64,000 nucleotides of DNA from Anaerolineales bacterium (GTDB taxonomy: Bacteria > Chloroflexota > Anaerolineae > Anaerolineales > E44-bin32). Below the pieces are notes generated by a model. The model searched no databases. It was not told where the DNA came from and saw only the letters and a list, made by a program, of their open reading frames with translations. Positions 1 through 64,000 of the stretch are shown one piece after another. Numbering within the stretch: the first letter of the stretch is position 1; each line of letters opens with the position of its first letter. The stretch is taken from NCBI GenBank assembly GCA_034417075.1, contig DAOULU010000006.1:138283-202282 (forward strand). The letters run 5' to 3'. Made by a program: the position numbers and the translations under genes.

Positions 1-2726
1 GCTACGTTGAATCCCTCTCTGCCTACGCACGCCAATTTCTCGGTCAGCTCGACAAACCTGACGTGGATTACATCGAAGGACTTTCTCCCGCCGTGTCGAT
101 CAACCAACGCGGGGTGTCTCACAATCCCCGGTCCACAGTCGGGACCGTGACGGAAGTGTATGATTATCTACGTTTGCTCTTTGCACGCGCCGGAATCCCG
201 CATTGTCCGATCTGCAATCGAGAAGTGCGCCAACAATCGGCACAGGAGATCGTCGATGCCGTCGAGGCCATGCCGACCGATTCGCGCGTGTTGATCCTGG
301 CGCCACTGATTCGCGGGCGCAAAGGGACACACCGCGCGGTTTTCGATGAGGTTCGCAGATCGGGGTTCGTGCGCGTGCGGGTTGACGGCGTGATGCAATC
401 CGTCGACGACGAGATCGAACTGGATCGCTACAAAACGCACAACATTGAAGTTGTCGTGGATCGTCTCATCGTCGAATCGGATTCTGAGCATGCATCGGAG
501 AATGGATTCCGATCGCGCCTGACGGATTCGATCGAGACGGCACTGCGCTGGGGCGACGGTACGATGCTTGTCGCCGACGTGACTTCAGAGCAAGAGCCGA
601 AAATCACTCCCTATTCGGAGTTCCTTGCCTGTCCCGAGCACGGCACGATGCTCTCGGAGATCGAACCGCGCACGTTCTCCTTCAACACGCCCCACGGCGC
701 ATGCCCGGAATGCCAGGGACTGGGTATTAAATTGGAGATCGACCCCGATCGCATCATTCCCGATCGTTCCATCTCCATCGCCGACGGTGCGGTCACCGCG
801 CTGGAATGGTCCAACCAAAGCCGCGAACGAAGAGGCTATTACTGGCAGATGGTCGAAGCCGTCGCCGAGCACTATGGGGTGAATCTCGATGCCCCGGTAG
901 CGGAACTCGAAGATGAAAAACTAGATTTGATCCTGTATGGAACGAACAACGAAAAATTGCCCGTTAACTACGTGAACAGTGACGGACGTAAAACAACTTT
1001 CAAGACGACTTTCGAGGGCGTGATCGGAAATCTCGAACGGCGCTATCAGGAGACGCAATCCGATGCGGTTCGCAACCGCATTCAAGAATTCATGGCCGAG
1101 CGGCCGTGTCCCTCCTGCGGAGGCCGGCGCTTGCGCGCAGAAGCCCTGGCCGTCCTGTTGGACGGCATGAACATCGTCGAGGTCACGAAGTGGCCCGTCC
1201 AACGCACACTGCAATGGATACAGAAACTGCATGGTGATGACAGTCCGTTGTCCGATCGTCAACGGAAAATCGCCGATCGAGTGCTTAAAGAGATCGCTGA
1301 CCGCCTCGGTTTCCTGGTGAATGTGGGTTTGGATTACCTCACCCTCGACCGTTCGGCGAGCACGCTCTCGGGTGGCGAAGCGCAACGCATTCGATTGGCG
1401 ACCCAAATTGGATCGCGATTGATGGGCGTGCTCTATGTGCTCGACGAACCTTCGATCGGTCTTCATCCCCGCGATAACAAACGGCTCATCCAGACTCTGG
1501 AGGAGATGCGCGACCTGGGCAATTCCGTGCTCGTCGTTGAGCACGACGAGGCCACCATCCGGGCTGCAGATTGGGTCATCGATCTGGGTCCGGGAGCCGG
1601 AGAAACTGGGGGAGAAATCGTAGCGGAAGGCACGGTCACTCAAGTCACGCACAACAAGAAATCGGTTACCGGCCGGTTCCTCGCTGGAAAACTTTGCATC
1701 GACACTCCCGAGGAACGGCGAAAAGGAAGTGGACACACTTTATCCGTACTCGGCGCACGCGAAAACAACCTCAAGGACATCGACGTGCATATCCCTCTGG
1801 GGACGTTTGTGTGCATTACGGGCGTTTCAGGCTCCGGCAAATCCACCCTGATGGTGGAGGTGCTCTACAAAGCGTTGGCTCATAGTCTGCATGGGGGACG
1901 GCAGCAGCCAGGTACCTATTCCACACTCGAGGGAGTCGAGTTCGTAGACAAGGTTATCAACATCGACCAGAGTCCGATAGGTCGTACGCCGCGCTCCAAC
2001 CCCGGCACGTACACAGGCGTTTTCGATCACGTGCGCGCGTTGTTCGCCGAACTGCCCGAATCCAAGGTGCGCGGTTACAAGCCGGGTCGCTTCTCCTTCA
2101 ACGTTCACGGCGGCCGCTGCGAAGCCTGCCAGGGGCAGGGACAATTGCGTATCGAGATGCAGTTTTTGCCTGACGTGTATGTGCCGTGCGAGGTATGCCA
2201 CGGCGCTCGCTTCAACCGGGAAACGCTGCAGGTGCGATTCAAAGAACAATCCATCGCCGACATTCTCGACATGACCATCGATGAAGCGGCAGAGTTTTTC
2301 GAGGCATTTCCAGCGATGGTACGCAAACTAGACACCTTGCAGGAGGTCGGCCTGGGCTACATTAAAATCGGTCAGCCAGCTCCCACCCTATCCGGTGGTG
2401 AGGCCCAACGCGTGAAGCTGTCGCGCGAACTTTCGAAACGCAGCACCGGCCACACACTCTACGTTCTTGACGAACCTTCTGTGGGGCTGCATGCTGCGGA
2501 CGTATATAAATTGATCGACGTCCTGCAGCGTCTGGTGGACCAGGGCAATACCGTCTTGATCATCGAGCATCATCCCGACATCATCAAGGTCGCCGATTGG
2601 GTGATCGATCTCGGTCCGGAGGGGGGAGATCAAGGCGGAGAAATCGTCGCGGTCGGAACGCCGGAAGAGCTCTGCAGCGTTTCCGTATCATACACCGGAC
2701 AATTTTTGCGAGAACATCTGAAATAA
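1..2726 (+). CDS. uvrA: Excinuclease ABC subunit A (UvrA), 5' end cut by window edge
   Basis: Frame is open from nt 3 (..VESLSAYARQFLGQLDKPDVDYIEGLSPAVSINQ..), so the Met at 63 is internal. Walker A GVSGSGKST, two LSGGEAQR signatures, zinc fingers CPECQGLG and CEACQGQG. Confidence 0.97.
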   Translation, partial: YVESLSAYARQFLGQLDKPDVDYIEGLSPAVSINQRGVSHNPRSTVGTVTEVYDYLRLLFARAGIPHCPICNREVRQQSAQEIVDAVEAMPTDSRVLILAPLIRGRKGTHRAVFDEVRRSGFVRVRVDGVMQSVDDEIELDRYKTHNIEVVVDRLIVESDSEHASENGFRSRLTDSIETALRWGDGTMLVADVTSEQEPKITPYSEFLACPEHGTMLSEIEPRTFSFNTPHGACPECQGLGIKLEIDPDRIIPDRSISIADGAVTALEWSNQSRERRGYYWQMVEAVAEHYGVNLDAPVAELEDEKLDLILYGTNNEKLPVNYVNSDGRKTTFKTTFEGVIGNLERRYQETQSDAVRNRIQEFMAERPCPSCGGRRLRAEALAVLLDGMNIVEVTKWPVQRTLQWIQKLHGDDSPLSDRQRKIADRVLKEIADRLGFLVNVGLDYLTLDRSASTLSGGEAQRIRLATQIGSRLMGVLYVLDEPSIGLHPRDNKRLIQTLEEMRDLGNSVLVVEHDEATIRAADWVIDLGPGAGETGGEIVAEGTVTQVTHNKKSVTGRFLAGKLCIDTPEERRKGSGHTLSVLGARENNLKDIDVHIPLGTFVCITGVSGSGKSTLMVEVLYKALAHSLHGGRQQPGTYSTLEGVEFVDKVINIDQSPIGRTPRSNPGTYTGVFDHVRALFAELPESKVRGYKPGRFSFNVHGGRCEACQGQGQLRIEMQFLPDVYVPCEVCHGARFNRETLQVRFKEQSIADILDMTIDEAAEFFEAFPAMVRKLDTLQEVGLGYIKIGQPAPTLSGGEAQRVKLSRELSKRSTGHTLYVLDEPSVGLHAADVYKLIDVLQRLVDQGNTVLIIEHHPDIIKVADWVIDLGPEGGDQGGEIVAVGTPEELCSVSVSYTGQFLREHLK

Positions 2727-2742
2727 CTGAAGATCGGGTTCG

Positions 2743-3966
2743 TTATTCGTAGCGCAGCGCTTCGACGGGCTGGAGATCTGCGGCGCGTTTAGCTGGATAG
2801 AGACCAAAGAACACACCGACGGCCGCTGAGAACAGCGTCGCCAACAGGACCGCATCCAGGCCCATGCTGGGGTTCAACTCGGCATCCGAAGCGGCTGCGA
2901 TCGCACCGACAATTTGTGACAATCCCCAACCCAAGCCGATGCCGATCAAGCCCCCCATCATGCTCAACAACGCCGATTCGGTGAGGAATTGAAGCAGGAT
3001 ATCCCGTTTGCGCGCCCCGACCGCCTTGCGCAAACCGATCTCCCGCGTACGCTCCGTAACCGAAACGAGCATGATGTTCATGATCCCGATTCCACCGACG
3101 AGAAGCGAGATCGCCGCGATCCCGCCCAGGAAGACCGTAAGTACGCTGGTGATCGCTTCCGCCGTTTCGAGGAAATCCTGCTGGGTGAAAATAGTGAAAT
3201 CGTCTGCGCCGATCGGCGTGCGGTGACGAGTACGCAGGATGGCGGCGATTTCGTCGTTCGCCGTGGAGACATTCTCCGGGCTGATCGCCTGTACCAAGAT
3301 CATATCCACCGCGTCTCGGTTCCGGCGCAGCAAGCGGACCTGTGCGGTGGACAACGGAACGATGATCTGATTGTCCTCGTTCGAAAACTCGGATCCGCCT
3401 TTCGAGACGGTAACGCCGATGACGCGAAATGGCTGTCCTTCGACGCGTATGGTTTCGCCGAGCACGCCCTGCGTTCGGCCGAACAATTCTTCGGCGACGT
3501 CAGGGCCGATGACCGCCACCGCGGCCCGTCCGAGTAGATGTACTTCGCTGATGAACTCACCTTCCGCGAGTTCAACGTTGCGCACGCTTTGATAATCCGG
3601 TGTGACGCCATAGCCCGTGGTCAGTTTTGTTTCTCCAGCGTAACTTACCTCGACCGTGCCTTGGAGGACGGGAGCCACGCCGACCACAGAAGGAGCGACG
3701 AACGGATCACGTATCGCTTCGGCATCCGCCAAGGTCAACGGCTTGGGATTGCGGATCTCCTCCGATCCGCCGCGTATCACGAAAAGCAAATTGGTGCCGA
3801 TTCCGCTTATCGATCCTGTGATCGTGTTTTGCGCGCCGGTACCAATCGCCAGCATGGCGATCACCGCCCCAACCCCGATGACGATACCCAATACCGTCAG
3901 GCCGGAGCGTAATTTGTTGCTGGCGAGGCTGTCCAGCGCTTCGAGGACGTTGTTCCAAAGGTCCAT
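2743..3966 (-). CDS. ABC transporter permease, MacB/FtsX family
   Basis: 407 aa. N-terminal TM helix, large extracytoplasmic domain, C-terminal FtsX-like 3-TM bundle (TERTREIGLRKAVGARKRDILLQFL). Downstream of the cognate ATPase. Confidence 0.9.
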   Translation of the reverse strand: MDLWNNVLEALDSLASNKLRSGLTVLGIVIGVGAVIAMLAIGTGAQNTITGSISGIGTNLLFVIRGGSEEIRNPKPLTLADAEAIRDPFVAPSVVGVAPVLQGTVEVSYAGETKLTTGYGVTPDYQSVRNVELAEGEFISEVHLLGRAAVAVIGPDVAEELFGRTQGVLGETIRVEGQPFRVIGVTVSKGGSEFSNEDNQIIVPLSTAQVRLLRRNRDAVDMILVQAISPENVSTANDEIAAILRTRHRTPIGADDFTIFTQQDFLETAEAITSVLTVFLGGIAAISLLVGGIGIMNIMLVSVTERTREIGLRKAVGARKRDILLQFLTESALLSMMGGLIGIGLGWGLSQIVGAIAAASDAELNPSMGLDAVLLATLFSAAVGVFFGLYPAKRAADLQPVEALRYE

Positions 3967-4059
3967 CCCGATTCCTTACCGCCTTGCTTCTGCCTGTTCG
4001 TGGACCCGCATTTCCGGGATGCGTGGAAAACGCGCAAGCCCATCCATGCGCTCACTCTA

Positions 4060-4743
4060 TCAACCCGATTGACTTTCGACCAATCCATCCCGCAGCATGA
4101 TCACGCGTTCGGTCCGTACCGCGATCTCCGGATCATGGGTCACGAAGATCAGGGTCGTCGAAAATTTCTCGTTGAGATCGAGCAAGATGTCCATGATCTC
4201 CTCGCCCGACTTCGTATCAAGATTACCCGTGGGCTCGTCGGCCAGAATGATCGCCGGATTATTGACTAACGCCCTGGCGATCGCCACTCGTTGTTGTTGC
4301 CCACCGGAGAGTTCGTTCGGTCGGTGCCGAATGCGGTCGCCCAGACCGACGTCTTCCAGTGCCTGGATCGCGCGTTTTCGCCTGCCGTTGGACACACCGG
4401 CGTAGCGCATGGGCAGCTCGACGTTCGTCAGTGCGGTTTGGCGCCCCAACAGGTTGAAACTCTGAAAAACGAAACCCACTTTATGACTTCGGATTTCCGC
4501 CAACGCATCGTCGCTCAAATCGGCGATCTCCTGCCCATCGAGCTTGTAACGGCCGCTGCTCGGGCGATCGAGGCACCCCAGGATGTTCATCAACGTGCTT
4601 TTCCCCGAGCCGGAAGGTCCCATGATGGCGATCACTTCACCCGGCTTGACGCGCATCGATACGCCGCAGAGTGCGTGCACTTCGACCTCACCCATACGAT
4701 AGACTTTGGTCAGCTCTTCGGCTTCAATGACCCACTCCGCCAT
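4060..4743 (-). CDS. ABC transporter ATP-binding protein (MacB/LolD-type)
   Basis: Walker A GPSGSGKST, signature LSGGQQQRVAIARAL, Walker B ILADEPTGNLD. The start overlaps the stop of the upstream adaptor gene by 1 nt. Confidence 0.94.
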   Translation of the reverse strand: MAEWVIEAEELTKVYRMGEVEVHALCGVSMRVKPGEVIAIMGPSGSGKSTLMNILGCLDRPSSGRYKLDGQEIADLSDDALAEIRSHKVGFVFQSFNLLGRQTALTNVELPMRYAGVSNGRRKRAIQALEDVGLGDRIRHRPNELSGGQQQRVAIARALVNNPAIILADEPTGNLDTKSGEEIMDILLDLNEKFSTTLIFVTHDPEIAVRTERVIMLRDGLVESQSG

Positions 4744-6167
4744 TATCTGCCCCCCATGAACCCCGGCTGCCCACCGAAGAGCATATTTTCGGGTGGATTC
4801 AAAACCACGAGATCCCCTGCCTCAAGTTCTCCATCGAGAACCTGGCTTTGTGTGTCGGACGAAACCCCGAGTTGGATGACCACCGGTTTTAATTGCTCAC
4901 CTTCGAGGATAAAGACGGTACGTTCACCGTCGACCACTCGTACGGCGCGATTGGGGACGAGCAACACGTCCTCGATCTGCTCGACGACGATGTTTACCGC
5001 GGCGGTCATGCCCGGCCTGATGCGCTCGTCCGCATCCTGCAGTTCAACGGTAACGTTGAAGCTCACAACGCCTTGTGTGATTACGCCGCTGAGCCCGATC
5101 GCGGTCACATGCCCGTGATACGTACGGTCGAGGACAGCATCGAAATTCAAGTTAACCGGTTGGTCGATCGCAATGCGATTGATGTCCACCTCGGAAATTT
5201 CGACGTCCACCAACAGGCGTGAAAGGTCCGCCAAGCCGAAAGCGACCGTACCCGGGGCGACTTGGTCGCCGGGTTTTACCTGCACCGAGGTAATCGTGCC
5301 CGAAAAAGGTGCTTCGATGCGGGCGGTTTTCAGCGTCGCTTCTGCGGCCGCCAAGCGCGCTTCCGCAGCAGCTATGTCATCGGGGTTGGGTCCGTCTTTC
5401 ACTCGCTCCCAATCGCGCATGGCATCCGCAACCCGCGCTTCCGCCACCGCCACTTCGGCATCCAGCAACGCTTGTTCGGTTACCGAAGGGTGTCCCGTGT
5501 ACCAATTGAGCTCCCGCTGGATCGAGTCGCGTTTCTTGCGCGCCGCGATGAGGTTGGACAGCGCCAGAGCCCTACCAGGATCGTCATTCGGACGATTCTC
5601 CACCCGCTCGAAAGCAGCTTCTGCGCGGTCTACATCCTGCTGTGCGAGCACCAGGTTCGCTCGCGCCGCATCCAATGTGTCGCTGCTGGCCCGATACCCC
5701 TCCTGCCGCACGGTGCGCAGGTATTCAGCATTCTCGAGTGCATCCTGCGCTTGGGCGAGAGCCAGCTGTGCCGCGGCCTGCGTTTGCGATGACTCCTGAA
5801 GATCGTCCAGCGCTCGCTGCGCAGCGACGTAATCGGCCTGGGCAAGGATCACCGCTGCGGGCAACGTTGTCTGTTTAATTTCAGACAGCACATCCCCGCG
5901 CTCGACTCTATCCCCCAGCTCCACGTCGACACCGTCTACAATGCCGCTGGATTGAAAAGTAAGCACCGCGGATTGGTTTGCCCGTACGGTCCCTGTTGCA
6001 CCGACGGATGCCGTAAGCGATCCCCGGGTCAGCTCCTCGGTCTGCAGAGAATCCAATGAAGCCTGACTCGATTGTGCGCAAGATCGCAGTGCAAGAAAGG
6101 CCGCGACGATGACAACAACCACCGCGATCACAATATATCGTCGTTTCATCTTTCTACTTCCTTCCAA
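4743..6167 (-). CDS. Efflux periplasmic adaptor / membrane-fusion protein (HlyD/MacA family)
   Basis: 474 aa. N-terminal TM anchor, long Ala/Gln-rich coiled-coil hairpin, C-terminal beta-barrel region (ARIEAPFSGTITSVQVKPGDQVAPG). First gene of the adaptor-ATPase-permease operon. Confidence 0.85.
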   Translation of the reverse strand: MEGSRKMKRRYIVIAVVVVIVAAFLALRSCAQSSQASLDSLQTEELTRGSLTASVGATGTVRANQSAVLTFQSSGIVDGVDVELGDRVERGDVLSEIKQTTLPAAVILAQADYVAAQRALDDLQESSQTQAAAQLALAQAQDALENAEYLRTVRQEGYRASSDTLDAARANLVLAQQDVDRAEAAFERVENRPNDDPGRALALSNLIAARKKRDSIQRELNWYTGHPSVTEQALLDAEVAVAEARVADAMRDWERVKDGPNPDDIAAAEARLAAAEATLKTARIEAPFSGTITSVQVKPGDQVAPGTVAFGLADLSRLLVDVEISEVDINRIAIDQPVNLNFDAVLDRTYHGHVTAIGLSGVITQGVVSFNVTVELQDADERIRPGMTAAVNIVVEQIEDVLLVPNRAVRVVDGERTVFILEGEQLKPVVIQLGVSSDTQSQVLDGELEAGDLVVLNPPENMLFGGQPGFMGGR

Positions 6168-6407
6168 GTGCTTCTCCGACGTTATCGTTCGGTAAATAAG
6201 ATTTGTGATCCCCAGGCACGAGGTAAAAAAACACCTGGGGATCCTCGGTTTTCCGAGCCGAACTGCACAATAAAATGTATTTTACCCCATGATGATAAGC
6301 ATATTTTCAGTTGTGACAACCATCACGAATAAGGATGACATTCACGACTGATATAGGACCACTTGGGTCTGTATCATCTAATGTAGGGAGTAGCGGAGGT
6401 TTGTAGA

Positions 6408-7847
6408 ATGCCAGAACCATCGAGTGGAGAACCAGCTCTTGACCGTAAAGCTCGCATGAAATTGCCCTTCGAGGACATCGAAGCACGCCCGGTCAACGTT
6501 CGTATCCTCGATTTTGAGCCTACGTTCAAACCTCTGACCGCAGAACAAGCGCGGCGCGCTGCCGAAAGATGCATTCATTGCCCAGATCCTGCCCCTTGTC
6601 ACAAAGCATGCCTGCTGCATAATGACATCCCCTCCGCAATGTGGTTGATCGAGCAGGGCGACTTCATCGGTGCGGCTGAAATCTACCGCCGCACCAGTTC
6701 CATGCCCGGAATTTGCGGCAGGGTATGCCCGCACGAAGCCCTCTGCCAGGGCGCATGCCCGCGCAACAAACGCGGCGAGCCTGTCTTGACCGGGGCGTTG
6801 GAAGCTTTCGTCGCAGACTATCAACGTCAGCACGGCAAAGTTGAAATTCCAGTCGGGACACCTACCGGAAAAAAGGTCGCCATCATCGGATCCGGACCAT
6901 CGGGTCTCGCCTGTGCGGAACAACTGGTCCAAAAGGGACACGCCGTAACGATTTTCGAAGCCATGCCTGCTTTCGGCGGTTTATTGATGTACGGGATTCC
7001 CAATTTCAAACTCGACAAGCAGGTCGTCCAAGCCAGGATTGACGATCTGCGAAACGCCGGCGTCTCCTTCGTGAGCAACACTCGCATCGGCGAGGATCAA
7101 ACGATCGATGATCTCATGAAACAAGGTTACGACGCCGTTTTCATCGGGGTTGGTTCCGAGGTCGATGCCAAGATGGATGCACCTGGGGAGGATTTGCCCG
7201 GTGTGTACGAAGCCACGGATTTCCTCATGCGCGCCAACGTCGACCCGAAGCTGCTTCCGGAATCGAAGCGAAGCAAACCGGAAATCGGACATCGGGTCGC
7301 CGTCATCGGCGGCGGCGACACGGCTTCCGACTGCCTGCGTACTGCGATCCGGCTTGGAGCGGAAGAGGTCACCTGTCTGTACCGGCGCACGGAAGCCGAG
7401 ATGCCGGGCGGCGAGAAAGACCGCCATTTAGCCAAGGAAGAGGGTGCTCAATATCGTTTCCTCACCCAGCCGGTGCGCTACATCGCCGGACCGGACGGGA
7501 GCGTGAGCGCCGTTGAGTGCCTGCAATGCGAATTGGGCGAGCCAGATGACAGCGGCCGAAGGCGCCCCATTCCCATCGAGGATTCGAATTTCACCGTGGA
7601 AGCAGACACCGTTATCCTGGCGATCGGCTACTGGCCCGATCCCCTCATTGGAAAGACAACGGACAATCTGGAAACTCGCAAGTATGGTCTTGTCATTGCC
7701 GATGAAGAAACGGGCGCCACGTCTCGAAAGGGCGTTTTCGCCGGCGGCGATGCTGTCAGCGGACCCGACCTGGTCGCTACCGCCGTCGCCTCGGGCCGTC
7801 GTGCTGCGGCGGGCATCCACGAATACCTGCTCGAAACCGGCGAATAA
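6408..7847 (+). CDS. NAD(P)H-dependent oxidoreductase, glutamate synthase small-subunit (GltD)-like
   Basis: N-terminal Fe-S Cys clusters (CIHCPDPAPCHKAC, CGRVCPHEALCQGAC), FAD/NAD Rossmann motifs (VAIIGSGPSGLACA, VAVIGGGDTASDC). No gltB large subunit adjacent. SD GGAGG lies 8 nt upstream. Confidence 0.85.
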   Translation: MPEPSSGEPALDRKARMKLPFEDIEARPVNVRILDFEPTFKPLTAEQARRAAERCIHCPDPAPCHKACLLHNDIPSAMWLIEQGDFIGAAEIYRRTSSMPGICGRVCPHEALCQGACPRNKRGEPVLTGALEAFVADYQRQHGKVEIPVGTPTGKKVAIIGSGPSGLACAEQLVQKGHAVTIFEAMPAFGGLLMYGIPNFKLDKQVVQARIDDLRNAGVSFVSNTRIGEDQTIDDLMKQGYDAVFIGVGSEVDAKMDAPGEDLPGVYEATDFLMRANVDPKLLPESKRSKPEIGHRVAVIGGGDTASDCLRTAIRLGAEEVTCLYRRTEAEMPGGEKDRHLAKEEGAQYRFLTQPVRYIAGPDGSVSAVECLQCELGEPDDSGRRRPIPIEDSNFTVEADTVILAIGYWPDPLIGKTTDNLETRKYGLVIADEETGATSRKGVFAGGDAVSGPDLVATAVASGRRAAAGIHEYLLETGE

Positions 7848-8009
7848 TTCATCATCCATAAGCCGCTCTAAATCCAGACGCGCGGGTTTCTCTACATTCC
7901 CTTTCGATCCTCAAAAGGCTTCGTTGCTTTTCGCTGCGGGGAAGATCGCCTGCGTATTGAATGAATCGAAGGCCGATATAATCGGACCGGCGATTCTCCT
8001 AGGAAAGAT

Positions 8010-9167
8010 TTGGAAATCATGCACGATGCCCCAGCGAATGCGTTAGCCACAGAAATAAAAAACGAAGCAAAACGTATCGGCTTTACGCTTGCAGGCATCA
8101 CGTCCCCCGATCCGCCTGCCCATCTCGAGGTCTATGAAGCGTGGCTTTCCCAAGGGCATCACGCGAGCATGGTTTACATGAGCCGCGAAGACGCACGCCA
8201 ACGACGAGCCGATCCCCGATCGATTCTGCCGGAATGCCAGGCGATCATCGTCCTCGCGGCGAATTATCTCCCCAGAACTACGACTCGAGATCGTACGGAC
8301 TCTCATTTCCAGATTGCATCTTACGCCCTCGGAGATGATTACCATATCGTGCTTCCCGAGCGCATGTATCGGCTCGTCGAATTCATACAGGAGCGACTTG
8401 GAAGAGATGTGAGGTATAAAATTTACACCGACACAGGACCGCTTCTCGAGCGTGAACTTGCACAACGAGCGGGTCTGGGTTGGATCGGCAAGAATTCATG
8501 CCTGATCCACCCGCGGCTCGGTTCCTATTTCGTTCTGGGCGAAATCTTGCTCGACGTTCCCCTCCCCATCGACGCCCCATTCTCACACGACCGCTGTGGT
8601 ACGTGTACCCGCTGCATCGACGCGTGTCCGACCCGTTGCATCCTGCCCAACCGCACCCTGGACAGCCGTAACTGCATATCCTATTGGACCATCGAATCCA
8701 AGGACGTCATCGCGCTCGACATCCGTCCGCAGATCGGGGACTGGTTGTTTGGCTGTGACGTCTGTCAGCAAGTATGTCCTTACAACAAGACGTTCGCCAA
8801 ACCGAGCGAGGATTCCGCATTCCAGATGCGAGAATCCCTCGCTGGCGCGACGCTCGAGCGATTCCTGCGACTTCCACAAGATGAATGGCGCCGTACATTC
8901 AAGGAAAGCCCGCTGCTGCGCGCCAAGCGGCGTGGCCTGGTTCGTAACGCAGTTGTTGTTGCGGGCAATGCCGAAGATCCGGCATTTGTCCCCAATTTGA
9001 CCATGCTCCTTCAACAAGATTCAGAACCACTTGTGCGCTCGCATGCAGCCTGGGCGCTCGGCCGCATTCGTTCTCCGCAAGCCCTGACCGGACTTCGAGC
9101 GGCGCAATCATACGAGAAATCTCCCGAGGTGATCGAAGCCATCGAGGCGGCACTGCGAGATTCATAG
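8010..9167 (+). CDS. queG: tRNA epoxyqueuosine(34) reductase
   Basis: Two 4Fe-4S ferredoxin motifs (CGTCTRCIDACP, CDVCQQVCPYN), characteristic N-terminal domain, C-terminal HEAT-like repeat (EPLVRSHAAWALGRI). Confidence 0.9.
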   Translation: MEIMHDAPANALATEIKNEAKRIGFTLAGITSPDPPAHLEVYEAWLSQGHHASMVYMSREDARQRRADPRSILPECQAIIVLAANYLPRTTTRDRTDSHFQIASYALGDDYHIVLPERMYRLVEFIQERLGRDVRYKIYTDTGPLLERELAQRAGLGWIGKNSCLIHPRLGSYFVLGEILLDVPLPIDAPFSHDRCGTCTRCIDACPTRCILPNRTLDSRNCISYWTIESKDVIALDIRPQIGDWLFGCDVCQQVCPYNKTFAKPSEDSAFQMRESLAGATLERFLRLPQDEWRRTFKESPLLRAKRRGLVRNAVVVAGNAEDPAFVPNLTMLLQQDSEPLVRSHAAWALGRIRSPQALTGLRAAQSYEKSPEVIEAIEAALRDS

Positions 9168-9462
9168 CCGTTTATGCCCGATGCACGGGCAATCGATGAT
9201 GCTCGTCCCTACAATGTCCAAAAAATACTACGTAGAGACGCCTCGGTGAGGCATCTAATTCTTATCGCTGGCGAGGGATATGTAACCCTCGCCCATCGTT
9301 CGCGGATATTTTTCCTCAGGTGTGCACAGATGAATGTGAATCAATGAAATGTTGGGTTTCGGTTCCCTCAACCCAACCTACGAGCTGTGGATGCGATCTC
9401 ATTTTTAGGGCTGCTTTTTTAGTACAGCCCCTTTGTCATGCCTTGTGGTTTGTCGCTCGTGG

Positions 9463-10164
9463 TTAGCTCGGTGTAGCGGAAGGTGTACCCGGACCCGGAG
9501 ACAGCGTTGGCGTTGGTGTGGCGATGTTGACCGGGACGAGGATGATCTGGCCAACGCCGATGTCGTTCGGATCTTCGATGTCATTGGCTTCGGCGATCGC
9601 TTCCGCCGTGCTGTTGAACTGTGCGGCAATCGACTCGAGCGTGTCGTTCGGTTGGACGCGGTATTCGATCCTTTGGCCGGGCAGCAGATTCTCCGGCAAA
9701 GGAGTATTTGTCGGCAAGACGTCTTCCGAGCCAGGGATGATTAAAACCTGTCCCACGAATATCGCATCCGGATCGTCGATGTTGTTCACCGCCATCAAGA
9801 GCGAGATGCCATCCAATCCGAACTGTTCGGCGATCGTCCAGAGCGAATCACCCAGTTCGACGGTGTAGCTCAATGGGCCTGTGGGTGTCGGTGTGTCTGA
9901 GGGCGGTAGGGTGAGGGTAATCGTAGGCGTGTCGGTTGCTGGCAGCGGAGTTGAGGTTTCCGTAGGCGTCGGCGTCTTGCTGGCAAGAAATCCGGGTAGC
10001 GCCGGTGGATTATCACCGGTGAGCCACAAAACGACCATGAAGATTCCCACAACGAGGAGCACCACCGCCAGCCCCCCCAGGATGAGCGGCACCAAACGTT
10101 CTCGACGCCGCCTGTACGCCATAATCACGTCCGCGACATCTGGTTCCGGTTCAGACATATCCAA
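9463..10164 (-). CDS. Membrane-anchored LysM-domain protein (two LysM repeats)
   Basis: One TM helix (LVPLILGGLAVVLLVVGIFMVVLWL), PT-rich linker, two LysM repeats (YTVELGDSLWTIAEQFG..., YRVQPNDTLESIAAQFN...). Confidence 0.85.
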   Translation of the reverse strand: MDMSEPEPDVADVIMAYRRRRERLVPLILGGLAVVLLVVGIFMVVLWLTGDNPPALPGFLASKTPTPTETSTPLPATDTPTITLTLPPSDTPTPTGPLSYTVELGDSLWTIAEQFGLDGISLLMAVNNIDDPDAIFVGQVLIIPGSEDVLPTNTPLPENLLPGQRIEYRVQPNDTLESIAAQFNSTAEAIAEANDIEDPNDIGVGQIILVPVNIATPTPTLSPGPGTPSATPS

Positions 10165-10266
10165 TCACTCCCCTCCAGTGTGGAGCGTACTCACAACTCC
10201 TTCGGCGCGTTTCATTGTACCTGAATTCAAGTCATCCGGGTGCTTAAATGTTAGGGGGGACTAACT

Positions 10267-11214
10267 TTATTTTTGCCACGCATCGGCCAGGAAGTCGAGC
10301 ATATCGTCAAAAACCAGAATCCAGCCTTCGCGATTGTGCCCGCCTTGCGAGAATATATAGGTGTGAGGAATTCCCTGCTGTTCAAGCAGCGAAACCAGCT
10401 TCTCGGTCGCCTGGCGGAAGGACGGCTCGCCTTTCCCGGCGCTGAGAAAAATCGCCGATGGCAGCCGACGATCGCCACTTGCGAGAAGGAGGGGATCGTA
10501 CGCCGGGCGGGCATGATTGACGTTCAACGCCGGGCTCAAGGCCATCACCGCGTCGAACACGTCCGGGTGGCGGAACGCAATCTCCAACGCCCACACACCA
10601 CCCCGAGAGACGCCCGCCAGCGCACGCGCCCGTGCTCGGGAATCGACGGGATAATTCTGTTCGATTGCCGGAAGCAGATCATCGATGAACTCTGCTTCGT
10701 AGGAATCGGGACCGCCATCGCTGCTCGTAAACAGCGGCTCCGGAGCACGCGGCATGACCATCAAAATCCCTGGGAGCATGTCCGTGGAGATCGCACGATC
10801 CACCCACTCCGTAAACCCCAGGTCAACCCAATGAGTCTCGTCGAAAGGAAAACCGTGTAGGAGGTAGAGTACGGGATACCGCCGGCTTTCATCGGGGTAA
10901 CACGGCGGCAGATACATCAGATAAGGCACCTGTTCTCTCAACAGGCTGCTCGTATATTCTCCCTGTTCGATACGACCGTGCTGTTCCAGGCAAACCGGTG
11001 TAGGGCTCAATGTGGGCGTGAGGCTTGGCGCCGGTGTCTTCGACGGCGGTAGTGTTTGGGTCGCTTGCGGTGTTCGCGTCGCTTCCGCCGTCGGAGCTAC
11101 CGTCGCGTCCCCTGCAGGATTGCAACTCGTGCCGCCAATCACGAGAACGATGCAGCCCATAAGGTAAAGTATACACTTCAACACCCTTCGATCGGTTTGC
11201 GGAATGGATTCCAT
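10267..11214 (-). CDS. Secreted alpha/beta-hydrolase, putative esterase family (possible lipoprotein)
   Basis: GxSxG nucleophile elbow GVSRGG, YPVLYLLHG oxyanion-type motif, signal/lipobox-like LVIGGTSC. The start is uncertain: the ORF extends to 11265, and I prefer the Met at 11214 (MESIPQ..). Confidence 0.7.
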   Translation of the reverse strand: MESIPQTDRRVLKCILYLMGCIVLVIGGTSCNPAGDATVAPTAEATRTPQATQTLPPSKTPAPSLTPTLSPTPVCLEQHGRIEQGEYTSSLLREQVPYLMYLPPCYPDESRRYPVLYLLHGFPFDETHWVDLGFTEWVDRAISTDMLPGILMVMPRAPEPLFTSSDGGPDSYEAEFIDDLLPAIEQNYPVDSRARARALAGVSRGGVWALEIAFRHPDVFDAVMALSPALNVNHARPAYDPLLLASGDRRLPSAIFLSAGKGEPSFRQATEKLVSLLEQQGIPHTYIFSQGGHNREGWILVFDDMLDFLADAWQK

Positions 11215-11350
11215 GCTGTCAGTCTGCCTGGTTTGATGACAATCGTTTCCCATCGTGAACTCCAATCATACCGCAATTCATGTAGGCAAGCCCGCGGGAA
11301 CAGATTCCCGGCTTTTCCATTCCATCCGATCAGCGCTGCAGTTGGACATC

Positions 11351-11379
11351 CGACAAATCAGACCCGATCGGGTTATAAT
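11351..11379 (+). promoter_or_regulatory. Sigma-70-type promoter of miaB, geometry implies a leaderless mRNA
   Basis: CGACAA (11351-56), 17 nt spacer, TATAAT (11374-79), 7 nt, then ATG 11387. No purine-rich SD in between. Confidence 0.45.
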
Positions 11380-11386
11380 CGTCCCC

Positions 11387-12739
11387 ATGAAGTACCACAT
11401 TTGGACCGCCGGCTGCCAGATGAACGTCGCCGATTCTCAGCGCGTGGCTTCCGCCTTGGAGCGCCTGGGCTACGCCGCATCCGAAGACATCGAGCAGGCG
11501 GATGTCATCGTGCTGAACACCTGCGTCGTGCGCCAGAGCGCCGAAGACAAAGCCTACGGCCGACTCCAATCGCTGAAGCCGCTGAAAGCACACAATCCCG
11601 ATATGGTCATCAACCTCATGGGCTGTCTGGTCGGCGTGAAGGACAATCCCAAGCTGCGGAAGGTCTTTCCCCACGTCGACGTATTTTCACCGCCCTCGGA
11701 TCCGAGTCCGCTGATCGAGTATCTGCTATTGAAGGATGCCCATGACGTCGACAAAGCAGAAACGGAACGCCGCCATGCCATCATGGACGGCGAGTTACAG
11801 TTGCCCCGAGCCCAACGCGGGAAAGCCGTTTCGGCTTTCATTCCCGTGGTGTATGGCTGCTCGCACGCCTGTTCGTACTGCGTCATTCCCTACCGCCGCG
11901 GTGCCGAACGCAGTAGGCCGCTCGCCGAAGTCGTCGCAGAAGTGAACACCCTCGCCGCGCAGGGTGTGCGGGAAGTCACCTTGCTAGGACAGATCGTCGA
12001 TCGCTACGGCAAAGACTTCGAAAATGGGGAAACGCTTAGCAGTCTGCTGCGCGCTGTGCACGCCGTCGATGGAATCCAGCGCATCCGCTTCCTGACCTCC
12101 CATCCCAATTGGATGAACGACGAACTACTGCACACGGTCGCCGAATTGCCCAAAGTGTGCGAGCACATCGAAGTTCCCGTGCAAGCCGGCGACGACGAGA
12201 TTCTGCGCCAAATGAAGCGCGGTTACAGCGTGGACGATTACCGGCGTTTGATTGAGCGTATCCGCCATCGAATATCGGACGTATCCATCGCCACCGACAT
12301 CATCGTCGGGTTCCCGGGTGAAACGGAAGCCCAATTCCGGCGCACCTACGATCTGCTCGAGGAGCTGCGTTTGGACGTCGCCCATCTGGCTCGTTATTCA
12401 CCACGGCCAGACACCGTGTCCGCAAGACGCATGTCGGACGACGTAGCCGAGGAAGAGAAGATGCGCCGTTTCCGGGCGTTGGAAGCCCTGCAAGCCGACA
12501 TCGCCGCGGAGATCAACGCCGGCTGCCAGGATCGAATCGTCGAGGTTCTTGTCGAAGAAAACCATCGTGGCCGATGGAAAGGTCGCACGCGGACCAACAA
12601 GCTGGTATTTTTCGACTCTGATGAAGATCTGCTGGGCAAATTGGTGCCGGTACGCGTCGAGTGGACTGGTCCCTGGTCGTTGATTGCATCCCCCACAGTT
12701 TCCGAAGAGATCCCCGCAGATATCTCCACCCCACATTGA
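11387..12739 (+). CDS. miaB: tRNA-2-methylthio-N6-dimethylallyladenosine synthase
   Basis: MKYHIWTAGCQMN UPF0004 N-terminus, radical-SAM CSHACSYC, C-terminal TRAM domain. The longer ORF from 11255 would overlap the divergent esterase gene and adds non-conserved residues. Confidence 0.93.
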   Translation: MKYHIWTAGCQMNVADSQRVASALERLGYAASEDIEQADVIVLNTCVVRQSAEDKAYGRLQSLKPLKAHNPDMVINLMGCLVGVKDNPKLRKVFPHVDVFSPPSDPSPLIEYLLLKDAHDVDKAETERRHAIMDGELQLPRAQRGKAVSAFIPVVYGCSHACSYCVIPYRRGAERSRPLAEVVAEVNTLAAQGVREVTLLGQIVDRYGKDFENGETLSSLLRAVHAVDGIQRIRFLTSHPNWMNDELLHTVAELPKVCEHIEVPVQAGDDEILRQMKRGYSVDDYRRLIERIRHRISDVSIATDIIVGFPGETEAQFRRTYDLLEELRLDVAHLARYSPRPDTVSARRMSDDVAEEEKMRRFRALEALQADIAAEINAGCQDRIVEVLVEENHRGRWKGRTRTNKLVFFDSDEDLLGKLVPVRVEWTGPWSLIASPTVSEEIPADISTPH

Positions 12740-13106
12740 ACTTTGTAATCATTAACGCGAGAATAACTCCATACACTTCTCGCTGATGTCCGATCGATCA
12801 CGTCGGCGGGACAGCATGCTTAAAACGCTGCTAGACAATGGAAGAAACGTGCAAGTCGAAAGATTCCAGTCGGTATCGTAACGAATATATCGCGGCAATC
12901 CCATACATCAATGGATGTACAAGCGTGTCACAAACCGAGCGCTTTTAGCGTTTCAGAGTTGTGAAAAACCTGTTTTTCGGGAGGAGGCTCACTCTTACCG
13001 CATGCCAATATTCCGGTGGGTGGCCAGGTCTTTTTGAGTCCTTCGCTTTCGAATAGCGTCCAGTAGCCACATCTGGCACTGGACCGTGTGAAGAAGTGGG
13101 GAAAAC

Positions 13107-15743
13107 ATGAAGCAATATTCACTCCTCATACAACTGCTCCTCTTATCTACTGTTGTCGTGATGGCTGCAGCATTCACTCCGATCCCGGCTAACGCAAATG
13201 GTGATTGGATCGTGGTTAACACAGAAAACGATATGGACGATGGCGTCTGTGACAATACTCATTGTTCTCTCCGCGAAGCTATCAACCACGCCAACCTTCT
13301 TCCAGGGAAGCAAGGGATTTCCTTCAATATCCCGAATTCCAATCCCTTCGCCATTATCCAGGCGTGCGGTCCACTGCCAGATATCACGGACCCGGTCCTC
13401 ATCGACGGTACGTGGCCGCTCGGACCGAATGCGCCCCCCCGAGTCGTGATCCGACCCGACAAGAGACGAGAATGCCCCATAACTCCTCCCAGCCATGGAT
13501 TCTGGATCGTCGCTAATAACGTCACGATCCGCAACCTCAGCATGGTCAATTTCTTCAGCTTTCAGGCATTGGTATCCGGCGCCATCATCGTCGATACTGG
13601 AGCAAATGCAGTCATCGAAAACAACCTGCTCGGCATCTACCCCACCGGTTTCGTTCAAGGCAATTACAACGCCATTTATTTGAATGACGATCACCACACT
13701 GTACGGGACAATGTAATCTCCGGTAACTGGAATGGCATCCAGGTTCGCGGCGCGGATGTAACCATCCAGGGGAATTTTATCGGCACCGATATCTCCGGGA
13801 CTACAAGTAATTTTTCTCTACGCAATGCAATTGGAGTGTTTTTAACACTTTGGAGTGAGGCGAGTGTCATCGGTGGCGTCAATCCCGGTGAGATGAATTT
13901 GATCTCCAACAACGGAACCGGTATCGATGTCACATCCTCCCATAACACGATAATTGGGAATCAGATCGGAACGGACATTTCTGGAACTCTGGATCTGGGA
14001 AATTCCAATGGGATCATCATAACAGGACCCCGCAATACCATCGGTGGTGACCTGCCTGGAGAGGGCAATCTGATATCAGGTAATTCCATGGCAATTAGCA
14101 TCGGCACTGCCGGGGATAACAATATTATTCAAGGCAACTTGATCGGCACCGACTTCAGCGGCACCCAGCCCCTGGCAAATGCACAAGATAATTATCGCGG
14201 CATGGTTATCTTAGGTCAGGACAATTTGGTCGGCGGACTCAATGCTGGCGAGAACAATCTGATCGCCTACATTATTCACGAAGGCATTGAATTCGGAATG
14301 GATGCCAGCGACAATCAAATCCGCGGGAACACGATCATCCATAACGAACTCGGTGTGCTTGTTAAAACAGATCTCTGGGACACCGCGTTGAGAAACACAC
14401 TGACACAAAATGAGATTCACTCCAACTCTGGGTTGGGAATCGATCTCGAACCAGCCGGTGTTTCACCTAACGACCCCGGCGACACGGACAACGGCGGGAA
14501 TACGGTGCTCAACTTCCCGGAATTCAGTGTCAGCATGAATGCTGCCGCAGGAACGGCATGCCCCGAGTGTGTCGTTGAGCTCTTCTTTTCCGACAATGAC
14601 CCTTCAGGGTACGGCGAAGGTGAAACATTCATCGACAGCACCATTGCCGATACAAACGGCAACTTCATGATCCCATTAAATCTACCCATCTCCGGCTGTT
14701 CCCGTTTTTCCGCCACAGCGACGGACCTCCTGGGAAACACCTCCGAGTTTTCCGAAAACGTGGAGTTTGGTTTTTGTCTGGCGGTTGATCCCTGGGTGAT
14801 TCTCACTCCCTTGGTTGCTTTTGGGTTAAGCCTGGGAATCGGCTTCTTTGTTGGACGAAAACCCAACATCAATGGGCGCACAGCACTCGCTGCAGCCGGC
14901 GCTGCTGGTTTCGCTCTCGCGGGGACACTGTTTGTGATCTTGAGAGGACCCTCCGAACTTCCTCCACAGGGATCCGAAGACTCCGAAGTTTGGTCCAGAC
15001 TGCAATCCTGCAGTGAATATCTCGAACCGGATAGTATATCCCCCACCGAAGGGATGCTTTTCGAGCTGGAAGACGACCCCCTGTTCACCTGGGCTCCGCT
15101 CGACAACCTACCCCCGGGTTCGATCCGCTGGACGGTTGAACTGGCGAAACTTTCGGATTCACCGGAAAGCCAGAGCACGAGCGAGGCTCATCTGGCATTT
15201 TCGACATTCGGCATTCAACCCGATCCCGCAACAATCTTTAAATGGCGCCTCAGCGGAGAATTAGCCGATAAGGACGGTGGTGAATGGCGCTTCTTCTGCT
15301 CGCCCACAGACTGGCTGCCGTTTCAGATCGGCTTGCTTCCGGTCGTAAAGGCACCCTCCGATACACCCGAACCGTCACCCACACCCACTCCGACTCCAAC
15401 TTCTCAGTATTGCGTCTATACGGCGATCGAAAACGCCAATTGCCGCAGCAGTGATTACAAAGAATCGGAGCAAATCGCCATCCTCATGCAAGGTGAAAGT
15501 GCAGAACTCTTGAGCCTCAATCCCGAATTCACCCATGGACAGTTTTTACTCGATCAGGAGTTATGCTGGATCTGGCTCGGTTTGTTGGATGGGCCCGAAA
15601 ATCCCTTCGGCACGTGCAGCGTGCCGATCATCGATCCCGCACCGGCTTGCACGTCGGAACTGGATGAGCAAGCCTGTATACTCGCCGGCGGACAGATCAG
15701 TGAAACGCGCACGACAGCACCTTACTGCGTCTGCCCGGATTGA
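13107..15743 (+). CDS. Surface protein paralog 1 of 4: signal peptide, CSLREA motif, parallel beta-helix repeats, internal TM hairpin, C-terminal 8-Cys domain
   Basis: 878 aa. Signal peptide MKQYSLLIQLLLLSTVVVMAAA, VVNTENDMDDGVCDNTHCSLREAINHAN, many NxIxGNxIGTDxSGT repeats, GIDLEPAGVSPNDPGDTDNGGNTVLNFP, ATATDLLGNTSEFSEN. Two hydrophobic helices flank RKPNINGR. PT linker, then the Cys-rich end ..YCVCPD. Confidence 0.9.
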   Translation: MKQYSLLIQLLLLSTVVVMAAAFTPIPANANGDWIVVNTENDMDDGVCDNTHCSLREAINHANLLPGKQGISFNIPNSNPFAIIQACGPLPDITDPVLIDGTWPLGPNAPPRVVIRPDKRRECPITPPSHGFWIVANNVTIRNLSMVNFFSFQALVSGAIIVDTGANAVIENNLLGIYPTGFVQGNYNAIYLNDDHHTVRDNVISGNWNGIQVRGADVTIQGNFIGTDISGTTSNFSLRNAIGVFLTLWSEASVIGGVNPGEMNLISNNGTGIDVTSSHNTIIGNQIGTDISGTLDLGNSNGIIITGPRNTIGGDLPGEGNLISGNSMAISIGTAGDNNIIQGNLIGTDFSGTQPLANAQDNYRGMVILGQDNLVGGLNAGENNLIAYIIHEGIEFGMDASDNQIRGNTIIHNELGVLVKTDLWDTALRNTLTQNEIHSNSGLGIDLEPAGVSPNDPGDTDNGGNTVLNFPEFSVSMNAAAGTACPECVVELFFSDNDPSGYGEGETFIDSTIADTNGNFMIPLNLPISGCSRFSATATDLLGNTSEFSENVEFGFCLAVDPWVILTPLVAFGLSLGIGFFVGRKPNINGRTALAAAGAAGFALAGTLFVILRGPSELPPQGSEDSEVWSRLQSCSEYLEPDSISPTEGMLFELEDDPLFTWAPLDNLPPGSIRWTVELAKLSDSPESQSTSEAHLAFSTFGIQPDPATIFKWRLSGELADKDGGEWRFFCSPTDWLPFQIGLLPVVKAPSDTPEPSPTPTPTPTSQYCVYTAIENANCRSSDYKESEQIAILMQGESAELLSLNPEFTHGQFLLDQELCWIWLGLLDGPENPFGTCSVPIIDPAPACTSELDEQACILAGGQISETRTTAPYCVCPD

Positions 15744-15835
15744 AATACGCAGACGTAGGGAACGATGGACTCCGAAGCGGGCATTTCCTCACTGGGGAGG
15801 TGTTCGAAAGCAAGTCAGAAGGTTTGGAGATGAAA

Positions 15836-18565
15836 ATGAATAAGAAGCGGATCTTGTACCTTACCCTCGCCGTAACACTGTCGCTCTTCGCCCTCGTCAT
15901 GCAGCCCATGGCTTCCGGCTACGCCGGAGGGGGCATTATCGAGGTCAACACGATAGACGACACCGACGACGGCGTCTGCGATGCGGCACACTGCTCGCTG
16001 CGCGAGGCGATCAACTGGGCCAACACCATGGCCGGTACACCGACGATCACCTTCGATATCGCCGGTTCCGGCCCGCACGTCATCGACCTGTGCCATGCGC
16101 TGCCGCAGCTGACCAGTTCGGGCACGACCATCGACGGCACCACAGAACCGAGCTACACCGGAACCCCCGTTGTCGTCGTGCACCCGGCATTTCTTTCCAA
16201 TACCCCGCCGCCGCTGACCCACGTCCCGCCGTGTATTCCGCCTTCGGTCGGTCTGTGGATCGAAACCGACGACATCACCGTGAGAGGCTTGAGCATCGTC
16301 GGTTTTCGCCAGACATGGCCGGCGATCGCCGCCGGGATCGTGGTCGCCAACGGCAGCAACAACCTTATCGATGCAAATTACATCGGTCTGGACGCCAGCG
16401 GCTCACCGGACGGTAACCGCGACGGGATTCTCCTCGGTGCAACCGGCCAAGAGGTTCGTCACAACACCATCTCCGGCAACGACACCGGCATCCACGTCCG
16501 CGCCGGCGAACAAACAATAAACGCTAACCGCATCGGCACGGATTTCTCCGGCAGCACGAGCGGAACCGGAATGGGCAACTACCGCGGTATCCGTATCGAG
16601 CCGGCCGCGGATGCCAACCACATCGGATCCTCCGATCCCATACATAAGAACGTAATCTCCGGCAATACCGCCGTCGGGATCGAGGTGGAATCCGCCGACA
16701 ACATTATCCAGGGTAACTACATCGGCTGCAACATCAGCGGCGATACCGCATTGGGCCAACAGGAAGGTGTGGTGCTCGGAGGCAACAGCAATCTTCTCGG
16801 TGGGAATAATGCCGGTGATGGCAACCTGATCTCCGGAAACGACATCGATGGCGTGATCGTTGGTGGAAGCGGTCACCAAATCCTAGGCAACACGATCGGA
16901 GCAGACATCAACGGCCTCCCATTGGGAAATCAAAATGGCATCTTCAGCATACAAAGTGACAATGTCATCATCGGCACAAACGCCACTGCCTCTGGCAACC
17001 TGATCGCGCATAACAGCTTACATGGCGTGATGCTCTTGGCGAGATCCAAAACTTACCACATCGCCGGCAACACGATCACCCAGAATGGTGGTGACGGCAT
17101 TATATTGGGAACATTTTCCATGAGTCCCGATGTCCCCGAGCAAATCACCATCAACCGCAACAGCATATACGATAACGGAGGCCTGGGGATCGACCTTTAT
17201 CCAGCCGGTGTTACACCCAACGACCCGGGCGATGCGGATTCAGGCCCCAACACGCTGCTCAATTTCCCCGAGCTCAGCCAGGTGACGTCCACCAATGCAC
17301 AGGGAACCGTCTGCGCTAGCTGCCGTGTGGAGGCTTTCATCGCCGACGGCGATCCCACAGGATACGGCGAAGGCATGACCTTCGTCGGGGAAGCGTTCGC
17401 TGACTCCTCCGGCAGCTTGAGCCTTCCACTCGACGTGAACCTGGTTTCCACCTGCGATCTGATCACGACGCGAGCGACAGACGGGGCCGGCAACAGTTCC
17501 GAATTCTCGGAAAACATGCGCGTTTCGCCCTGCTTCACGCTACGTCGGCCGTGGTTATTTGCACCACCCATCCTGCTGGGTCTGCTGGGGTTGCTCGGAG
17601 GCCGCCGCGCAGGACGCGGCAAACCCGGGCTGGCTTCCGCCGCGGGCGGCGCTGCAATCGGCGTCGGGATCGGCGGCGGACTCATCCTCCTAGCGATCGT
17701 ACTGCCCTTTGTGCACATCGAAAAACCACAGGAAGACGTAGGCTTACCCGCCGTGCAGCAGCCCTGCGATCGTTTCCTCGATCCGGCCGGGCTCTCGCCT
17801 GCCGATGGATCGATATTCGAGATCGATGACAACGGCTGGGAATTTACTTGGAGTCCATCACCCGAGATGCCAGATGGAGAGTTCCGCTGGCTCGTCGAGC
17901 TGGCGTCAGCGGACGGCAGCATACAGCAATTGACGACCACCGGAAATTCGCTGCCCTTCCTGTCCTTCGATACTGAAATCTCACAAGGCGCCGTGTTCTC
18001 CTGGCGCCTCAGCGCCGAACAGGCCATCCCCGGTACGGACCGCTGGGAGCCCTTCTGTCGGCAGTTCGCTTGGCACACCTTCCAGTTCGGCGAGCGCCCA
18101 CCGCTCAACGCCCCACCCTGGACGCCCGACGAGTGGAGTGAACCCGAAGACACGCCGACACCAACTTCAACTCCCACAGAAACTCCAACGCCGACTCCCG
18201 AGGAATTGGTTTGTGTGTACGAGGCGCTGCAGAATTCAAACTGCCGCGCCAGCGACTACGCAGAAGCGTTACAAATTTCGATCCTCATGCAGGGCGAGAC
18301 GGCCGAACTGCTAGCCTTGAACCCCGAGTTCTCCTACGGCCAATTCAACCTCGGCCAGGGCGCGTGTTGGATTTGGCTTGGCTTGCTGGACGGACCGGAA
18401 AATCCATTCGATACCTGTGACGTACCGGTCGTCGATCCGCCCTCACCGCCTACGGAGACACCGCCCGCCTGCACACCGGACCTGGATGAAGAAGCGTGTG
18501 TGCTGAGTGGTGGCACGTGGTCGGAGGGCGTGAGTCGAGCGCCCTATTGTGTGTGTCCCGAGTGA
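15836..18565 (+). CDS. Surface protein paralog 2 of 4 (same architecture)
   Basis: Colinear with paralog 1 (HCSLREAINWAN, GIDLYPAGVTPNDPGDADSGPNTLLNFP, GNSSEFSEN, loop GGRRAGRGKPG, end YCVCPE). GGAG lies 6 nt before ATG 15836. ATG 15830 and the TTG-extended ORF from 15740 are less likely starts. Confidence 0.88.
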   Translation: MNKKRILYLTLAVTLSLFALVMQPMASGYAGGGIIEVNTIDDTDDGVCDAAHCSLREAINWANTMAGTPTITFDIAGSGPHVIDLCHALPQLTSSGTTIDGTTEPSYTGTPVVVVHPAFLSNTPPPLTHVPPCIPPSVGLWIETDDITVRGLSIVGFRQTWPAIAAGIVVANGSNNLIDANYIGLDASGSPDGNRDGILLGATGQEVRHNTISGNDTGIHVRAGEQTINANRIGTDFSGSTSGTGMGNYRGIRIEPAADANHIGSSDPIHKNVISGNTAVGIEVESADNIIQGNYIGCNISGDTALGQQEGVVLGGNSNLLGGNNAGDGNLISGNDIDGVIVGGSGHQILGNTIGADINGLPLGNQNGIFSIQSDNVIIGTNATASGNLIAHNSLHGVMLLARSKTYHIAGNTITQNGGDGIILGTFSMSPDVPEQITINRNSIYDNGGLGIDLYPAGVTPNDPGDADSGPNTLLNFPELSQVTSTNAQGTVCASCRVEAFIADGDPTGYGEGMTFVGEAFADSSGSLSLPLDVNLVSTCDLITTRATDGAGNSSEFSENMRVSPCFTLRRPWLFAPPILLGLLGLLGGRRAGRGKPGLASAAGGAAIGVGIGGGLILLAIVLPFVHIEKPQEDVGLPAVQQPCDRFLDPAGLSPADGSIFEIDDNGWEFTWSPSPEMPDGEFRWLVELASADGSIQQLTTTGNSLPFLSFDTEISQGAVFSWRLSAEQAIPGTDRWEPFCRQFAWHTFQFGERPPLNAPPWTPDEWSEPEDTPTPTSTPTETPTPTPEELVCVYEALQNSNCRASDYAEALQISILMQGETAELLALNPEFSYGQFNLGQGACWIWLGLLDGPENPFDTCDVPVVDPPSPPTETPPACTPDLDEEACVLSGGTWSEGVSRAPYCVCPE

Positions 18566-18647
18566 GAGGCTGCATGCGCATTCAGCGAACGGGAATTTCC
18601 GCAGTGAATAGACACGTGAAACCATCCTGCCCCGTAGGAGGTGCAAG

Positions 18648-21509
18648 ATGAATTCTCGATGGATGAAAAAGCTTGGATTGTGCGTATTGAGCACGTTGTG
18701 GCTCTTGATGTTCACCACACCTATGGCGACACAGGCTGGTGGTGGCGTGTTCGTCGTCAACACCACCGACGATCTGGACGACGGCACCTGTGACGCCACA
18801 CACTGCTCGCTGCGCGAAGCGATCAACGCGGTCAACACCTATGCGGGCACGCAGTACATCTACTTTGATATCCCCGGTCCAGGACCGCACGAGATCATGC
18901 TATGCTCGATGCTTCCATCCTTGAGCGACGACGGAACGTTGATCGACGGCACTTCGGAGCCCGATTATGGCGGCACGGTACCTGTGGTCGTGATCAAGCC
19001 GGGGATATTCAACGTGTCTTCCTATCCTGGCTGCACGCCACCACCCATCGGGATCTGGATCGCCGCCAGCGACATAACCGTGACCGGCCTGAGCATCATC
19101 GGTTTCAGGAGTCCTTCCGCATCCATCGCCGGCGGGATCGTGACTCACATGGGCTCGAACGTCACCATCCAGTGGAACTACATCGGCCTGGATCCCTCCG
19201 GAACTCCCGTCGGGAATCGAGACGGGATCCTGATAGGCTCCGAGGCGTCGCAGATCTATTCCAACCGCATCTCGGGCAACGTCATCGGCATTCACGTCTT
19301 CCGCAGCGACCACATCATCCGCTTGAACTACATCGGAACCGATCCCACGGGCACGTCGACCAGTCCTACGCTGAAAAATTCCGTCGGCATCCTGGTGGAC
19401 AATCCTTCTAGCAACGTGCATATCGGAGGCCCGAATCCCGCCTGGATGAACCTCATTTCGGGCAACGACACGGGCGTCCAAGTCGTTACGGACGGTAACT
19501 TCGTGACCAACAATCGCATCGGCGCAGACGCCAGCGGCAGCGCAGGCTTGGGCAATGACACCGGCGTATGGGTCACGGGCAACGGGAACCAAATCGAAGG
19601 CAATCAGGTCAGTGACAGCCAGATCGGCGTGCTGCTGGCCGGAAACAATAATCAAGTCTCCGGCAACTTCATTGGTACGGACGCAAGCGGCGACCTGGCG
19701 TTAGGCAACGACACCGGCGTCCACATCATCGGCAGTGATAACGTCATCGGCGGCGAGATTCCGATCATGCTCGTGCCGGGCAGCACGGCAGGAAACATCA
19801 TCTCCGGAAATGACACGGGCATCTTCCTCGGCCCGAACGCACAGAACAACTACATTAAAGGCAACAAGATCGGTGCCGGCAACAGCCCCGACTCGAGTCT
19901 GCCCAACACTACAGGCATCCTGCTCGATGGCGCCGACAACAACACGATCGGAGGTATCTATCTACCCATGGAAGCCAACTGGGTGATGCACAATATCCAG
20001 GACGGCATCCAGTTCATCACCACCGCCAGCGACAACCTGGTTCAAAACAATTACATCGCCTGGAACGACCGGGGCATCACCGCCGGCGCCACGACCGGTA
20101 CGTCGATCCAGAATACCTTTCACTACAATAACATCTACTATAACGATCAACTCGGTATCGACCTCTTCCCCTGGGGCGTGACCCCCAATGATCCGGGTGA
20201 CGCTGACAGCGGCGCCAATAATCTACAAAATTTCCCCGTGATCAGTTCGGCTACGACCACGACAGCTCAGGGGACCGCCTGTCTGGGCTGCACGGTGGAG
20301 ATTTTCGAAAGCGAAGAGGATCCCTCCGGATACGGTGAGGGCATATCACCTATCGGTGAAAGCCTTACTGACTCCTCAGGAAATTTCAGCATCAGTGTCG
20401 ATCCGCTCTCTACCGCAGGTGTCTGTGATTACGTAACCGCCACGGCGACCGACGCAAACGGCAACACCTCCGAATTTGCAGAGAACTTCCTGATCGGACC
20501 GTGCTTCACGTTCTCACCCCAACTTTTACTCTTCCTGGGTGTGGTTTTCGTGTTCGGTGGTGGGGCCGCCGGCGGGAGGCTCGGACGCGGTCGCGGCACG
20601 CGGCCAGGCCTGGGAACCGCTGCTGGCGCCGCGCTGGGCGGCGTGATCGGTGCCGGTCTGCTCCTCGCAACCTCCTTCATTCCAATTTTCCGTCTACCAC
20701 CAGAAGAGGAACATGTGGTCTCCGATGGCCTGACAGCGCTCGTCCCCTCCTGTAATGCCTACCTCGATCCGCAGGCATTCGTGCCGCAAGATGGCGCGAT
20801 CGTGCTCGACGAAAACTTCGACTTCGCATGGTCCTGGTTGAACGAGCCTTCGAACGGACGGTTCCGCTGGAGCCTGGATTTGAACGGGCCCGACGATTCC
20901 GGCCAGCAAACGACGGAGGATACTTCGCTTCCCTTCACTGCGTTTGGTTTCGCGGTCGACGACGGGGATCGATTCATCTGGCGACTGACTGGCGAGCAAT
21001 TCGACGACTCTTCCGCAGAATGGAAACCCTTCTGTGCACCATCGGCGTGGCTAACGTTCCAAATCGGACTTTCACCATTGCTGGCGCCACCGTGGACACC
21101 GGAAACGCCGGAAGAACTACCTCCGACGCCCACGAGCACACCCGAGTCTCCTGCGGGAGTCTGTCTGTACACAGCGGTACGTAACAGCAACTGCCGCGCC
21201 AGCGACTATCCGGAGTCGCTGCAGATCGATATCCTCATGCAGGGGGAATCGGCCGAACTCCTGGCCTTGAATCCCGAGTTCACCCACGGTAAATTCGAGC
21301 TCGATCACGGTCAGTGCTGGATCTGGCTGGGATTGCTGGAAGGTCCCGATAACCCATACGGCACGTGCAACGTCCCGGTCATCGATCCGCCGCCGCCACC
21401 GACCGCAACGCCACAAACCTGCACTGCGGATTTAGACGAGGACGCTTGCATCGCAAGTGGAGGCACCTGGTCGGTGACGGGCGCTGCGGGATGTGTATGC
21501 CCGGAGTGA
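18648..21509 (+). CDS. Surface protein paralog 3 of 4 (same architecture)
   Basis: 953 aa. SD AGGAGGTG upstream. HCSLREAINAVN, GIDLFPWGVTPNDPGDADSGANNLQNFP, ATATDANGNTSEFAEN, loop GGRLGRGRGTRPG, end GCVCPE. Confidence 0.9.
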   Translation: MNSRWMKKLGLCVLSTLWLLMFTTPMATQAGGGVFVVNTTDDLDDGTCDATHCSLREAINAVNTYAGTQYIYFDIPGPGPHEIMLCSMLPSLSDDGTLIDGTSEPDYGGTVPVVVIKPGIFNVSSYPGCTPPPIGIWIAASDITVTGLSIIGFRSPSASIAGGIVTHMGSNVTIQWNYIGLDPSGTPVGNRDGILIGSEASQIYSNRISGNVIGIHVFRSDHIIRLNYIGTDPTGTSTSPTLKNSVGILVDNPSSNVHIGGPNPAWMNLISGNDTGVQVVTDGNFVTNNRIGADASGSAGLGNDTGVWVTGNGNQIEGNQVSDSQIGVLLAGNNNQVSGNFIGTDASGDLALGNDTGVHIIGSDNVIGGEIPIMLVPGSTAGNIISGNDTGIFLGPNAQNNYIKGNKIGAGNSPDSSLPNTTGILLDGADNNTIGGIYLPMEANWVMHNIQDGIQFITTASDNLVQNNYIAWNDRGITAGATTGTSIQNTFHYNNIYYNDQLGIDLFPWGVTPNDPGDADSGANNLQNFPVISSATTTTAQGTACLGCTVEIFESEEDPSGYGEGISPIGESLTDSSGNFSISVDPLSTAGVCDYVTATATDANGNTSEFAENFLIGPCFTFSPQLLLFLGVVFVFGGGAAGGRLGRGRGTRPGLGTAAGAALGGVIGAGLLLATSFIPIFRLPPEEEHVVSDGLTALVPSCNAYLDPQAFVPQDGAIVLDENFDFAWSWLNEPSNGRFRWSLDLNGPDDSGQQTTEDTSLPFTAFGFAVDDGDRFIWRLTGEQFDDSSAEWKPFCAPSAWLTFQIGLSPLLAPPWTPETPEELPPTPTSTPESPAGVCLYTAVRNSNCRASDYPESLQIDILMQGESAELLALNPEFTHGKFELDHGQCWIWLGLLEGPDNPYGTCNVPVIDPPPPPTATPQTCTADLDEDACIASGGTWSVTGAAGCVCPE

Positions 21510-21582
21510 AACCGATTCGAGAAGATAACGCCATGGAGTCGATCGAAAACCGCAGCCAGAGATTGATGTAAGGGGTACTTTG

Positions 21583-24183
21583 ATGAGAACTCGCAAACAT
21601 GTTTCCCGAGCCTGGCTAGCCCTGTGCCTGCTGGCGATGATGACACTTGCTTTTCCGATCACCGCGGAGGCCAGCACCTTCGTCGTCAACACGGTCGACG
21701 ATCTCGACGACGGAAACTGCGACGCCGATCATTGCTCTCTGCGCGAGGCGATCAATGCCGCCAATGCCAACCCCGGTGCGGACACGATTGCCTTCGACAT
21801 CTTCGGCGCCGGGCCACACGTGATCAAACTGTGCAGCCTGCTGCCCATACTCACCGACGGCGGGACGACGATTGACGGCACGACGGAACCCAGTTATGCC
21901 GGGACGCCCGTCGTTACTTTAACGCCCTCTGCGGATCCGAGTTGTACCCGACCGCACATCGGCCTATGGATCCAATCCGACGGGAACGTGATCCGTGGGC
22001 TGCACACCATCGACTTCATGCATCCAACACTGCAGCACGAATCCGCCATCTACATCGAGCGCGGCGACGGAAACCTGATCGAGTTAAATCACATCGGCTA
22101 TCAACCTACCTGTTCGCTTTTCAACACACAATACGGTGTCCGCATCGACATGGACGCCGGAAACCAGCGCATTCTCAAAAACGTATTCAACTGTAACGGA
22201 ACGGCAATCGATATCTGGGCTGGCAGCCACGTGATCCGGGACAACCTCATCGGCGTCGATCCCTCCGGCACTACGGCCATCCTCAACGGTCTGGGCATCT
22301 ACGTCTACGAAACCGCCCACGGCTCGACCATTCAGGATAACGTGGTATCGGGCAACATCAGCGCCATGGTAGTCAATTCGGACGACAACAAGATCCTGGG
22401 AAACCGCGTTGGTACGGATTGGTCGACGAACATAGCCATCCCCAATCAAGGCGGCATCAAGGTGAACGGCGATCACAACCGCGTCGGCGGCACGAATCCC
22501 GGCGAGGCAAACATCATCGCCGCCAACACCAGCATTGGTCTTGATCTGTACTGCGGCGCGGAATACAACCAGGTGTATGGCAATATCATCGGCACCAATC
22601 TTTCGGGAACCATCATCATGGGCAACCAGTACGGTGTCACCATTATGGGGAACACGAACATCATCGGGGGTATCGGCTCAGGCGAAGCAAACCGCATCCT
22701 CTTCAGCCAGGAAGCCGGGCTCAGCTTGTACGCTTTGGCGCACAAAAACCGCATCATTGGAAACGAGATCGCTTACGGCCACACGCAGGGCATTCTGGGA
22801 ACGAGTTCGATGGGCTTTCCCGAATCCAACACCTTCAGCCGAAACAGCATCCATCACAATCGTGCCCTGGGAATCGATTTGGAACCTGCGGGCGTCACGC
22901 CAAATGATCCGGGAGACGCGGATTCCGGCCCCAACACACTGCTGAACTTTCCCGTGCTCCAATCCGCCAACGTGAACACGGCCGAAGGAGACGCCTGCCC
23001 GGGCTGTACCGTGGAGATCTTCATCGCCGATTCGGGCAAAGGCGCATTCGGCGAAGGTATGAACTTCGCGGGAAGCGGCAACGCCGATCCGAGCGGTCAT
23101 TTCTCGATCCCGTTAAGCGGGGTCGGTTTCTGCGATCCGCTCACCGCCACCGCCACTGACGGCGCAGCCAACACCTCCGAGTTTGCCAAGAACATCCTGG
23201 CCAGCTGCCTGACGCTCGTATTCCCTTGGCCCGATCTCCTTTTGCTGGCGTTCATTTTTGCTGGCGCCCTGGGCAACGGGCGTCGCGGCCGAGGTAGATC
23301 GCCGGGTCGATATGCCGCCATCGGCGGCGCTGCTGGCGCAGTATTCGGCATCGCCCTGCTGACCCTGGGCAGTGCGCTTCCTAACATGCACTTGGAATTG
23401 CTCCCTCCAAAAGGGGAACCGAAGAGTGAACCACTTTGCAGCGAGTTGCTTCTACCGGATGGGTACGCTCCACCGGCAGGCGCCGTGTTCCAAACCAGCG
23501 AAGACCCATTGCTTTCCTGGACGCCGGGACCCGGCGCCGCCGACGGGATCGTCTGGCAGGTAGAACTCAGTGCACCTGACGGCTCAATTTTGAATCAAAC
23601 GACTCAGGAGACAAGCATCGCCTTCAGCAGCTTCATGTTCCCCACTCAACCAGGATTTTACCGCTGGCGCATCACCGCCAGAGAGGGCAATGCCCCAGGA
23701 GCCCTGGGGAAAGCCTTATGTTCACCGACATCGTGGATGCCGCTTTCCTTCGAAGGACCACAGCGCGAGGAAACACCGGAAGAAACGCCGACATCGACCC
23801 CCACGCCGACTCCCACAGAAGAGACGTCAGCATGTGTCTACACCGCGCTGCAAAATGCCAACTGCCGGGAGAGCGACTACGTCGAATCGGATCAGATGGC
23901 CATTCTCATGCAGGGCGAAAGCGCCGAACTGTTGGCGTTGAACCCCGAGTTTACCCACGGTGAGTTCGAGGTCGATCAGCACCAATGCTGGATCTGGCTC
24001 GGGTTGCTGGACGGTCCTGAAAACCCATACGGCACATGCGACATTCCAGTCGTTGATCCGCCTCCACCGCCGACCGCGACGCCACAGATTTGCACAGAGG
24101 ATTTGAACGAGGAAGATTGCGTGGCCAGCGGCGGTGTATGGTCCGAGGGAATCACGGATCGCCTCTACTGCATCTGTCCTTAA
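21583..24183 (+). CDS. Surface protein paralog 4 of 4 (same architecture)
   Basis: HCSLREAINAANANPGADTIAFDI, GIDLEPAGVTPNDPGDADSGPNTLLNFP, ATATDGAANTSEFAKN, loop NGRRGRGRSPGR, end YCICP. ATG at 21583 (TTG at 21580 also possible). Confidence 0.9.
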   Translation: MRTRKHVSRAWLALCLLAMMTLAFPITAEASTFVVNTVDDLDDGNCDADHCSLREAINAANANPGADTIAFDIFGAGPHVIKLCSLLPILTDGGTTIDGTTEPSYAGTPVVTLTPSADPSCTRPHIGLWIQSDGNVIRGLHTIDFMHPTLQHESAIYIERGDGNLIELNHIGYQPTCSLFNTQYGVRIDMDAGNQRILKNVFNCNGTAIDIWAGSHVIRDNLIGVDPSGTTAILNGLGIYVYETAHGSTIQDNVVSGNISAMVVNSDDNKILGNRVGTDWSTNIAIPNQGGIKVNGDHNRVGGTNPGEANIIAANTSIGLDLYCGAEYNQVYGNIIGTNLSGTIIMGNQYGVTIMGNTNIIGGIGSGEANRILFSQEAGLSLYALAHKNRIIGNEIAYGHTQGILGTSSMGFPESNTFSRNSIHHNRALGIDLEPAGVTPNDPGDADSGPNTLLNFPVLQSANVNTAEGDACPGCTVEIFIADSGKGAFGEGMNFAGSGNADPSGHFSIPLSGVGFCDPLTATATDGAANTSEFAKNILASCLTLVFPWPDLLLLAFIFAGALGNGRRGRGRSPGRYAAIGGAAGAVFGIALLTLGSALPNMHLELLPPKGEPKSEPLCSELLLPDGYAPPAGAVFQTSEDPLLSWTPGPGAADGIVWQVELSAPDGSILNQTTQETSIAFSSFMFPTQPGFYRWRITAREGNAPGALGKALCSPTSWMPLSFEGPQREETPEETPTSTPTPTPTEETSACVYTALQNANCRESDYVESDQMAILMQGESAELLALNPEFTHGEFEVDQHQCWIWLGLLDGPENPYGTCDIPVVDPPPPPTATPQICTEDLNEEDCVASGGVWSEGITDRLYCICP

Positions 24184-24240
24184 CCCGCAGGATCGGGTGG
24201 GAGGTTGAAACTTGAAGCCGATTTGTACGCCACGAGCAAC

Positions 24241-24269
24241 TTGTCGAAACCAACAGGTCAATGTAGCAT
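24241..24269 (+). promoter_or_regulatory. Putative sigma-70 promoter of lipoprotein cassette A
   Basis: TTGTCG, 17 nt, TAGCAT. The same geometry and nearly the same sequence recur upstream of cassette B. Confidence 0.45.
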
Positions 24270-24352
24270 CCTGATACGGACTTACTGCCATTCCCAGTCG
24301 ATTTCATGGCCGGTATACGGAGAAGAAGACATTAAATTGAAGGAGAACCAAA

Positions 24353-25498
24353 ATGAGCCTTCCCTCAAGAATAAAATCAACCACACTCGTTTTCATACTG
24401 GTGACGAGCATCATCCTTGCGGCATGTCATTTCCCAGGAATGGGCCCCACGCCGGACTTGTTCGCCACCTCCGCTGCAGAAACCGTTTCCGCACGGCTTA
24501 CGCAACCAGTGGAACCCGGCACAGATGAGACAACAGAGCCCGAGCCGCCCGTGATCGCCACGACCGAAGCCCCACCGACAGAGGAACCCCCTACGCCAAC
24601 GACTACGCTCACCCCCACGATCACGCAGACCACAATCCCCTGCGATCGCGCCAGTTTCGTTTCGGACGTTACCATCCCCGACGGGGAGGAATTAGAACCG
24701 AACGAGAGTTTCACCAAAACCTGGCGGTTGAAAAATAACGGTTCCTGCACCTGGACCTCCAGCTACGCGCTCACTTTCGACAGCGGTGATTCGATGAGCG
24801 GACCTGCATCCAAACAGCTTACCAGTGGAACTGTAGCACCTGGCGCCACAATGGACGTCTCCGTCAATCTGACGGCGCCGAGTTCGCCGGGAACGTACAA
24901 AGGTTACTGGAAACTGCGCAACGGATCGGGAGTGAATTTCGGAATTGGAACTGGCGGCGTAAATCCTTTCTGGGTTGAAATCAAGGTCGTTCCCAACACA
25001 ACCACGGTTACCATTCCCATGAAAGAAATGGAAAGCGGACAAGTGCAGTCCACCGGCTCGACAGGCTTTGGAAGGTACGTGGGGGATAGCCACACGAATA
25101 CGTCCACACAAGCCTTCGTCAGCTTCGATATAAGTGCGATACCTTCGGACGCCATCATCACGGAGGTCACGATAAAGATTAGTAATTTCAACGATACCGG
25201 AGATCCATTTGGCGATTTGGGACCTATGTTCATCTACAAAGATGATTACGGTAGCTTGGATTCGACCGACTATGTAAGCAGCACTCCAGGGACAGGTCGG
25301 CTTATCGCCTGGAATTCAACCTCTCAATTGGGAACCACGATCCCCGACAACGACATGGTCAATGCGGTTCAGAGTAAAGTGGGTAGCAGTCGCTTTAGAG
25401 TTCGATTCCAATTCGCCAACGACACGAACAATGATAACGGCGCCGACTATCTGGAACTGGTCTCGATTGTGATCAAGGTAACCTACTACACGCCATAG
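24353..25498 (+). CDS. Lipoprotein with NBR1-like Ig domain and C-terminal beta-rich domain (cassette A)
   Basis: Lipobox ILAAC, PT/E-rich linker. The CDRASFVSDVTIPDGEELEPNESFTKTWRLKNNGSCTWTSSYALTFDSGD...PGTYKGYWKLRN pattern is typical of bacterial 'next to BRCA1'-type Ig-like domains. SD GAAGGAG upstream. Confidence 0.85.
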   Translation: MSLPSRIKSTTLVFILVTSIILAACHFPGMGPTPDLFATSAAETVSARLTQPVEPGTDETTEPEPPVIATTEAPPTEEPPTPTTTLTPTITQTTIPCDRASFVSDVTIPDGEELEPNESFTKTWRLKNNGSCTWTSSYALTFDSGDSMSGPASKQLTSGTVAPGATMDVSVNLTAPSSPGTYKGYWKLRNGSGVNFGIGTGGVNPFWVEIKVVPNTTTVTIPMKEMESGQVQSTGSTGFGRYVGDSHTNTSTQAFVSFDISAIPSDAIITEVTIKISNFNDTGDPFGDLGPMFIYKDDYGSLDSTDYVSSTPGTGRLIAWNSTSQLGTTIPDNDMVNAVQSKVGSSRFRVRFQFANDTNNDNGADYLELVSIVIKVTYYTP

Positions 25499-25517
25499 GC
25501 GCATTACGCAAGTTTAT

Positions 25518-25557
25518 AAAATCCCCGCCATTCTCATCCACGGCAGGGATTTTTTTA
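25518..25557 (+). terminator. Rho-independent terminator of cassette A
   Basis: ATCCCCGCC (25521-29) pairs with GGCAGGGAT (25542-50) with one mismatch, followed by a T6 run. Confidence 0.7.
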
Positions 25558-25727
25558 TTGCCGCCGAAGGTATTGCCAGCGGCCTTGAAGGCCATATCTC
25601 AGCGATCCGCTCACCTCCGCTGACGCAGACGGTGCTGCCAACACAATCTCCCATTTTGTATAAGCCCATGATACACAAGATTGGTTGTCCGGCAGGAATG
25701 CAGTACGGCCTATGCGCAAAGGGCCAC

Positions 25728-25756
25728 TTGTCAAAATCCGCAGGTCGCTGTAGCAT
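25728..25756 (+). promoter_or_regulatory. Putative sigma-70 promoter of lipoprotein cassette B
   Basis: TTGTCA, 17 nt, TAGCAT. Homologous to 24241-24269, with the shared block CAGGTCnnTGTAGCATCCTGrTAC. Confidence 0.45.
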
Positions 25757-25831
25757 CCTGGTACTTGCAGCCTGCCATGTGCAACGCCCCAGGCGCACGG
25801 ATAAGTAGATTTCAAAACGAAGGAGTTCGAG

Positions 25832-26980
25832 ATGAGCCCTCCGGCACGATTGAGAACAACACTCATTTTAATGCTCGCGATCAGTATCGTCCTATCGGCG
25901 TGCAATTTCCCCGGTATGGGTGCCACACCGGATCTGTTCGCCACATCTGCAGCGCAAACCGTCGCCGCCCGTCTCACCCAACCAGCGGGACCGGGCAATG
26001 ATGGGACCACGCCACCCGAGCCACCGCAGATTGCAACAACCGAAGCCCCTCCAACGGAGGAACCACCTACGCCCACGTCGACCATAACGCTGACGCCCAC
26101 GATCACGCAGACCACAATCCCCTGCGATCGCGCCAGCTTTATCACGGACGTCACCATCCCCGACGGAGAAGAATTGGAACCGAACGAGAGCTTCACCAAG
26201 ACCTGGCGCCTGAAAAACAACGGCTCCTGCACCTGGACCTCCAGCTATGCGCTCATTTTCGACAGCGGCGATTCCATGGGAGGACCCGCATCCAAACAGC
26301 TTACCAGCGGGACCGTTGCACCCGGTGCCATTATGGACGTCTCCGTCAACTTAACGGCGCCCAGTTCGCCGGGTACCTACAAGGGATACTGGAAACTGCG
26401 CAACGGTTCCGGGGTAAATTTCGGCATCGGTACCGGCGGCACCAATCCGTTCTATGTCGAAATCAAAGTCGTGCCCAACACGGCCACGACTACGGTTCCT
26501 CTCGTCGTTGGCGAAAGCGGTCAGGTCACGAAAAGCACCTATATCTCCGGGGATAAAATTGCCGGAGATAACGGATCGAACGATTCGTCCCAGGCTTTCC
26601 TTAGCTTCAACATCACCGGAATCCCGTCGGATGCCGTCATTACGGAAGTCGTCATCGATCTCGGTGACTTCACCGTGATCGGGACGCCGTTCTCAGCTTT
26701 GGGGCCACTGTTTATCTACAAGGATGATTATGGCGGTTTGGATGCCTCCGACTTCGTCAACAGCACACCATCTTCCGGCCGACTCATAGCCTGGAATTCA
26801 ACATCAAGCTTGGGGAACGCCGTCTCGGATAACGACATGGTCAACGCCCTGCAAACCAAAGTGGGATCGAGTCGCTTCAGATTGCGTCTGCAGTTCAACA
26901 AACAAACCGACAACGATGGCGCAAGCGATCACCTGACTTTCAACACTGTGATCCTCAAAGTCACCTACTACACGCCCTGA
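25832..26980 (+). CDS. Lipoprotein with NBR1-like Ig domain and C-terminal beta-rich domain (cassette B, paralog of 24353-25498)
   Basis: Lipobox VLSAC. The N-terminal two thirds are near-identical to cassette A and the C-terminal third is clearly more diverged. SD GAAGGAG upstream. Confidence 0.85.
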   Translation: MSPPARLRTTLILMLAISIVLSACNFPGMGATPDLFATSAAQTVAARLTQPAGPGNDGTTPPEPPQIATTEAPPTEEPPTPTSTITLTPTITQTTIPCDRASFITDVTIPDGEELEPNESFTKTWRLKNNGSCTWTSSYALIFDSGDSMGGPASKQLTSGTVAPGAIMDVSVNLTAPSSPGTYKGYWKLRNGSGVNFGIGTGGTNPFYVEIKVVPNTATTTVPLVVGESGQVTKSTYISGDKIAGDNGSNDSSQAFLSFNITGIPSDAVITEVVIDLGDFTVIGTPFSALGPLFIYKDDYGGLDASDFVNSTPSSGRLIAWNSTSSLGNAVSDNDMVNALQTKVGSSRFRLRLQFNKQTDNDGASDHLTFNTVILKVTYYTP

Positions 26981-27003
26981 CCGCACGTAGAAATTAGCGA
27001 TGA

Positions 27004-27040
27004 AAAATCCCCGCGAATCACCCAACGTCGCGGGGATTTT
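27004..27040 (+). terminator. Rho-independent terminator of cassette B
   Basis: Perfect 12-bp stem AAAATCCCCGCG / CGCGGGGATTTT with a 13-nt loop. The stem is related to the cassette A terminator stem. Confidence 0.7.
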
Positions 27041-27117
27041 CGCTCTCCAGTGAAGATCATATTGTGTATAAGTTAATCGCATTTCAAACGGTTGAATTGG
27101 CAGTTTTAAAGAACGCG

Positions 27118-27126
27118 TGATAGATT
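27118..27126 (+). promoter_or_regulatory. Extended -10 element (TGaTAGATT) 6 nt upstream of ATG 27133, suggesting a leaderless start
   Basis: TGATAGATTcaagttATG. No SD between the -10 element and the start codon. Confidence 0.4.
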
Positions 27127-27132
27127 CAAGTT

Positions 27133-28809
27133 ATGGTTGCGAATGTGCTCGTAGTTGAAGAGACGGAAGAATTCGGGTCTTTGATCCGTAACGCGCTCGA
27201 AGACACCGGGCGGTATCAGGTGTCACTGGCGATGAACGCTGACGAGGCGATCGAGATCGGAGATCGGGAAAATATCCACTTGCTAATCATCGACTTCGAT
27301 CTCTCCGAAGCCGATGCACCGGCCTGTATTCAACGCATCCAATCCACCAATCCGGACATGGCCATTATCGCCATTCCGCCCAACAACGATCCACACGATC
27401 CTGCCTTTTCAAGTCTCTCAATCCGCGGCGTGCTGACGAAGCCTTTTTACCTTCCCGAACTCAACGAGATCGTCTCCGCAGCGATAGATCTGCCAACGCA
27501 GGCTGTGGAAACGGATCAGATCCGGGAATCCATCCCGCAGGAACCCCCTTTCAGCGAGGCCGCGGAACCACCAACGCCCTGGCCTAACGACGTGGATCAA
27601 GCCACGCAGCACCTCGCCAGGGTATGCGGCGATACGTCTGCCGAAGCGTTGATCCTCTTGCATCACGGCCAGCGATGGGCACAAACGGGTGGAATTACAC
27701 CGGATCAAGCCGAAGGACTTGCGGTCAAGATTGCTGAAATTGGAGTCGGCGCTGGCGCCCGTGGAGCAATCACCACCCTGACTCGTTTACCAGGCACAAA
27801 GCGGGATTGCATCCTGTATGCCAATGGTCTGATACCGAATTGGATTTTGGCGCTGGTTTATCCCTCCGGCACATCCTTCGGGATCATCCGCCGCCAGGCT
27901 GGGCACACCGCGGACAGACTCAAATACATGGACCTGGATGATCACGAGGAAGACCTCCCTCCCATACCGACGTCCGCGCCCGATACCGCACCGATTTCAG
28001 CTCGAGACGAAGAAGATACATCGTTCGATGAAATCTTCGGTGTGGAGCCAGATGCCCAGGAAATTCCGTTTTTCGAAGATCTCGACCTGCCTCCCAAACC
28101 GATCCCTGCGCCCGATACCGCACCGATTTCTGCTCGAGACGAAGAAGATACATCGTTCGATGAAATCTTCGGTGCGGAGCCAGATGCCCAGGAAATTCCG
28201 TTTTTCGAAGATCTCGATCTTCCCCCTCCGGAGCCGGATGAAACGCCAGCGAAGGTTGACGAGGACCGGATCGAAGAAGCGGACACCGCTGCAGCGATTC
28301 CGGGGGATTGGGTGCCGGACAAACCCAAACCTGAATCCCACCTGCCTTTCCTCGAAGAAGGCGCCTTCCCGAGTACGGACTCCGCATCAACAGCGCTGGA
28401 GCCCATCCCGCTGCCCGACGCGGAGTACTACCTCCCCGTCACTGCAGTGCTTGTGCCTCGGTTCCCGGAACACCGCCTGACGGGTCCCCTTGTGGAAAAT
28501 CTACAGGAATGGGTGGTTCGCCTTTGCCTGGCGTGGGATTGGCGCGCGGATGAAGTGTCGATCGAACCCGATTATCTCTGCCTGACGATGAGCATTTCCC
28601 CGGAGACGGCGCCTTCGAACGCGGTTCTCCGGCTTCGGGATGATCTATCACAGCGGATACTCAGCGCATTTCCCGAATTTGTAGACGACCTGCCTTCCCG
28701 ACGTTTTTGGGCGCGCAGCTACCTGCTGATCACCGGCGGACCACCGCCAGCGAAACGACTGCAAGAGTTCGTCGAAACCACACGCAAGAGCCAAGGGATC
28801 GAAATCTAA
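27133..28809 (+). CDS. Receiver (REC)-like domain, acidic repeat linker, C-terminal IS200/TnpA (Y1 transposase)-like domain lacking the HUH motif
   Basis: N-terminus VLVVEETEEF...HLLIIDFDL...LTKPF resembles a CheY-like receiver, with EE in place of the DD pocket. The C-terminus aligns by eye to IS200 TnpA: YLPVTAVLVPRF (YHIVFxxKYR), PDYLCLTMSISPE (xDHxHxLxxxPP), RFWARSYLLITGG (FWxRGYYxxTVG). Confidence 0.7.
   Translation: MVANVLVVEETEEFGSLIRNALEDTGRYQVSLAMNADEAIEIGDRENIHLLIIDFDLSEADAPACIQRIQSTNPDMAIIAIPPNNDPHDPAFSSLSIRGVLTKPFYLPELNEIVSAAIDLPTQAVETDQIRESIPQEPPFSEAAEPPTPWPNDVDQATQHLARVCGDTSAEALILLHHGQRWAQTGGITPDQAEGLAVKIAEIGVGAGARGAITTLTRLPGTKRDCILYANGLIPNWILALVYPSGTSFGIIRRQAGHTADRLKYMDLDDHEEDLPPIPTSAPDTAPISARDEEDTSFDEIFGVEPDAQEIPFFEDLDLPPKPIPAPDTAPISARDEEDTSFDEIFGAEPDAQEIPFFEDLDLPPPEPDETPAKVDEDRIEEADTAAAIPGDWVPDKPKPESHLPFLEEGAFPSTDSASTALEPIPLPDAEYYLPVTAVLVPRFPEHRLTGPLVENLQEWVVRLCLAWDWRADEVSIEPDYLCLTMSISPETAPSNAVLRLRDDLSQRILSAFPEFVDDLPSRRFWARSYLLITGGPPPAKRLQEFVETTRKSQGIEI
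27952..28215 (+). repeat. In-frame tandem direct repeat, 2 x 132 bp (44 aa each), plus a partial third start
   Basis: Unit 1 27952-28083 is DLPPIPTSAPDTAPISARDEEDTSFDEIFGVEPDAQEIPFFEDL. Unit 2 28084-28215 is DLPPKPIPAPDTAPISARDEEDTSFDEIFGAEPDAQEIPFFEDL. DLPPPEPD follows. Confidence 0.95.
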
Positions 28810-28885
28810 CCCACAGCCTCCCCCACGAATTGCGCCTGGTGCTACAATTTAATACCTCACCGAATAATCCAAGGGAGCGTCCAGG

Positions 28886-31663
28886 ATGACTACCCAACCC
28901 CGATTATTTCTCATCGATGGCCATGCACTCGCATACCGCACTTACTTTGCATTAACGCGAGCAGGCGATCCCTCCCGCTGGATAACGAAATCCGGCGAGC
29001 CGACGGCCGGAACGTACGGCTTCGTCTCTGTGCTTCTCTCTCTCCTCGAGCGTGAGAAACCAGAGTATCTCGCCGTCTCTTTCGATACCGGCCGCACGTT
29101 CCGTGATGATCTCTTCGACGAGTACAAGGCCACGCGCGAAAAGATGCCCGACGATTTACGACTGCAAATCAAACGAATCCGGGAGGTCATCGCGGCCTTC
29201 GGTATCCCCATTCTCGAAGCCGAAGGATACGAAGCCGACGACGTGCTCGGCACCATCGCTCGAAAAGCGGCGGCACAGGATGTCCATACCGTCATCGTTA
29301 CTGGCGACCGGGATCTCCTACAGCTTGCCAGCGAGAACGTGACTATTCAATTATCTGGCCAGAAACTCTCCGAAGCGGCCGACTACGGACCAGAACAGGT
29401 TCGCCAGCGCTATGATCTCGATCCCGAGCAGCTGGTCGATCTGAAGGCCCTCGTCGGTGACAGCAGCGACAACATCCCGGGCGTGCGTGGCGTGGGTGAG
29501 AAGACTGCCACTTCGCTGCTCCAAAAATACCAAACCCTGGATAACATCTTCGCTAACCTGGAGGAGGTGAAAACCCGTTTCCGCAATAAATTAGAACAGG
29601 GTCGAGATGATGCGTATCTGAGCAGGGAGTTGGGCAAAATCGAAACGGATGTGCCTATCAAGTTCGATCTCGAATCCTGCCGTGCACAAGCCTACAATCG
29701 AGATAAAATCGTCCAGCTATTTCGGGAACTTGAATTCCGTACTTTGCTCAACCGCATCCAACTCGAAAAAGACAGCGGCGAACACCAGATGAGCCTATTC
29801 GTCAGCGACCAGCAGGGCAGCGGTGCAGAATCACGAACCGTGCACACCGTCGACGATGCCGAAAAACTCGAAAAATTGATCCAGCGACTGGAAGCGGCTG
29901 ACCACATTGCGTTCGACGTCGAAACGACCAGCACGGATGCGAGCCAGGCCAATCTCGTTGGAATATCGCTTGCCACCCAACCCGGAGAAGGATTTTACGT
30001 CCCCGTTGGGCATATCTCTCCCAAACACGGATCGCAACTGCCTGTAGAAACGGTTATCGAGGCTCTGCGGCACCCCCTGACCGATTCCGGCAAGCCCAAA
30101 GTGGGACACAATCTGAAGTACGATTACACCCTACTCGCACGCAACGGGCTTCGTGCGTCGCCGCTCGCATTCGATACCATGTTGGCCGAGTGGCTCTGCG
30201 ATCCCGCCTCCCGCAGCCTGGGATTGAAAAGCCTCGCCTGGATCCGCCTGGGTGTGGAAATGACGGACATCGAAACGCTGATCGGCCGTGGAAAGAATCA
30301 GCGCTCCATGGCTGATGTGCCTATTGCAGAAGTCGCGCCGTATGCCGCAGCGGACGCCGAAATCTGCCTGCGCCTCCTGCCCATCCTCGAGAAGGAATTA
30401 AAGGAGAAGAACCAGACGAAATTGTTCCAAGAGCTTGAGATGCCGTTGATTCCCATCCTGGCGCAGATGGAGATGACGGGAATCAGCCTGGACATCGATT
30501 TCCTGCGACAGTTTTCCGAGGAGCTGCAGGAACGAATGGCGGAAATCGAAGCTCAAATATTCGAAGAAGCCGGCAGCCAGTTCAACGTCAATTCGACACA
30601 GCAGTTATCGACCGTGCTCTTCGAGGATCTTAAGCTCGACCCGCCTGATCGTGCCCGCCGCACGTCTTCCGGTCACTACTCCACTGCCGCGTCGGTGCTC
30701 GAGGAACTACGCGACGCACATCCGATCATCGATCACATACTCGCCTTTCGCGAGATCGCAAAGATAAAATCCACCTACGCCGACGCCTTACCCCAGGAAG
30801 TCAACCCTCAAACGGGTCGCGTGCACACGTCCTTCAATCAAACCGGTTCGGTGACCGGCCGATTGGCTTCATCGAACCCCAACTTGCAGAACATTCCGGT
30901 ACGCACTGAAATTGGTCGTGAAATCCGCCGGGCTTTTATCGCTGAAAGCGGTCATACATTGCTCAGCGTGGACTACTCTCAAATCGAACTGCGCATCGTT
31001 GCCCACATTTCTGAGGATGAAGCGATGCTGCAAGCCTTTCGCGACGATCAAGATATCCACAGCGCTACTGCAGCGGCGATCTTTGGCGTCGAACCTGGAG
31101 ACGTATCGCCGAATCTGCGCCGACGGGCGAAAGCGATCAATTTCGGACTGATCTACGGAATGAGTCCCTTCGGGTTGACCCGCACCACGGATCTGACCCT
31201 CGCTGAAGCAGAAAATTTCGTGAAAGCATATTTCGATCGCTTTCCCGGTGTGCAGCGATATCTGGAGCAAACTCGACAAGAAGCCTCACAAGTCGGCTAC
31301 GTTTCGACGCTGCTGGGTCGAAGGCGATACTTCCCGCAATTAGCCGCATGGTCTACCGTATCCGAACAGGCTCGCGCCCGAGCGATGCGCGAGGCGATCA
31401 ACGCCCCGATCCAGGGCACGGCGGCCGACATCATTAAAATCGCCATGATACGACTCCCACAGGCACTACGCGAACAGAAATTGAAAGCCGATATGTTGAT
31501 TCAGGTTCACGACGAGTTGGTGCTCGAATGTCCGCAAAGCGAACTATCCAAAACCACCGCCGTCGTTCAGAAAATCATGCAAGGCGCATTCGACCTTCGC
31601 GTATCGTTGAAGACCGACGCCAAAGCGGGAGTGACCTGGGCGGGCATGAAACCCATAGAATAA
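28886..31663 (+). CDS. polA: DNA polymerase I
   Basis: 925 aa. 5'-nuclease N-terminus, 3'-5' exonuclease-like domain, polymerase motifs DYSQIELR, RRRAKAINFGLIYG, QVHDELV. SD AAGGGAG upstream. Confidence 0.97.
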   Translation: MTTQPRLFLIDGHALAYRTYFALTRAGDPSRWITKSGEPTAGTYGFVSVLLSLLEREKPEYLAVSFDTGRTFRDDLFDEYKATREKMPDDLRLQIKRIREVIAAFGIPILEAEGYEADDVLGTIARKAAAQDVHTVIVTGDRDLLQLASENVTIQLSGQKLSEAADYGPEQVRQRYDLDPEQLVDLKALVGDSSDNIPGVRGVGEKTATSLLQKYQTLDNIFANLEEVKTRFRNKLEQGRDDAYLSRELGKIETDVPIKFDLESCRAQAYNRDKIVQLFRELEFRTLLNRIQLEKDSGEHQMSLFVSDQQGSGAESRTVHTVDDAEKLEKLIQRLEAADHIAFDVETTSTDASQANLVGISLATQPGEGFYVPVGHISPKHGSQLPVETVIEALRHPLTDSGKPKVGHNLKYDYTLLARNGLRASPLAFDTMLAEWLCDPASRSLGLKSLAWIRLGVEMTDIETLIGRGKNQRSMADVPIAEVAPYAAADAEICLRLLPILEKELKEKNQTKLFQELEMPLIPILAQMEMTGISLDIDFLRQFSEELQERMAEIEAQIFEEAGSQFNVNSTQQLSTVLFEDLKLDPPDRARRTSSGHYSTAASVLEELRDAHPIIDHILAFREIAKIKSTYADALPQEVNPQTGRVHTSFNQTGSVTGRLASSNPNLQNIPVRTEIGREIRRAFIAESGHTLLSVDYSQIELRIVAHISEDEAMLQAFRDDQDIHSATAAAIFGVEPGDVSPNLRRRAKAINFGLIYGMSPFGLTRTTDLTLAEAENFVKAYFDRFPGVQRYLEQTRQEASQVGYVSTLLGRRRYFPQLAAWSTVSEQARARAMREAINAPIQGTAADIIKIAMIRLPQALREQKLKADMLIQVHDELVLECPQSELSKTTAVVQKIMQGAFDLRVSLKTDAKAGVTWAGMKPIE

Positions 31664-31781
31664 GACCAACGGAGGGGAATGGCAGCAGGATTGGCATAGA
31701 TACTTCAGATCGTTCAGCGACCGAAGATGACTTATGCTATACTCGCCTCGCCTTGAATTTTAATCCGGTGAAGAACGTCGA

Positions 31782-34130
31782 ATGACTGACCAGTTAAAAC
31801 TTTTTGAAGAATCGATGCGCCTTGGGCACTCTGCAGCCTGGGACCTCAAGTGGGACCGGGCAATTGAGTTCTACCGCAAGGCATTGGTGCAACTACCGGA
31901 AGATCCAGGTGCACTCACAAGTTTGGGATTGGCGCTGTTGGAGACCGAGCAGTATAAGGAAGCGCTTTCGGTCTATCATAAGGCAGCGAAGGTCACACCC
32001 AACGATCCGATTCCCCTCGAACGCTGCGCAGAGATCTTCGAACGCTTGGGGCAAATTAGCGACGCTGTCATGCAGCGCAATGCTGCAGCGCAACGCTACT
32101 TGGCTCGAAAGGACGCCCAGAAGGCCATCGATAATTGGATTCACATCGCGCGTCTGACTCCGGACGATCTGCACACGCGCTCCACCTTGGCGCTCACCTA
32201 CGAACGCACCGGAAATGCTCGCCAGGCTGTGTACGAATACATCAACGTGGCTTCCATACTACAAGGCGCGGGGAACACCGAGCGCGCCATCGAAGCCGTA
32301 CAGCGTGCCTTGCGCCTCGTCCCCGGGCACCCTGAGGCAGGTAAAGCCTTGCGAGCTCTCAAGGTCGGCGAGACACTAGCCCCGCCCACACAGCCGCGCG
32401 GCGCGACTGCGCCACTACGAATGGCCAAAGTCCAGGAATACATCAAAGCGGAAGCTGTGGAGACGGAAGCAGATGACGATGAAGTGGCAGATCCCGAGGT
32501 CGCGGCGCAGCGCGATGCACTCAAGATTCTGGCCGGCCTGCTGTTCGATGAACCCAGGGGAGATGACGAAGATGATCTCGATGAGGCGGAGGACAAACCT
32601 TCCGGCCTTTCCGCACTCACTGGAGGGCTGAGCCTTTCGGGCCGGAAATCCATCGGTCAGCCTCAGATGTACCGCTATCTCGGACAGGCGATCGATCTGC
32701 AAACACGTGGCAAAGACAAGGAAGCCATCAAGGAATTCGAACGAGCGATCAAAGCTGGTTTGGATCACCGCGCGGCACATTACAACCTTGGTATTCTCCA
32801 CAAAAAGTCCGAGGATTACCAGGCCGCTAAAAAGCATCTTGCCGCCGCCTTGGGCTACGAAGACTTAGATCTGGGAATCAACCTCGCCCTCGGTCGGATC
32901 GCTCGCACTGAGAAAGATCTACCTGAAGCTGCCAGATATCTGCTGCAGGCGCTGCGAATCGCCGATTCGTTGTCCGTCGATTCCAGTCAATCGGCGTCCC
33001 TCAATCAATTTTACGACGCCATGCTTGTTTCCCAGGAAGAAGGCAATGAAGAAGAACTTGATCGTATCGTTGAGAGCACGCTCAACTTCTTGAGTGGACC
33101 AGACTGGATGCGCCGTCTGCGGCAGGCGCGCATGCAATTGGAAAGCGAAGGCACGGAAAGTTCGGCTGTCGTTCCGATCGCCGAGATGCTCGCTGTGGGC
33201 GGAACGGACCGAGTGCTTCAATCCCTGGGCCGAATCGACGATCTTCTCGTCCGAGAATTGTACGCCGCGGCCATGGAAGAAGCCATGCTGACGCTGGATC
33301 ACGCACCTTCCTATCTGGCGCTCCATATGCGCATGGCTGAAATCATGATCCGCAGCGGCCGCCGGGAAGCAGGCTTGGAAAAAATGGGAATCGTCGCCGA
33401 AACGCATCGTGTGCGCGGTGAAAATTCTCAGGCCGCAGATGTCTACGCAAAGATCATCCGCGAAGCCCCGGTCAATATTCCGGCCAGAAACCGTTTGATC
33501 GAACTTTTCGTCCAACAAGATCGGCACAAAGAGGCTCTGGAACATTACATCGACTTAGCGGATATATATATGCAAATGGCAGAACTAGACTTGGCCAGAA
33601 AAGCCTTGGCAGCTGCACTCAGCCTTGCGCAGGACACTTCTGTTGACCGCGAATGGTCCGTAAAAATATTGCGGGAAATGGGCGATATTGACCTCTCTCG
33701 CCTGGATTGGCGCCGCGCATTGCGCGTCTATTCCCAAATCCGCACCCTGGATCCAAGCGACGAAAAGGCACGCACGAACGTGATCGATTTGAATTTACGT
33801 CTCGCGCAGGATGAACAAGCCGCTCAGGAATTGGATGGTTTGCTTGAATATCTCGTTCAGCACGATCGCGGTCAAGACGCTTTGACCTTCATTGAAGAAC
33901 TGGCTCGTGAGCATCCCGGGAAAAGCATTCTGCACGAACGTCTTGCCGAAGCGTACCTCGCTGCCGGTCGCAAAGCCGATGCGATTGCACAATTCGACGC
34001 GCTGGGTGAGATCCTTCTCGACAACGGGAATAATGCCGAAGCAATTCGAATCATCGAAAGAATTATTACTCTCCAACCTCCCGACATCGAAGGATATCAA
34101 GAATTGCTCAACAATCTGAGGAAAAATTGA
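31782..34130 (+). CDS. Tetratricopeptide (TPR) repeat protein
   Basis: 782 aa of Ala/Leu-rich 34-aa helical repeats (e.g. YKEALSVYHKAAKVTPNDP, AHYNLGILHKKSEDYQAAKKHL). Confidence 0.8.
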   Translation: MTDQLKLFEESMRLGHSAAWDLKWDRAIEFYRKALVQLPEDPGALTSLGLALLETEQYKEALSVYHKAAKVTPNDPIPLERCAEIFERLGQISDAVMQRNAAAQRYLARKDAQKAIDNWIHIARLTPDDLHTRSTLALTYERTGNARQAVYEYINVASILQGAGNTERAIEAVQRALRLVPGHPEAGKALRALKVGETLAPPTQPRGATAPLRMAKVQEYIKAEAVETEADDDEVADPEVAAQRDALKILAGLLFDEPRGDDEDDLDEAEDKPSGLSALTGGLSLSGRKSIGQPQMYRYLGQAIDLQTRGKDKEAIKEFERAIKAGLDHRAAHYNLGILHKKSEDYQAAKKHLAAALGYEDLDLGINLALGRIARTEKDLPEAARYLLQALRIADSLSVDSSQSASLNQFYDAMLVSQEEGNEEELDRIVESTLNFLSGPDWMRRLRQARMQLESEGTESSAVVPIAEMLAVGGTDRVLQSLGRIDDLLVRELYAAAMEEAMLTLDHAPSYLALHMRMAEIMIRSGRREAGLEKMGIVAETHRVRGENSQAADVYAKIIREAPVNIPARNRLIELFVQQDRHKEALEHYIDLADIYMQMAELDLARKALAAALSLAQDTSVDREWSVKILREMGDIDLSRLDWRRALRVYSQIRTLDPSDEKARTNVIDLNLRLAQDEQAAQELDGLLEYLVQHDRGQDALTFIEELAREHPGKSILHERLAEAYLAAGRKADAIAQFDALGEILLDNGNNAEAIRIIERIITLQPPDIEGYQELLNNLRKN

Positions 34131-34165
34131 TGATCGATAGAGGTTATGCAAGATAGGTCTCGACC

Positions 34166-35041
34166 GTGACGGATTTACTCAACGAGTTAGAATTATTCAT
34201 ACTGCGCTTCAACTGGCTGAGCTTGATCGATATCCTGCTCGTCACCGTTGTGATGTATTTGCTCCTGCGGCTCATGCGGGGCACGCGAGCGGAAGTCCTG
34301 CTGCGCGGTGTGATCCTACTCACACTTGGAATCGCCCTAATCACCTTGGTGCTCGATCTTCCAGCTTTCTCATGGCTGCTCCAAACGGCGTTACCGGCGC
34401 TGATCGTCGCGATTCCCGTGATCTTCGCCCCCGAAATCCGCCGTGCGCTGGAACAAGTGGGGAGAGCAGGAGATTTGTTAATCCTAGGAACACAGCCCAG
34501 CGCGATCGAAAATATGATCGACATCATCTGTGGTACAGCCCAGCGGCTTGCGGAACGCAGATTTGGTGCATTAATCGTCATTGAAAGAGACGTGCAGCTG
34601 GATGAATATGTCGAAACCGGCATTCCTATCGACGCGCAATTGACACCCGAACTTCTGCTGCAGCTCTTTTTCCACAACACCCCGCTTCATGACGGTGCAG
34701 TGATCATACGGGACGGGAGACTTATCGCAGCAGCCTGTGTAATGCCACTCTCCTCCAGCGGCACACTATCGAGATCACCGGCTCACCACTTCGGCCTACG
34801 CCATCGTGCCGCCTTGGGCATCAGTGAGGTCAGCGACTCGGTTTCCGTCGTCGTGTCGGAAGAGACGGGCTCAATATCGATCACCCACAACGGACGCATG
34901 ATCCGGCGCCTGGACCAGAATCGTTTACGCAACATCCTCACCGCCTTTTTCCAGCCGCGTACGACCAGCCGGCTCCCCGACTGGCTCGACCAATTGCTTG
35001 TGCGTTTCCAACATGCAAGTAGCGAAGCCCAGGGAGACTAA
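34166..35041 (+). CDS. cdaA: Diadenylate cyclase CdaA
   Basis: Three N-terminal TM helices plus a DAC domain (GALIVIERD, TPLHDGAVIIRDGRLIAAACVMPLS, GLRHRAALGISEVSDSVSVVVSEETGSISI). GTG start. Confidence 0.93.
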   Translation: MTDLLNELELFILRFNWLSLIDILLVTVVMYLLLRLMRGTRAEVLLRGVILLTLGIALITLVLDLPAFSWLLQTALPALIVAIPVIFAPEIRRALEQVGRAGDLLILGTQPSAIENMIDIICGTAQRLAERRFGALIVIERDVQLDEYVETGIPIDAQLTPELLLQLFFHNTPLHDGAVIIRDGRLIAAACVMPLSSSGTLSRSPAHHFGLRHRAALGISEVSDSVSVVVSEETGSISITHNGRMIRRLDQNRLRNILTAFFQPRTTSRLPDWLDQLLVRFQHASSEAQGD

Positions 35042-35049
35042 AGCCTTCC

Positions 35050-36297
35050 ATGTTGACTTGGTTCAGGGAGAACTTAGGGACCCTTCTGCTTTCATTGATC
35101 CTGGCCATCATGGTCTGGTTCATCGCCGTCAACGAAGATGATCCTCGCGTAGAACACCCGCTAGCCGATCCGGTTGATATTCAATTTACCGGCGTACCGG
35201 ATGGTTATCTGATCACCAACCCCTCCGCCACGCAAGCCAGCATTTCGTTGCTGACGACGCAATCAATCTGGAACGAATTATCCAGTACAGACATCCGTCT
35301 GGTAGCGGATATGTCCGGGCTGGAGCAAGGCACGTACAAAGTGCCGCTACAGGTAGAGCTTACGCGACGATTGGTCAAAGTAACAGAGATCACCCCGGAA
35401 TCCGTGATCGTCAGCCTGGAAGTAAAAGAAACAAAAACACTCCCGGTTCAGGTCGTAACGCTCGGCAGTCCGGCGCTGAGCTATACCGCCGAAGACCCGA
35501 TCGCCGAACCTCGAAACGCGACCATTGTCGGACCCGCTTCCGCGGTGGCTCGCGTTGTTGAATTGCGGGCCGCAATCAACTTGACCAACCGCCAGGAAAG
35601 TCTGGATCAATTGGTGACGCTCACCGCCATGGATGAAAACGGCCTCCAGATGGATGAGGTCCAGATTTCCCCCGAAACCGTGCGCGTGCAGATCCAGATA
35701 ACGCAGCAACCCAACTACCGCCTCGTATCCGTCATTCCCAAGATCGAGGGGCAGGACGAATTAGTGGAAGCCGGTTATCTGGTGACCGAGGTCACCGTTA
35801 CACCCCAATGGGTGACGATCTTTTCCTCCGATCCCCAGGCATTCGAGGACCTTCCGGGATACATCGAAACCGTTCCGCTGGACCTATCTGGAGCCGTAGA
35901 CGATGTCGAACAGCAACTACAGCTCGATCTTCCACCCGGCTTTTCCCTCGCACTTGAACAGACCGTAACCGTGAAAGTCGATATCGAACCGCGTACAAAC
36001 TCGATCACCATCAGCCGTCCATTGGATGTGCGCGGCATCGGTTCTGACCTCTACGCGCTGCTCTCTCCCGATGAAGTTTCTATAATTCTCACGGGTCCGG
36101 CTGCGCTTCTCAACACACTGCAGTCGGATGAGATCATCGTGGTCGTCGACGTGACCGGGTTAGAACCCGGAACCTACCAGATCACACCGCAGATCATCGG
36201 GATTCCAGAGACCATCGATGCCAGCGGCCCCATTCCGGCCACCATTCAAGTTACAATCAGCGCCACACCGCTGTCAACCCCTACCTCAGAACAATGA
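35050..36297 (+). CDS. cdaR: CdaR, YbbR-domain regulator of CdaA
   Basis: N-terminal TM helix followed by four repeated YbbR-like beta modules. Immediately downstream of cdaA. Confidence 0.85.
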   Translation: MLTWFRENLGTLLLSLILAIMVWFIAVNEDDPRVEHPLADPVDIQFTGVPDGYLITNPSATQASISLLTTQSIWNELSSTDIRLVADMSGLEQGTYKVPLQVELTRRLVKVTEITPESVIVSLEVKETKTLPVQVVTLGSPALSYTAEDPIAEPRNATIVGPASAVARVVELRAAINLTNRQESLDQLVTLTAMDENGLQMDEVQISPETVRVQIQITQQPNYRLVSVIPKIEGQDELVEAGYLVTEVTVTPQWVTIFSSDPQAFEDLPGYIETVPLDLSGAVDDVEQQLQLDLPPGFSLALEQTVTVKVDIEPRTNSITISRPLDVRGIGSDLYALLSPDEVSIILTGPAALLNTLQSDEIIVVVDVTGLEPGTYQITPQIIGIPETIDASGPIPATIQVTISATPLSTPTSEQ

Positions 36298-36303
36298 GCG
36301 CCG

Positions 36304-37674
36304 ATGTCCAAACCTGTCGTTGCCATCGTCGGACGGCCGAACGTCGGTAAGTCCACCCTATTCAATCGCCTCGCAGGCGAACGCTTGGCCGTCGTGGACG
36401 ACAGGCCTGGTACCACGCGCGATCGTCTCGTCGCCGAGTCGGAATGGCGAGGCATTACCTTCGACATCGTCGACACCGGTGGGATTGATCCGACGGACAT
36501 TCGCAGAAGCGAGCCCTTGTCAATAGATTCAGCAGACTTTATCGATCAGATTCGTGCCCAGGCCGAACTAGCCATGCGAGATGCGGATGCGATTCTGTTC
36601 ATGGTGGATGTCGAAAGCGGAGTGACCCCTGCGGATGTGGAGGTGGCAGAGAGGCTGCGGAAACGGCAGGGCTTGCAGCGTGATACACGGCAGCCGCCAA
36701 TCCTGCTCGTGGTCAATCGCTGCGACAACGAACAGCGGCGTGCCCAGGCTCATGAATTTTACGAACTCGGCATGGGCGATCCGATAGCGATATCCGCCCT
36801 GCACGGCAGTGGTACCGGCGATATGTTGGACTTGCTCATGGATGCCCTCCAGGTCGAAGGTGTACTCGAAGACGATGAGGACACCACGATCAAGGTCGCC
36901 ATCATCGGTCGCCCCAACGTAGGAAAATCCAGTCTGCTGAATCGTCTGCTGGGGGAGGAAAGGGTGATTGTGTCCCCTTTGCCGGGGACTACCCGCGACG
37001 CCATCGACACCAGACTCATCTACCATGGCACACCCCTGACTCTGATCGACACGGCGGGGATTCGCCGCAGAGGCCGCATTCGATCCGGTGTAGAGCGTTA
37101 TTCCGTTTTGCGCGCCCTAAAGGCCATCGATCGCGCGGACGTCGTTCTGCTGCTCGTCGATGCCACGGAAAGCGTCATCGCGCAGGACACGCACATCGCG
37201 GGCATGGCGATCGAAAAAGCGAAGAGTGTTGTCGTGATCGTCAACAAGTGGGATGCGGTCGACAAGGATTCACACACCATGGTTGCCTTCACGGAACACG
37301 TCCGGCAGGAATTGAATTTCATGGACTACGTTCCGGTCCTCTACATTTCCGCCAAGACGGGTCTGCGTGTCGGACAGGTGATTCCCACAGCCCTGCAAGT
37401 GCAGGAAGAGCGATTGCGCCGCATACCGACCGGCCAATTGAATCAGCTGCTGAGGCAAGCGCTCCACAATTTTCCCCCGCCGTCCAGAAAAGGCAAACGT
37501 CTGCGTATTCGCTACGCCTCGCAGGTGCGTACCGACCCGCCCACGTTCCTTTTTCACGTCAACGACCCGAAGTTGGTTCACTTCAGCTACGTGCGTTATC
37601 TCGAAAACTGCATCCGTACGAAGTACCGATTTCTTGGAACGCCTCTGCGTCTTTCATTTCGAAAACAAGCCTGA
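36304..37674 (+). CDS. der: Ribosome-biogenesis GTPase Der (EngA)
   Basis: Two tandem GTPase domains (GRPNVGKSTLFNRL and GRPNVGKSSLLNRL, DTGG/DTAG, NKCD/NKWD) plus a KH-like C-terminus. Confidence 0.96.
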   Translation: MSKPVVAIVGRPNVGKSTLFNRLAGERLAVVDDRPGTTRDRLVAESEWRGITFDIVDTGGIDPTDIRRSEPLSIDSADFIDQIRAQAELAMRDADAILFMVDVESGVTPADVEVAERLRKRQGLQRDTRQPPILLVVNRCDNEQRRAQAHEFYELGMGDPIAISALHGSGTGDMLDLLMDALQVEGVLEDDEDTTIKVAIIGRPNVGKSSLLNRLLGEERVIVSPLPGTTRDAIDTRLIYHGTPLTLIDTAGIRRRGRIRSGVERYSVLRALKAIDRADVVLLLVDATESVIAQDTHIAGMAIEKAKSVVVIVNKWDAVDKDSHTMVAFTEHVRQELNFMDYVPVLYISAKTGLRVGQVIPTALQVQEERLRRIPTGQLNQLLRQALHNFPPPSRKGKRLRIRYASQVRTDPPTFLFHVNDPKLVHFSYVRYLENCIRTKYRFLGTPLRLSFRKQA

Positions 37675-37743
37675 AGGATCGTTTCCTCACGCCGCCATCT
37701 GCTTAGAACGTATGCTCTTTCGATGATGATATAATTTGTTGCG

Positions 37744-38346
37744 ATGTCGAATCCTTACTCGTTTAACCACGAAGCCGAATGGCAGACACCTGCGCCAGAA
37801 AAGCCACAGAACCGGATCGTTCGCTACTTCGGTGAATTTTTGCAGACGGCTTTAATCGCCCTGCTGCTCTTTCTGGCCGTCAATCTCCTTACGGCGCGCA
37901 TTCGCGTCGAAGGCATCAGCATGGAACCGAGCCTACACGACGGTCAATTCGTGGTCGTGAATCGGCTGGCGTATCGCTGGCAAGAACCCAACCGCGGAGA
38001 CATCATCGTCTTCTACTTCCCCCAAAATCCCTCGCGGCGATTCATCAAACGTGTAATTGGCCTGCCAGGGGACACAATCGACGTTCAATCCGGTCATGTA
38101 TATGTCAACGGAACCTTGTTGGAAGAGCCCTATATCGCCGCTCCGGCGAACTTCTCCGGCGAGTGGCGCGTCGACCGGAACGATGTCTTCGTTCTCGGAG
38201 ATAACCGCAATAACTCTTCTGATTCGCCAGATTGGGGCGGATTGCCCATCAACGAAATTATCGGAAAAGCGATTTTCGTTTATTGGCCGCTGGATACCGT
38301 TGGACTCATCCCTCATTATGATCTCGTCGGGGCCGCCGAAGAGTAA
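37744..38346 (+). CDS. lepB: Signal peptidase I
   Basis: TM anchor, catalytic Ser box GISMEPSL, Lys box FIKRVIGLPGD, GDNRNNSSDS box. Confidence 0.93.
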   Translation: MSNPYSFNHEAEWQTPAPEKPQNRIVRYFGEFLQTALIALLLFLAVNLLTARIRVEGISMEPSLHDGQFVVVNRLAYRWQEPNRGDIIVFYFPQNPSRRFIKRVIGLPGDTIDVQSGHVYVNGTLLEEPYIAAPANFSGEWRVDRNDVFVLGDNRNNSSDSPDWGGLPINEIIGKAIFVYWPLDTVGLIPHYDLVGAAEE

Positions 38347-38604
38347 AAACGCACTCGCCTGAACCCCACACCTTGTGCTAAAATCGAATCATCGAAACAC
38401 CAAGCGATTTGGCCCAGATGGGATTCTCAGTGCATAATGCAGTGGCATTGATTTCTACCCGTTTACGACAGGTGGATTGGTGTTATCTTCGACTCTGGAA
38501 TAGAATACGTCGTTCGACGAAGCGGTTTAGCGTCAAATCCATCGGACCTGAACGATGAATTTGAGAGAGACCGTGTCCTAGGACACATCTCAAAGGGCAT
38601 TAAC

Positions 38605-40239
38605 ATGTCTGAGGCGCAAGAAAAAGCGACATCTCCGCGTGTAATGGTGATCGCGGACGTCGAAAGCAATGCAGAAGCGCTCATTGATCGTGTCTTTCGC
38701 CCTGCCGGCATTCAGGCTTCAACCTCAAACACGGAAGGCCCACCACCGGACATCCTCGTTCTCGACATCACTCAATTACGCGGAGATCCGCTGGGGAATT
38801 TACGCAACATACGCGCACAAGGTGAAGAAGCGCCCGCCATCGTACTCGCGGCGCACTTCCCCCATTCTCGCTTGAGAGACATGTTCCGTCTCGGTGTGAA
38901 TGACTTTTTACTCAAACCTTACCGGCCGGAGGCATTATGTCAAGCCGTACGCGACATGGGAGAAAGCCGCTCGATTGAAGTCAATACCAAGGTATTGGCG
39001 AGAAGGCTGGAGGGGATGCGCGAACAATTCCGACGTCGTTCGGAGGAAATTCGCCTCTTGACCGAGATCGGCCGTGTAGTCGTCCGTCTCGGTGATCTGG
39101 ATTCCATCCTTCGTCGCGTTGTGGAAGCAGCCGCCTTTGTGACCGACGCCGAAGAAGCCAACATCTACCTGGCCGAGCCGGGAACGAAGGAATTGGTCCT
39201 GCGCGCCACAAAGAGTATTAACGAACGACATGCTTCATTAAAGCGTTTGCGTGTCGAGGACACGTTGACGGGAGAAGTGTTCTCGACCGGGGAGCCGATG
39301 CTGCGCCAACCTTCTCTGGAAGGCGGACCGATCAAGGTACAAACGGGCTTTATGGTGCAATCACTTGTAAAAGTTCCCATACGAGCGCGGAACAGCATCG
39401 TCGGCGTGCTGGGCATATACAACGGCATCACCCCGCGCCGTTTCAGTCAACATCACCTTACCCTGCTGATGGCACTCGGTAACTGGACGGGTGTGGCGCT
39501 CGAATACGCCAACCTGATGCGTGAGGCGGAGAATCCGGCAGCGTCCAACCAGACCCTCACAGCCGTTCCTAACGATCTGATCGAAGGTCTTGATAAATGC
39601 ATTCAAATCATCGAACCGATGATCAACGGTGCAACGGAAGCATCGAGCAGAGAGCAGCGGCGTAGCCTAAACGAACTCCACAGGAATCTACTTATGCTAC
39701 GCGCCATGCCCATGGCGACGCTCGACGTCGAAGAAGCACAAGAAATGGTCGACTTGCCCGGTGTTATGGAGCAGGTTCTCCGGGAAATGCGGCGTCCGGC
39801 AGCGCGCAGAGGTTTGGAGATTATCATCGACGAAAGCCCCCCGCTGCCTTTATTTCGCGGCGATAGCAACCGCACGCATCGCATCATTCAAACGCTCGTC
39901 GCCGCCGCAATCCGTCGAACGTCGCGGGGACGTATTGTTCTCGAAGCCCACCGTGTCGAAGTCCTCAAGGGTCGCAGTACGAGCATTCCCATCCCGAGGC
40001 ACATTCAACTCAACGATGGGTTGTGGGCCATTGTGAGAATTTCGGATACGAGCCCCGGCCTCTCACCGGATACGGTCCACGCGCTGACAAAAGAAGAAAT
40101 CGATCCGTCCGCCGGACAGATCGGACCGGGGCTTTCCTTGGGTGAGATTCGCATGATGCTTGAAAGCATGAACGGCAGTTTGTGGTACGAGCATACACCC
40201 GCAAGCACCAGCATCGTATTCTCACTTCCAGTAACCTGA
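38605..40239 (+). CDS. Receiver-like, GAF, histidine-kinase-like ATPase signalling protein
   Basis: N-terminal REC-like fold (DILVLDI..., LLKPY), GAF region (LDSILRRVVEAAAFVTDAEEANIYL...VGVLGIYN), C-terminal HATPase-like region with G1 DTSPGL and G2 GPGLSLG. The N-box Asn is not evident (LVAAAIRRT). Confidence 0.7.
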   Translation: MSEAQEKATSPRVMVIADVESNAEALIDRVFRPAGIQASTSNTEGPPPDILVLDITQLRGDPLGNLRNIRAQGEEAPAIVLAAHFPHSRLRDMFRLGVNDFLLKPYRPEALCQAVRDMGESRSIEVNTKVLARRLEGMREQFRRRSEEIRLLTEIGRVVVRLGDLDSILRRVVEAAAFVTDAEEANIYLAEPGTKELVLRATKSINERHASLKRLRVEDTLTGEVFSTGEPMLRQPSLEGGPIKVQTGFMVQSLVKVPIRARNSIVGVLGIYNGITPRRFSQHHLTLLMALGNWTGVALEYANLMREAENPAASNQTLTAVPNDLIEGLDKCIQIIEPMINGATEASSREQRRSLNELHRNLLMLRAMPMATLDVEEAQEMVDLPGVMEQVLREMRRPAARRGLEIIIDESPPLPLFRGDSNRTHRIIQTLVAAAIRRTSRGRIVLEAHRVEVLKGRSTSIPIPRHIQLNDGLWAIVRISDTSPGLSPDTVHALTKEEIDPSAGQIGPGLSLGEIRMMLESMNGSLWYEHTPASTSIVFSLPVT

Positions 40240-40252
40240 TCGGAGCGGGACC

Positions 40253-40795
40253 ATGAATGGAAAATCAACGTCCGTCGAGGTCTACACTGCAACGCACAGA
40301 ATCCTGGGAAGGGTCCAGGCTGGGCCTACAGGACTGTTTAGCTACATCAACATCCCAACGCGCTCCTACATCGAAATGGAAGGCGCACACCTGTCGCGCC
40401 TGCACCAACCGTCTAAGTTGATTGCTCGCCATCCTACGCTATGGCTGGTGAAGAGCGAAGTGGTTGTCATACTGCTCAGCAGCCGCTCCGAACTGGGTGC
40501 GGCGAGCTTCGCTCGAGGGGGTTATACGAGCAAAATCCCGCATTGGGTACGCATTCTCATGGGGGGCTACGAAATGCGTGGCATGGTCGAAACTTCCGGC
40601 AAATTCAACTTCGGTTCGATCATGTTTGAAGGCGATTCGTTGTTCATCCCGATCTACCACACAGACTTCAACGCCATCCTCTTCCCCGCAGTCCGGACCC
40701 GGTCACCCGTCGGTTTGATCAACCGCAAGATGGTCGACGGTATCGCCTTGCTGCCTAAGGAAGAGATCCCCCAGCCGAAAGACGACGCCGGATAA
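40253..40795 (+). CDS. Hypothetical protein with an internal duplication (two ~85-aa modules)
   Basis: 180-aa ORF 14 nt downstream of the signalling protein. The two halves align by eye (VEVYTATHRILGRVQ... against VRILMGGYEMRGMVE...; LWLVKSEVVVILL against VGLINRKMVDGIALL). Confidence 0.55.
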   Translation: MNGKSTSVEVYTATHRILGRVQAGPTGLFSYINIPTRSYIEMEGAHLSRLHQPSKLIARHPTLWLVKSEVVVILLSSRSELGAASFARGGYTSKIPHWVRILMGGYEMRGMVETSGKFNFGSIMFEGDSLFIPIYHTDFNAILFPAVRTRSPVGLINRKMVDGIALLPKEEIPQPKDDAG

Positions 40796-40910
40796 TCCGT
40801 CCGTCTTCGACTCGGTCGGTAAACGTGCGCCGACCGCCTGGTCGCGGATGTCTGTTCGTAATTCGCTTTGGATATGAGGCCAAGTAAGCTGACGATCGAT
40901 TTCGCTCGAG

Positions 40911-41588
40911 TTACATCGACTCTTCGACGATCTTCACCCCCGCGCTCGCACCGATTCTCGTTGCCCCCGCAGCGATCATCTGCTGTGCCTGAGCGTACGT
41001 GTGAATCCCGCCCGCAGCTTTCACCCCGATTTCAGGCCCCACAGTGTGACGCATCAATGCCACGTCTTCGATGCTCGCTCCACCGGGTCCGAAACCCGTT
41101 GAAGTTTTGACGAAATCTGCCCCTGCCTCCACTGCGATCTGACAGGCAGTTTCCTTCCCTTCGTCCGTCAACAACGCAGCTTCGATAATCACTTTGAGGA
41201 TCGCTTCACCTTCGTGGCAGATGTTTGCTACTGCTGCTATATCATCCTGTACGATCCCCAATTGGCTCGATTTGAACGCACCGATGTTCATCACCATATC
41301 CACTTCGCTTGCCCCATCCCGCAGCACCCGTTGTGTCTCGAAGACCTTGACCTCCGTAGGCGTGGCACCCAACGGAAAGCCGACGACAGAACACACCAGA
41401 CTATCGGTCCCACCAAGCAGCTGCGCGCATAGTTTTACGTAGTAGGGGTTCACGCATACCGAATAGAAATTGTATTCCACGGCCTCGTCACAAAGCTGCC
41501 GGATTTGGTCCTCGCTGGCATCCGCTTTGAGCAGCGTATGGTCGATGAGGCGATTGATAGGTAGCTGGGTCGATTCTTTATTCGTCAC
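40911..41588 (-). CDS. deoC: Deoxyribose-phosphate aldolase
   Basis: [41 protein letters not shown], catalytic-Lys region [11 protein letters not shown] start at 41588 is preceded by GGAGGG at 7 nt. The ORF extension to 41762 lacks homology. Confidence 0.92.
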
Positions 41589-41819
41589 AGTGGTACCCTC
41601 CAATAATTGGCAATGGGAAAAATGCACTTCTGTTCCCGGATTCTCATTGGTGATTCTATTCCGTTCAGCCCGTTCCAGGCAAGCATCCCGGTCTGGTCCA
41701 AATCGCTCGCGATGCAACTCCCAACAACAAACGGGGGTTAAACGAGAAGGATTTGAAATCATATGGATGCGTTTTTGGTTTCGGGGCGGTTTTAAGTTAT
41801 CATTCGGCTGACAAAATGA

Positions 41820-44195
41820 ATGCAGGGGGATGCAATGAGGTTGTTCTGTTTCAACATGGCCTGGCTGGCCGGAATCGGCATCAGCCGGGCCGTATCGATT
41901 GATTCCACGGAGTGGTCGGTACTTGCGGGGATTTCGCTGGCCGCGCTGCTTCTCTTCCGCCGCAATCCGCTTCCCCGCGCCATCTTTTCGCTCACGTTGT
42001 TCTTTTCACTTGGAGGGCTGCGATACGTGTCCTCCCTCCCCAGGATCGATGCGGAACACATCGCCAGCCACAACGATCGCGGAGTGCGCGTTACGATCGA
42101 AGGCATTATCATCACCTCACCCGACCTGCGCGATGCGTACACGGGTTTGAAAATCGAAGCCCAAAGTATTCAAGCCCGCGACAGCACACAAATCCGAGCG
42201 ATAAGTGGCAGACTACTGGCGTACGTTTCTCCGTTCGAGGAATACAGCTACGGGGATAGAATTCGCGTGACGGGATTCGTCGAGACCCCTCCCGTCTTCG
42301 AGACCTTTTCCTACCGCGAGTACCTCGCCAGGCAGGGAATTCACAGCCTGATGCAGGACCCCGAGATCGCCGTATTGAGAAAAAGGGCGGGCCAACCGCT
42401 GCTTCAAGCCATATACGATTTCCGGGGGCGAGCTTTGGAAGTCGTGCAGAAAATATTTCCCGATCCGGAGGCATCCCTGCTCGCCGGAATCCTGCTGGGC
42501 ATCGAAAGCGGCATCTCACCCGAAGTACGTGCGGCGTTCGATAAGACTGGCACGACGCACATTATCGCCATATCCGGATTCAACATCACCATCATCAGTG
42601 CCCTCTTCATATCACTGTTCGGACGCTGGCTGGGCGTTCGACGCGGCGCCGTCGCAGCTGGGGCAGCGATTTGCCTGTATACCATCTTCGTCGGCGCAGA
42701 TGCAGCCGTGGTACGCGCGGCGATCATGGGAGGCTTCGTCCTGCTGGCGAACCGCATCGGCCGGCAGACGCACGGCATGGCTTCCTTGGGAGGCGCAGCG
42801 CTCGTAATGAGCATCATCAACCCGAGCGTCCTCTGGGACGTGGGATTTCAACTGTCTTTTGCAGCCACGTTGGGTCTCATCCTGTACGCCGAACCTCTCC
42901 AGGATTGGTTCGTACGTACGGCCAGCCGATGGATGGAGGATGGCCTTGCGGAGCGCCTCGCAGGACCCGTCGGTGAATTTGTGCTCTTCACCCTGGCTGC
43001 ACAACTCACCACGCTCCCCCTGATCGCTTACTACTTCCGCCGCATCTCGATTGCGTCGTTCCTCACCAATCCCGTGATCTTACCGGTCCAACCCGCGGTG
43101 ATGATCCTAGCGGGATTGGCCACCCTTGCGGGCTGCTTGTGGCTTCCGTTGGGAACTGCCCTCGCCTGGGGCGCATGGCCATTCGCGGCGTTTACCATCC
43201 GGGCGGTCGACTTTTTCTCCCGCTGGAATGCAGCCAGCTTTTCCCTGGGCCCCGTATCAATACTCGTCGTCGCAGGATTCTATCTGGTTCTCTTTGCTCC
43301 CACCGCAATCCTTCAAATTCCAGCGGAGCGTTACCCTCGCCTGGCACGCGTACGAGCCCGATTGGAATCGCTGCACCTATCGAAGACTGCAACGCTGGCT
43401 GCACTTGCCCTGTTGACTGGATTCACTTGGCGCGGCGTCGTCAACCGACCCGATAGACGCCTGCACCTCACCATGCTCGACACTGCTGGCGGCGATGCCA
43501 TACTGATCCAGACTCCCACTGGGAGACACGTCCTCGTCGACGGAGGCAACAGCACGATGCGTTTGTCCACGGCGCTCGGTCGACGGCTTCCACCGCTCGC
43601 CGCCCACCTGGACTGGCTGGTGATCGGAGGGACCAACGAAGAACAAATCGCAGGATTGGCGAGCGCCGTCGAACGATTTTCGATTGACGATGTTCTCATT
43701 TCAGGCGATCCGAGTGGCCCGGCCTACAGCAAGTTGATCCACTCCCTGATGGAAATGGGCACCGAAATCCGCTACGCAACCCGCGGGCAGCGTCTTGATC
43801 TCGGATCGGGTGCACACCTCGAGGTCATCGAAGCCGGCCGGCACGGCGCGATCCTCCTGGTTACGTTTGGGCGGGCGAGGTTCCTGCTCACACCAGGAGC
43901 GGACCCCGCGTTGATCAAAGAATTGCAGAAAAACCGCAGCTTTACCACCGTTTCAGCGCTGATGCTTGCAGACAGCGGATATGGCGCGGTAAACCCTCCC
44001 GCATTAATCGCAAGCCTGCAACCCTGGCTGGCTCTGGTCTCCGTGACGGCCGGGAACGAACGCAATCTCCCCGACTGGCGTGTGCTCGAAGCGCTAGATG
44101 GAACGATGGTTCTGCGTACCGACCAAAATGGTTGGATTCACTGTTTCAGCGATGGAGAAAATCTTTGGGTCGAGGTCGAGCGAGTGGCGGATTAA
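41820..44195 (+). CDS. comEC: DNA internalization-related competence protein ComEC/Rec2
   Basis: 791 aa. N-terminal OB/DUF4131-like region, polytopic competence domain ([16 protein letters not shown]), C-terminal metallo-beta-lactamase-like domain ([17 protein letters not shown]). Confidence 0.9.
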
Positions 44196-44292
44196 TTCCA
44201 AGTTCAGTTGGACGATACCAGCGATCCGAGATCGTTTTGCGCCCCTCGCTACGCATGCTACAATCTCGGCATCTTCGTATCCCAGGCGGTGT

Positions 44293-45327
44293 ATGATGCG
44301 ATTGAATAAACTTCTTCCGATCCTCCTGATTCTTTGCATGACGGCGTGTAATGCGCCAATACAAAAGCAAATGACGGTGCCGCCGGCTGCTCTTGAGGCT
44401 ACGGAAGCTCCCACGGAAGCGCCAACCGACACCATCGCGCCTTCCCCAGAGCCAACCGAAACTACGAATCCCTTCAGCAGACTCGGGCAAATCATGTTTC
44501 TGGTAACGCAGGAAGGCATTTCAGACGCGTACGTCATTAACGCGGACGGAACGCAGCTCAACCAATGGCAGCCCCCCATCGACGGCATATCGGAATTCGA
44601 CTGGTCGCCCGATGGCACCCGGCTGGCCGTTGTCAGCAACGCCGATGGCGATGATGAAATCTATGTCATGAATGCGGATGGTACGGATGTCAAGCAGCTA
44701 ACCAATAACGACGCAGCCGACCGGAATCCAGACTGGTCACCGGATGGTACCAAGATCGCATTTTATTCGATGCGGGACGTGATTCCGGATTACGAAGGTC
44801 CGCCTCCCGAAATTTACGTGATGAACGCCGACGGCTCCCAACAAACCCGTATCACCAACAACGAAACCAGCGACACCTGCCCCAATTGGACTCCGAGCGG
44901 TTCGCATATCGCCTTCACCTCCTTCCACTTCTCATACCAGACCAGCCGCATCAACATCATGCGCGCGGATGGCAGCGAAGAAACTCTACTCGTGGATACA
45001 GACGGAGATGAAGGCTGTCCTCGCTGGTCCCCCGAAGGAACCCGGCTCGTCTTCGAATCGCGCTATCGTGATGGCAGTTTCATCATTCTCACGGACGCCT
45101 ATGGGATGAATGAAACCCCCCTGACGGACGGTAGTGCCGACGATCGTGATCCGAACTGGTCACCAGACGGACAATGGATTGTATTCACCTCTGATCGAAA
45201 CGCAGGAGATGATCTTTATATTGTCTCTTCCATTGGAGGAGAATCAGCCAATCTGACTCAGAATCCATCGCAGCATGAACGAGCCCCGATTTGGGTGCTT
45301 CCGGGAACCATACCGCTGTCTGAATAG
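44293..45327 (+). CDS. Lipoprotein with TolB-like (PD40/WD40-like) beta-propeller repeats
   Basis: Signal/lipobox MMRLNKLLPILLILCMTAC. Repeated DWSPDGT / NWTPSGS / RWSPEGT / NWSPDGQ blades. The upstream ORF extension (44098) overlaps comEC. Confidence 0.85.
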   Translation: MMRLNKLLPILLILCMTACNAPIQKQMTVPPAALEATEAPTEAPTDTIAPSPEPTETTNPFSRLGQIMFLVTQEGISDAYVINADGTQLNQWQPPIDGISEFDWSPDGTRLAVVSNADGDDEIYVMNADGTDVKQLTNNDAADRNPDWSPDGTKIAFYSMRDVIPDYEGPPPEIYVMNADGSQQTRITNNETSDTCPNWTPSGSHIAFTSFHFSYQTSRINIMRADGSEETLLVDTDGDEGCPRWSPEGTRLVFESRYRDGSFIILTDAYGMNETPLTDGSADDRDPNWSPDGQWIVFTSDRNAGDDLYIVSSIGGESANLTQNPSQHERAPIWVLPGTIPLSE

Positions 45328-45423
45328 AGCAAAGCCGGCTGAGAATCGAACAAAATTACGAAGCCGCTCCCTACAGTGAGGCAATCAGGGAGCGGCTTTT
45401 TCATTGCGTCAGATGATATAAAA

Positions 45424-47298
45424 TCAAGGCAGCATCACAACCAGATTGTCGAACGCCAAGGAAAAGCCGCCTTCGGCGTACGTCCCGGCGATCAAACCGA
45501 TGTCGCCGTCTGTGAAAGTGTAATCCGTGACCTGCGCGACGACGACGTCGTTGATCGCAAGCGTCAGCTCGCTGCTGATACACGCGGCCGTTATCTTGTA
45601 GGAACTGTTTTGGGGGATGTCACGTGTGTAATCCCAGTCCCACAACCATTCAATGCTGTATTCTTCCGCCTTCCAAATGGAAAACCAGCCGTCTCCGGTC
45701 ATCGTCATGGCGTAAAAATTGCCATCGTCTTCAGCGCGGCAGATCACGCCGAAATCTGCACCTTCAACCGGTGTGACGATGCGTGAATCGACGCTTAGGA
45801 CCAAATCGCCGTAACTCTTTCCGGGATTTCCCCAGAAGTAATACCCTTCCCAATTGATTTGAAAGACGTACTCACCGTTCTGGTAACCAACAAAAGCGGC
45901 TTCATTGCGCTCGTGTCGCCAGCCCTCAGACCTGCTTGAAAAATCCTCTTGATAGACGATCGTCTTCCCTTGCGGTATTTGAATGTCAGGTTTGGGTTGT
46001 TCGACGATGTTGTATTCCCCGCGTTGGGCAGCCTCGATCAAAGGCATGGCCAGATCGATCGGGCGCAGCGCGTTGATGAAACCGCCCGTCGGAACGCAGC
46101 TATCGCGCCCGTCGACAACCCCGTCGCGGTTGGTATCGACGATCACGCGACAATCCACGAATTGATCCTCCCCGCCGTAGCCAAGTTGTGTGGGAATGGC
46201 AACCAGATATCCGGCCGCATCAACCACCAAACCCCCGCTGTTACCGCCTGCAATTGTCGCAGAAGTCTTGATGAAAGCGCGATCGCCGTACGTCTCTTCG
46301 GAAGTAAAACCACTCACTTCGCCGCGCGTGAGCGTGATCGTCTGTCCGCCGATCCCCGGATAGCCGAGGATGATCAACGAATCGCCCAATTGAATCTGGC
46401 CGGCGTCTCCCAAAGGGACAGCCGGCAGGTTAAGTTCGGACCGATCGATCTCTTTCTTGTCGATATCCGTGGTGATACGGATCACAGCGACGTCAAGTTT
46501 ATAGTCGGCTTGAAGCACCTCGGCGTAGTAAGTATCGGTCGGCGGTTGATCCGGCTCGCCGGTCATTGATATCTTCAATGCATCGACGGGAAAGAACTTA
46601 TCCGGCAGCACGACGTGAGCGTTGGTCAGAATCAAACCGTCTGGGGAGATGACCGAACCGGATCCGCTCCATCCCGGGGAAAGGCTTCCGTTTTCCATGT
46701 ACATTGCCGTGATTTTGACAACCGAGGAAAAGGGGATTTCAGATGCGGGCTCCGGCGCCGGAGTCTCTGTGGCGTTCGCCTCCACATCGGCCGCTACTTC
46801 TTCCATTGTGGTATTAACCACCAAACTCGTCGTTGCAGAAACCCGCTTCGATCCCGCCTTGACATCGAAACTGCCGTTGAAATCGATGGCTTCGCCGGCC
46901 TGCATGCGAATGCGAAATTCTCGCACCTCTTGGGGAACGAGGATGAAATCGATCACGAAGCCGGTCATCGAACCTTCATTTACCTGATTGAGCGTTCCCG
47001 GGAAAACATCGAGAACGGTGGCAGCCTCGAGAAGATCCTGCGGCAGCAGGATCTCATCCACGATCAAGTTGTCACTGCCGAGATTTTCCACCCCGACAAA
47101 TACGTCGAACGTTTCTCCGACCATGACTTCGGATGGCGCACGCACCTCGACCTGCATGGCGCTCGGAGAGCTAGGGAGAAAGCTCAGGCCACCTTCGAAA
47201 ATGCCTGAATTCGAGATCACGAACACCGCAACAGCGATCAAAATGCCCACATTTGCAATCGCTAAAATGATGACGATGGTTTTTGATTTCCCTTTCAT
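45424..47298 (-). CDS. Membrane-anchored trypsin-like (S1/HtrA-type) serine protease with C-terminal jelly-roll-like domain
   Basis: TM anchor. His box LILTNAHVV, Ser box GNSGGLVVDAAG. The C-terminal ~190 aa resemble a concanavalin/LamG-like fold (GDIGLIAGTYAEGGFSLAFDNLVV). Confidence 0.8.
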   Translation of the reverse strand: MKGKSKTIVIILAIANVGILIAVAVFVISNSGIFEGGLSFLPSSPSAMQVEVRAPSEVMVGETFDVFVGVENLGSDNLIVDEILLPQDLLEAATVLDVFPGTLNQVNEGSMTGFVIDFILVPQEVREFRIRMQAGEAIDFNGSFDVKAGSKRVSATTSLVVNTTMEEVAADVEANATETPAPEPASEIPFSSVVKITAMYMENGSLSPGWSGSGSVISPDGLILTNAHVVLPDKFFPVDALKISMTGEPDQPPTDTYYAEVLQADYKLDVAVIRITTDIDKKEIDRSELNLPAVPLGDAGQIQLGDSLIILGYPGIGGQTITLTRGEVSGFTSEETYGDRAFIKTSATIAGGNSGGLVVDAAGYLVAIPTQLGYGGEDQFVDCRVIVDTNRDGVVDGRDSCVPTGGFINALRPIDLAMPLIEAAQRGEYNIVEQPKPDIQIPQGKTIVYQEDFSSRSEGWRHERNEAAFVGYQNGEYVFQINWEGYYFWGNPGKSYGDLVLSVDSRIVTPVEGADFGVICRAEDDGNFYAMTMTGDGWFSIWKAEEYSIEWLWDWDYTRDIPQNSSYKITAACISSELTLAINDVVVAQVTDYTFTDGDIGLIAGTYAEGGFSLAFDNLVVMLP

Positions 47299-47552
47299 CT
47301 AACACCTCTTCCGTACCGAGGAAGATGTAGAGTGTTCGCGATCTGAGGTAACAAACCACACCTTGTCATAAGTTCAAGTTGAATAGTATAAGATTTCGCA
47401 ATCGGAGACAACATCCAATTCATCCTATTTGCACCATCGCGTGGAGGGAATGGCAATCTACAACGCCCGTTCGACAAATCACGACTTACTGTTCTCTTTT
47501 TTTACGATTTTGAATACACTTAAGAGTGCCAGAGATAATTAAGGAGGAGACA

Positions 47553-48692
47553 ATGCTAGCTAGCGATCCGAAGGCCATGCTGATGGCGCAGCTCCAACCA
47601 TGGCACGAAGCCATCTCCGATCCGACCAGCGCACAGCAGAACGTACTGCATCGTCTGCTGCAGGATTACGCCAAGACAAAATACGGCTCCGAACACGGCG
47701 CTTCACAGATCGATTCCATAGAGACATACCGCCAGGCGTTTCCCATCACGACGTATGAAGAATTCAAGCCGCTGATTAATCGCGTCATGGCGGGTGAAAT
47801 GGATCTCTTGCTGGCCGAGCCACCCATCGGCTGGGCGATCACTCGAGGCACCACTGCCGGGGAGTCGAAATTCGTCCCCATGACGCCAACCGACATGGCG
47901 ATGCGGGTTGCCGCCGGCCGCGCCATGATGAACTACGTCTTGGAAAGTGGCCGTTTCGATCTCTTCCAGGGTGTAAATCTCAATTTGAACTTTCCATCCT
48001 ACGTCGGCACGGTCAAGGTCGGCGATCAGGAATTGACCTACGGCTACAGCTCCGGGATCTATACCAAATTCGTCTCAGAGAAAACCCCCATTCATTCGAT
48101 GCCCACGCAAGATGAGATCGATGCACTCGGAGGCGGAAAGACTGTGCGAGACTGGGAAGCGCGTTTCGAGTTGGCATACCAGAAATGCAAGGATGAAAAC
48201 GTCACACTCGTGGGTGGAGTCGCGCCGACGGCTTTACGTTTCGCACGCTATTTACGAAAAAAACACAGCGTGTATCCGAAAAATCTATGGAAGACACAAA
48301 TCATGACCCTCGGCAGCGTTCCGGGGATCAACACGCACCACAAGGCGGCTTTGACGGCACTTTACGGACCGGTCGCAATCCGCGAAATCTACGGGGCTAC
48401 CGAGGGGATGTTCGGCCAACAACTCGACGAAAAAAAGGCCTGGACGCCGAATTCTGACCTTTTCTTTCTGGAAGCCGCTACCCGGTCCGGGATTAAAATG
48501 CTGCACGAAATGCGCGACGGTGAGATGGGAAATCTCGTCGTTTCCACCCCCATCTTGCCGCGATACGCGATCGGAGATCGCATCCTTTGCGTGAAAAAGC
48601 CCTACTACCGCTGTATCGGCCGTGATCGTTGGTGGACGCCTCTCGATTACGCCTGGAACGAGTTTTCCACATTAAATATGGGTCGATTGTAA
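47553..48692 (+). CDS. GH3-family (ANL-like adenylating) protein, apparently lacking the C-terminal subdomain
   Basis: YGSEHG...SIETYRQAFPITTYEEFKPLINRV, ITRGTTAGESKFVPMT, YGATEG. AAGGAGGAG SD lies before ATG 47553. The protein ends shortly after the RCIGRD hinge. Confidence 0.75.
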   Translation: MLASDPKAMLMAQLQPWHEAISDPTSAQQNVLHRLLQDYAKTKYGSEHGASQIDSIETYRQAFPITTYEEFKPLINRVMAGEMDLLLAEPPIGWAITRGTTAGESKFVPMTPTDMAMRVAAGRAMMNYVLESGRFDLFQGVNLNLNFPSYVGTVKVGDQELTYGYSSGIYTKFVSEKTPIHSMPTQDEIDALGGGKTVRDWEARFELAYQKCKDENVTLVGGVAPTALRFARYLRKKHSVYPKNLWKTQIMTLGSVPGINTHHKAALTALYGPVAIREIYGATEGMFGQQLDEKKAWTPNSDLFFLEAATRSGIKMLHEMRDGEMGNLVVSTPILPRYAIGDRILCVKKPYYRCIGRDRWWTPLDYAWNEFSTLNMGRL

Positions 48693-48732
48693 GATCCAAT
48701 CGACCCATTGCAGCCTCATACCAATTTCCGGA

Positions 48733-49197
48733 TCAGGCTTTCTTTCGAGTCCCGCGAAATATAATCGACAGCCCGATGACGATGATGATTAAAGGCCAGA
48801 TCAGGTCTGAATTGGTGATGTCGCCCAATCCGCTGCCGAATAAGATCACACCGAGAACGAGACTCCCCCCAACGGGCCCGCTGTATGCTGGGACGGTAAG
48901 GCGAATCAATACCTCCGCCAGTAGGATTAAACCTGCGCCTGCCGTTACGTAAGACCAGGGTTCCGCATTCCCGGGCAGATTCAAATCCTTCAAATAACCC
49001 ATATTCCAAATCAGGAAGAAAGCCCCAGCCCAAATCAAGATCGCCGCCCAAACGATGGAGGAAAGCGGATCGCGGCTCCATTTCTCATCCCACCGCTTAC
49101 CCATTTCTTTCTCGTGTGACTTTTCATCCATCTTTTCGTCCCTCCCCCATTCCTTCTCTTCTTTTTCGTTCATCGGGGTGTTTTGTTTGTCAGTCAT
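48733..49197 (-). CDS. Hypothetical membrane protein (charged N-terminus, 4 predicted TM helices)
   Basis: AGGAGGAGG SD lies 9 nt before ATG 49197. KE-rich N-terminus (EKEEKEWGRDEKMDEKSHEKEMGKRWDEKW) followed by hydrophobic helices. Confidence 0.6.
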   Translation of the reverse strand: MTDKQNTPMNEKEEKEWGRDEKMDEKSHEKEMGKRWDEKWSRDPLSSIVWAAILIWAGAFFLIWNMGYLKDLNLPGNAEPWSYVTAGAGLILLAEVLIRLTVPAYSGPVGGSLVLGVILFGSGLGDITNSDLIWPLIIIVIGLSIIFRGTRKKA

Positions 49198-49575
49198 CTC
49201 GTCTTGCCTCCTCCTGAATCCATGATGTGAATTCTGTTCCACGCGAATATAAGATTAAGATCGAATCCTGGTTCCAGATCAGCTTGATTTATCGAACGAC
49301 CTCGTTAAAAATCTGGTCTCGTGATTTCGCAGCAGCCAGACTCGCAGCTGAGGCCGTCGAAACTCGTGTCAACTCGAACGCATATCCAACAATTTGCTTC
49401 CAAACTCAAAGTAAATAGCGGGCAAAGCGTACCCACCACTGAAAATATGATACACGAGAAAAGGCGCAAACTCAATTTGTAGCCTGCATTATCGAGGGAG
49501 ATCCCCGATCGATTTAAAAGTCAGTAGCCACGAATAATTACGGCGTTTTCGAATTCAATTGGATGGAATTTAGTT

Positions 49576-50250
49576 TTAAGTATCCGAGACGTTTGTTTCT
49601 CTTTGCTTGCTCCAGCGCGCCCGCACATACAAGCTGAACCTAGAAAGCATTTGTTGAAATCTGCTGCCGGCCGTTCGTACCTGGGGTATGCGCAGAAAGA
49701 GCAGCAGCACCACAATCGCCATGTAAACCAAGGGTACGCGAACGTCCGATTTCACCAACCAGGTATAGTGCACCGTCGCAAGGAGCGTCCCGAGGTAGAT
49801 GGAACGATGCAGTCGTTTCCAATTCTTACCCAACCTGCGCTGCCAACCCCGGGTTGACGTGATCACCAAAGGTATGAGCAGAAGCCCCGAGGCGAGGCCC
49901 ACCAACGCAAAGCGTTTACTGAAAAGCGCATCTTTCAAGGATCCGAAATCGAACCCGTAGTCGATGCCGATGAAAATGAAGAAATGCAGCGCCACATAGC
50001 ACGCCGCATAGATGCCCAACCACTTACGCACGGGGATCAATAGCTTAAAACCAAAAAGAGTGTTCAACGGCGTAATCGCCAGCGTAATCGTCAACAGGAC
50101 GAGTGCGGTTTTGCCCGTACGCAACGTCGCCGCCTGAATGGGGTTGGCCGTGAGGTCGTTCTGATACCAATCGAAAAGCAGCAGGCCCATCGGCGTCAGG
50201 GCAGCTACATGGATGAGGAGTTGGATTCCGATTCGGCGCAACCTTGTCAT
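49576..50250 (-). CDS. msrQ: Protein-methionine-sulfoxide reductase heme-binding subunit MsrQ
   Basis: Ferric-reductase-like 6-TM protein with conserved His residues. Its start overlaps the msrP stop. Confidence 0.85.
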   Translation of the reverse strand: MTRLRRIGIQLLIHVAALTPMGLLLFDWYQNDLTANPIQAATLRTGKTALVLLTITLAITPLNTLFGFKLLIPVRKWLGIYAACYVALHFFIFIGIDYGFDFGSLKDALFSKRFALVGLASGLLLIPLVITSTRGWQRRLGKNWKRLHRSIYLGTLLATVHYTWLVKSDVRVPLVYMAIVVLLLFLRIPQVRTAGSRFQQMLSRFSLYVRARWSKQRETNVSDT

Positions 50251-51206
50251 CAGAAAAAGATCGATGGGCTCATGTCGGGATAGAGAAAAGCGACCTCATT
50301 GGCATATCCATTGAAGAGTAAGGTATCTCTTCGGCTGATTTCTCCGATGCGGCGTTCTTTTGCCTGAGACCAGCGAGGATGGGGTACCTCCGGGTTGATG
50401 TTGGCGTAAAATCCGTACTCGTTTGGCGAAGCTGCCATCCAAAGAGACGTCGGCTGTTCCGAAACCAGATCGATCTTGACGATCGATTTGATGCTCTTAA
50501 ATCCGTATTTCCAGGGCACAACGAGCCGGATCGGAGCGCCGTTTTGAGCCGGAAGATTCTTTCCGTACAAGCCGATAGCCATGAGCGTCAGATCATGCAT
50601 GGCCTCATCGATGCGCAATCCTTCGACGTACGGCCATGCGTACCAGGGGGTCTTCTGGCCCGGCATCTGATCCGGATCGTAAAGCGTTTCAAAACGGACG
50701 TATTTGGCATCTCCCATCGGTTCGACGTCCTCCAGCAACCGGGCCAGGGGAAAGCCATTCCAGGGTATCACCATCGACCATCCCTCGACGCAGCGCAAAC
50801 GATAGACACGTTCTTCCTGCTCGAAGCCGGCCAAATCGTCGATGTCGTATACCTTTGGGTTATGGACCAAACCTCCAACTTCGACCTGCCAAGGCGAAGT
50901 GCGGAAATTCCCTACGCGATCGACAACGGTCGTCTTGTCCGTGGTAAATTCGTAAAAATTGTTGAAATGGGTAATGTCCGTATAGCTGTTCACCGGATCC
51001 CCCAGTTCATCCGTCAATGCGCTGCTTTCCGGCTGCATAGTCTCATCGGCCGACGAAAGCTGAGTAGCAGCTCCTCCACCACAAGCAGCCAAGAGCAGCG
51101 AGCCCGAGGCTAGTGCTCCAGCACTTTTCAGAAAATCGCGTCTCGATAGATAAACGTGCTCCGGAGTAATTTCTGAGGGATGTATTTCAACCATTTCAAC
51201 CTCCAC
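50250..51206 (-). CDS. msrP: Protein-methionine-sulfoxide reductase catalytic (molybdopterin) subunit MsrP
   Basis: Tat signal [13 protein letters not shown]. YedY-type core ([43 protein letters not shown]). Confidence 0.9.
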
Positions 51207-51460
51207 ATTCCAAGCCCAACGCCAGCGAATTTACCGTAGACCATCTATAGACCAGATTTTACCTCAGCATATCAGGCCCAAGTAGCGCTGCATGCAGGGG
51301 GCGTGACGATCGTGTCATTTCTGACGCTTCCGGGGGACCGACCACGGCCATCCATGAATTTTCGAGGGGACGAGCAAACTATCGAGGATCGATTGCACTG
51401 AGGGAAGGAGGAAAAGCCCGATTCAATCAACGATCAAACGAAAACACAAGACCTCTTGTC

Positions 51461-51850
51461 TCACCCAGAATGTGCCGGGAGGTATTTGGTAATCTCTCTC
51501 CGAAACTGCTTGATTGAGAAGGGTTTACTCATGAAAGCGTTCGCTCCAGCTTCCAAAGCTTCACTTCGATCTTCCGGCATCGCCTTCGCACTTACGATAA
51601 TCGTTGGGATATCGGACCAAGCGGGCGCTGATCGTATTTTGCGTACGAGACATATTCCGTCGACTTCAGGCATCATAATGTCCGATAAGATCAAATCCGG
51701 CGTGCAACGCTCGAGCAGCGTCAACGCCTGGGGAACGTCATACGCAAGATGGACTTTATAACCATCGGAAGTCAAAAATTCATACATGATCGCACAAAAC
51801 ACAGGATCATCATCGACAACGAGCACGACAGGATTATATTGATGTTTCAT
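51461..51850 (-). CDS. Single-domain response regulator (CheY-like)
   Basis: VLVVDDD, DLILSDIMMPEVDG, IIVSAK, SKPF. I prefer the Met at 51850 (MKHQY..) to the ORF start at 51895. Confidence 0.88.
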   Translation of the reverse strand: MKHQYNPVVLVVDDDPVFCAIMYEFLTSDGYKVHLAYDVPQALTLLERCTPDLILSDIMMPEVDGICLVRKIRSAPAWSDIPTIIVSAKAMPEDRSEALEAGANAFMSKPFSIKQFRREITKYLPAHSG

Positions 51851-52149
51851 GGTTCTCGGTCCTCTAACGAATGATTTATGACCGTTAAGCTGCACGTTTT
51901 ATGCCAATCGACAAATCGGAAGTGTACGAGTACACAACGACCTCAGCAATTACGGCGAGGCAGATCTTCCTCTTCATTAGAATCGAGATGATTTATCGAT
52001 GTCGCCATAAAAACAGCAGGATCACACATGTAGGAATGAAGGACCGCAACACTTCATGCTCACTTCGAAGACCAGTATTTCTTCTCCCTCGATCGCCTCA
52101 GTGATGAATGTTGTGTCATCCAAAGTCGACGCTATCTCCCTACCCTGTT

Positions 52150-52359
52150 TCAGCCCTCCCTCATCTTGTTCAACTCGTCTTCCAATTGCGCCTTACGGAT
52201 TTCATAGGCTTGTTGGATCTCCTCACGAAATTCATCCCTCCGCTGCTGTATGCGCGCTCTAAATTCATCGCCGGAAGAAGGCGCCAGCAACAATGCGGTT
52301 ACGGCCCCGACGAAGGCACCACAGAATGCGCCGGTTAGAAAAGTCATGAAACGTCGCAT
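52150..52359 (-). CDS. YtxH-domain small membrane-associated protein
   Basis: 69 aa. FLTGAFCGAFVGAVTALLLAPSSGDEFR followed by an amphipathic charged helix. Confidence 0.7.
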   Translation of the reverse strand: MRRFMTFLTGAFCGAFVGAVTALLLAPSSGDEFRARIQQRRDEFREEIQQAYEIRKAQLEDELNKMREG

Positions 52360-52723
52360 CGTACACCTCCTCTTGAAGATAATTACAGGTAGGCACTAAT
52401 CACTAGAAAAGCTGCAAATATTCCCGGATAGAACACCTTTGTCAGCCAAAATTCTCGAGATTATCGACTGTCGCTACATTGTTAGTAACACCCGTACTCC
52501 TGCGAAGCCTCACAGCAGTTCGATGATGGAGAGAATGTAGGATTTGTTCCCTCGAGGGAACATTCTACAACCTTTAAGTACGACTCTCTCGATTTGGTTG
52601 CCTATCCCAAAGCATCTGCGATATACTCGTGACTTGTCACATTAAATATCGGCCCGAACCACAAACCGGGAGATCTCCTCCCGGTTGTGCATGACAAGGA
52701 ATTCGGAGGCAATGGAGGACACC

Positions 52724-52960
52724 ATGGCCAAAGTCAGCATCGAGTACTGCGCCGTTTGACACTACACGGATCGAGCCGTCCGTGCGATGGCTGAAGTCCT
52801 GCAGAAATATGAAACCAGAATCGACGAGATCACACTGATACCATCCGACGGCGGACGCTTCGAAGTCACCGTCGACGGCACACTGGTATACTCCAAACTC
52901 GCCACCGGACGTCACATCGAATCAGGTGAGACCGCAAAATGTGTCGGAGAACATATTTAG
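52724..52960 (+). CDS. selW: SelW/Rdx-family selenoprotein, in-frame UGA (Sec) at 52757-52759
   Basis: GGAGG lies 5 nt before ATG 52724. Translation is MAKVSIEYCAV-U-HYTDRAVRAMAEVLQKYETRIDEITLIPSDGGRFEVTVDGTLVYSKLATGRHIESGETAKCVGEHI. It has the CxxU redox motif and the GGxFEVxVDGxLxxSK signature of the Rdx fold. Absent from the ORF track because of the TGA. Confidence 0.85.
52765..52784 (+). promoter_or_regulatory. Candidate bacterial SECIS hairpin
   Basis: CACGGA (52765-70) pairs perfectly with TCCGTG (52779-84) around an 8-nt loop UCGAGCCG. It begins 5 nt after the UGA. Confidence 0.55.
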
Positions 52961-52972
52961 GAGGAAAACCCA

Positions 52973-53962
52973 TTGACAGCAAAGAAGGGACGCGTCTTTT
53001 CCGGTGCCAGACCGACCGGGCGCCAACATCTAGGTAATTACCTAGGCGCCATCAAGAACTACGTGGCGCTGCAAGATGAATTCGAATGCATTTACTGCAT
53101 CGTCGACTTGCACGCCTTGACGACACTTGAGACGACCAAATCGCTCAAGACGAACACCTACGAGATGGCACTCGATTGGCTCGCTGCAGGACTGCGGCCG
53201 GAGGAGACGATCATCTTCGTTCAATCCCACGTCCCGGAAGTCACTGAGCTGCATACCATCCTTTCAATGGTCGTAGGGCTCGGGAAACTGACCGATCTAC
53301 CCACCTTCAAAGAAAAAGCGCGGCAGCAGCCGCATAACATCAACTACGGTCTGGTAGGGTATCCAATTTTAATGGCAGCCGATATTGCTCTCTATAAAGC
53401 GGGATTTGTGCCCGTAGGAATCGACCAGGCACCGCACCTCGAATTTGCCCGCGAGGTCGTGCGTTCGTTCAATCACCGCTTTGAAACGGATGTGTTGATC
53501 GAGCCCCAGATGAAAAGCACGGAGGTTCCCAAAGTCCTCGGCACGGATGGCGTGCAGAAAATGAGTAAAAGCCTGGATAACCACATCGAACTGGCCGCTA
53601 CGCCGGAGGAGACCCTCGCACGCGTGATGACCATGGTGACCGATCCGCAGCGAAAGCGCCGCTCGGATCCTGGGAATCCCGACGTGTGCAACGTCTTTAC
53701 GATGCATAAAATCTTCTCTACGGAGGAGGACGTCAAAGAGATCAACATCGAGTGCCGCCGAGCAGGAATTGGCTGCGTGGATTGTAAGAAGCGATTCGCC
53801 GAGAATCTGAACGCACATCTAGCCCCCTTCCGAGAAAAACGGTCCAAGCTCAGCGAAGATCCCGATCAGGTCTGGAACATCTTGGCGGATGGGGCAGCAC
53901 GCGCCAAACGAATTGCCACGCAAACGATGATCGAGGTACGCGAAGCCGTAGGATTACCCTGA
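52973..53962 (+). CDS. trpS: Tryptophan--tRNA ligase
   Basis: Class I motifs: HLGNY (HIGH variant) and KMSKS. TTG start 12 nt after the selenoprotein stop, with GGAGGA upstream. Confidence 0.95.
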   Translation: MTAKKGRVFSGARPTGRQHLGNYLGAIKNYVALQDEFECIYCIVDLHALTTLETTKSLKTNTYEMALDWLAAGLRPEETIIFVQSHVPEVTELHTILSMVVGLGKLTDLPTFKEKARQQPHNINYGLVGYPILMAADIALYKAGFVPVGIDQAPHLEFAREVVRSFNHRFETDVLIEPQMKSTEVPKVLGTDGVQKMSKSLDNHIELAATPEETLARVMTMVTDPQRKRRSDPGNPDVCNVFTMHKIFSTEEDVKEINIECRRAGIGCVDCKKRFAENLNAHLAPFREKRSKLSEDPDQVWNILADGAARAKRIATQTMIEVREAVGLP

Positions 53963-54154
53963 CCAGCGGGGTAATGAATGAGACAATCCCGATCGGGTTC
54001 AAAGGATGAAAGAAATCCTGCTCGAATGGTCGTACACGCTTCGACTTGGATTCGCCAGTTTGAAATATGCGACGGAATTATCGACGGCTTAGGCGGTCGT
54101 ACTTCGGAACATCTTATCGTGTTGAGTTGAGAGCGAGAAGGAGCCGGGAACTGT

Positions 54155-54598
54155 ATGCGTGCGGTGCTGCAGCGCGTTCGTCGAGGTCGCGTGTCCGTTG
54201 AAGGCAAAACCATGGCGGAGATCGATCGGGGACTGGTCATACTCGTCGGTGTCGGTCACGAAGATACCGCGCAGGAAGCCCACAGGTTGGCGGAAAAATG
54301 CGCTGCGTTGCGAATCTTCGAGGACGATGAGGGGAAAACGAACCTTTCGATTCTGGATATCGAAGGGCAGGCCATCGTGATCTCCCAATTTACGCTGTAT
54401 GCCGACACGCGCAAAGGTCGCAGACCGAGTTTTACCAAAGCCGCCAAGCCGGAGACAGCAGAACCACTCGTAGAGATCTTCACATCCCACTTACGAGCGC
54501 AAGGCGTGCAGACTCAAACCGGCGTTTTTGGGGCGCACATGCTGGTGGAAATCGAAAACGACGGGCCGGTTACTATCCTGCTCGAACGTAACCCATAG
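54155..54598 (+). CDS. dtd: D-aminoacyl-tRNA deacylase
   Basis: MRAVLQRV..., [29 protein letters not shown]. Confidence 0.94.
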
Positions 54599-54738
54599 CC
54601 CGCCTTACTGACCTTGACCCTGGTGGAGAGTTTTTTCGAGACCGAATGTCGGAAATATTGAACCCGGAAATGCATGCTACGCTTGTCGAGTGCAATCTTT
54701 CCATTCCGACAACGAAACCTTTTTGCCGGAAGTGATCA

Positions 54739-56391
54739 ATGTCCATGAATGGGCGTAAAGAAAAAAGCTGGAAGAATTTCTTGCTCTACTCACCAGCTAT
54801 ACTTGCTTTCTTAATTATGATCCCCAGGTTGGCATCGCCTCAATTCGGACTTTTAGATGATGCAACTAACATCTATGCTACACAACAATTCCATAATGGG
54901 GATCTGTCGTGGATTCAAGGTTTGAATAGCGGTCGCTTTAGGCCAGCCTATTTCCTCATTTTTGCCCTTTTTTACGCAATCGCGGACATGAATCCTCTGG
55001 CCTATTTCGTCATCGATAGCATTATTTTCATTCTGATTACTTGCAGCTTGATTTTCATCGTAAATCACCAGTCACAAAATAAAGGGATTGCATGGTGGAG
55101 TGGTACGCTCTTCGTGCTTTCGAGCCCGGTAATCGAAAATTTCTACACGGTATACAAACAAGAAGCACTACAAATTGCTTTACTTGTGGGAGCATTATTA
55201 CTTACATGTCAACTCAACAAAGTATCATCGCGCCTTAAAAGAACAGTGTTACTTGCCCTCAGCCTGCTATTTATACTTAGCGCACTGTCTTTTAAAGAGA
55301 CATCCCTCATCATCATCCCCATTGCAATTTCCTGGTATATCGGGGCCTTTGTTTTTCAACGAATCACCAAGAAAGATACCCATGCGCTGATCAAACGGAA
55401 TTATATGCTCATCACGCTTTGTAGTGGTTTGATCTTCATCCTCCTTTGGTATTTGAACAAACAAAATGTTATTGCTGTTGAAGGAATCCACTTTCGTTAC
55501 TCATTTGAGCCAAGTAGCATCGCACATTCACTAAAAGAATGGGAAAGATGGATCCGCCGAGATTTCTTTTTCCTATATTTTCTCCTGGTACCACCCCTAT
55601 TATGGTTTGTTCACAAAAGAAGATTTCCACACAGCAACTTATTTTTCGATGCTGTGCTATGGATGATCGGATGGCTCGCGGTTTTTATCCCGTGGGTTTA
55701 CCAACTCGATTATTATTTACTCCCGTTCGCGTTGGGAAGCAGTGTCCTTGGTGCGATTTGTATTTCTCAAAGCATTTCGACTTTCAGAAATGGAGGCCCA
55801 CTCTATCGCATCGTTGCGATAGCTTCATTATGCCTGGCGGCTTTTTTCTTCCTCACAACGCTCCCGAACAATCTTACGAACGCAAGATTACAATTGACCA
55901 TCGACAAACACAACGCGGATCTTGTCGCCTTCGCTGTGGATGAATTACCAGAGAACGCTGCCCTTTTGATCAACATCCAACAGCAAAGTGAATATCTTGG
56001 AACGCTCAGCCGATTCATCAACGTTCTATATGATCGTTCTGACATTCAGATAAGACAACTGAAAGCTGACGACCTCAGTCTCGCAGAGATAGATGACGAT
56101 CATTACTACATTGCAACTCCAATTTTTGAAAGTCAATTCTATCGCTCAGTCCGATTGGGTTTTTCAGCAGATGACGCCAAGCAATGGAGCGAATCCATTT
56201 CATCATATCTGGACGGCACAGAAGAAATGGTGTTTGAAACAATTGGAAATTTCCGCTTGTTCTTGGTAGAGATACGCCTGGGTTGTTTGCTTCGTGATGT
56301 CCCTAGTTATTGTGATATTCCTACTGTACCGCTTGACCGGCGAGAGCTCATCTACGGATGGAGAGTATATCGCATTCCAATCCAACAATGA
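54739..56391 (+). CDS. Polytopic membrane glycosyltransferase, GT-C fold (ArnT/PMT, GT39-like)
   Basis: 550 aa with about 10 or more TM helices. The first extracytoplasmic loop has an acidic DD motif (FGLLDDATNIY). The gene is markedly AT-rich compared with its flanks. Confidence 0.6.
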   Translation: MSMNGRKEKSWKNFLLYSPAILAFLIMIPRLASPQFGLLDDATNIYATQQFHNGDLSWIQGLNSGRFRPAYFLIFALFYAIADMNPLAYFVIDSIIFILITCSLIFIVNHQSQNKGIAWWSGTLFVLSSPVIENFYTVYKQEALQIALLVGALLLTCQLNKVSSRLKRTVLLALSLLFILSALSFKETSLIIIPIAISWYIGAFVFQRITKKDTHALIKRNYMLITLCSGLIFILLWYLNKQNVIAVEGIHFRYSFEPSSIAHSLKEWERWIRRDFFFLYFLLVPPLLWFVHKRRFPHSNLFFDAVLWMIGWLAVFIPWVYQLDYYLLPFALGSSVLGAICISQSISTFRNGGPLYRIVAIASLCLAAFFFLTTLPNNLTNARLQLTIDKHNADLVAFAVDELPENAALLINIQQQSEYLGTLSRFINVLYDRSDIQIRQLKADDLSLAEIDDDHYYIATPIFESQFYRSVRLGFSADDAKQWSESISSYLDGTEEMVFETIGNFRLFLVEIRLGCLLRDVPSYCDIPTVPLDRRELIYGWRVYRIPIQQ

Positions 56392-56619
56392 TTTCTTCAC
56401 CCAAGAACTAGTCGGCACATACATACTGATTCCCGTAATGAAATCAATGCAAAATTTTCTGCACACCAAGATATTGAACTTATCTCTTTTGATCCGACAC
56501 AATAGATCTTCTTGGCAGCCTGCTGTCAGCCGCACGTCGGCAGTCAGAAAAATCTGCATGTTATAATCCCGTCGAAATACGTAAATTTGATCTATGGATA
56601 ACTGAAGGAGGAAGAATCC

Positions 56620-57663
56620 ATGAACATCGCAATCGCAATTCGCGCCTTATCTACGATCTCTTGGTTGCTCTTTGTGGGAATCATCATTCTAGCCGTCGTG
56701 CGCGCGGCGCAAGGGCGTCACATGAAATCTGCGCCGGTTATGGTCATCGCTACGGCTTTGTTTGCCATCGTCCTGACGACCGTGTCTGCCGGGCTCGTCT
56801 TTATCCAACCCGAACAACGTGGTGTTGTAATCTCGGCGCTTGACCCGCAGGGCTATAAATCCGAACCGCTTCAACCCGGCTTGCGTTGGGTTGTTCCCTT
56901 CGCCGAAAGTGTGATTACGTACCCGATTTCAAGTCAGACCTACACCATGTCCATCGCACCGGAAGAAGGTCAAGTGCATGGAGACGACTCAGTTGCCGCC
57001 CGTACATCCGATGGCCAGGAAGTACTCATCGATGCTTCTGTGATTTTCGCCATCGATCCCAACCAGGTTATTGACGTTCACATTCAATGGCAGGATCGCT
57101 ATGACATCGATTTGGTTCGAGCAGTCTCCCGCGGCGTTATCCGTGACGAAGCCTCCCAATATCGCGTGGATGAGATCGTGAGTGCCAAACGACGGGAATT
57201 GATCCAGGGAATCGAAGTTGAATTGTCAGAGCAACTTCAGCAGAATGGATTGATTCTACGCAATTTTATCCTGCGTAACATTCAGTTTTCACCGGAATAT
57301 GCTGCCTCAGTGGAACAAAAGCAGATCGCCGAGCAGGAAGCGCAGCAGGCGGCCTTCGTGGTCCAGCAGCGCGCGCAGGAAGCCGAACAAGCACGAAAAG
57401 TGGCTGAAGGTCAAGCCGACGCCAATGTGATCGCCGCCGAGGGTCGTGCCGAAGCACGCTTGATCGAAGCCGAAGCGGAAGCCAAAGCACTCAAGTTGAT
57501 CGCCGACGCATTGCGCGATAACCCCGATTTGCTTACCTTCGAATACATCCAGAAGCTGGCGGACCAGATCCGCGTGATGCTCGTGCCCAACGACAACCCG
57601 TTCTTGCTGCCGCTGCCTTCGCTGGAAGAGGAAGGCACAGTTACGGTTCCTTCGACTCCATAG
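56620..57663 (+). CDS. SPFH/Band-7 (prohibitin-like) membrane protein
   Basis: N-terminal TM helices, SPFH core, Ala/Glu/Gln-rich coiled coil (QKQIAEQEAQQAAFVVQQRAQEAEQARKVAEGQADA). Confidence 0.88.
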   Translation: MNIAIAIRALSTISWLLFVGIIILAVVRAAQGRHMKSAPVMVIATALFAIVLTTVSAGLVFIQPEQRGVVISALDPQGYKSEPLQPGLRWVVPFAESVITYPISSQTYTMSIAPEEGQVHGDDSVAARTSDGQEVLIDASVIFAIDPNQVIDVHIQWQDRYDIDLVRAVSRGVIRDEASQYRVDEIVSAKRRELIQGIEVELSEQLQQNGLILRNFILRNIQFSPEYAASVEQKQIAEQEAQQAAFVVQQRAQEAEQARKVAEGQADANVIAAEGRAEARLIEAEAEAKALKLIADALRDNPDLLTFEYIQKLADQIRVMLVPNDNPFLLPLPSLEEEGTVTVPSTP

Positions 57664-57696
57664 TCGATAAGATCACCGCATCAACCGGTAACACAA

Positions 57697-57734
57697 AGGG
57701 GCTACCCTAAAAGGTCAGCCCCTACATTTTCTTT
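57697..57734 (+). terminator. Probable terminator after the SPFH gene
   Basis: AGGGGCT (57697-703) pairs with AGCCCCT (57717-23), followed by ACATTTTCTTT. Confidence 0.45.
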
Positions 57735-57846
57735 ATGAAATAGGTTCTACCCAATCTACTTCATCCTGCAAGGATGACTTTTTTGACATTTCCACTTTAT
57801 TTGCCCGGAACAACCGAGATCGTCCCATCGATCTGTAATCAAAATC

Positions 57847-57877
57847 TGTAGGGGCGGGTTTGAAACCCGCCCCTACA
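57847..57877. repeat. GTAG-headed perfect GC-rich palindrome (REP-like hairpin / bidirectional terminator)
   Basis: TGTAGGGGCGGGTTT-G-AAACCCGCCCCTACA, with 15-nt arms. It lies between the convergent SPFH and nadB genes. Confidence 0.7.
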
Positions 57878-57959
57878 TCGCTATCTCGAAGAGGAAGACG
57901 GCGTGTGTCGATTTGATCAAATCACATCCTATTTCCCAGTATCACATTCTGGAAAATAG

Positions 57960-59552
57960 CTAAATCGCAGCCGTTCCTTTCGTGTCATCACGATAATGGC
58001 AGCCACGGCTGGTGCGGTTGTGCTGGGCGGCTGCGGCGATGATGAGCGCGGCTTGTACGCTGTGACGCAGCCCGATCAATGCGTCGTTAACGCGCGTCGT
58101 GCGGTAGAAAACCTCGATGTCCTCTTTCAAGTGGTTCAAGTCCCGCATGGCGCGTGCCAGCCGCCGGGTGGAACGCACCAAACCCACGTAATGCCACATG
58201 GTATGCTGGATGGTGCGCATGTCACGCCAGATCAAGGCCGGATCGGCATCTTCCTCCAACCCCGCCTCCTCCCAGCGTGGAACTTCGTCCGGCATTACAC
58301 CGTCCACTACGCCGTTTGCGGCGATGTCCTTCGCCGCGCGCACCCCCCAAACGAGACCATCCACGAGGGACGTGCTCGCCAGGCGATTAGCGCCGTGAAC
58401 TCCGTTGCAGGCTACTTCGCCCACAGCATACAGGTTTTGAACGCTGGTGTGCGCCCACTCGTCTGTCCACACCCCGCCGCAGAAATAATGCGCAGCAGGT
58501 ACAACCGGAATGGACTGGCGGGTGATGTCGAGCCCAAGATCCAAGCAGCGTGCGTGAATCGTGGGAAAACGCTCGCGGATGGCGTCGGCCGCCATGACAG
58601 AGTGAATGTCAAGCAGCACATGGTCATAGCCGTTTTCGACCATCTCGTGGTGGATGGCGCGCGAGACGATATCGCGCGGCGCCAGATCGCCCCACTCCGG
58701 ATTGTATTTCTGCATGAAGGCATCTCCCGAGGGTGTGAGCAAACGGCCGCCTTCTCCTCGCACGGCTTCGGAGATGAGAAATCCCTCGCCGCCCGGCGTG
58801 GCGAGCGTCGTCGGGTGGAACTGCACGTACTCGGCGTTGATGACCCGCGCCCCCGCCCGATACGCCATCGCCAGCCCGTCCCCTCGAGCTCCTTCCGGAT
58901 TGGTGGTGTGGCGGAAGATGCGGCCCAGACCTCCCGTGGCGAGGATTGTCTTCCCTGCCAGGTAGCGGCGTACGTCGCGCGTGGCCTGCTCGAAAACGTA
59001 GGCGCCGTAGCACGTAATCGGCTCGTAGACCGTAAGCGGATCGCTGGCATGATGAGGAAACGTGATCAGGTCGACGGCCGTTGCTGCGGGTACGATCTCG
59101 ACGTTGGGTTCCCGATGCAGGGCAGCGATCATGGCCCGGATGATCGCCTTGCCCGTGGAATCCCCAACGTGCAAGATGCGCGCACAGGTGTGAGCCGCCT
59201 CCTGGCCGTAGGCCAATCCGCCATCGGACGTGCGGTCGAACGACACGCCGCAGTACTCGATCAGCAGCTGGCGCACGACTTCGGGACCTTGTTCTGCGAT
59301 GATGCGGGCAGAGGAAGGCAGGCTCAATCCCGCACCGGCGGCAAGGATATCCTCCACCAGTTGATCGGGACTGTCGCCTTCGCCCAGGGAAACGATACCA
59401 CCCTGCGCATAGCGCGTGTTGCTCTCTTCGGGCTCAGCGGCGCGCGTAATGACGATGATCTTCCGCTTGCGATCCTGCGCCAGGCGCAACGCCGTCGCTG
59501 CTCCGGCGATGCCACAGCCAATCACGAGCACATCGCTTCGGACGGGAGTCAC
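57960..59552 (-). CDS. nadB: L-aspartate oxidase
   Basis: FAD motif VLVIGCGIAGAATAL, RYAQGGI, HPTT, GLYAVGEVAC-type region. GTG start at 59552 overlaps the nadA stop (GTGA). The ORF extension to 59795 lies inside nadA. Confidence 0.93.
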   Translation of the reverse strand: MTPVRSDVLVIGCGIAGAATALRLAQDRKRKIIVITRAAEPEESNTRYAQGGIVSLGEGDSPDQLVEDILAAGAGLSLPSSARIIAEQGPEVVRQLLIEYCGVSFDRTSDGGLAYGQEAAHTCARILHVGDSTGKAIIRAMIAALHREPNVEIVPAATAVDLITFPHHASDPLTVYEPITCYGAYVFEQATRDVRRYLAGKTILATGGLGRIFRHTTNPEGARGDGLAMAYRAGARVINAEYVQFHPTTLATPGGEGFLISEAVRGEGGRLLTPSGDAFMQKYNPEWGDLAPRDIVSRAIHHEMVENGYDHVLLDIHSVMAADAIRERFPTIHARCLDLGLDITRQSIPVVPAAHYFCGGVWTDEWAHTSVQNLYAVGEVACNGVHGANRLASTSLVDGLVWGVRAAKDIAANGVVDGVMPDEVPRWEEAGLEEDADPALIWRDMRTIQHTMWHYVGLVRSTRRLARAMRDLNHLKEDIEVFYRTTRVNDALIGLRHSVQAALIIAAAAQHNRTSRGCHYRDDTKGTAAI

Positions 59553-60598
59553 CGGCTTACCTCCAGCATACGCTCCAATGCTATTCGAGCGTCCTGAGCG
59601 GTTTCCCCAGGAACCTCGACTTGATTCACGAAATTCCCCTCCACAAGTCCTTCTAAAACACGACCAACTTTCTCCAGCGTGATGAGATTCATGTTGCGGC
59701 AATTTACCGGCTTTTCCGAGAGGATAGCAACGGATTTGTCCGTATGCGCCTGATCGAGGCGATGGACGAGATTGTATTCGGTTCCTACGGCCCATTTGCT
59801 TCCGGAAGGCGATTCATCAATTCGCCGGATGATGTAAGACGTCGAACCCGCTTCGTCCGCCAGGTCGACGACTTCCATGCTGCACTCGGGATGGACAATT
59901 ACACGAATATCAGGTTCAATCTGACGCCATCGGATCACGTCCTGCGGGGAGAAAACGCGGTGCACCTTGCACCAGCCCCGCCAGAGAAAGATGCGAGCGT
60001 TTCGAAGCGTTTCTGCATCATACCCGCCGCGCGTAAGCTTCGGGTCCCACAACAGCATCTCTTCCAGCGGGATGTCCATCTTCTTGCCCGTGTTGCGACC
60101 GAGATGTTGATCGGGGAAAAAGAACACATAAGGCCGCTGCTCGAAGGCCCAGGCGAGTATCCTTTCGGCGTTCGACGAGGTACACACGAGGCCGTTGTGG
60201 CGGCCACAGAACGCCTTCAACGCAGCCGTGGAGTTGACGTAAGTGATCGGGGTAACCTGAGTCTCGACGTCCAGCACCTCACCCAGTTGATCCCAGACCT
60301 GCTGTACGTCCGTCAGATCGGCCATTTCCGCCAGCGGGCAACCGGCGTTCAAATCCGGCAGGAACACGCTTTGGCCAGCTTGAGCCAGGATGGCGGCGGT
60401 TTCTGCCATGAAGTGCACGCCGCAGAAAACGATGTATTTCGCTTCCCTGCACTTAACAGCATCGAACACCAATTTCAACGAATCGCCCCGGAAGTCCGCC
60501 AGTTGGATCACGGCATCCCGCTGGTAATGATGACCAAGGATTACCACTTCCTCCCCCAATTGGGATTTGAGCTGCGAGACCCGATCGAGTTCGACCAT
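59549..60598 (-). CDS. nadA: Quinolinate synthase
   Basis: 349 aa. ILGHHYQ, FCGVHFMAETA, VIVHPEC. Sits between nadC and nadB. Confidence 0.94.
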   Translation of the reverse strand: MVELDRVSQLKSQLGEEVVILGHHYQRDAVIQLADFRGDSLKLVFDAVKCREAKYIVFCGVHFMAETAAILAQAGQSVFLPDLNAGCPLAEMADLTDVQQVWDQLGEVLDVETQVTPITYVNSTAALKAFCGRHNGLVCTSSNAERILAWAFEQRPYVFFFPDQHLGRNTGKKMDIPLEEMLLWDPKLTRGGYDAETLRNARIFLWRGWCKVHRVFSPQDVIRWRQIEPDIRVIVHPECSMEVVDLADEAGSTSYIIRRIDESPSGSKWAVGTEYNLVHRLDQAHTDKSVAILSEKPVNCRNMNLITLEKVGRVLEGLVEGNFVNQVEVPGETAQDARIALERMLEVSR

Positions 60599-60601
60599 CG
60601 A

Positions 60602-61474
60602 TTATATCCTCATGCTTATATCGAGCGCCGGCGCGGAATGTGTAAGCGCTCCAATCGAGATGTAGTCCACACCCGTCGCAGCGACTTCCGCAACGTACGC
60701 CAAATCCACGTTGCCCGATGCTTCCAAAGGCGTACGACCTGCCGCCATGCGGACGGCTTCACGCATCTCTTCCAGGTCCATGTTATCCAGCATGATGCGG
60801 TCGACATCGAGGGTCAACGCTTCATCTAATTGGTCCATTCGTTCGACTTCGACCTCGATGGGTAAATCCGGGTACACCGCACGGGATCGTTCGACGGCCA
60901 CAGAGATTCCCCCCGCGGCAGCGATGTGGTTATCCTTGATCAAAATCATCTCGTGCAGATTCTTGCGGTGATTCTGGCCTCCACCCATACGAACGGCGTA
61001 CTTCTCGAGCAGGCGATATCCGGGATGCGTTTTCCGCGTATCTAGGATGATGGCTTTGCTCCCTTCGACCGCGCGCACGAAGGTCTGCGTGTATGTCGCG
61101 ATTCCGGAGAGGTGCTGGAGAAAATTTAGGGCGATTCGCTCCGCGGCCAGTAGTTTTCTGCCCGACCCGGCAACCTGCGTGATCTCGTCACCAGCATGCA
61201 CGCCGTCACCGTCTTGTACTTTAGGCTCAAAATGCAACGCCGCGTCTACGCGTGTAAACACCGCCTGAGCGATGGGCAGACCAGCAACGATGCCCGCCTG
61301 CTTGACAACGATCGATCCTTGTATCGACCGATCGGGAGCGATCACTGCGTTGGAAGTCGCATCCCCTGGCCCGATATCCTCTGCGACAGCCAATTCGATA
61401 AGCGGCTGGGCGGCCTTAATCAAATCATCACTCATTCGTAATCCTATGCTGGCTGGATCGTGGAAACTCGACAC
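60602..61474 (-). CDS. nadC: Nicotinate-nucleotide pyrophosphorylase (carboxylating)
   Basis: ALNFLQHLSGIAT, ILDTRKTHPG, AVRMGGGQNHR, IMLDNM, LEASGNV. Confidence 0.94.
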   Translation of the reverse strand: MSSFHDPASIGLRMSDDLIKAAQPLIELAVAEDIGPGDATSNAVIAPDRSIQGSIVVKQAGIVAGLPIAQAVFTRVDAALHFEPKVQDGDGVHAGDEITQVAGSGRKLLAAERIALNFLQHLSGIATYTQTFVRAVEGSKAIILDTRKTHPGYRLLEKYAVRMGGGQNHRKNLHEMILIKDNHIAAAGGISVAVERSRAVYPDLPIEVEVERMDQLDEALTLDVDRIMLDNMDLEEMREAVRMAAGRTPLEASGNVDLAYVAEVAATGVDYISIGALTHSAPALDISMRI

Positions 61475-61646
61475 TCATACCATGGAACTGGAGGAGACCA
61501 TCCGTTTGCAGCAGAAATTACACGAAGTATACGCTGGCAGGTTGGCGATGTCCAGCCAGCCGCCGGCTCGATAATTGACACACAGAAAAAGAACAAACCG
61601 ATGATATGATGTCTCCAACAATGCATCATCATCGAAAAAGGAGAAT

Positions 61647-62474
61647 GTGGTCATGACGGCCGCAGGGAAAATCGATGGAATCACCGTCGCCGCCAATCCA
61701 CAGGAGTCAGAAACGGTTGAATTGATCGATAAATCCTGCGCGCGGGCATTGCGGCTTGCACGAGAGATGTGGGCGCTCGACCCGCCACAGGACTGCCACA
61801 TTTACGTGATGACCTCGTGGTGGAAATTCTTCTTCCGTTCCGCGCCCTGGCCGTGGAAGGTCTTATTGGTCGTCGGATTCCCGCTCTGGGCGTTGCGCGC
61901 ACGTAGGACGTGGCCGTACGCGGCAGCATGGACTCAACGCTATGGTCGCCGCGTCGCCATTGGGGTGAAACCTCCACATTTGTTGGAAATAAGCGACATG
62001 AGCGTCGGCATCCGTATGTTCGTCAAAGAGAAGGACATGCGCCTGAAGGTGCAGCACGTCAGTTGTCACGAACTCGTGCACGCCTGCTCCGCTCACCTCC
62101 AATTGCCGATGTGGTTGAACGAAGGCATCGCCACGGTCACGGTGGACCATTATTTGGGGAAGAGGACGATCCTGAGGACAACGCTTGAACTCCTGCGTGA
62201 TTACCAACCCAAGGCGCCGCCTCCGACGTACCGGCAGCTCTCGCGCATGAAAACTGAGGCCCTCGTCTACCACACCACACGAGGGTATTGGCTCACACGA
62301 TACCTGGCGGAACAGCACCGTGATTTCATGATCAGGCTGTTAGAAACACGCCGCAGCGCTCAGGAGATCGATAATCTCATGGCAGAAAATCTAAAAATCG
62401 ATCCACTGACTTTTTGGCAGGAGATTGATGGGATACTGGTGCAATATTTTTCATCCGAAAGGACTCCTGCCTGA
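61647..62474 (+). CDS. Putative zinc metallopeptidase (peptidase MA-like; HExxH...NEG)
   Basis: VSCHELVHACSAHLQLPMWLNEGIATV matches the gluzincin HExxH plus downstream Glu pattern. The start is GTG 61647 or ATG 61653, after AAAAAGGAG. Confidence 0.6.
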   Translation: MVMTAAGKIDGITVAANPQESETVELIDKSCARALRLAREMWALDPPQDCHIYVMTSWWKFFFRSAPWPWKVLLVVGFPLWALRARRTWPYAAAWTQRYGRRVAIGVKPPHLLEISDMSVGIRMFVKEKDMRLKVQHVSCHELVHACSAHLQLPMWLNEGIATVTVDHYLGKRTILRTTLELLRDYQPKAPPPTYRQLSRMKTEALVYHTTRGYWLTRYLAEQHRDFMIRLLETRRSAQEIDNLMAENLKIDPLTFWQEIDGILVQYFSSERTPA

Positions 62475-62541
62475 AATCGCCTCCTGGGCGAGTCAATTCT
62501 TTCACCCTCTGGCCGTCGATTGCGCACTCGAAGGAGGTTTG

Positions 62542-62871
62542 ATGGCAGATATCGATCAACACATACCAGAAGCAATCTCTCTCTTGTTTGCCGTTCAATA
62601 CCAAGACGGCGGCATCGTGAGCCGCACGATCCTGAAAAAGGAGTCGGGAAACATCACATTGTTCGCCTTCGATGCCGAACAGGAATTGAGCGAACATACG
62701 ACGCCGCACGAAGCGCTGTTGTACGTCTTCGAAGGGGAGGCGCAGGTGACGATTGATTCCACACCACACAAAGTTGAAGCGGGGAGCATCATTCAGTTAC
62801 CCGCCAACGTCCCGCATGCGGTGAAGGCGGTTCAACGCTTCAAAATGATGCTGGTGATGTTGCACGAATGA
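62542..62871 (+). CDS. Cupin-domain protein
   Basis: HTTPHEALLYVFEGEAQVTIDSTPHKVEAGSIIQLPANVPHAVKA. AAGGAGG lies 4 nt before ATG 62542. The longer ORF from 62425 overlaps the previous gene. Confidence 0.8.
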   Translation: MADIDQHIPEAISLLFAVQYQDGGIVSRTILKKESGNITLFAFDAEQELSEHTTPHEALLYVFEGEAQVTIDSTPHKVEAGSIIQLPANVPHAVKAVQRFKMMLVMLHE

Positions 62872-62891
62872 AGTTCGGAATGCCGCCGGAT

Positions 62892-63317
62892 TCACTGCAT
62901 GTCGGTTGGATTTACACGCCGCAGCTTCTTGATTCGCGAACGGCGGCGCTTCTCCATTAAACGGCGTTCTCTGGCGGCTTTGCTGGGTCTCGTCTTCTTG
63001 CGAGGTTTTCGTCGCTGCGCTGCTCGCCGGATGAAGTCGATCAAGCGGTCGATCGCATCCTGACGGTTGCGGGTTTGCGTACGAAAGCGGCGCGCGTTGA
63101 TGATTAAGACGCCTTCTTTGTTGATCCGGTTGCCGGCCAGGCGCATCAAGCGTGCGCGCACGGTCTCGGGCAGCGATGGAGATCGACGGACATCGAAACG
63201 AAGCTGCACCGCTGTGGCGACGCGATTCACGTTCTGCCCGCCCGGGCCGGCTGCCCGGACGAAGTCGAATTGCAATTCATCTTCATCGAGTGAAATGTCT
63301 TTGGTGATTGGGATCAT
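62892..63317 (-). CDS. arfB: Alternative ribosome-rescue factor ArfB (peptidyl-tRNA hydrolase)
   Basis: GGQ motif AAGPGGQNVNRVATAVQLRFD and a basic C-terminal tail (KPRKKTRPSKAARERRLMEKRRRSRIKKLRR). Confidence 0.92.
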   Translation of the reverse strand: MIPITKDISLDEDELQFDFVRAAGPGGQNVNRVATAVQLRFDVRRSPSLPETVRARLMRLAGNRINKEGVLIINARRFRTQTRNRQDAIDRLIDFIRRAAQRRKPRKKTRPSKAARERRLMEKRRRSRIKKLRRVNPTDMQ

Positions 63318-63454
63318 GGCTTAAGCATAATCAAGGCCCCGCAAGGTTTCAAGTCGTTCCTTTAGTTCCGCTTCGATGCAGTATTGAAATGAACCAAAGA
63401 GCTGCCCGTAATGGGCAGCCCTTCATCTATGACGAACGTGCACGGAAGAGAATC

Positions 63455-64000
63455 CTAGCGTAAAGTAAAACTGCCCGATCCACCGTCATAGGTTATTTGG
63501 ATACGGAGTTCGGCATCGGTATAGTTCTCTGATTCCCAGGTTCCTGTGTCGTCGTCGTTATCACCACCATCGCTGATCAGCTCGTATCCATTCGGAACCC
63601 GTACGCTCCCCGATCCACTGTCGTGTACGATCAAGCGCACCCCTGCACCTTCGGGCACCTCGATCGTCGTGCTGCCGGATCCACCGTTGACATTCAGTTC
63701 GGCTGCGGCATCCCCATCGAAGGAAATTTTAAACGAACCGGATCCGACTTCGATGTTCGCTTCAATGTCTGCTCCCTCGGCGACTTCGACCGTGAAGGAA
63801 CCCGAAGCAGAATCGAGGCGAACGTCGTAGCTTTTCGTGCTGGGGGGAAGAATCAAGCGGCTGCTTCCCGATCCGCCATCGATTTCGATGCGCTCCAGGT
63901 TCATACCTCCCAGGTCCAGCCTCGCCGAACCGGATCCCACATCGACGCGTAGATCAACGGGGATTTGCGGGCTTAGTGCAATCTCCCAGCGAGCATCCTG
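63455..64000 (-). CDS. Beta-strand repeat protein with periodic GSGS motifs (DUF4097 / toast-rack-like), 5' end outside window
   Basis: The frame stays open to nt 64000 (..LRVDVGSGSARLDL..). At least seven repeats of h-x-h-x-(G)GSGS-h-x-h-x-h occur about every 20-25 aa. Confidence 0.6.
   Translation of the reverse strand, partial: QDARWEIALSPQIPVDLRVDVGSGSARLDLGGMNLERIEIDGGSGSSRLILPPSTKSYDVRLDSASGSFTVEVAEGADIEANIEVGSGSFKISFDGDAAAELNVNGGSGSTTIEVPEGAGVRLIVHDSGSGSVRVPNGYELISDGGDNDDDTGTWESENYTDAELRIQITYDGGSGSFTLR

Follow-up and report, generated by a model that had tools for sequence, protein, structure and literature searches.

Two adjacent lipoprotein genes, referred to here as A and B, lie in tandem within a 64,000-nucleotide stretch (the window) from the genome of an uncultured member of the Anaerolineales, and their products are closely alike over one part of their length and much diverged over the other. 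This raises the question of what produced the abrupt change in identity, and of what a pair of proteins built in such a way might do. An earlier note, made from the sequence alone, described the locus as a duplicated promoter-lipoprotein-terminator cassette, and all of the protein components named in it (open reading frames, lipoboxes, Pro/Thr linkers, NBR1-like Ig domain and beta-sandwich) were recovered here (Table 1). Genes A and B are tandem paralogues, each with its own promoter-like element, SD sequence and hairpin terminator, and they represent an ordinary and well-documented kind of gene pair, i.e., a duplicated gene the halves of which evolve at unequal rates.

Table 1. Features of the two cassettes (nucleotide positions within the window; residues of the respective protein).
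Feature	Position (nt)	Strand	Residues (aa)	Description
Upstream conserved element, cassette A	24188-24211	+		CAGGATCGG...TGAAAC; ~30-55 nt before the -35 hexamer
Promoter-like element A	24241-24269	+		-35 TTGTCG, 17-nt spacer, -10 TAGCAT
Inferred 5' UTR, gene A	24270-24352	+		purine-rich conserved block ACGGAGAAGAAGA; SD GAAGGAG at 24339-24345
Gene A	24353-25498	+		381-aa lipoprotein, intact ORF
Gene A, lipobox				LAAC, Cys25
Gene A, helix			36-49	
Gene A, linker			50-92	disordered, Pro/Thr
Gene A, FW/NBR1-like Ig domain	24641-25000		~97-216	
Gene A, C-terminal domain	25001-25495		217-381	type-A beta-sandwich
Terminator-like hairpin, gene A	25519-25557	+		hairpin 25519-25552, then T7
Upstream conserved element, cassette B	25677-25700	+		CAAGATTGG...GGAAT; counterpart of 24188-24211
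Promoter-like element B	25728-25756	+		-35 TTGTCA, 17-nt spacer, -10 TAGCAT
Inferred 5' UTR, gene B	25757-25831	+		SD GAAGGAG at 25819-25825
Gene B	25832-26980	+		382-aa lipoprotein, intact ORF
Gene B, lipobox				LSAC, Cys24
Gene B, FW domain	26123-26482		~98-217	
Gene B, C-terminal domain	26483-26977		218-382	type-B beta-sandwich
Terminator-like hairpin, gene B	27005-27039	+		perfect 12-bp stem, then TTTT

The 37-nt conserved form of the promoter-like element (TTGTCR, 17 nt, TAGCAT) occurs at two sites in the 64-kb window, with none expected, and was present in 10 out of 10 cassettes from five genomes, where its position is invariant and its sequence nearly so. The element agrees with the consensus at 8-9 of 12 positions and lies below the cut of the generic scan, the count of which corresponded to chance. 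The SD sequence was likewise found in 10/10 cassettes, as were the terminator hairpins (dG -22 to -35 kcal/mol), which have the intrinsic-terminator form of a G+C-rich hairpin followed by a U-run. Hairpin A consists of an 8+3 bp stem and a 12-nt loop, with a folding dG of -22.8 kcal/mol. In the window the hairpin pattern AAATCCCCGC-N13/14-GCNGGGATTT is found only at the two gene ends; both hairpins were missed by the generic terminator scan because their loops exceed 8 nt. The matching -35/-10-like pairs, SD sequences and related stem-loops of the original description recur in all ten cassettes, and the promoter and terminator functions are predicted from this conservation. The upstream elements, which are kept in an alignment of 10 upstream regions from the five genomes, possibly serve as UP elements or as binding sites of a regulator. 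An Rfam search of the gene A 5' UTR gave no match; a candidate hairpin in the alignment of the 10 UTRs was paired in 79% of the cells, with weak covariation. Genes A and B would be transcribed independently, each from its own predicted promoter.

Regarding the proteins, A and B are 54% identical in the signal peptide, 85% in the segment comprising the post-Cys region and the linker (with a 2-aa indel), 94% in the FW domain (7 differences in 121 residues) and 56% in the C-terminal domain (72 differences in 165 residues), the most diverged stretch being the first ~35 residues of the latter (30% identity). The nucleotide identity falls from 81-90% over nt +241 to +600 to 41-46% at nt +655 to +700. 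The step noticed earlier by eye is therefore real, and it is placed at the domain boundary; the 'handful' of differences reported from the linker through the Ig domain describes the FW domain (seven) but not the linker, which has ten. That the step was simulated by a frameshift, by chimeric assembly or by the collapse of a repeat, a doubt already raised in the earlier note, is of next to negligible probability: the source is a metagenome-assembled genome and tandem repeats misassemble easily, but neither ORF is interrupted and the two can be aligned over their full length with no change of frame, the two-gene order and the drop in identity at nt ~640-670 recur in four other, independent assemblies from other samples, and proteins identical to A and B are recorded from a 308-kb NCBI assembly contig.

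Both N-termini agree with the lipobox pattern [LVI][ASTVI][GAS]C, reading MSLPSRIKSTTLVFILVTSIILAAC in A and ...ISIVLSAC in B (n-region, h-region and lipobox checked by eye). Cys25 is invariant in 40 relatives; matches to LPAM_1 were weak and occurred in just two relatives. On these sequence features, A and B are putative surface lipoproteins. In the AF2 model a helix covers aa 6-25 (signal region), and the full-length model consists of two folded domains preceded by a helix and a disordered linker. The first folded domain matched N_BRCA1_IG (PF16158, cutoff 28 bits) with 101.1 bits in A (aa 107-212) and 95.4 bits in B (aa 108-213), spanning model positions 1-108 of 108, and 67 of the 69 relatives matched too, which upholds the NBR1-like assignment. 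By sequence, the FW domain matched ILRUN (E 2.6e-19, ~32% identity) and NBR1 (E 9e-16) in the PDB. Foldseek aligned it with ILRUN 6vhi (E 1.7e-9, TM on target 0.87, RMSD 2.1 Å, 32% identity) and with NBR1 4ole (TM 0.78). The signature tryptophans are W124, W134, W186 and W207 in A, whereas in B the fourth is replaced by a Tyr. Across the 40 relatives W124 and W134 do not vary and W186 hardly varies, and the domain carries a conserved Cys pair (C97/C132). Bacterial FW domains have already been noted in the literature (PMC9233695, PMC9582228), and in eukaryotes the FW domain serves to bind proteins (PMC9233695). A literature search found no function for any bacterial FW protein. As a separate observation, 3-6 consecutive lipoprotein genes form an array in many Anaerolineales; the members of an array have different C-terminal heads on a common constant module, which is made up of the lipobox, a conserved helix (TPD.FATSAAQTV.A.LTQ), the Pro/Thr stalk and the FW domain.

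The C-terminal domain was modelled by AF2 as a two-sheet beta-sandwich of 165 aa (pLDDT 96.8). Its best Foldseek match was 8wab, a chondroitin-sulfate CBM (E 7e-5, TM 0.59/0.56, probability 1.0), and 7vbo (CBM96) was matched with E 2.2e-3, probability 1.0, TM 0.45/0.41 and RMSD 7.3 Å; the TM-scores to CBMs are thus moderate (0.45-0.59). The DNRLRE_dom profile gave 22.1 bits for A (E 1.3e-4) and 15.1 bits for B, below its cutoff of 34, and the CBM96 profile 13.6 bits, below its cutoff of 26. The DNRLRE match is confined to positions 14-61 of 164 (motif QAFxSFDISxIPxxAxIxxV) and recurs in 42 of the 69 family members at E <= 0.01, sub-threshold but consistent. The DNRLRE/CBM-like character first proposed for the domain is accordingly retained as likely for the fold (8wab, 7vbo) and for these recurrent weak matches, and is not confirmed by the curated sequence cutoffs. 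Taken together, model and profiles suggest a resemblance to glycan-binding modules including CBM96. The alginate groove of CBM96 (Lys10/22/25/27/31, Arg36, Tyr159) is positively charged (PMC9971899). The C-domains are acidic (pI 4.3-4.4; K+R 10 vs. D+E 17-19), and a basic groove of the CBM96 kind was not found in them, two basic residues being present in the first 36, on a coarse test of composition as opposed to a residue-level structural alignment. Fusions of the module with CARDB, PKD, invasin-like or S8 peptidase domains also occur, all of these being extracellular contexts.

A C-domain acting as a protein-binding or prodomain-like cap, with A and B serving different protein partners, would fit part of these data. 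Such a cap might dock onto or mask, e.g., a secreted peptidase or the CSLREA beta-helix proteins encoded next to the pair: the fold neighbours include the BMP9/10 prodomains and the C-terminal shielding domain of tyrosinase, the module precedes S8 subtilases, on their N-terminal side, in 2 of the 10 architectures sampled, the acidic domain is without the basic groove of CBM96, the eukaryotic FW domain binds protein (PMC9233695), and four paralogous beta-helix surface protein genes are found immediately upstream in all close relatives. The more distant L002 genome, however, has a gene with FW and C-domain at the syntenic locus where the beta-helix genes are absent, the best fold matches are CBMs, and the sole sequence signal is DNRLRE/CBM96, so that the cap is regarded as rather unlikely. 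On the other side, and against glycan binding by the heads, no CAZyme or transporter was consistently adjacent, and the neighbours vary between distant loci.

Four further assemblies from the Anaerolineales (L001, L081/82, L084-86 and L087) have the A-B pair at a syntenic position. Searches returned more than 3600 relatives with the full-length query and 1106 cluster representatives with the C-domain module alone. In C-domain trees, types A and B are each monophyletic with 100% bootstrap support and long stem branches, whereas the monophyly of A and B in the protein trees of the FW domain received 0%. All of the 18 type-diagnostic residues (20 sequences) are located in the C-domain and none in aa 1-216, and all genomes examined have retained the two types together. 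Within a type, pN of the C-domain is 0.04-0.15 and pS 0.34-0.60, corresponding to a pN/pS of ~0.1-0.25 (five genomes).

These values bear on the idea that the C-domain is under diversifying (positive) selection, e.g., as a phage receptor, an antigen or the target of some other arms-race partner. It has 75 variable positions as compared to 20 in the FW domain, long stems lead to both types, and the most diverged ~35 residues adjoin, in the DNRLRE profile match, the region of the CBM96 ligand groove; conservation inside each type in five genomes and the joint retention of both types nevertheless make this very unlikely. As the synonymous divergence between the A and B C-domains is saturated, a dN/dS > 1 cannot be demonstrated, and the pattern agrees with functions that separated early and were constrained thereafter. 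The 3' half is not diversifying at present; its C-domains are of two types, both of them old and conserved (ortholog dN/dS ~0.1-0.2).

Regarding the alike half, recent or ongoing conversion in the window genome, evening out signal peptide, linker and FW domain, could be the main cause of the step. In the FW domain, 28 of 64 4-fold sites differ between A and B in the window (0.44) as compared to 26 of 39 in the C-domain (0.67; Fisher p = 0.027), and the absence of type-specific residues from aa 1-216 points the same way, as does a 41-nt identical run of A and B at nt +261, although such a run is, by estimate, nothing unusual at ~86% identity with third-position-weighted variation. Still, the FW domains differ with a dN of 0.034 and a dS of ~0.95 (dN/dS ~0.04), and signal peptide and linker differ at 0.66 of the 4-fold sites, close to saturation (0.72); the near-saturated synonymous change combined with the low dN indicates mainly purifying selection and not recent conversion. 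Codons 166-216, with a pS of 0.57-0.68 and a pN of 0.01-0.06, were conserved in spite of synonymous turnover, and hence by selection. Moreover, at silent FW sites the window paralogues are not closer to each other (0.44) than orthologues are (0.28 between the A genes and 0.30 between the B genes of the window and L001), as conversion would have made them, and the FW nucleotide tree groups the clade of the window genome, L001 and L087 by type (bootstrap 97% for A, 62% for B). Recent conversion as the main cause is thus decidedly improbable for the window genome.

In L081, gene conversion of the 5' half did occur, in exactly the signal-linker-FW region. The 4-fold difference between A and B is 0.08 and 0.13 in the 5' half vs. 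0.67 in the C-domain, and the former values are lower than those to other genomes (0.25-0.48), as is characteristic of conversion. The tract of ~510 nt (nt +99 to +610, 95-100% identity, with identical stretches as long as 116 nt) stops at the domain boundary; short-read assembly of repeats could in principle affect it, but two assemblies agree. The FW/linker tree unites both genes of L081 and L084 (94-99%) and, within them, both genes of L081 (94-100%), in conflict with the C-domain tree. The choice initially offered, i.e., either conversion of the 5' part or diversification of the 3' domain, is therefore too simple: the FW domain in the window has been kept alike mainly by selection, and conversion is shown in L081. 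The window genome is without recent conversion, and an old event may explain why its synonymous divergence is lower in the FW domain than in the C-domain.

The reading which is preferred here, and which is considered rather probable, is that A and B are independently transcribed paralogues with a common chassis and different heads, acting as surface binding proteins for different ligands. In the chassis, the Cys with its lipid anchor would be followed by a short helix that is conserved, by the disordered Pro/Thr stalk and by the FW Ig domain with its Cys pair, and the head would be the 165-aa beta-sandwich of the DNRLRE/CBM96-like fold class, of type A or type B. The duplication took place within a sub-clade of the Anaerolineales and is older than the divergence of at least five species-level genomes. 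The heads split early and each was then held by purifying selection; very strong purifying selection, together with conversion tracts in some lineages that end at the FW/C-domain boundary, kept the chassis alike. Anchor and stalk would keep FW domain and head clear of the membrane, and the FW domain may touch a shared partner. As judged from fold and architecture alone, the heads would bind two different ligands, for which environmental or cell-envelope glycans are the likeliest candidates, much as in the glycan-binding surface lipoproteins known from other bacteria.

A broader proposal, that the window pair represents, in its smallest form, a surface-display system specific to the Chloroflexota with the FW domain as an extracellular docking module and forerunner of the cargo-binding domain of NBR1, is speculative and considered unlikely; the constant module would then be uniform, through selection and conversion, because it docks all members to one envelope partner. 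Independently of this, the locus provides a clean and checkable case of mosaic evolution in tandem paralogues, one half constrained and sometimes converted, the other split into two stable types, and it documents an abundant, uncharacterised family of putative Anaerolineales surface lipoproteins with a bacterial NBR1 FW domain. The Anaerolineales are filamentous, polymer-degrading bacteria of sediments and sludge, and if the heads were glycan binders, they would bear on how these organisms attach to or capture their substrates. The result mainly concerns annotation and evolution and leaves current understanding unchallenged.

Among known systems, clear homology in sequence and fold links the FW domain to those of NBR1 and ILRUN (4OLE, 6VHI and C. 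thermophilum Nbr1, 7VQO). In eukaryotes the domain is part of cytosolic autophagy receptors and binds protein cargo, whereas here it is predicted to be extracytoplasmic, on a lipoprotein stalk, and is fused to a beta-sandwich head. The head probably belongs to the same beta-sandwich fold class as DNRLRE (NF033679) and CBM96 (PF24517; alginate-binding TM6-N4 of the lyase Dp0100, 7VBO), and its structural neighbours match those reported for CBM96, i.e., the BMP9 prodomain and PNGase F (PMC9971899). CBM96 accompanies polysaccharide lyases as an accessory module; the C-domain has no enzyme attached and is without the Lys/Arg-rich N-terminal alginate-binding stretch. With the chondroitinase CBM 8WAB it has 9% sequence identity (RMSD 5.6 Å) and no detectable sequence homology. 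An anchor or enzyme body, an Ig-like spacer and a distal beta-sandwich, as found here, are also combined in the surface glycan-binding lipoprotein SGBP-B of Bacteroides ovatus (6E57) and in the Micromonospora sialidase (1W8O/2BZD), which were among the two-domain Foldseek matches to the full-length model; these alignments have an RMSD of 14-16 Å, so that the likeness is one of domain order only. Neither protein is related to A and B in sequence, and the window genes lie outside any polysaccharide utilisation locus and belong to the Chloroflexota, not to the Bacteroidota. With partial concerted evolution the family has in common the conflict between the trees of the gene halves, paralogues which in one lineage are closer than orthologues, and a sharp tract edge; in the window genome, in contrast, the signal is weak or old, and the mosaic reflects mostly unequal purifying selection.

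Both lipoprotein genes, A and B, are intact open reading frames (Table). Each product starts with a signal sequence, basic at first and hydrophobic thereafter, that closes with a lipobox (LAAC in A, LSAC in B); a Pro/Thr-rich linker follows, and PF16158 (N_BRCA1_IG) is matched across the whole model (101 bits for A, 95 bits for B; cutoff 28). The protein identity between A and B was 54% in the signal peptide, 85% in the post-Cys segment and linker (one 2-aa indel), 94% in the NBR1-like Ig domain (FW domain; 7 differences in 121 residues) and 56% in the C-terminal 165 aa (C-domain, or head). Nucleotide identity was not uniform along the pair: it was 81-90% at nt +241 to +600 and collapsed to 41-46% at nt +655 to +700, which is the FW/C-domain junction. 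The identity step reported in an earlier note is therefore real, free of any frameshift and located at a domain boundary; that observation is confirmed, and its interpretation (conversion of the 5' part or diversification of the 3' part) is partly supported.

Relatives of the full-length protein number more than 3600; almost all come from MAGs of Anaerolineales or Chloroflexota, and none has an informative name. The tandem A-B pair was present in the same context (beta-helix proteins, A, B, response-regulator/IS200-like fusion, PolA) in four other assemblies, L001, L081 (with genes identical to those of L082), L084-86 and L087; the pair is thus not an assembly artefact, and the duplication is older than the split of at least five species-level genomes. 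When the domains were compared separately, the close relatives formed two groups: A-type C-domains shared 74-82% identity with A and 53-58% with B, and B-type C-domains 69-89% with B and 51-60% with A. The FW domains of these relatives were 89-95% identical to A and B alike. Based on a codon alignment of ten genes, the C-domain tree separated A from B with 100% bootstrap support; with outgroups included, A and B were each monophyletic (100%) and are probably sister groups (51% support). Regarding the C-domain within a type, pN was 0.04-0.15 versus a pS of 0.34-0.60, whereas between types pN was 0.23-0.30 and silent sites were saturated. Across 20 sequences, the C-domain had 18 type-diagnostic residues and the stretch of residues 1-216 had none. 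Taken together, the heads represent two old types, each under purifying selection.

The FW domains of the window pair showed a dN of 0.034, a dS of ~0.95 and an omega of ~0.04. Because Nei-Gojobori pS runs too high wherever amino acids differ, a comparison of the two halves by this measure was discarded as biased, and only 4-fold sites with identical amino acids were counted in its place. The 4-fold difference between A and B was 0.66 in signal and linker (0.72 expected at saturation), 0.44 in the FW domain (0.65 expected) and 0.67 in the C-domain (0.72 expected); between orthologues of the window and L001 it was 0.28 for A and 0.30 for B. Within the clade of the window genome, L001 and L087, FW nucleotides clustered by type (A 97%, B 62%), and over codons 166-216 window A and B differed by a pS of 0.57-0.68 and a pN of 0.01-0.06. 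Such silent turnover with scant amino-acid change indicates that the likeness of the window FW domains mainly reflects that almost no amino-acid change is tolerated. Silent divergence was lower in the FW domain than in the C-domain (28/64 vs 26/39, p = 0.027), so that an old conversion event may have occurred in the window lineage. A run of 41 identical nt shared by window A and B was considered and rejected as a sign of conversion: by estimate, such a run is not unusual at ~86% identity when variation is concentrated at third positions.

Conversion is evident in L081, where the 4-fold difference between A and B was 0.08 in signal and linker, 0.13 in the FW domain and 0.67 in the C-domain. The tract extends from nt +99 to about +610 (roughly 510 nt at 95-100% identity, with uninterrupted matches of 116, 85 and 65 nt), beginning inside the linker and stopping at the FW/C-domain junction. 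In conflict with the C-domain tree, the FW/linker tree united the two L081 genes (94-100%) and these with both L084 genes (94-99%). Both alternatives of the earlier note are hence part of the answer; the main factor for the identity step in the window is a third alternative, unequal purifying selection.

The description of a duplicated promoter-lipoprotein-terminator cassette agrees with promoter-like and terminator-like elements that occur in the window at A and B only and are conserved in ten cassettes. The 37-nt conserved form of the promoter-like element occurred at two sites in 64 kb, those of the A and B cassettes (0 expected). In the aligned upstream regions of A and B from five genomes, both hexamers, the purine-rich block ACGGAGAAGAAGAT and the SD GAAGGAG were kept in 10/10 cases, and the terminator-like hairpin was kept in all ten cassettes (dG -22 to -35 kcal/mol). 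The conserved block located 5' of the -35 hexamer is a candidate UP element or a candidate site for a regulator. A generic consensus scan for promoters and terminators gave counts equal to the shuffled expectation, flagged promoter B alone and missed both hairpins, the loops of which exceed its loop-length limit; the case for these elements accordingly rests on cross-genome conservation, not on consensus scores. An Rfam scan of positions 24100-27200 at E <= 1 yielded no match, and thus no known riboswitch or leader, and RNAalifold found no consensus structure in the ten 5' UTRs. A candidate 5'-UTR stem-loop (CCGGC/GCCAT...ATGGC/GCCGG), proposed by eye and not predicted by RNAalifold, had 79% of cells paired versus 16-45% in slid controls; its covariation was weak (observed values reached by 38-91 of 500 shuffles).

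Table. Coordinates of the features discussed (window positions unless a related locus is named)
Feature	Position	Strand	Remarks
Gene A	24353..25498	+	intact ORF, 381 aa
Gene B	25832..26980	+	intact ORF, same strand as A, 382 aa
Promoter-like element, cassette A	24241-24269	+	TTGTCR, 17-nt spacer, TAGCAT; upstream of gene A
Promoter-like element, cassette B	25728-25756	+	TTGTCR, 17-nt spacer, TAGCAT; upstream of gene B
Conserved block CAGGATCGG...TGAAAC	24188-24211 and 25677-25700		just 5' of the -35 hexamer; both cassettes and orthologous cassettes
Candidate 5'-UTR stem-loop	24284-24313		equivalents in the other nine UTRs
Terminator-like hairpin AAATCCCCGC-N13/14-GCNGGGATTT	25519-25552 (A) and 27005-27039 (B)		downstream of the genes; sole such sites in the window
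Post-lipobox conserved segment	24425-24500 (A), 25901-25979 (B)		also L014 5992-11173
CSLREA beta-helix genes	13107-24183	+	four tandem paralogues
Response regulator/Y1 transposase fusion	27133-28809	+
Linker repeat of this fusion	27952-28217		2 copies, 94% match
Conversion tract	L081 6099-6610 vs 7581-8092		same genes in L082
FW-lipoprotein array	L014 5992-11173		flanked by ABC ATPase and QueG
FW-lipoprotein arrays, other loci	L017, L018, L025, L026, L039, L040, L042, L053, L075

The four paralogues directly upstream of the pair (878, 941, 953 and 867 aa; 39-44% pairwise identity) each carry an N-terminal CSLREA motif (TIGR04214) and right-handed beta-helix signals (NosD, Beta_helix); such genes occupy this position in all close relatives and form a second tandem surface-protein expansion beside that of A and B. 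Downstream lies a gene that joins a response-regulator receiver domain to an IS200-like Y1 transposase domain; it is kept between B and polA in relatives, and its product measures 558 aa in the window versus 514 aa elsewhere owing to a 132-nt tandem duplication in the linker. In the more distant L002, the syntenic interval from MiaB-like to PolA contains one gene with both FW and C-domain, another with FW only, and no beta-helix genes. A functional link of A and B to neighbouring genes was considered and is unsupported: the genes on either side of the locus, MiaB-like and PolA, are shared by the window and L002, and the beta-helix and fusion genes are clade-specific insertions.

In the full-length AlphaFold model (pLDDT 82), aa 6-25 form the signal helix and aa 36-49 a short helix; aa 50-92 are a disordered linker, after which come the FW domain and the C-domain. 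Structurally, the FW model aligns with human ILRUN (TM 0.87, 32% identity) and with NBR1, with sequence matches reaching E 2.6e-19 and 9e-16, respectively, which together with the PF16158 match upholds the earlier assignment to NBR1-like Ig domains. All four signature tryptophans are present in A; in B the fourth is replaced by Tyr. The Cys pair C97/C132 is invariant, which fits an extracytoplasmic location. The eukaryotic FW domain binds protein cargo, and bacteria have FW domains without an assigned function (PMC9233695, PMC9582228); a literature search for bacterial FW or PF16158 lipoproteins found nothing relevant. The short helix corresponds to a motif conserved across the whole FW-lipoprotein family. 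The segment just after the lipobox Cys (C-N-F-P-G...TPD.FATSAAQTV.A.LTQ) is common to all FW lipoproteins, including those of distant multi-gene arrays; AlphaFold models this segment as the short helix, and it could be a sorting or docking signal.

The C-domain model, built from 69 sequences (pLDDT 96.8), has as its best PDB neighbours the chondroitin-sulfate-binding CBM 8wab (E 7e-5, TM 0.59), BMP9/10 prodomains, the alginate-binding CBM96 founder 7vbo (E 2e-3, TM 0.45), PNGase F and tyrosinase C-terminal domains, the same set as reported for CBM96 (PMC9971899). In searches against PDB sequences, neither the C-domain by itself nor a profile of its family found a meaningful match; only the FW domain matched. 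Scores remained sub-threshold for DNRLRE (22 bits vs a cutoff of 34, recurring in 42 of the 69 family members) and CBM96 (13.6 vs 26); the domain has an acidic pI of ~4.3, and the Lys/Arg-rich stretch with which CBM96 binds alginate is absent (PMC9971899). It is therefore classed as a divergent DNRLRE/CBM96-like beta-sandwich rather than as a CBM96 member; the carbohydrate-binding-like guess of the earlier note is supported at the fold level and by the recurrent sub-threshold match. A full-library profile search placed the module in 1106 cluster representatives, where its partners besides FW lipoproteins are CARDB, PKD, invasin-like Ig and S8 peptidase domains, all of them extracellular contexts. 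Two proteins (P0228, P0253) are S8 subtilases of ~1000 aa with the module near the N-terminus, in others it is joined to CARDB or to PKD together with invasin-like domains, and a single protein of 4139 aa has three matching stretches.

Carried on a lipid anchor and Pro/Thr stalk, the FW domain and head would be displayed on the outside of the cell, and the A and B heads would each bind a ligand of its own, most probably a glycan. The invariant chassis (anchor, short helix, stalk and FW domain) would have a role common to both proteins, such as anchoring, spacing or docking via the FW domain. The principal alternative for function has the head binding or capping proteins instead, as suggested by the prodomain-like fold neighbours, the fusions to subtilases and the four adjacent CSLREA paralogues.

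At many Anaerolineales loci, FW-lipoprotein genes stand three to six in a row as arrays, each gene with a lipobox, PT linker, the same N-terminal module with its N_BRCA1_IG domain, and a differing C-terminus. The window pair is a small, recently duplicated case of this 'constant chassis, variable head' family. Its interest is modest and lies in the domain-bounded conversion tract of a sister lineage and in an abundant, uncharacterised family of bacterial FW lipoproteins; in kind, the A/B pair is what tandem duplication ordinarily yields in a family of surface proteins built from known domain types.

Follow-up and report, generated by a model that had tools for sequence, protein, structure and literature searches.

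A seemingly domesticated, catalytically dead IS200-type transposase domain in a receiver-Roadblock protein encoded directly upstream of polA in Anaerolineales

What is a receiver domain doing in one polypeptide with an IS200-type transposase fold that has lost its catalytic histidines? This question is raised by an open reading frame of 558 amino acids with an ATG start at 27,133-28,809 (+ strand) of the window, by which we mean the whole 64,000-nucleotide stretch of DNA analyzed here. The initial annotation had described this frame as a receiver fused to a TnpA-like domain without the HUH motif, and the profile search against Y1_Tnp and Response_reg, set beforehand as the check on this claim, confirmed it, with both domains scoring above their Pfam thresholds. 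However, three parts had been missed: a Roadblock domain, a set of conserved motifs in the linker, and an invariant adjacency to polA. The AlphaFold model of the protein contains three confident domains and two disordered linkers, and from N- to C-terminus the coding sequence specifies a receiver, a Roadblock/LC7 domain, an acidic disordered linker and a catalytically dead TnpA domain. A literature search returned no published description of an architecture combining receiver, Roadblock and dead HUH domains.

The last domain of the protein (aa 430-558; 28,420-28,806, + strand) is a former IS200 transposase of the Y1, HUH-fold type. Pfam places Y1_Tnp (PF01797) at aa 437-548 with 40.1 bits against a threshold of 23 (E = 4.7e-10). 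The C-terminal 128 residues on their own match solved IS200-family transposases, namely 2ec2 (8.7e-6) and ISDra2 TnpA (2xo6/2xm3; ~1e-5), and the match to 2ec2 improves to 6e-14 when the family profile is used. The domain is modelled with a pLDDT of ~90, and a Foldseek search with the model gave IS200, ISDra2 and IS608 TnpA as the best PDB matches (E 1e-9 to 1e-7; TM 0.7-0.8), indicating the same fold as in the IS200/IS605 group (2ec2, 2f4f, ISDra2 2xm3, IS608 2vic). The correspondence with TnpA that had previously been drawn element by element by eye was reproduced in the HMM alignments, in which PDYLCL pairs with PDHIHL, DLSQRIL with GKSARLIL, and FWARSY with LWTRSY. TnpA signatures outside the catalytic center are retained, including LxPRFPxH, DLSxRI and FWA, as is the C-terminal helix that bears the nucleophile in TnpA. 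The sequence scores too low for the NCBIfam equivalog model of IS200 transposase (NF033573; 41 bits, where the cut-off is 55).

The whole catalytic center of this domain is gone. The metal-binding HUH is replaced by Y481-L482-C483 (28,573-28,581), in PDYLCL as against PDHIHL in 2ec2 and PDHVHL in ISDra2, just as had been read from the sequence initially. The tyrosine had been called retained, but this proved wrong for the catalytic residue: Y530, in FWARSY, is a structural tyrosine, and the catalytic tyrosine on the last helix (kkYIe in 2ec2; qkYIesq, with Y132, in ISDra2) aligns with F546 (28,768-28,770) in LQEFVETT. With Y-L-C in place of HUH and F546 in place of the catalytic tyrosine, neither half of the active site therefore remains; in addition, a threonine is aligned with the metal-binding glutamine of TnpA (Y-x-x-x-Q). 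The same holds across 179 family sequences. The first HUH position is tyrosine in 129 of them, and Y-L-Q is the form found in most of the family; the catalytic position is phenylalanine in 134 and tyrosine in 44; and H-x-H occurs once, in a member with phenylalanine at the tyrosine position, so that no sequence combines H-x-H with the tyrosine. F546 is followed by a family-invariant motif, T-R-x-x-Q-G (R551 in 179/179; Q554 in 178/179), which is thus newly conserved on what was the catalytic helix. Further invariant residues of the domain are R443, W470, F525 and W526.

The family is large, and purifying selection acts strongly on the dead domain, whose dN/dS is 0.09-0.14 compared with 0.24-0.56 for the linker. 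These values, together with the single H-x-H among the 179 relatives, exclude a sequencing error as the reason for HUH loss. A first homology search with a word filter recovered only 37 relatives; an exhaustive HMM search yielded at least 335 clusters at 50% identity (E <= 1e-30), and one distant member used as query gave 1218 clusters at 90% identity (E <= 1e-20). All three domains are present in 127 of the 179 family sequences. All sources with a named organism are Anaerolineales/Chloroflexota MAGs, except for one entry labelled only 'bacterium'. In most clusters the protein comes from one or two contigs, which reach up to 3.1 Mb in length. Three short, apparently stand-alone members on long contigs (P0236, P0272 and P0299) are frameshift fragments, polA being split in the same loci.

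We conclude that 27,133-28,809 is a host gene, apparently single-copy, and not a mobile element, in agreement with the earlier view that it is not an insertion sequence. Within the window there is no tnpB, no IS-type end and no second copy; the position of the gene is fixed in 30 loci; and no tnpB flanks the gene in any tabulated locus. An OrfB_IS605 gene lies ~6 kb upstream in one locus (L028), with nine or more genes between. The sole strong inverted repeat near the gene (27,004-27,040, + strand; AAAATCCCCGCGA / TCGCGGGGATTTT) was considered as an IS end and rejected: it is a 13-bp perfect repeat conserved in four close relatives, and forms the terminator-type hairpin that ends the upstream gene for an N_BRCA1_IG-domain protein. 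A link to GTAG-headed palindromes, which had been suggested as binding targets, found nothing in its favor, as the window contains only one (57,847-57,877), 29 kb from the gene, and near-matches to it are about as frequent as chance predicts (6 against 4.8 expected). The gene has no REP-like repeats on either side and is thus not part of a REPtron, and we found no conserved hairpin or repeat near it that could serve as a candidate ligand.

In these respects the protein departs from its closest known counterparts. Compared with IS200/IS605 TnpA, its domain has lost the catalytic residues and terminates a protein of 500-800 aa, and its gene is seemingly single-copy and syntenic, lacks subterminal hairpins and tnpB, and falls below the NCBIfam equivalog cut-off. 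The TnpA-REP proteins, or RAYTs, are similar in being Y1/HUH-fold proteins recruited as single-copy host genes from an IS200-like ancestor (PMC3333891, PMC8266576, PMC6006769). RAYTs, however, keep HUH and tyrosine, are active nucleases and lie between REP sequences (PMC3333891, PMC8266576, PMC6006769), whereas here the catalytic residues and flanking REPs are missing and the domain is fused to a receiver and a Roadblock domain. Many family members are named 'RayT' in the automatic JGI annotation. A 2018 survey of TnpA-Y1 proteins recognizes 12 subclasses, defined by a conserved HuH/Y core, and a term search of that survey returned no mention of receiver fusions.

At the other end of the protein, the receiver (aa 1-120; 27,133-27,492, + strand) is atypical. 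Response_reg (PF00072) matches aa 5-114 with 45.5 bits against a threshold of 30.2, the model shows five strands and helices with a pLDDT of ~88, and Foldseek matches it to Spo0F and the XynC REC domain (rmsd ~2.2 A). The receiver features noted initially were all found: D54, in LLIIDFDL at the phospho-acceptor position, and K103, followed by P-F, align with CheY D57 and K109, and E9-E10 stands at the place of the metal-binding pair D12/D13. The Thr/Ser switch residue (CheY T87) is I81. Of the 127 family receivers, 123 keep D54 and 114 have K or R at position 103; conservation extends to K-P-F, and the switch position is hydrophobic (I, V, L, F or M) in all. At the acidic-pair site, T-P or D-A/S prevails in the family (Thr-Pro in 56/127), the second residue being rarely acidic. 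The receiver falls below the Pfam threshold in many members, and in one subclade (L019, L021 and L022) the genes are genuinely receiver-less; a further receiver-less form of 310 aa (P0035) is a contig-end truncation. No adjacent histidine kinase was found in the eight loci with tabulated genes. The description 'phosphorylation-controlled' is therefore doubtful: because most of the family has no metal-binding acidic pair, canonical control by Asp phosphorylation appears unlikely for most members, and it is uncertain for the clade of the window protein.

The middle domain (aa ~150-268; 27,580-27,936, + strand) is of the MglB-like Roadblock/LC7 type. A Pfam search of this region gave no match, including to PF03259, and the relationship was revealed only when the family profile (A2) was compared with PDB sequences: Myxococcus xanthus MglB was matched at 1.8e-5 (6h5b) and 2.1e-5 (6izw), and Thermus MglB at 0.008-0.09, each match covering positions 8-119 of the 121 in the profile. 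The AlphaFold model shows the alpha-beta-beta-alpha-beta-beta-beta(-alpha) Roadblock fold with pLDDT of 86-91 (helix 154-165, strands 172-177 and 180-186, helix 190-203, strands 213-218, 225-234 and 237-244, helix 249-269). The Foldseek list also includes RagA/C and Gtr1/2, which contain Roadblock domains, over ~320 columns, and we read these matches as covering the receiver plus Roadblock part of the model. Roadblock/LC7 domains usually form dimers and serve to dock small NTPases or to regulate them. A receiver followed by a Roadblock/LC7-related domain also occurs in REC-NitrOD3 of Thaumarchaeota (PMC5847659); those archaeal proteins have two domains only, whereas in the present protein a long acidic linker leads on to a dead transposase domain, and the receiver lacks the Thr/Ser switch.

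Between the Roadblock and TnpA domains lies an acidic, Pro/Glu-rich linker (aa 269-429; 27,937-28,419, + strand) with a net charge of ~-40, judged disordered from pLDDT below 50, composition and charge. It contains a tandem duplication (27,952-28,217) of 132 bp, whose two copies are 94% identical and encode a 44-aa repeat, each copy bearing the motif EIPFFEDLDLPP; close relatives carry one, two or three copies of the repeat. Short motifs stand out from this background by their conservation in the alignment (A1) and by motif counts. EIPFFEDLDLP occurs at aa 310-320 (28,060-28,092) and again at aa 354-364 (28,192-28,224), and extends in the family as ...LPPP[DE]P. Further on, IPGDWVP (aa 389-395) and HLPFLEE (aa 403-409) form invariant columns (28,297-28,359); P390, D392, W393 and P395 are invariant in the near family, and [ILVM]Px[DE][WF]xP is present in 62 of 127 linkers of the wider family.

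The gene is always followed by polA. In the window, DNA polymerase I (925 aa; 28,886-31,663, + strand), identified from the Pfam domains of its orthologues, lies directly downstream, followed by a gene for a TPR-repeat protein (782 aa; 31,782-34,130, + strand) that completes a trio recognized by synteny. This order was found in 30 of 30 related loci with downstream DNA available, and is kept even at 24-34% protein identity and with quite different outer flanks, which upstream include N_BRCA1_IG, Lactamase_B, SurE and MFS genes, and downstream of the trio DAC, COX15, LepA and MG2 genes. Such synteny could in part reflect shared ancestry within one order. Given a gene that is always directly upstream of polA, recruitment of a jumping-gene enzyme to a host job seems likely.

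Adjacency need not mean co-transcription, since polA has its own promoter and, in some lineages, a terminator separates it from the gene. A consensus scan located the promoter of the gene itself at 27,097-27,126 (+ strand; TTGGCA, 18 nt, TG-n-TAGATT). It is nearly invariant across the window and four related loci (L007-L010), with sequence diverging 5' of it. Only 6 nt separate its end from the ATG, so the transcript probably has little or no leader. Within the 76 nt between the gene and polA lies an extended -10 element for polA, TGCTACAAT (28,840-28,848, + strand). Spacers extracted from 29 loci gave 27 distinct intergenic sequences, 25 of which contain this element or a variant such as TGCTAGAAT or GATTACAAT. 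In three loci (L024, L026 and L027) a stem of 7-10 bp places the -10 element in its loop. A hairpin at the polA promoter was considered as a ligand and rejected as a general feature, the enclosing stem beating shuffled controls in only 3 of 25 loci.

Several explanations of this gene were weighed. The data already contradict the notion, by now practically untenable, that a decaying IS200 copy was fused by chance to a response-regulator gene, or that an active transposase lost its HUH through sequencing error: although database names for family members are often 'IS200/IS605 family transposase' or 'RayT', the same architecture and substitutions recur across hundreds of diverged clusters, dN/dS is ~0.1, the gene is syntenic, most clusters place it on just one or two contigs, and IS ends and tnpB are both missing. 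It is unlikely that the protein is a genuine two-component response regulator, in which phosphorylation of D54 by a cognate kinase would switch a dead HUH output with affinity for ssDNA or for hairpins, REP-like GTAG palindromes for example. The above-threshold Response_reg match, the conservation of D54, K/R103 and K-P-F, and the two acidic residues at the metal-binding site in the clade of the window protein would suit such a regulator, as would a REC-GAF-HATPase_c protein encoded ~10 kb downstream (38,605-40,239). Against it stand the hydrophobic switch position in 127/127 receivers, the frequent Thr-Pro pair with its rarely acidic second residue, the sub-threshold Pfam score of the receiver in many members and its absence from one subclade, the lack of an adjacent kinase in any tabulated locus, and the single, distant GTAG palindrome in the window.

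We regard as very unlikely a role as a local transcription factor, with the dead TnpA domain as DNA-binding output at the adjacent polA-TPR promoter. Regulators are often encoded beside their targets, and this gene invariably precedes polA with a conserved extended -10 in the spacer, looped out by a stem in three loci. Yet beyond the -10 the spacers contain no conserved operator or hairpin, and the enclosing stems are at chance level in 22 of 25 loci; few grounds are known on which polA, a housekeeping gene, would require a regulator of its own; and the Roadblock domain and 160-aa motif-bearing linker would be left unexplained. A pure protein scaffold is improbable too, if not to that degree. 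On this account the dead HUH fold would serve dimerisation or docking without binding nucleic acid, and the receiver, Roadblock domain and linker would together regulate a small GTPase or other partner, or offer it a platform, in the manner of the polarity proteins MglB, MglC and RomR. Its middle domain does match M. xanthus MglB (E 2e-5); receiver plus Roadblock superposes by Foldseek on the G-domain plus Roadblock of Rag/Gtr; and the pairing of a receiver with a Pro-rich, acidic region is reminiscent of RomR, so that the protein combines features spread over RomR and MglB/MglC. This resemblance beyond the Roadblock domain is one of architecture and not of demonstrated homology. IS200 TnpA proteins are obligate dimers according to one report (PMC3597680), and the dead domain of the window protein is acidic (net -5; pI 4.9), so that nucleic-acid binding is not obvious for its clade. 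The family as a whole, however, is mildly basic in this domain (median pI 8.5; range 4.4-10.7) and keeps the TnpA signature residues outside the active site; no locus has a linked MglA-type GTPase gene; polA and the TPR gene, instead of genes for motility or polarity, are the invariant neighbors; and the HUH-fold domain is an addition that the polarity proteins lack.

The explanation that we favor, tentatively and with confidence a little short of even, is that a non-catalytic HUH fold was exapted to give a Pol I-linked host protein a binding module whose ligand is probably ssDNA or fork DNA. The dead TnpA domain would act as a module that binds without cutting, and its likeliest ligand would be single-stranded, hairpin or fork-like DNA of the kind recognized by its transposase ancestors. 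Binding to ssDNA or hairpins is plausible by analogy: IS608 TnpA, which acts on the lagging strand, has both fork-like DNA and the beta clamp among its binding partners (PMC5027513). From the conserved gene order we infer that the protein may act with the adjacently encoded Pol I and TPR protein in lagging-strand processing or repair, the TPR protein being a candidate partner, while the receiver-Roadblock end and the linker motifs could provide dimerisation, partner docking and regulation. A bolder and rather unlikely form of this proposal is an exaptation across the order Anaerolineales, in which the dead TnpA domain would retain the ancestral ability to locate ssDNA hairpins or forks on the lagging strand and, as a sensor or adaptor, recruit or regulate Pol I, the TPR protein would dock on the linker motifs, and the atypical receiver and Roadblock domain would form the controlling switch. 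If true, a mobile element would have given rise to a new accessory factor for replication or repair.

To our knowledge, domesticated Y1 transposases in bacteria are known only as active RAYT nucleases. In the present family the Y1 fold would have been taken over stripped of its chemistry, to serve a signalling-type protein as its binding module, and receiver, Roadblock and dead HUH together add an unusual output architecture to the known range of receiver-domain proteins. Labelling of many of its members as 'IS200/IS605 family transposase' or 'RayT' in public databases inflates mobile-element counts in Chloroflexota MAGs. The size of the family, the strong selection on it and the locking of the gene beside polA point to an unrecognized host function in Anaerolineales, possibly in DNA replication or repair, in a major and almost uncultured bacterial order.

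The ORF at 27133-28809 (+ strand) exists and codes for 558 aa. In Pfam, aa 5-114 matched Response_reg (45.5 bits against a threshold of 30.2) and aa 437-548 matched Y1_Tnp (40.1 bits against 23), which bears out the fusion of a receiver to an IS200/TnpA-like domain proposed in the initial annotation. By sequence, the C-terminal 128 aa alone matched IS200-family structures (S. tokodaii 2ec2, 8.7e-6; ISDra2, ~1e-5), and the 2ec2 match strengthened to 6e-14 with a family profile. The protein fell below the cut-off of the NCBIfam IS200 transposase equivalog model (41 bits; cut-off 55). In an AlphaFold model, built with 30 homologues as input, aa 1-120, 150-268, and 430-555 each formed a confidently predicted domain (pLDDT ~85-93), with aa 121-147 and 268-429 disordered. 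When this model was compared with the PDB by Foldseek, the top ranks went to IS200, ISDra2, and IS608 TnpA (E 1e-9 to 1e-7; target TM 0.7-0.8), and receiver domains ranked below them.

HMM alignments set P-D-Y481-L-C483-L of the protein opposite P-D-H-I-H-L of TnpA, so that the HUH histidines are replaced, as had been proposed. The nucleophilic Tyr of the IS200 family lies in the last helix (kkYIee in 2ec2, qkY132Iesq in ISDra2), and F546, within LQEFVETT, occupies this position. The Tyr previously taken as retained is instead a structural residue, Y530, within FWARSY. Judged from these alignments, the domain has neither half of the catalytic centre, which is wholly lost. Across 179 family sequences the most frequent motif at the HUH site was P-[DE]-Y-L-Q-W; H-x-H occurred in a single sequence, which carries Phe at the Tyr position. 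That position was Phe in 134 sequences and Tyr in 44, and a new motif immediately after it, T-R-x-x-Q-G, was essentially invariant. TnpA signatures outside catalysis are retained. Among close relatives, dN/dS of the dead TnpA domain (0.09-0.14) equalled or lay under that of the receiver (0.10-0.30) and was far under that of the linker (0.24-0.56). Because the same substitutions recur family-wide, the other signatures are kept, and dN/dS is low, the domain is functional and not in decay.

Between the receiver and the linker, aa 140-270 had zero Pfam matches. A profile of this middle domain, built from 15 homologues, matched the Roadblock/LC7 protein MglB of M. xanthus (E 1.8e-5) and then of Thermus, all across the whole domain, and the helix/strand order in the AlphaFold model fits an MglB-type Roadblock. 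Rag and Gtr GTPases, which include Roadblock domains, aligned with the model across ~320 columns in Foldseek. The linker (aa 269-429) is highly acidic (net charge ~-40), rich in Pro and Glu, and shares short motifs with relatives: EIPFFEDLDLPPP[DE]P, IPxDWVP (four residues invariant within the near family), and HLPFLEE. A 132-bp tandem duplication inside it (27952-28217) yields two copies of the first motif. The corresponding 44-aa unit is present once, twice, and three times in the 514-, 558-, and 602-aa forms found among close relatives, and its copy number sets the count of EIPFFEDLDLPP motifs.

A word-indexed search returned 37 relatives, and all those with a named organism were Anaerolineales/Chloroflexi MAGs. 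An exhaustive HMM search with the C-terminal profile gave 2078 cluster representatives at E <= 0.001, and tightening the limit to 1e-10 and then to 1e-30 left 874 and 335; one distant member used as query gave 1218 clusters at 90% identity. Receiver, Roadblock, and dead TnpA domains occurred together in 127/179 sequences, the remainder being mostly fragments, and the receiver is truly absent in a small subclade (related loci L019, L021, and L022). This large and conserved family is uncharacterised, and automatic public labels for its members disagree ('CheY-like', 'RayT', 'IS200/IS605 family transposase'). Apparent 'stand-alone transposase' proteins in databases from three further loci (L026, L027, and L028) proved false: their contigs are long (180-320 kb) but frameshift-rich, and frameshifts split the gene and polA into several called genes.

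The gene is not an insertion sequence, in agreement with the initial annotation: it has one copy in the window and a fixed position among loci, with no flanking tnpB, IS-type ends, or REP elements. The sole GTAG-headed palindrome of the 64-kb window (57847-57877; single copy, perfect 15-bp arms TGTAGGGGCGGGTTT / AAACCCGCCCCTACA) lies between convergent genes and may serve as a terminator in both directions instead of being a REP.

A conserved terminator of the upstream gene precedes the predicted promoter (TTGGCA, 18 nt, TG-n-TAGATT), which ends 6 nt 5' of the ATG and is near-invariant among four relatives. On the 3' side follow a 76-nt spacer, polA (28886-31663, +), and the gene of a 782-aa TPR protein (31782-34130, +). 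We examined 30 related loci (6 exact-protein look-ups, 19 species-representative genomes, and 5 more distant members), and wherever there was sufficient DNA polA lay directly 3' of the gene with the TPR gene next. This order persists at protein identity of 24-34% and despite differing outer neighbours (N_BRCA1_IG, Lactamase_B, SurE, or MFS genes upstream; DAC-YbbR-Der, COX15, LepA, or MG2/HAD genes downstream). An extended -10 element for polA (TGCTACAAT, here at 28840-28848) is nearly always present in the spacer, and some lineages have a terminator there too; the gene and polA are therefore predicted to be neighbours with separate promoters, not a strict operon. In two distant relatives, L026 (7519-7604) and L027 (7681-7886), the spacer holds a 7-10 bp stem with TATAAT as its loop, followed in L026 by a T-run; this arrangement resembles a terminator and may double as the polA -10 element. 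The receiver-less L019 (1599-1702) has a ~20-bp inverted repeat, CCAATCGCCAATCTCTAATC ... GATTAGAGATTGGCGATTGG, just 5' of the polA -10, not seen in the other loci. Further DNA-metabolism genes of the window are uvrA (63-2726) and one for a ComEC-type competence protein (41820-44195), and a block of uvrA, queG, radical-SAM, N_BRCA1_IG, and polA is also present in locus L001. Two tandem paralogues (24353-25498 and 25832-26980; 381 and 382 aa; 86% nt identity across 300 nt) lie 5' of the gene in this clade, not in more distant lineages; the corresponding proteins of related loci have an N_BRCA1_IG (NBR1 FW-like) domain. Four tandem paralogous genes at 13107-24183 encode large (867-953 aa) secreted-looking products and give rise to repeat families of ~2.8 kb period; the one scanned (13107-15743) gave a NosD-type beta-helix match.

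The initial annotation suggested control by phosphorylation of the receiver. The CheY residues D57 and K109 correspond to D54 and K103 here, and among 127 family receivers D54 is kept in 123 and K or R103 in 114. The Thr/Ser switch position, however, is hydrophobic in 127/127; the metal-binding acidic pair, Glu-Glu in this clade, is Thr-Pro in 56/127 with the second residue rarely acidic; many receivers fall under the Pfam threshold; and no histidine kinase gene adjoins the gene in any locus with tabulated genes. For these reasons canonical phospho-control appears doubtful across the family and uncertain for this clade, and we consider the phospho-switch model of the initial annotation unlikely. 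A histidine-kinase-like ORF ~10 kb 3' of the gene (38605-40239; weak receiver match, GAF, HATPase_c) could encode a phospho-donor. The observation in the initial annotation is confirmed and extended, and its interpretation stands in part, without the retained Tyr and with phosphorylation in doubt.

The TnpA fold has been kept and its chemistry lost, under strong selection, within a conserved architecture and at a fixed position beside polA and the TPR gene. Pol I processes intermediates of the lagging strand and of repair. On the lagging strand, the transposases ancestral to the domain recognise fork-like DNA as well as hairpins in ssDNA, and they interact with the beta clamp (PMC5027513). Given these ancestral ligands and the invariant polA neighbour, we tentatively favour a reading in which the dead HUH fold would serve as a binding module, most plausibly for ssDNA or fork DNA, in a role beside Pol I. 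R551 and Q554 are invariant and lie 5 and 8 residues past F546 on the same helix, near helical-repeat spacing, so that the former active-site cleft may persist as a binding pocket. Counting against DNA binding are the domain's pI, 4.9 here versus a family median of 8.5, and the failure to find a conserved hairpin near the gene. Among the main alternatives, we regard a scaffold that binds only proteins, similar to MglB/RomR, as improbable and local regulation of the neighbouring polA promoter as very unlikely. The protein would be expected to be a dimer, since Roadblock domains and TnpA both dimerise. TPR proteins take extended peptides as ligands, so the conserved linker motifs may dock on the co-conserved TPR protein.

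IS200/IS605 TnpA is the nearest family to the dead domain in sequence and fold, and the domain belongs with it; the protein is nonetheless no transposase, as judged by HUH, Tyr, and IS organisation. RAYT/TnpA-REP, the known domesticated branch, keeps its catalytic residues and is placed among REPs, whereas this gene has neither. In a 2018 survey of the TnpA-Y1 superfamily, a conserved HuH/Y core defines all 12 subclasses, and a term search of the paper did not bring up fusions to receivers (PMC6006769). Receiver-Roadblock-like regulators are known from Thaumarchaeota (PMC5847659), and no description of the receiver-Roadblock-dead TnpA architecture was found in the literature searched. The protein joins two known kinds, the domesticated transposase domain and the receiver-domain protein with an unusual output.

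Follow-up and report, generated by a model that had tools for sequence, protein, structure and literature searches.

The question raised by this locus is whether a TGA triplet, which interrupts a short reading frame directly ahead of trpS, terminates translation or is decoded as selenocysteine (Sec). We addressed it on the whole stretch of DNA analysed (64,000 nucleotides of contig DAOULU010000006.1 from an Anaerolineales bacterium, hereafter the window), and the answer, which we hold with high confidence, is that the gene encodes a genuine Sec protein of the SelW/Rdx family, carrying a CxxU motif and a hairpin at 52774-52792, and placed within an Rdx-trpS-dtd unit.

The reading frame opens with an ATG (52724-26), preceded by GGAGG (52714-18) at a spacer of 5 nt, and closes with a TAG (52958-60), the TGA at 52757-59 being its single in-frame interruption. 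A first-pass annotation of the DNA had described precisely this geometry, including the placement of the TGA in a C-A-V-U motif, and it had discounted the antisense ORF at 52637-52915 as spurious (the ORF exists, and Pfam returned no matches for it). Its description of the gene as unannotated was too strong, as public records hold a 57-aa call from Met22 named 'Rdx family' or 'selenoprotein W-related'. The read-through product comprises 78 residues (MAKVSIEYCAV[U]HYTDRAVRAMAEVLQKYETRIDEITLIPSDGGRFEVTVDGTLVYSKLATGRHIESGETAKCVGEHI), ends in ...GEHI and has the active site Cys9-Ala-Val-Sec12. Scanning the window for further TGA-interrupted ORFs gave a noisy output, in which unoccupied sequence and a clean CxxU coincided only in the Rdx gene. 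Relatives were collected by scanning one genome per species with a query that carried Cys at position 12; 423 were found, and the comparative analyses use the best 80 of them together with the window (n=81). The features of the gene are:

52714..52718, + strand: Shine-Dalgarno motif GGAGG, 5 nt before the ATG (read in the sequence)
52724..52960, + strand: full predicted selenoprotein CDS, Rdx/SelW-like, 78 residues including Sec12, with Cys9-x-x-Sec12 and stop TAG
52748..52750, + strand: Cys9 codon TGC of the CxxU redox motif (positions 1 and 2 invariant, the third wobbling between TGC and TGT; n=81)
52757..52759, + strand: UGA codon 12, read here as Sec (TGA in 81/81, the window and the best 80 of 423 relatives)
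52787..52960, + strand: 57-aa ORF from Met22, a shortened gene-finder call and annotation artefact (L001, L002, NCBI/Logan records)

When the Sec was replaced by Cys, the protein matched Pfam Rdx (PF10262) with E=5.5e-21 and 75 bits (cut-off 22.6) over residues 3-74, so that the match spans the TGA, and it passed TIGR02174 (CXXU_selWTH) with 54.5 bits against a cut-off of 34.2. The best-scoring NCBIfam model was NF041051 (SelTWH_Campy), an equivalog whose curated cut-off of 88 lies above the 75.1 bits obtained; hence, in spite of this top score, the protein is not a member and the gene is not filed under the Campylobacter-type equivalog. Sequence matches in the PDB were to the bacterial SelW-related proteins 2FA8 (Atu0228, E=7e-12), 3DEX (SAV_2001), 2OBK, 2P0G, 2OKA and 2OJL, Cys forms whose CxxC aligns with the CxxU of the window protein (seen directly for 2FA8 and 3DEX); these solved proteins have about 100 residues and longer tails, whereas the window protein has Sec and 78 residues. 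The fold was tested on an AF2 model of P0010, a full-length Cys homologue that is 58% identical to the window protein. The model (pLDDT 95.4) has the topology b1-(CxxC)-a1-b2-b3-b4-a2, with the redox motif between E3-10 and H16-33, i.e. where strand beta1 passes into helix alpha1, and it superimposes on 2FA8, 2OBK and 2P0G with TM values of 0.86-0.94, as compared with 0.66 for mouse SelW and about 0.5-0.6 for thioredoxins. We class the product of 52724-52960 as a 78-residue oxidoreductase of the Rdx (SelW/SelT/SelH) family with a predicted thioredoxin fold, the fold being taken from the P0010 model. The family assignment made in the first-pass annotation was borne out by both HMMs (PF10262 and TIGR02174), by the fold and by a TGA kept in 81/81, and the similarity to Rdx-family proteins extends past residue 12.

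The relatives speak to the nature of the TGA itself. The best 80 of 423 are all Anaerolineae/Chloroflexota and include the isolates Thermanaerothrix daxensis GNS-1 and T. solaris, as well as an Anaerolinea thermophila MAG. The architecture of the full CDS is common to all 80 orthologues, and the same codon is TGA in 81/81 (window included) and TGC or TGT in none, despite the Cys in the query. A pseudogene, or a sequencing or assembly error in which a Cys codon (TGC/TGT) mutated or was misread to TGA, would need a single base change from TGC, and the window does come from a metagenome-derived contig; yet the recurrence of the TGA in 80 of 80 independent genomes (the best 80 of 423), cultured isolates among them, together with an intact downstream ORF whose divergence is biased towards synonymous changes, effectively refutes this explanation and leaves its likelihood close to nil.

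Database proteins suggest a shorter gene. The protein search returned mostly entries of 57-62 aa that cover only the C-terminal 70% of the query, a signature of gene callers restarting after a TGA, along with three true Cys forms (P0010, P0018, P0020) and two entries (P0014, P0023) that have W in place of Sec. One could argue that the true gene is the 57-aa ORF from Met22 (52787-52960), and that the 11 upstream codons and the TGA form a short leader ORF or are non-coding, since its product is found in public annotations and, even shortened, still matches Pfam Rdx. Such a product, however, would be devoid of strand beta1 and of the family-defining CxxU/CxxC active site, and codon 22 is usable as a start in only 40 of the 81 orthologues (the window and the best 80 of 423). 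An in-frame start upstream of the UGA is present in 81/81 of the same set, lies 10-12 codons before the UGA in 78/81 and is preceded by an SD-like motif in 78/81. The segment that the shorter gene would leave untranslated also evolves as coding sequence: the Tyr and Cys codons before the TGA vary in their third position only (n=81), the 11 codons upstream of the UGA differ from the closest relative (L003) by 5 synonymous and 0 non-synonymous changes, and codons 6-11 (I-x-Y-C-A-V) accumulated 199 synonymous against 76 non-synonymous differences from the best 80 of 423, as expected for in-frame purifying selection. We thus regard the 57-aa gene as extremely unlikely. Had the relatives simply stopped at the TGA, conservation downstream of it would not be expected, as the first-pass annotation had pointed out; coding is in fact kept on both sides of the TGA in 81/81.

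If the UGA of the full-length gene is read as Sec, an RNA hairpin is to be looked for just past it, and two overlapping stems, which are mutually exclusive, offer themselves:

52774..52792, + strand: SECIS candidate, 7-bp stem AGCCGUC/GAUGGCU with the 5-nt apical loop CGUGC at 52781-85 (fold, covariation)
52765..52784, + strand: hairpin CACGGA (52765-70)/TCCGTG (52779-84) with an 8-nt loop, named in the first-pass annotation (present, not the functional element)

The stem of the SECIS candidate begins 14 nt after the UGA. In the window, the minimum-free-energy fold uses the 52774-52792 hairpin (-10.1 kcal/mol when folded by itself, mean pair probability 0.87) and not CACGGA/TCCGTG (-8.1 kcal/mol likewise, 0.07), within a region whose local fold z-score of -0.58 is unremarkable. 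We compared both hairpins on an ungapped alignment of the 81 sequences (window and best 80 of 423), the structure tested for 52774-52792 being taken from the window's own fold. This hairpin showed 75 double-sided changes against 24.7 +/- 10.3 in shuffles that ignore phylogeny (0/500 reached the observed value), with a covariation score of 0.372 as compared with at most 0.184 for slid registers. For CACGGA/TCCGTG the alignment was no better paired than its shuffles (65.4% vs 65.7%) and covaried to the same extent (0.071 vs 0.068; n=81). Pairing in the 52774-52792 hairpin is maintained even through synonymous choices: 9 sequences combine the Ile codon AUC with the Ala codon GCG and 6 combine AUU with GCA (0 exceptions among 15), and the same pattern is seen for GCU/GCA (11) and GCC/GCG (10).

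Nineteen sequences break this register and carry an equivalent 6-bp hairpin located 4 nt further upstream (CCGGGC-[CGUGA]-GCCUGG). By a post hoc classification into the two registers, a hairpin of at least 5/6 bp is found 11-15 nt past the UGA in 80/81 (the best 80 of 423 and the window). Its apical loops (GGUCU in 26, CGUGA in 16, GGUGC in 15, AGUCU in 8, and others) follow the pattern xGUxx, position 2 being G in 80/80 classified sequences and position 3 being U in 79. RNAalifold gave no consensus on all 81 sequences, because two registers are mixed there, and recovered the stem in the 61-sequence class with compensatory changes in 4/6 pairs; since this class was selected for pairing, only its compensatory changes count as evidence. 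The hairpin is degraded in two Cys-form genes, L083 (TGT, 3/6 pairs) and L085 (TGC, 4/6), which are the only two controls of this kind, and all 7 bp of the stem, capped by a GGUCU loop, are intact in the Sec paralogue that sits in tandem beside the L085 Cys form. Rfam covariance models gave no match at E<=10 around the UGA (52730-52840), nor at gathering threshold on the whole window; as bacterial SECIS elements are gene-specific and Rfam may hold no suitable model, this negative result says little. We therefore put forward 52774-52792, rather than CACGGA/TCCGTG, as the candidate SECIS of the gene. The 6-bp repeat reported in the first-pass annotation does exist, and it is only its role as SECIS that fell, given a conservation no higher than in shuffles and its low pair probability.

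The machinery for Sec insertion was sought in the vicinity of the gene. No selA, selB, selC or selD was found within the 64-kb window or in 475 kb of the relatives' flanks, and no tRNA-Sec in the window (which is without any tRNA gene) or in 60 relatives' loci. Pfam searches on 26 window ORFs returned no SelA, SelB or SelD (the remaining ORFs were identified by eye only), and crude, weak regular expressions for motifs of a SelB-like GTPase, SelD and SelA likewise had no hits in the window, nor in those 475 kb of flanks. The literature on the lineage is informative in this respect: a Sec-specific elongation factor is encoded by A. thermophila UNI-1 and by Anaerolineales single-cell genomes, A. 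thermophila having this factor and yet no Sec-annotated dehydrogenase (PMC4959059), and Sec-containing formate dehydrogenases occur in an Anaerolineae-related genome (PMC3971608).

Decoding of the UGA by other means, for instance by tRNA-Trp or tRNA-Cys as near-cognate readers or under an alternative code, would place Trp, Cys or Gly at position 12. It could appeal to the W at this position in P0014 and P0023 and to a Sec machinery not seen within the window. The one W entry that was checked in DNA (L087) has a TGA, and the Trp in these entries is a translation-table artefact; moreover, TGA is the ordinary stop of 16/38 long ORFs in the window, which shows that the genetic code is standard. 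Codon 12 aligns with the second Cys of the CxxC in P0010, P0018, P0020 and 2FA8, a catalytic position at which only Sec or Cys makes chemical sense. The covarying hairpin at SECIS distance tracks the TGA and decays in Cys forms, and SelB is reported in the lineage (PMC4959059). This leaves decoding as an amino acid other than Sec highly improbable. Altogether, the conservation of the TGA, the coding constraint upstream, the start and SD data and the standard code rule out that the locus is a pseudogene or a mere 57-aa gene, that the TGA arose by sequencing error and that an alternative code is in use. Furthermore, without Sec decoding it would be difficult to account for a UGA that persisted, in company with a covarying hairpin, over class-level evolutionary time. 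We infer that the source organism decodes Sec and that selA, selB, selC and selD are present elsewhere in its genome.

For the Sec protein that we favour, the course of events would be as follows. Translation would begin at the ATG at 52724, and at the UGA (52757-59) Sec would be inserted in place of termination, presumably upon binding of SelB. In its mature form the protein presumably alternates between a selenolate/thiol state and a selenenylsulfide linking Cys9 to Sec12, and may thereby reduce a thiol-based substrate. All of these steps, from the insertion of Sec and the binding of SelB to the redox chemistry and the type of substrate, are put forward here as we infer them.

The genomic surroundings of the gene comprise a putative promoter and a structured leader on one side, and two genes of tRNA metabolism on the other:

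52598..52627, + strand: promoter-like TTGCCT-18 nt-TATACT, about 97 nt before the start codon (consensus scan)
52633..52698, + strand: 5'-leader stem-loop with the outer stem CUUGUCA/UGACAAG and an inner hairpin CCACAAACCGGGAG...CUCCCGGUUGUG at 52660-52689
52973..53962, + strand: trpS, [4Fe-4S]-type tryptophanyl-tRNA synthetase (Pfam tRNA-synt_1b, 218 bits)
54155..54598, + strand: dtd, D-aminoacyl-tRNA deacylase, third gene of the conserved cluster (Pfam Tyr_Deacylase, 189 bits)

The scan returned 3 promoter-like sites against 1.6 expected, a count that is not significant alone; in the three closest relatives (L003-L005), the promoter-like block GATTTGGTTGCCT...GATATACTC does not vary at all and the arms of the leader stem-loop are nearly invariant. 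The leader (52628-52730) folds with -35.6 kcal/mol (z=-2.05) and matched no Rfam family, T-box included, at E<=10. In the window, no terminator-like sites were found on the + strand between Rdx and the end of dtd. Control of trpS by a T-box or an attenuator was considered and rejected, there being neither an Rfam match nor a + strand terminator.

The trpS gene starts with a TTG (52973), 12 nt past the Rdx stop, has its own AGGAGG and encodes 329 aa. The synthetase carries, in its anticodon-binding domain, the motif C239-x21-C261-x6-C268-x2-C271, which corresponds to the C-x(21-24)-C-x6-C-x2-C of [4Fe-4S] TrpRS of the TmTrpRS type (PMC2954223). The best PDB match, 2G36 (E=2.6e-79), is the Thermotoga maritima [4Fe-4S] TrpRS, and all four Cys ligands align with it. 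Hence, the window TrpRS belongs to the [4Fe-4S] type, and by its motif it is predicted to bind the cluster; the four-Cys motif is kept in 55 of the 62 downstream trpS genes and missing in 7 adjacent ones. In 62/80 loci (the best 80 of 423), the gene after Rdx is trpS, in the same orientation and at a distance of -7 to +211 nt, frequently -4, -1 or 0. All three genes stand in the order Rdx-trpS-dtd in 52 loci, and Rdx directly precedes dtd in 14, dtd being found downstream in 67/80 (the same best 80 of 423); a Cys-form Rdx also precedes trpS, with an overlap of 4 nt. The operon with trpS that the first-pass annotation had surmised gains support from this synteny, with its common strand and short or overlapping gaps, and we conclude that in Anaerolineae Rdx is the first gene of a conserved Rdx-trpS-dtd unit that is probably co-transcribed, as far as gene order and spacing can tell.

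This arrangement admits a regulatory interpretation, in which the 11-codon ORF that ends at the UGA is a leader peptide and the balance between termination and read-through tunes trpS-dtd, the Rdx protein being secondary. The tight and often overlapping Rdx-trpS junctions in 62/80 loci (best 80 of 423) and the conserved leader RNA would accord with it, as would the fact that tRNA-Trp is the main near-cognate reader of UGA. Against it stand the conservation of the full-length Rdx fold and active site, the separate AGGAGG and start codon of trpS, the 14 loci in which Rdx precedes dtd without trpS, the Cys form that precedes trpS as well, and the absence of attenuator or terminator structures on the + strand. 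We give this interpretation scarcely any credence and retain the Sec protein as the primary product of the gene.

It is also conceivable, though in our judgement unlikely, that the Rdx(Sec)-trpS-dtd arrangement reflects either a functional partnership (redox care of the Cys ligands or the [4Fe-4S] cluster of TrpRS) or a coupling of Sec decoding to TrpRS production. In the first case, the selenoprotein could keep the Cys ligands or the cluster reduced or repaired and, more broadly, the redox state would be linked to tRNA charging and proofreading. In the second, efficient Sec decoding of the UGA in the first cistron would be coupled to the production of TrpRS, an idea that stems from tRNA-Trp, charged by TrpRS, being the main competitor for UGA. 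The partnership is weakened by the 14 loci without trpS beside Rdx and by the 7 adjacent trpS genes that lack the four-Cys motif. Either link, if true, would provide the first functional handle on bacterial Rdx proteins.

The gene was also compared with other known systems. SelW-like selenoproteins with CXXU were described in bacteria in 2005; in the Sargasso Sea (48 genes) and GOS (427) data sets, no prokaryotic selenoprotein family is more abundant, and few Cys homologues are known (PMC1088965, PMC1794560, PMC2398784). The window gene shares with them the HMM family (PF10262, TIGR02174), the position of the CxxU, the small size, the fold, the scarcity of Cys relative to Sec forms and the type of intragenic SECIS, with a small G-containing loop just past the UGA; such a small G-containing apical loop is given as a bacterial SECIS hallmark in two of these reports (PMC1088965, PMC2398784). 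The accessible parts of the surveys do not name Anaerolineae among the organisms that have the family (PMC1088965, PMC1794560, PMC2398784). Unlike those described, the Anaerolineae genes are coupled to trpS and dtd and use two SECIS registers inside one orthologous group.

Mouse SelW (2NPB) belongs to the same Rdx superfamily and has the CxxU and the thioredoxin-like b1-a1-b2-b3-b4-a2 topology. It is a distant relative (phmmer E=0.58, which is marginal; TM 0.66; 18% identity), and the SECIS of mammalian SelW is of the eukaryotic kind located in the 3'UTR, a type different from the intragenic hairpin of the window. In the SECIS of E. coli fdhF, the element recognised by SelB is an apical stem-loop about 11 nt past the UGA whose loop contains G and U. 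The Anaerolineae hairpin resembles it in being inside the CDS, in its distance of 11-15 nt after the UGA and in its loops (GGUCU/GGUGC/CGUGx), and differs from it in that no bulged U was identified in the window hairpin and in its unrelated sequence.

The gene thus displays every feature of the Rdx family that was testable here, and it extends a known selenoprotein family by one member rather than representing a new kind. What is mildly new is the lineage-wide mis-annotation in Anaerolineae, the presence of two SECIS registers in one orthologous group and the coupling to Fe-S-type trpS and dtd; we found no report of a link between Rdx and trpS/dtd in a literature search that was neither exhaustive nor aimed at trpS/dtd.

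The main importance of the finding lies in annotation quality. An orthologous group present in at least 80 species-level Anaerolineae genomes (the best 80 of 423) is recorded either as a 57-62-aa protein that lacks the active site or with Trp in place of Sec, and its correct calling adds a selenoprotein to Anaerolineae. The 81 SECIS candidates, with their compensatory changes and two registers, form a clean set of natural data from which SelB recognition in Chloroflexota could be modelled, and the coupling to Fe-S-type trpS and dtd gives a new, if modest, hint as to what bacterial Rdx proteins do.

We assessed the gene neighbourhood of the SelW/Rdx-family selenoprotein gene, Rdx(Sec), in the best 80 of 423 relatives (loci L003-L082), and found it to head a gene cluster that is conserved in Anaerolineae. 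The features considered (window positions, unless a locus is named) were:

52724-54598: gene cluster Rdx(Sec)->trpS->dtd, conserved in Anaerolineae (basis: loci L003-L082)
53687-53785: C-x21-C-x6-C-x2-C, the cysteine motif of [4Fe-4S]-type TrpRS, inside trpS (52973-53962)
52598-52698: promoter-like TTGCCT-18-TATACT and stable leader stem-loop
49576-51206 (-): msrQ/msrP-like pair, Ferric_reduct and molybdopterin oxidoreductase with Tat signal
52771-52792 (equivalents of alignment columns 21-42): alternative SECIS registers
L085:1152-1400 and L085:1446-1694: tandem Rdx paralogues, both upstream of dtd

Among these 80 loci, 62 carried Rdx followed by trpS (tryptophanyl-tRNA synthetase, TrpRS) on the same strand, frequently at a spacing of -4, -1 or 0 nt, and the complete trio with dtd (D-aminoacyl-tRNA deacylase) was present in 52, while dtd directly followed Rdx in 14. 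The cysteine motif was retained in 55/62 of the Rdx-adjacent trpS genes, and the top PDB match of the window TrpRS was the T. maritima structure 2G36, to which all four cysteines (4/4) could be aligned. Upstream of the cluster, the promoter-like site and the leader stem-loop varied hardly at all among the three closest relatives and were better conserved than the synonymous sites of the coding sequence; an Rfam search with the stem-loop returned zero family matches.

The msrQ/msrP-like pair lies approximately 1.5 kb upstream of the Rdx gene on the opposite strand (the genes between them encode a response regulator and a YtxH protein), and is probably unrelated to it, since the two were syntenic in only 3/80 loci.

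Elsewhere in the window, four paralogous ORFs (~870-950 aa each) stand in tandem at 13107-24183 (+) and have an N-terminal VVNTxDDxDDGxCD motif in common; the one of the four that was scanned gave a weak NosD/beta-helix match. This array is followed by two paralogous ORFs of ~381 aa each (24353-26980, +), of which the one scanned contained an N_BRCA1_IG domain. The 558-aa ORF at 27133-28809 (+) is an unusual fusion: a response-regulator receiver domain (Pfam Response_reg) at its N-terminus and an IS200-like transposase domain of the Y1 type (Pfam Y1_Tnp) at its C-terminus. A 141-aa protein with an RF-1 domain (62892-63317, -) presumably resembles the ArfB/YaeJ-type ribosome-rescue peptidyl-tRNA hydrolases.

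In two public protein entries (P0014 and P0023) the Sec residue is given as Trp (CAVWHY and CANWHY); for one of them the DNA was checked (L087:61-297) and has TGA at this codon, so that its Trp is the product of a pipeline using a TGA=Trp table.

The ungapped alignment of the window with its 80 relatives revealed two SECIS registers within one orthologous group: in 61 sequences the stem begins 14-15 nt past the UGA, and in 19 it is shifted 4 nt upstream (11-nt spacer, loop CGUGA). In the tandem arrangement of locus L085, the Cys form (CAPC, TGC) comes first and the Sec form (CFT-TGA) second, and it is only the Sec copy, not the Cys copy, that carries a perfect SECIS hairpin.
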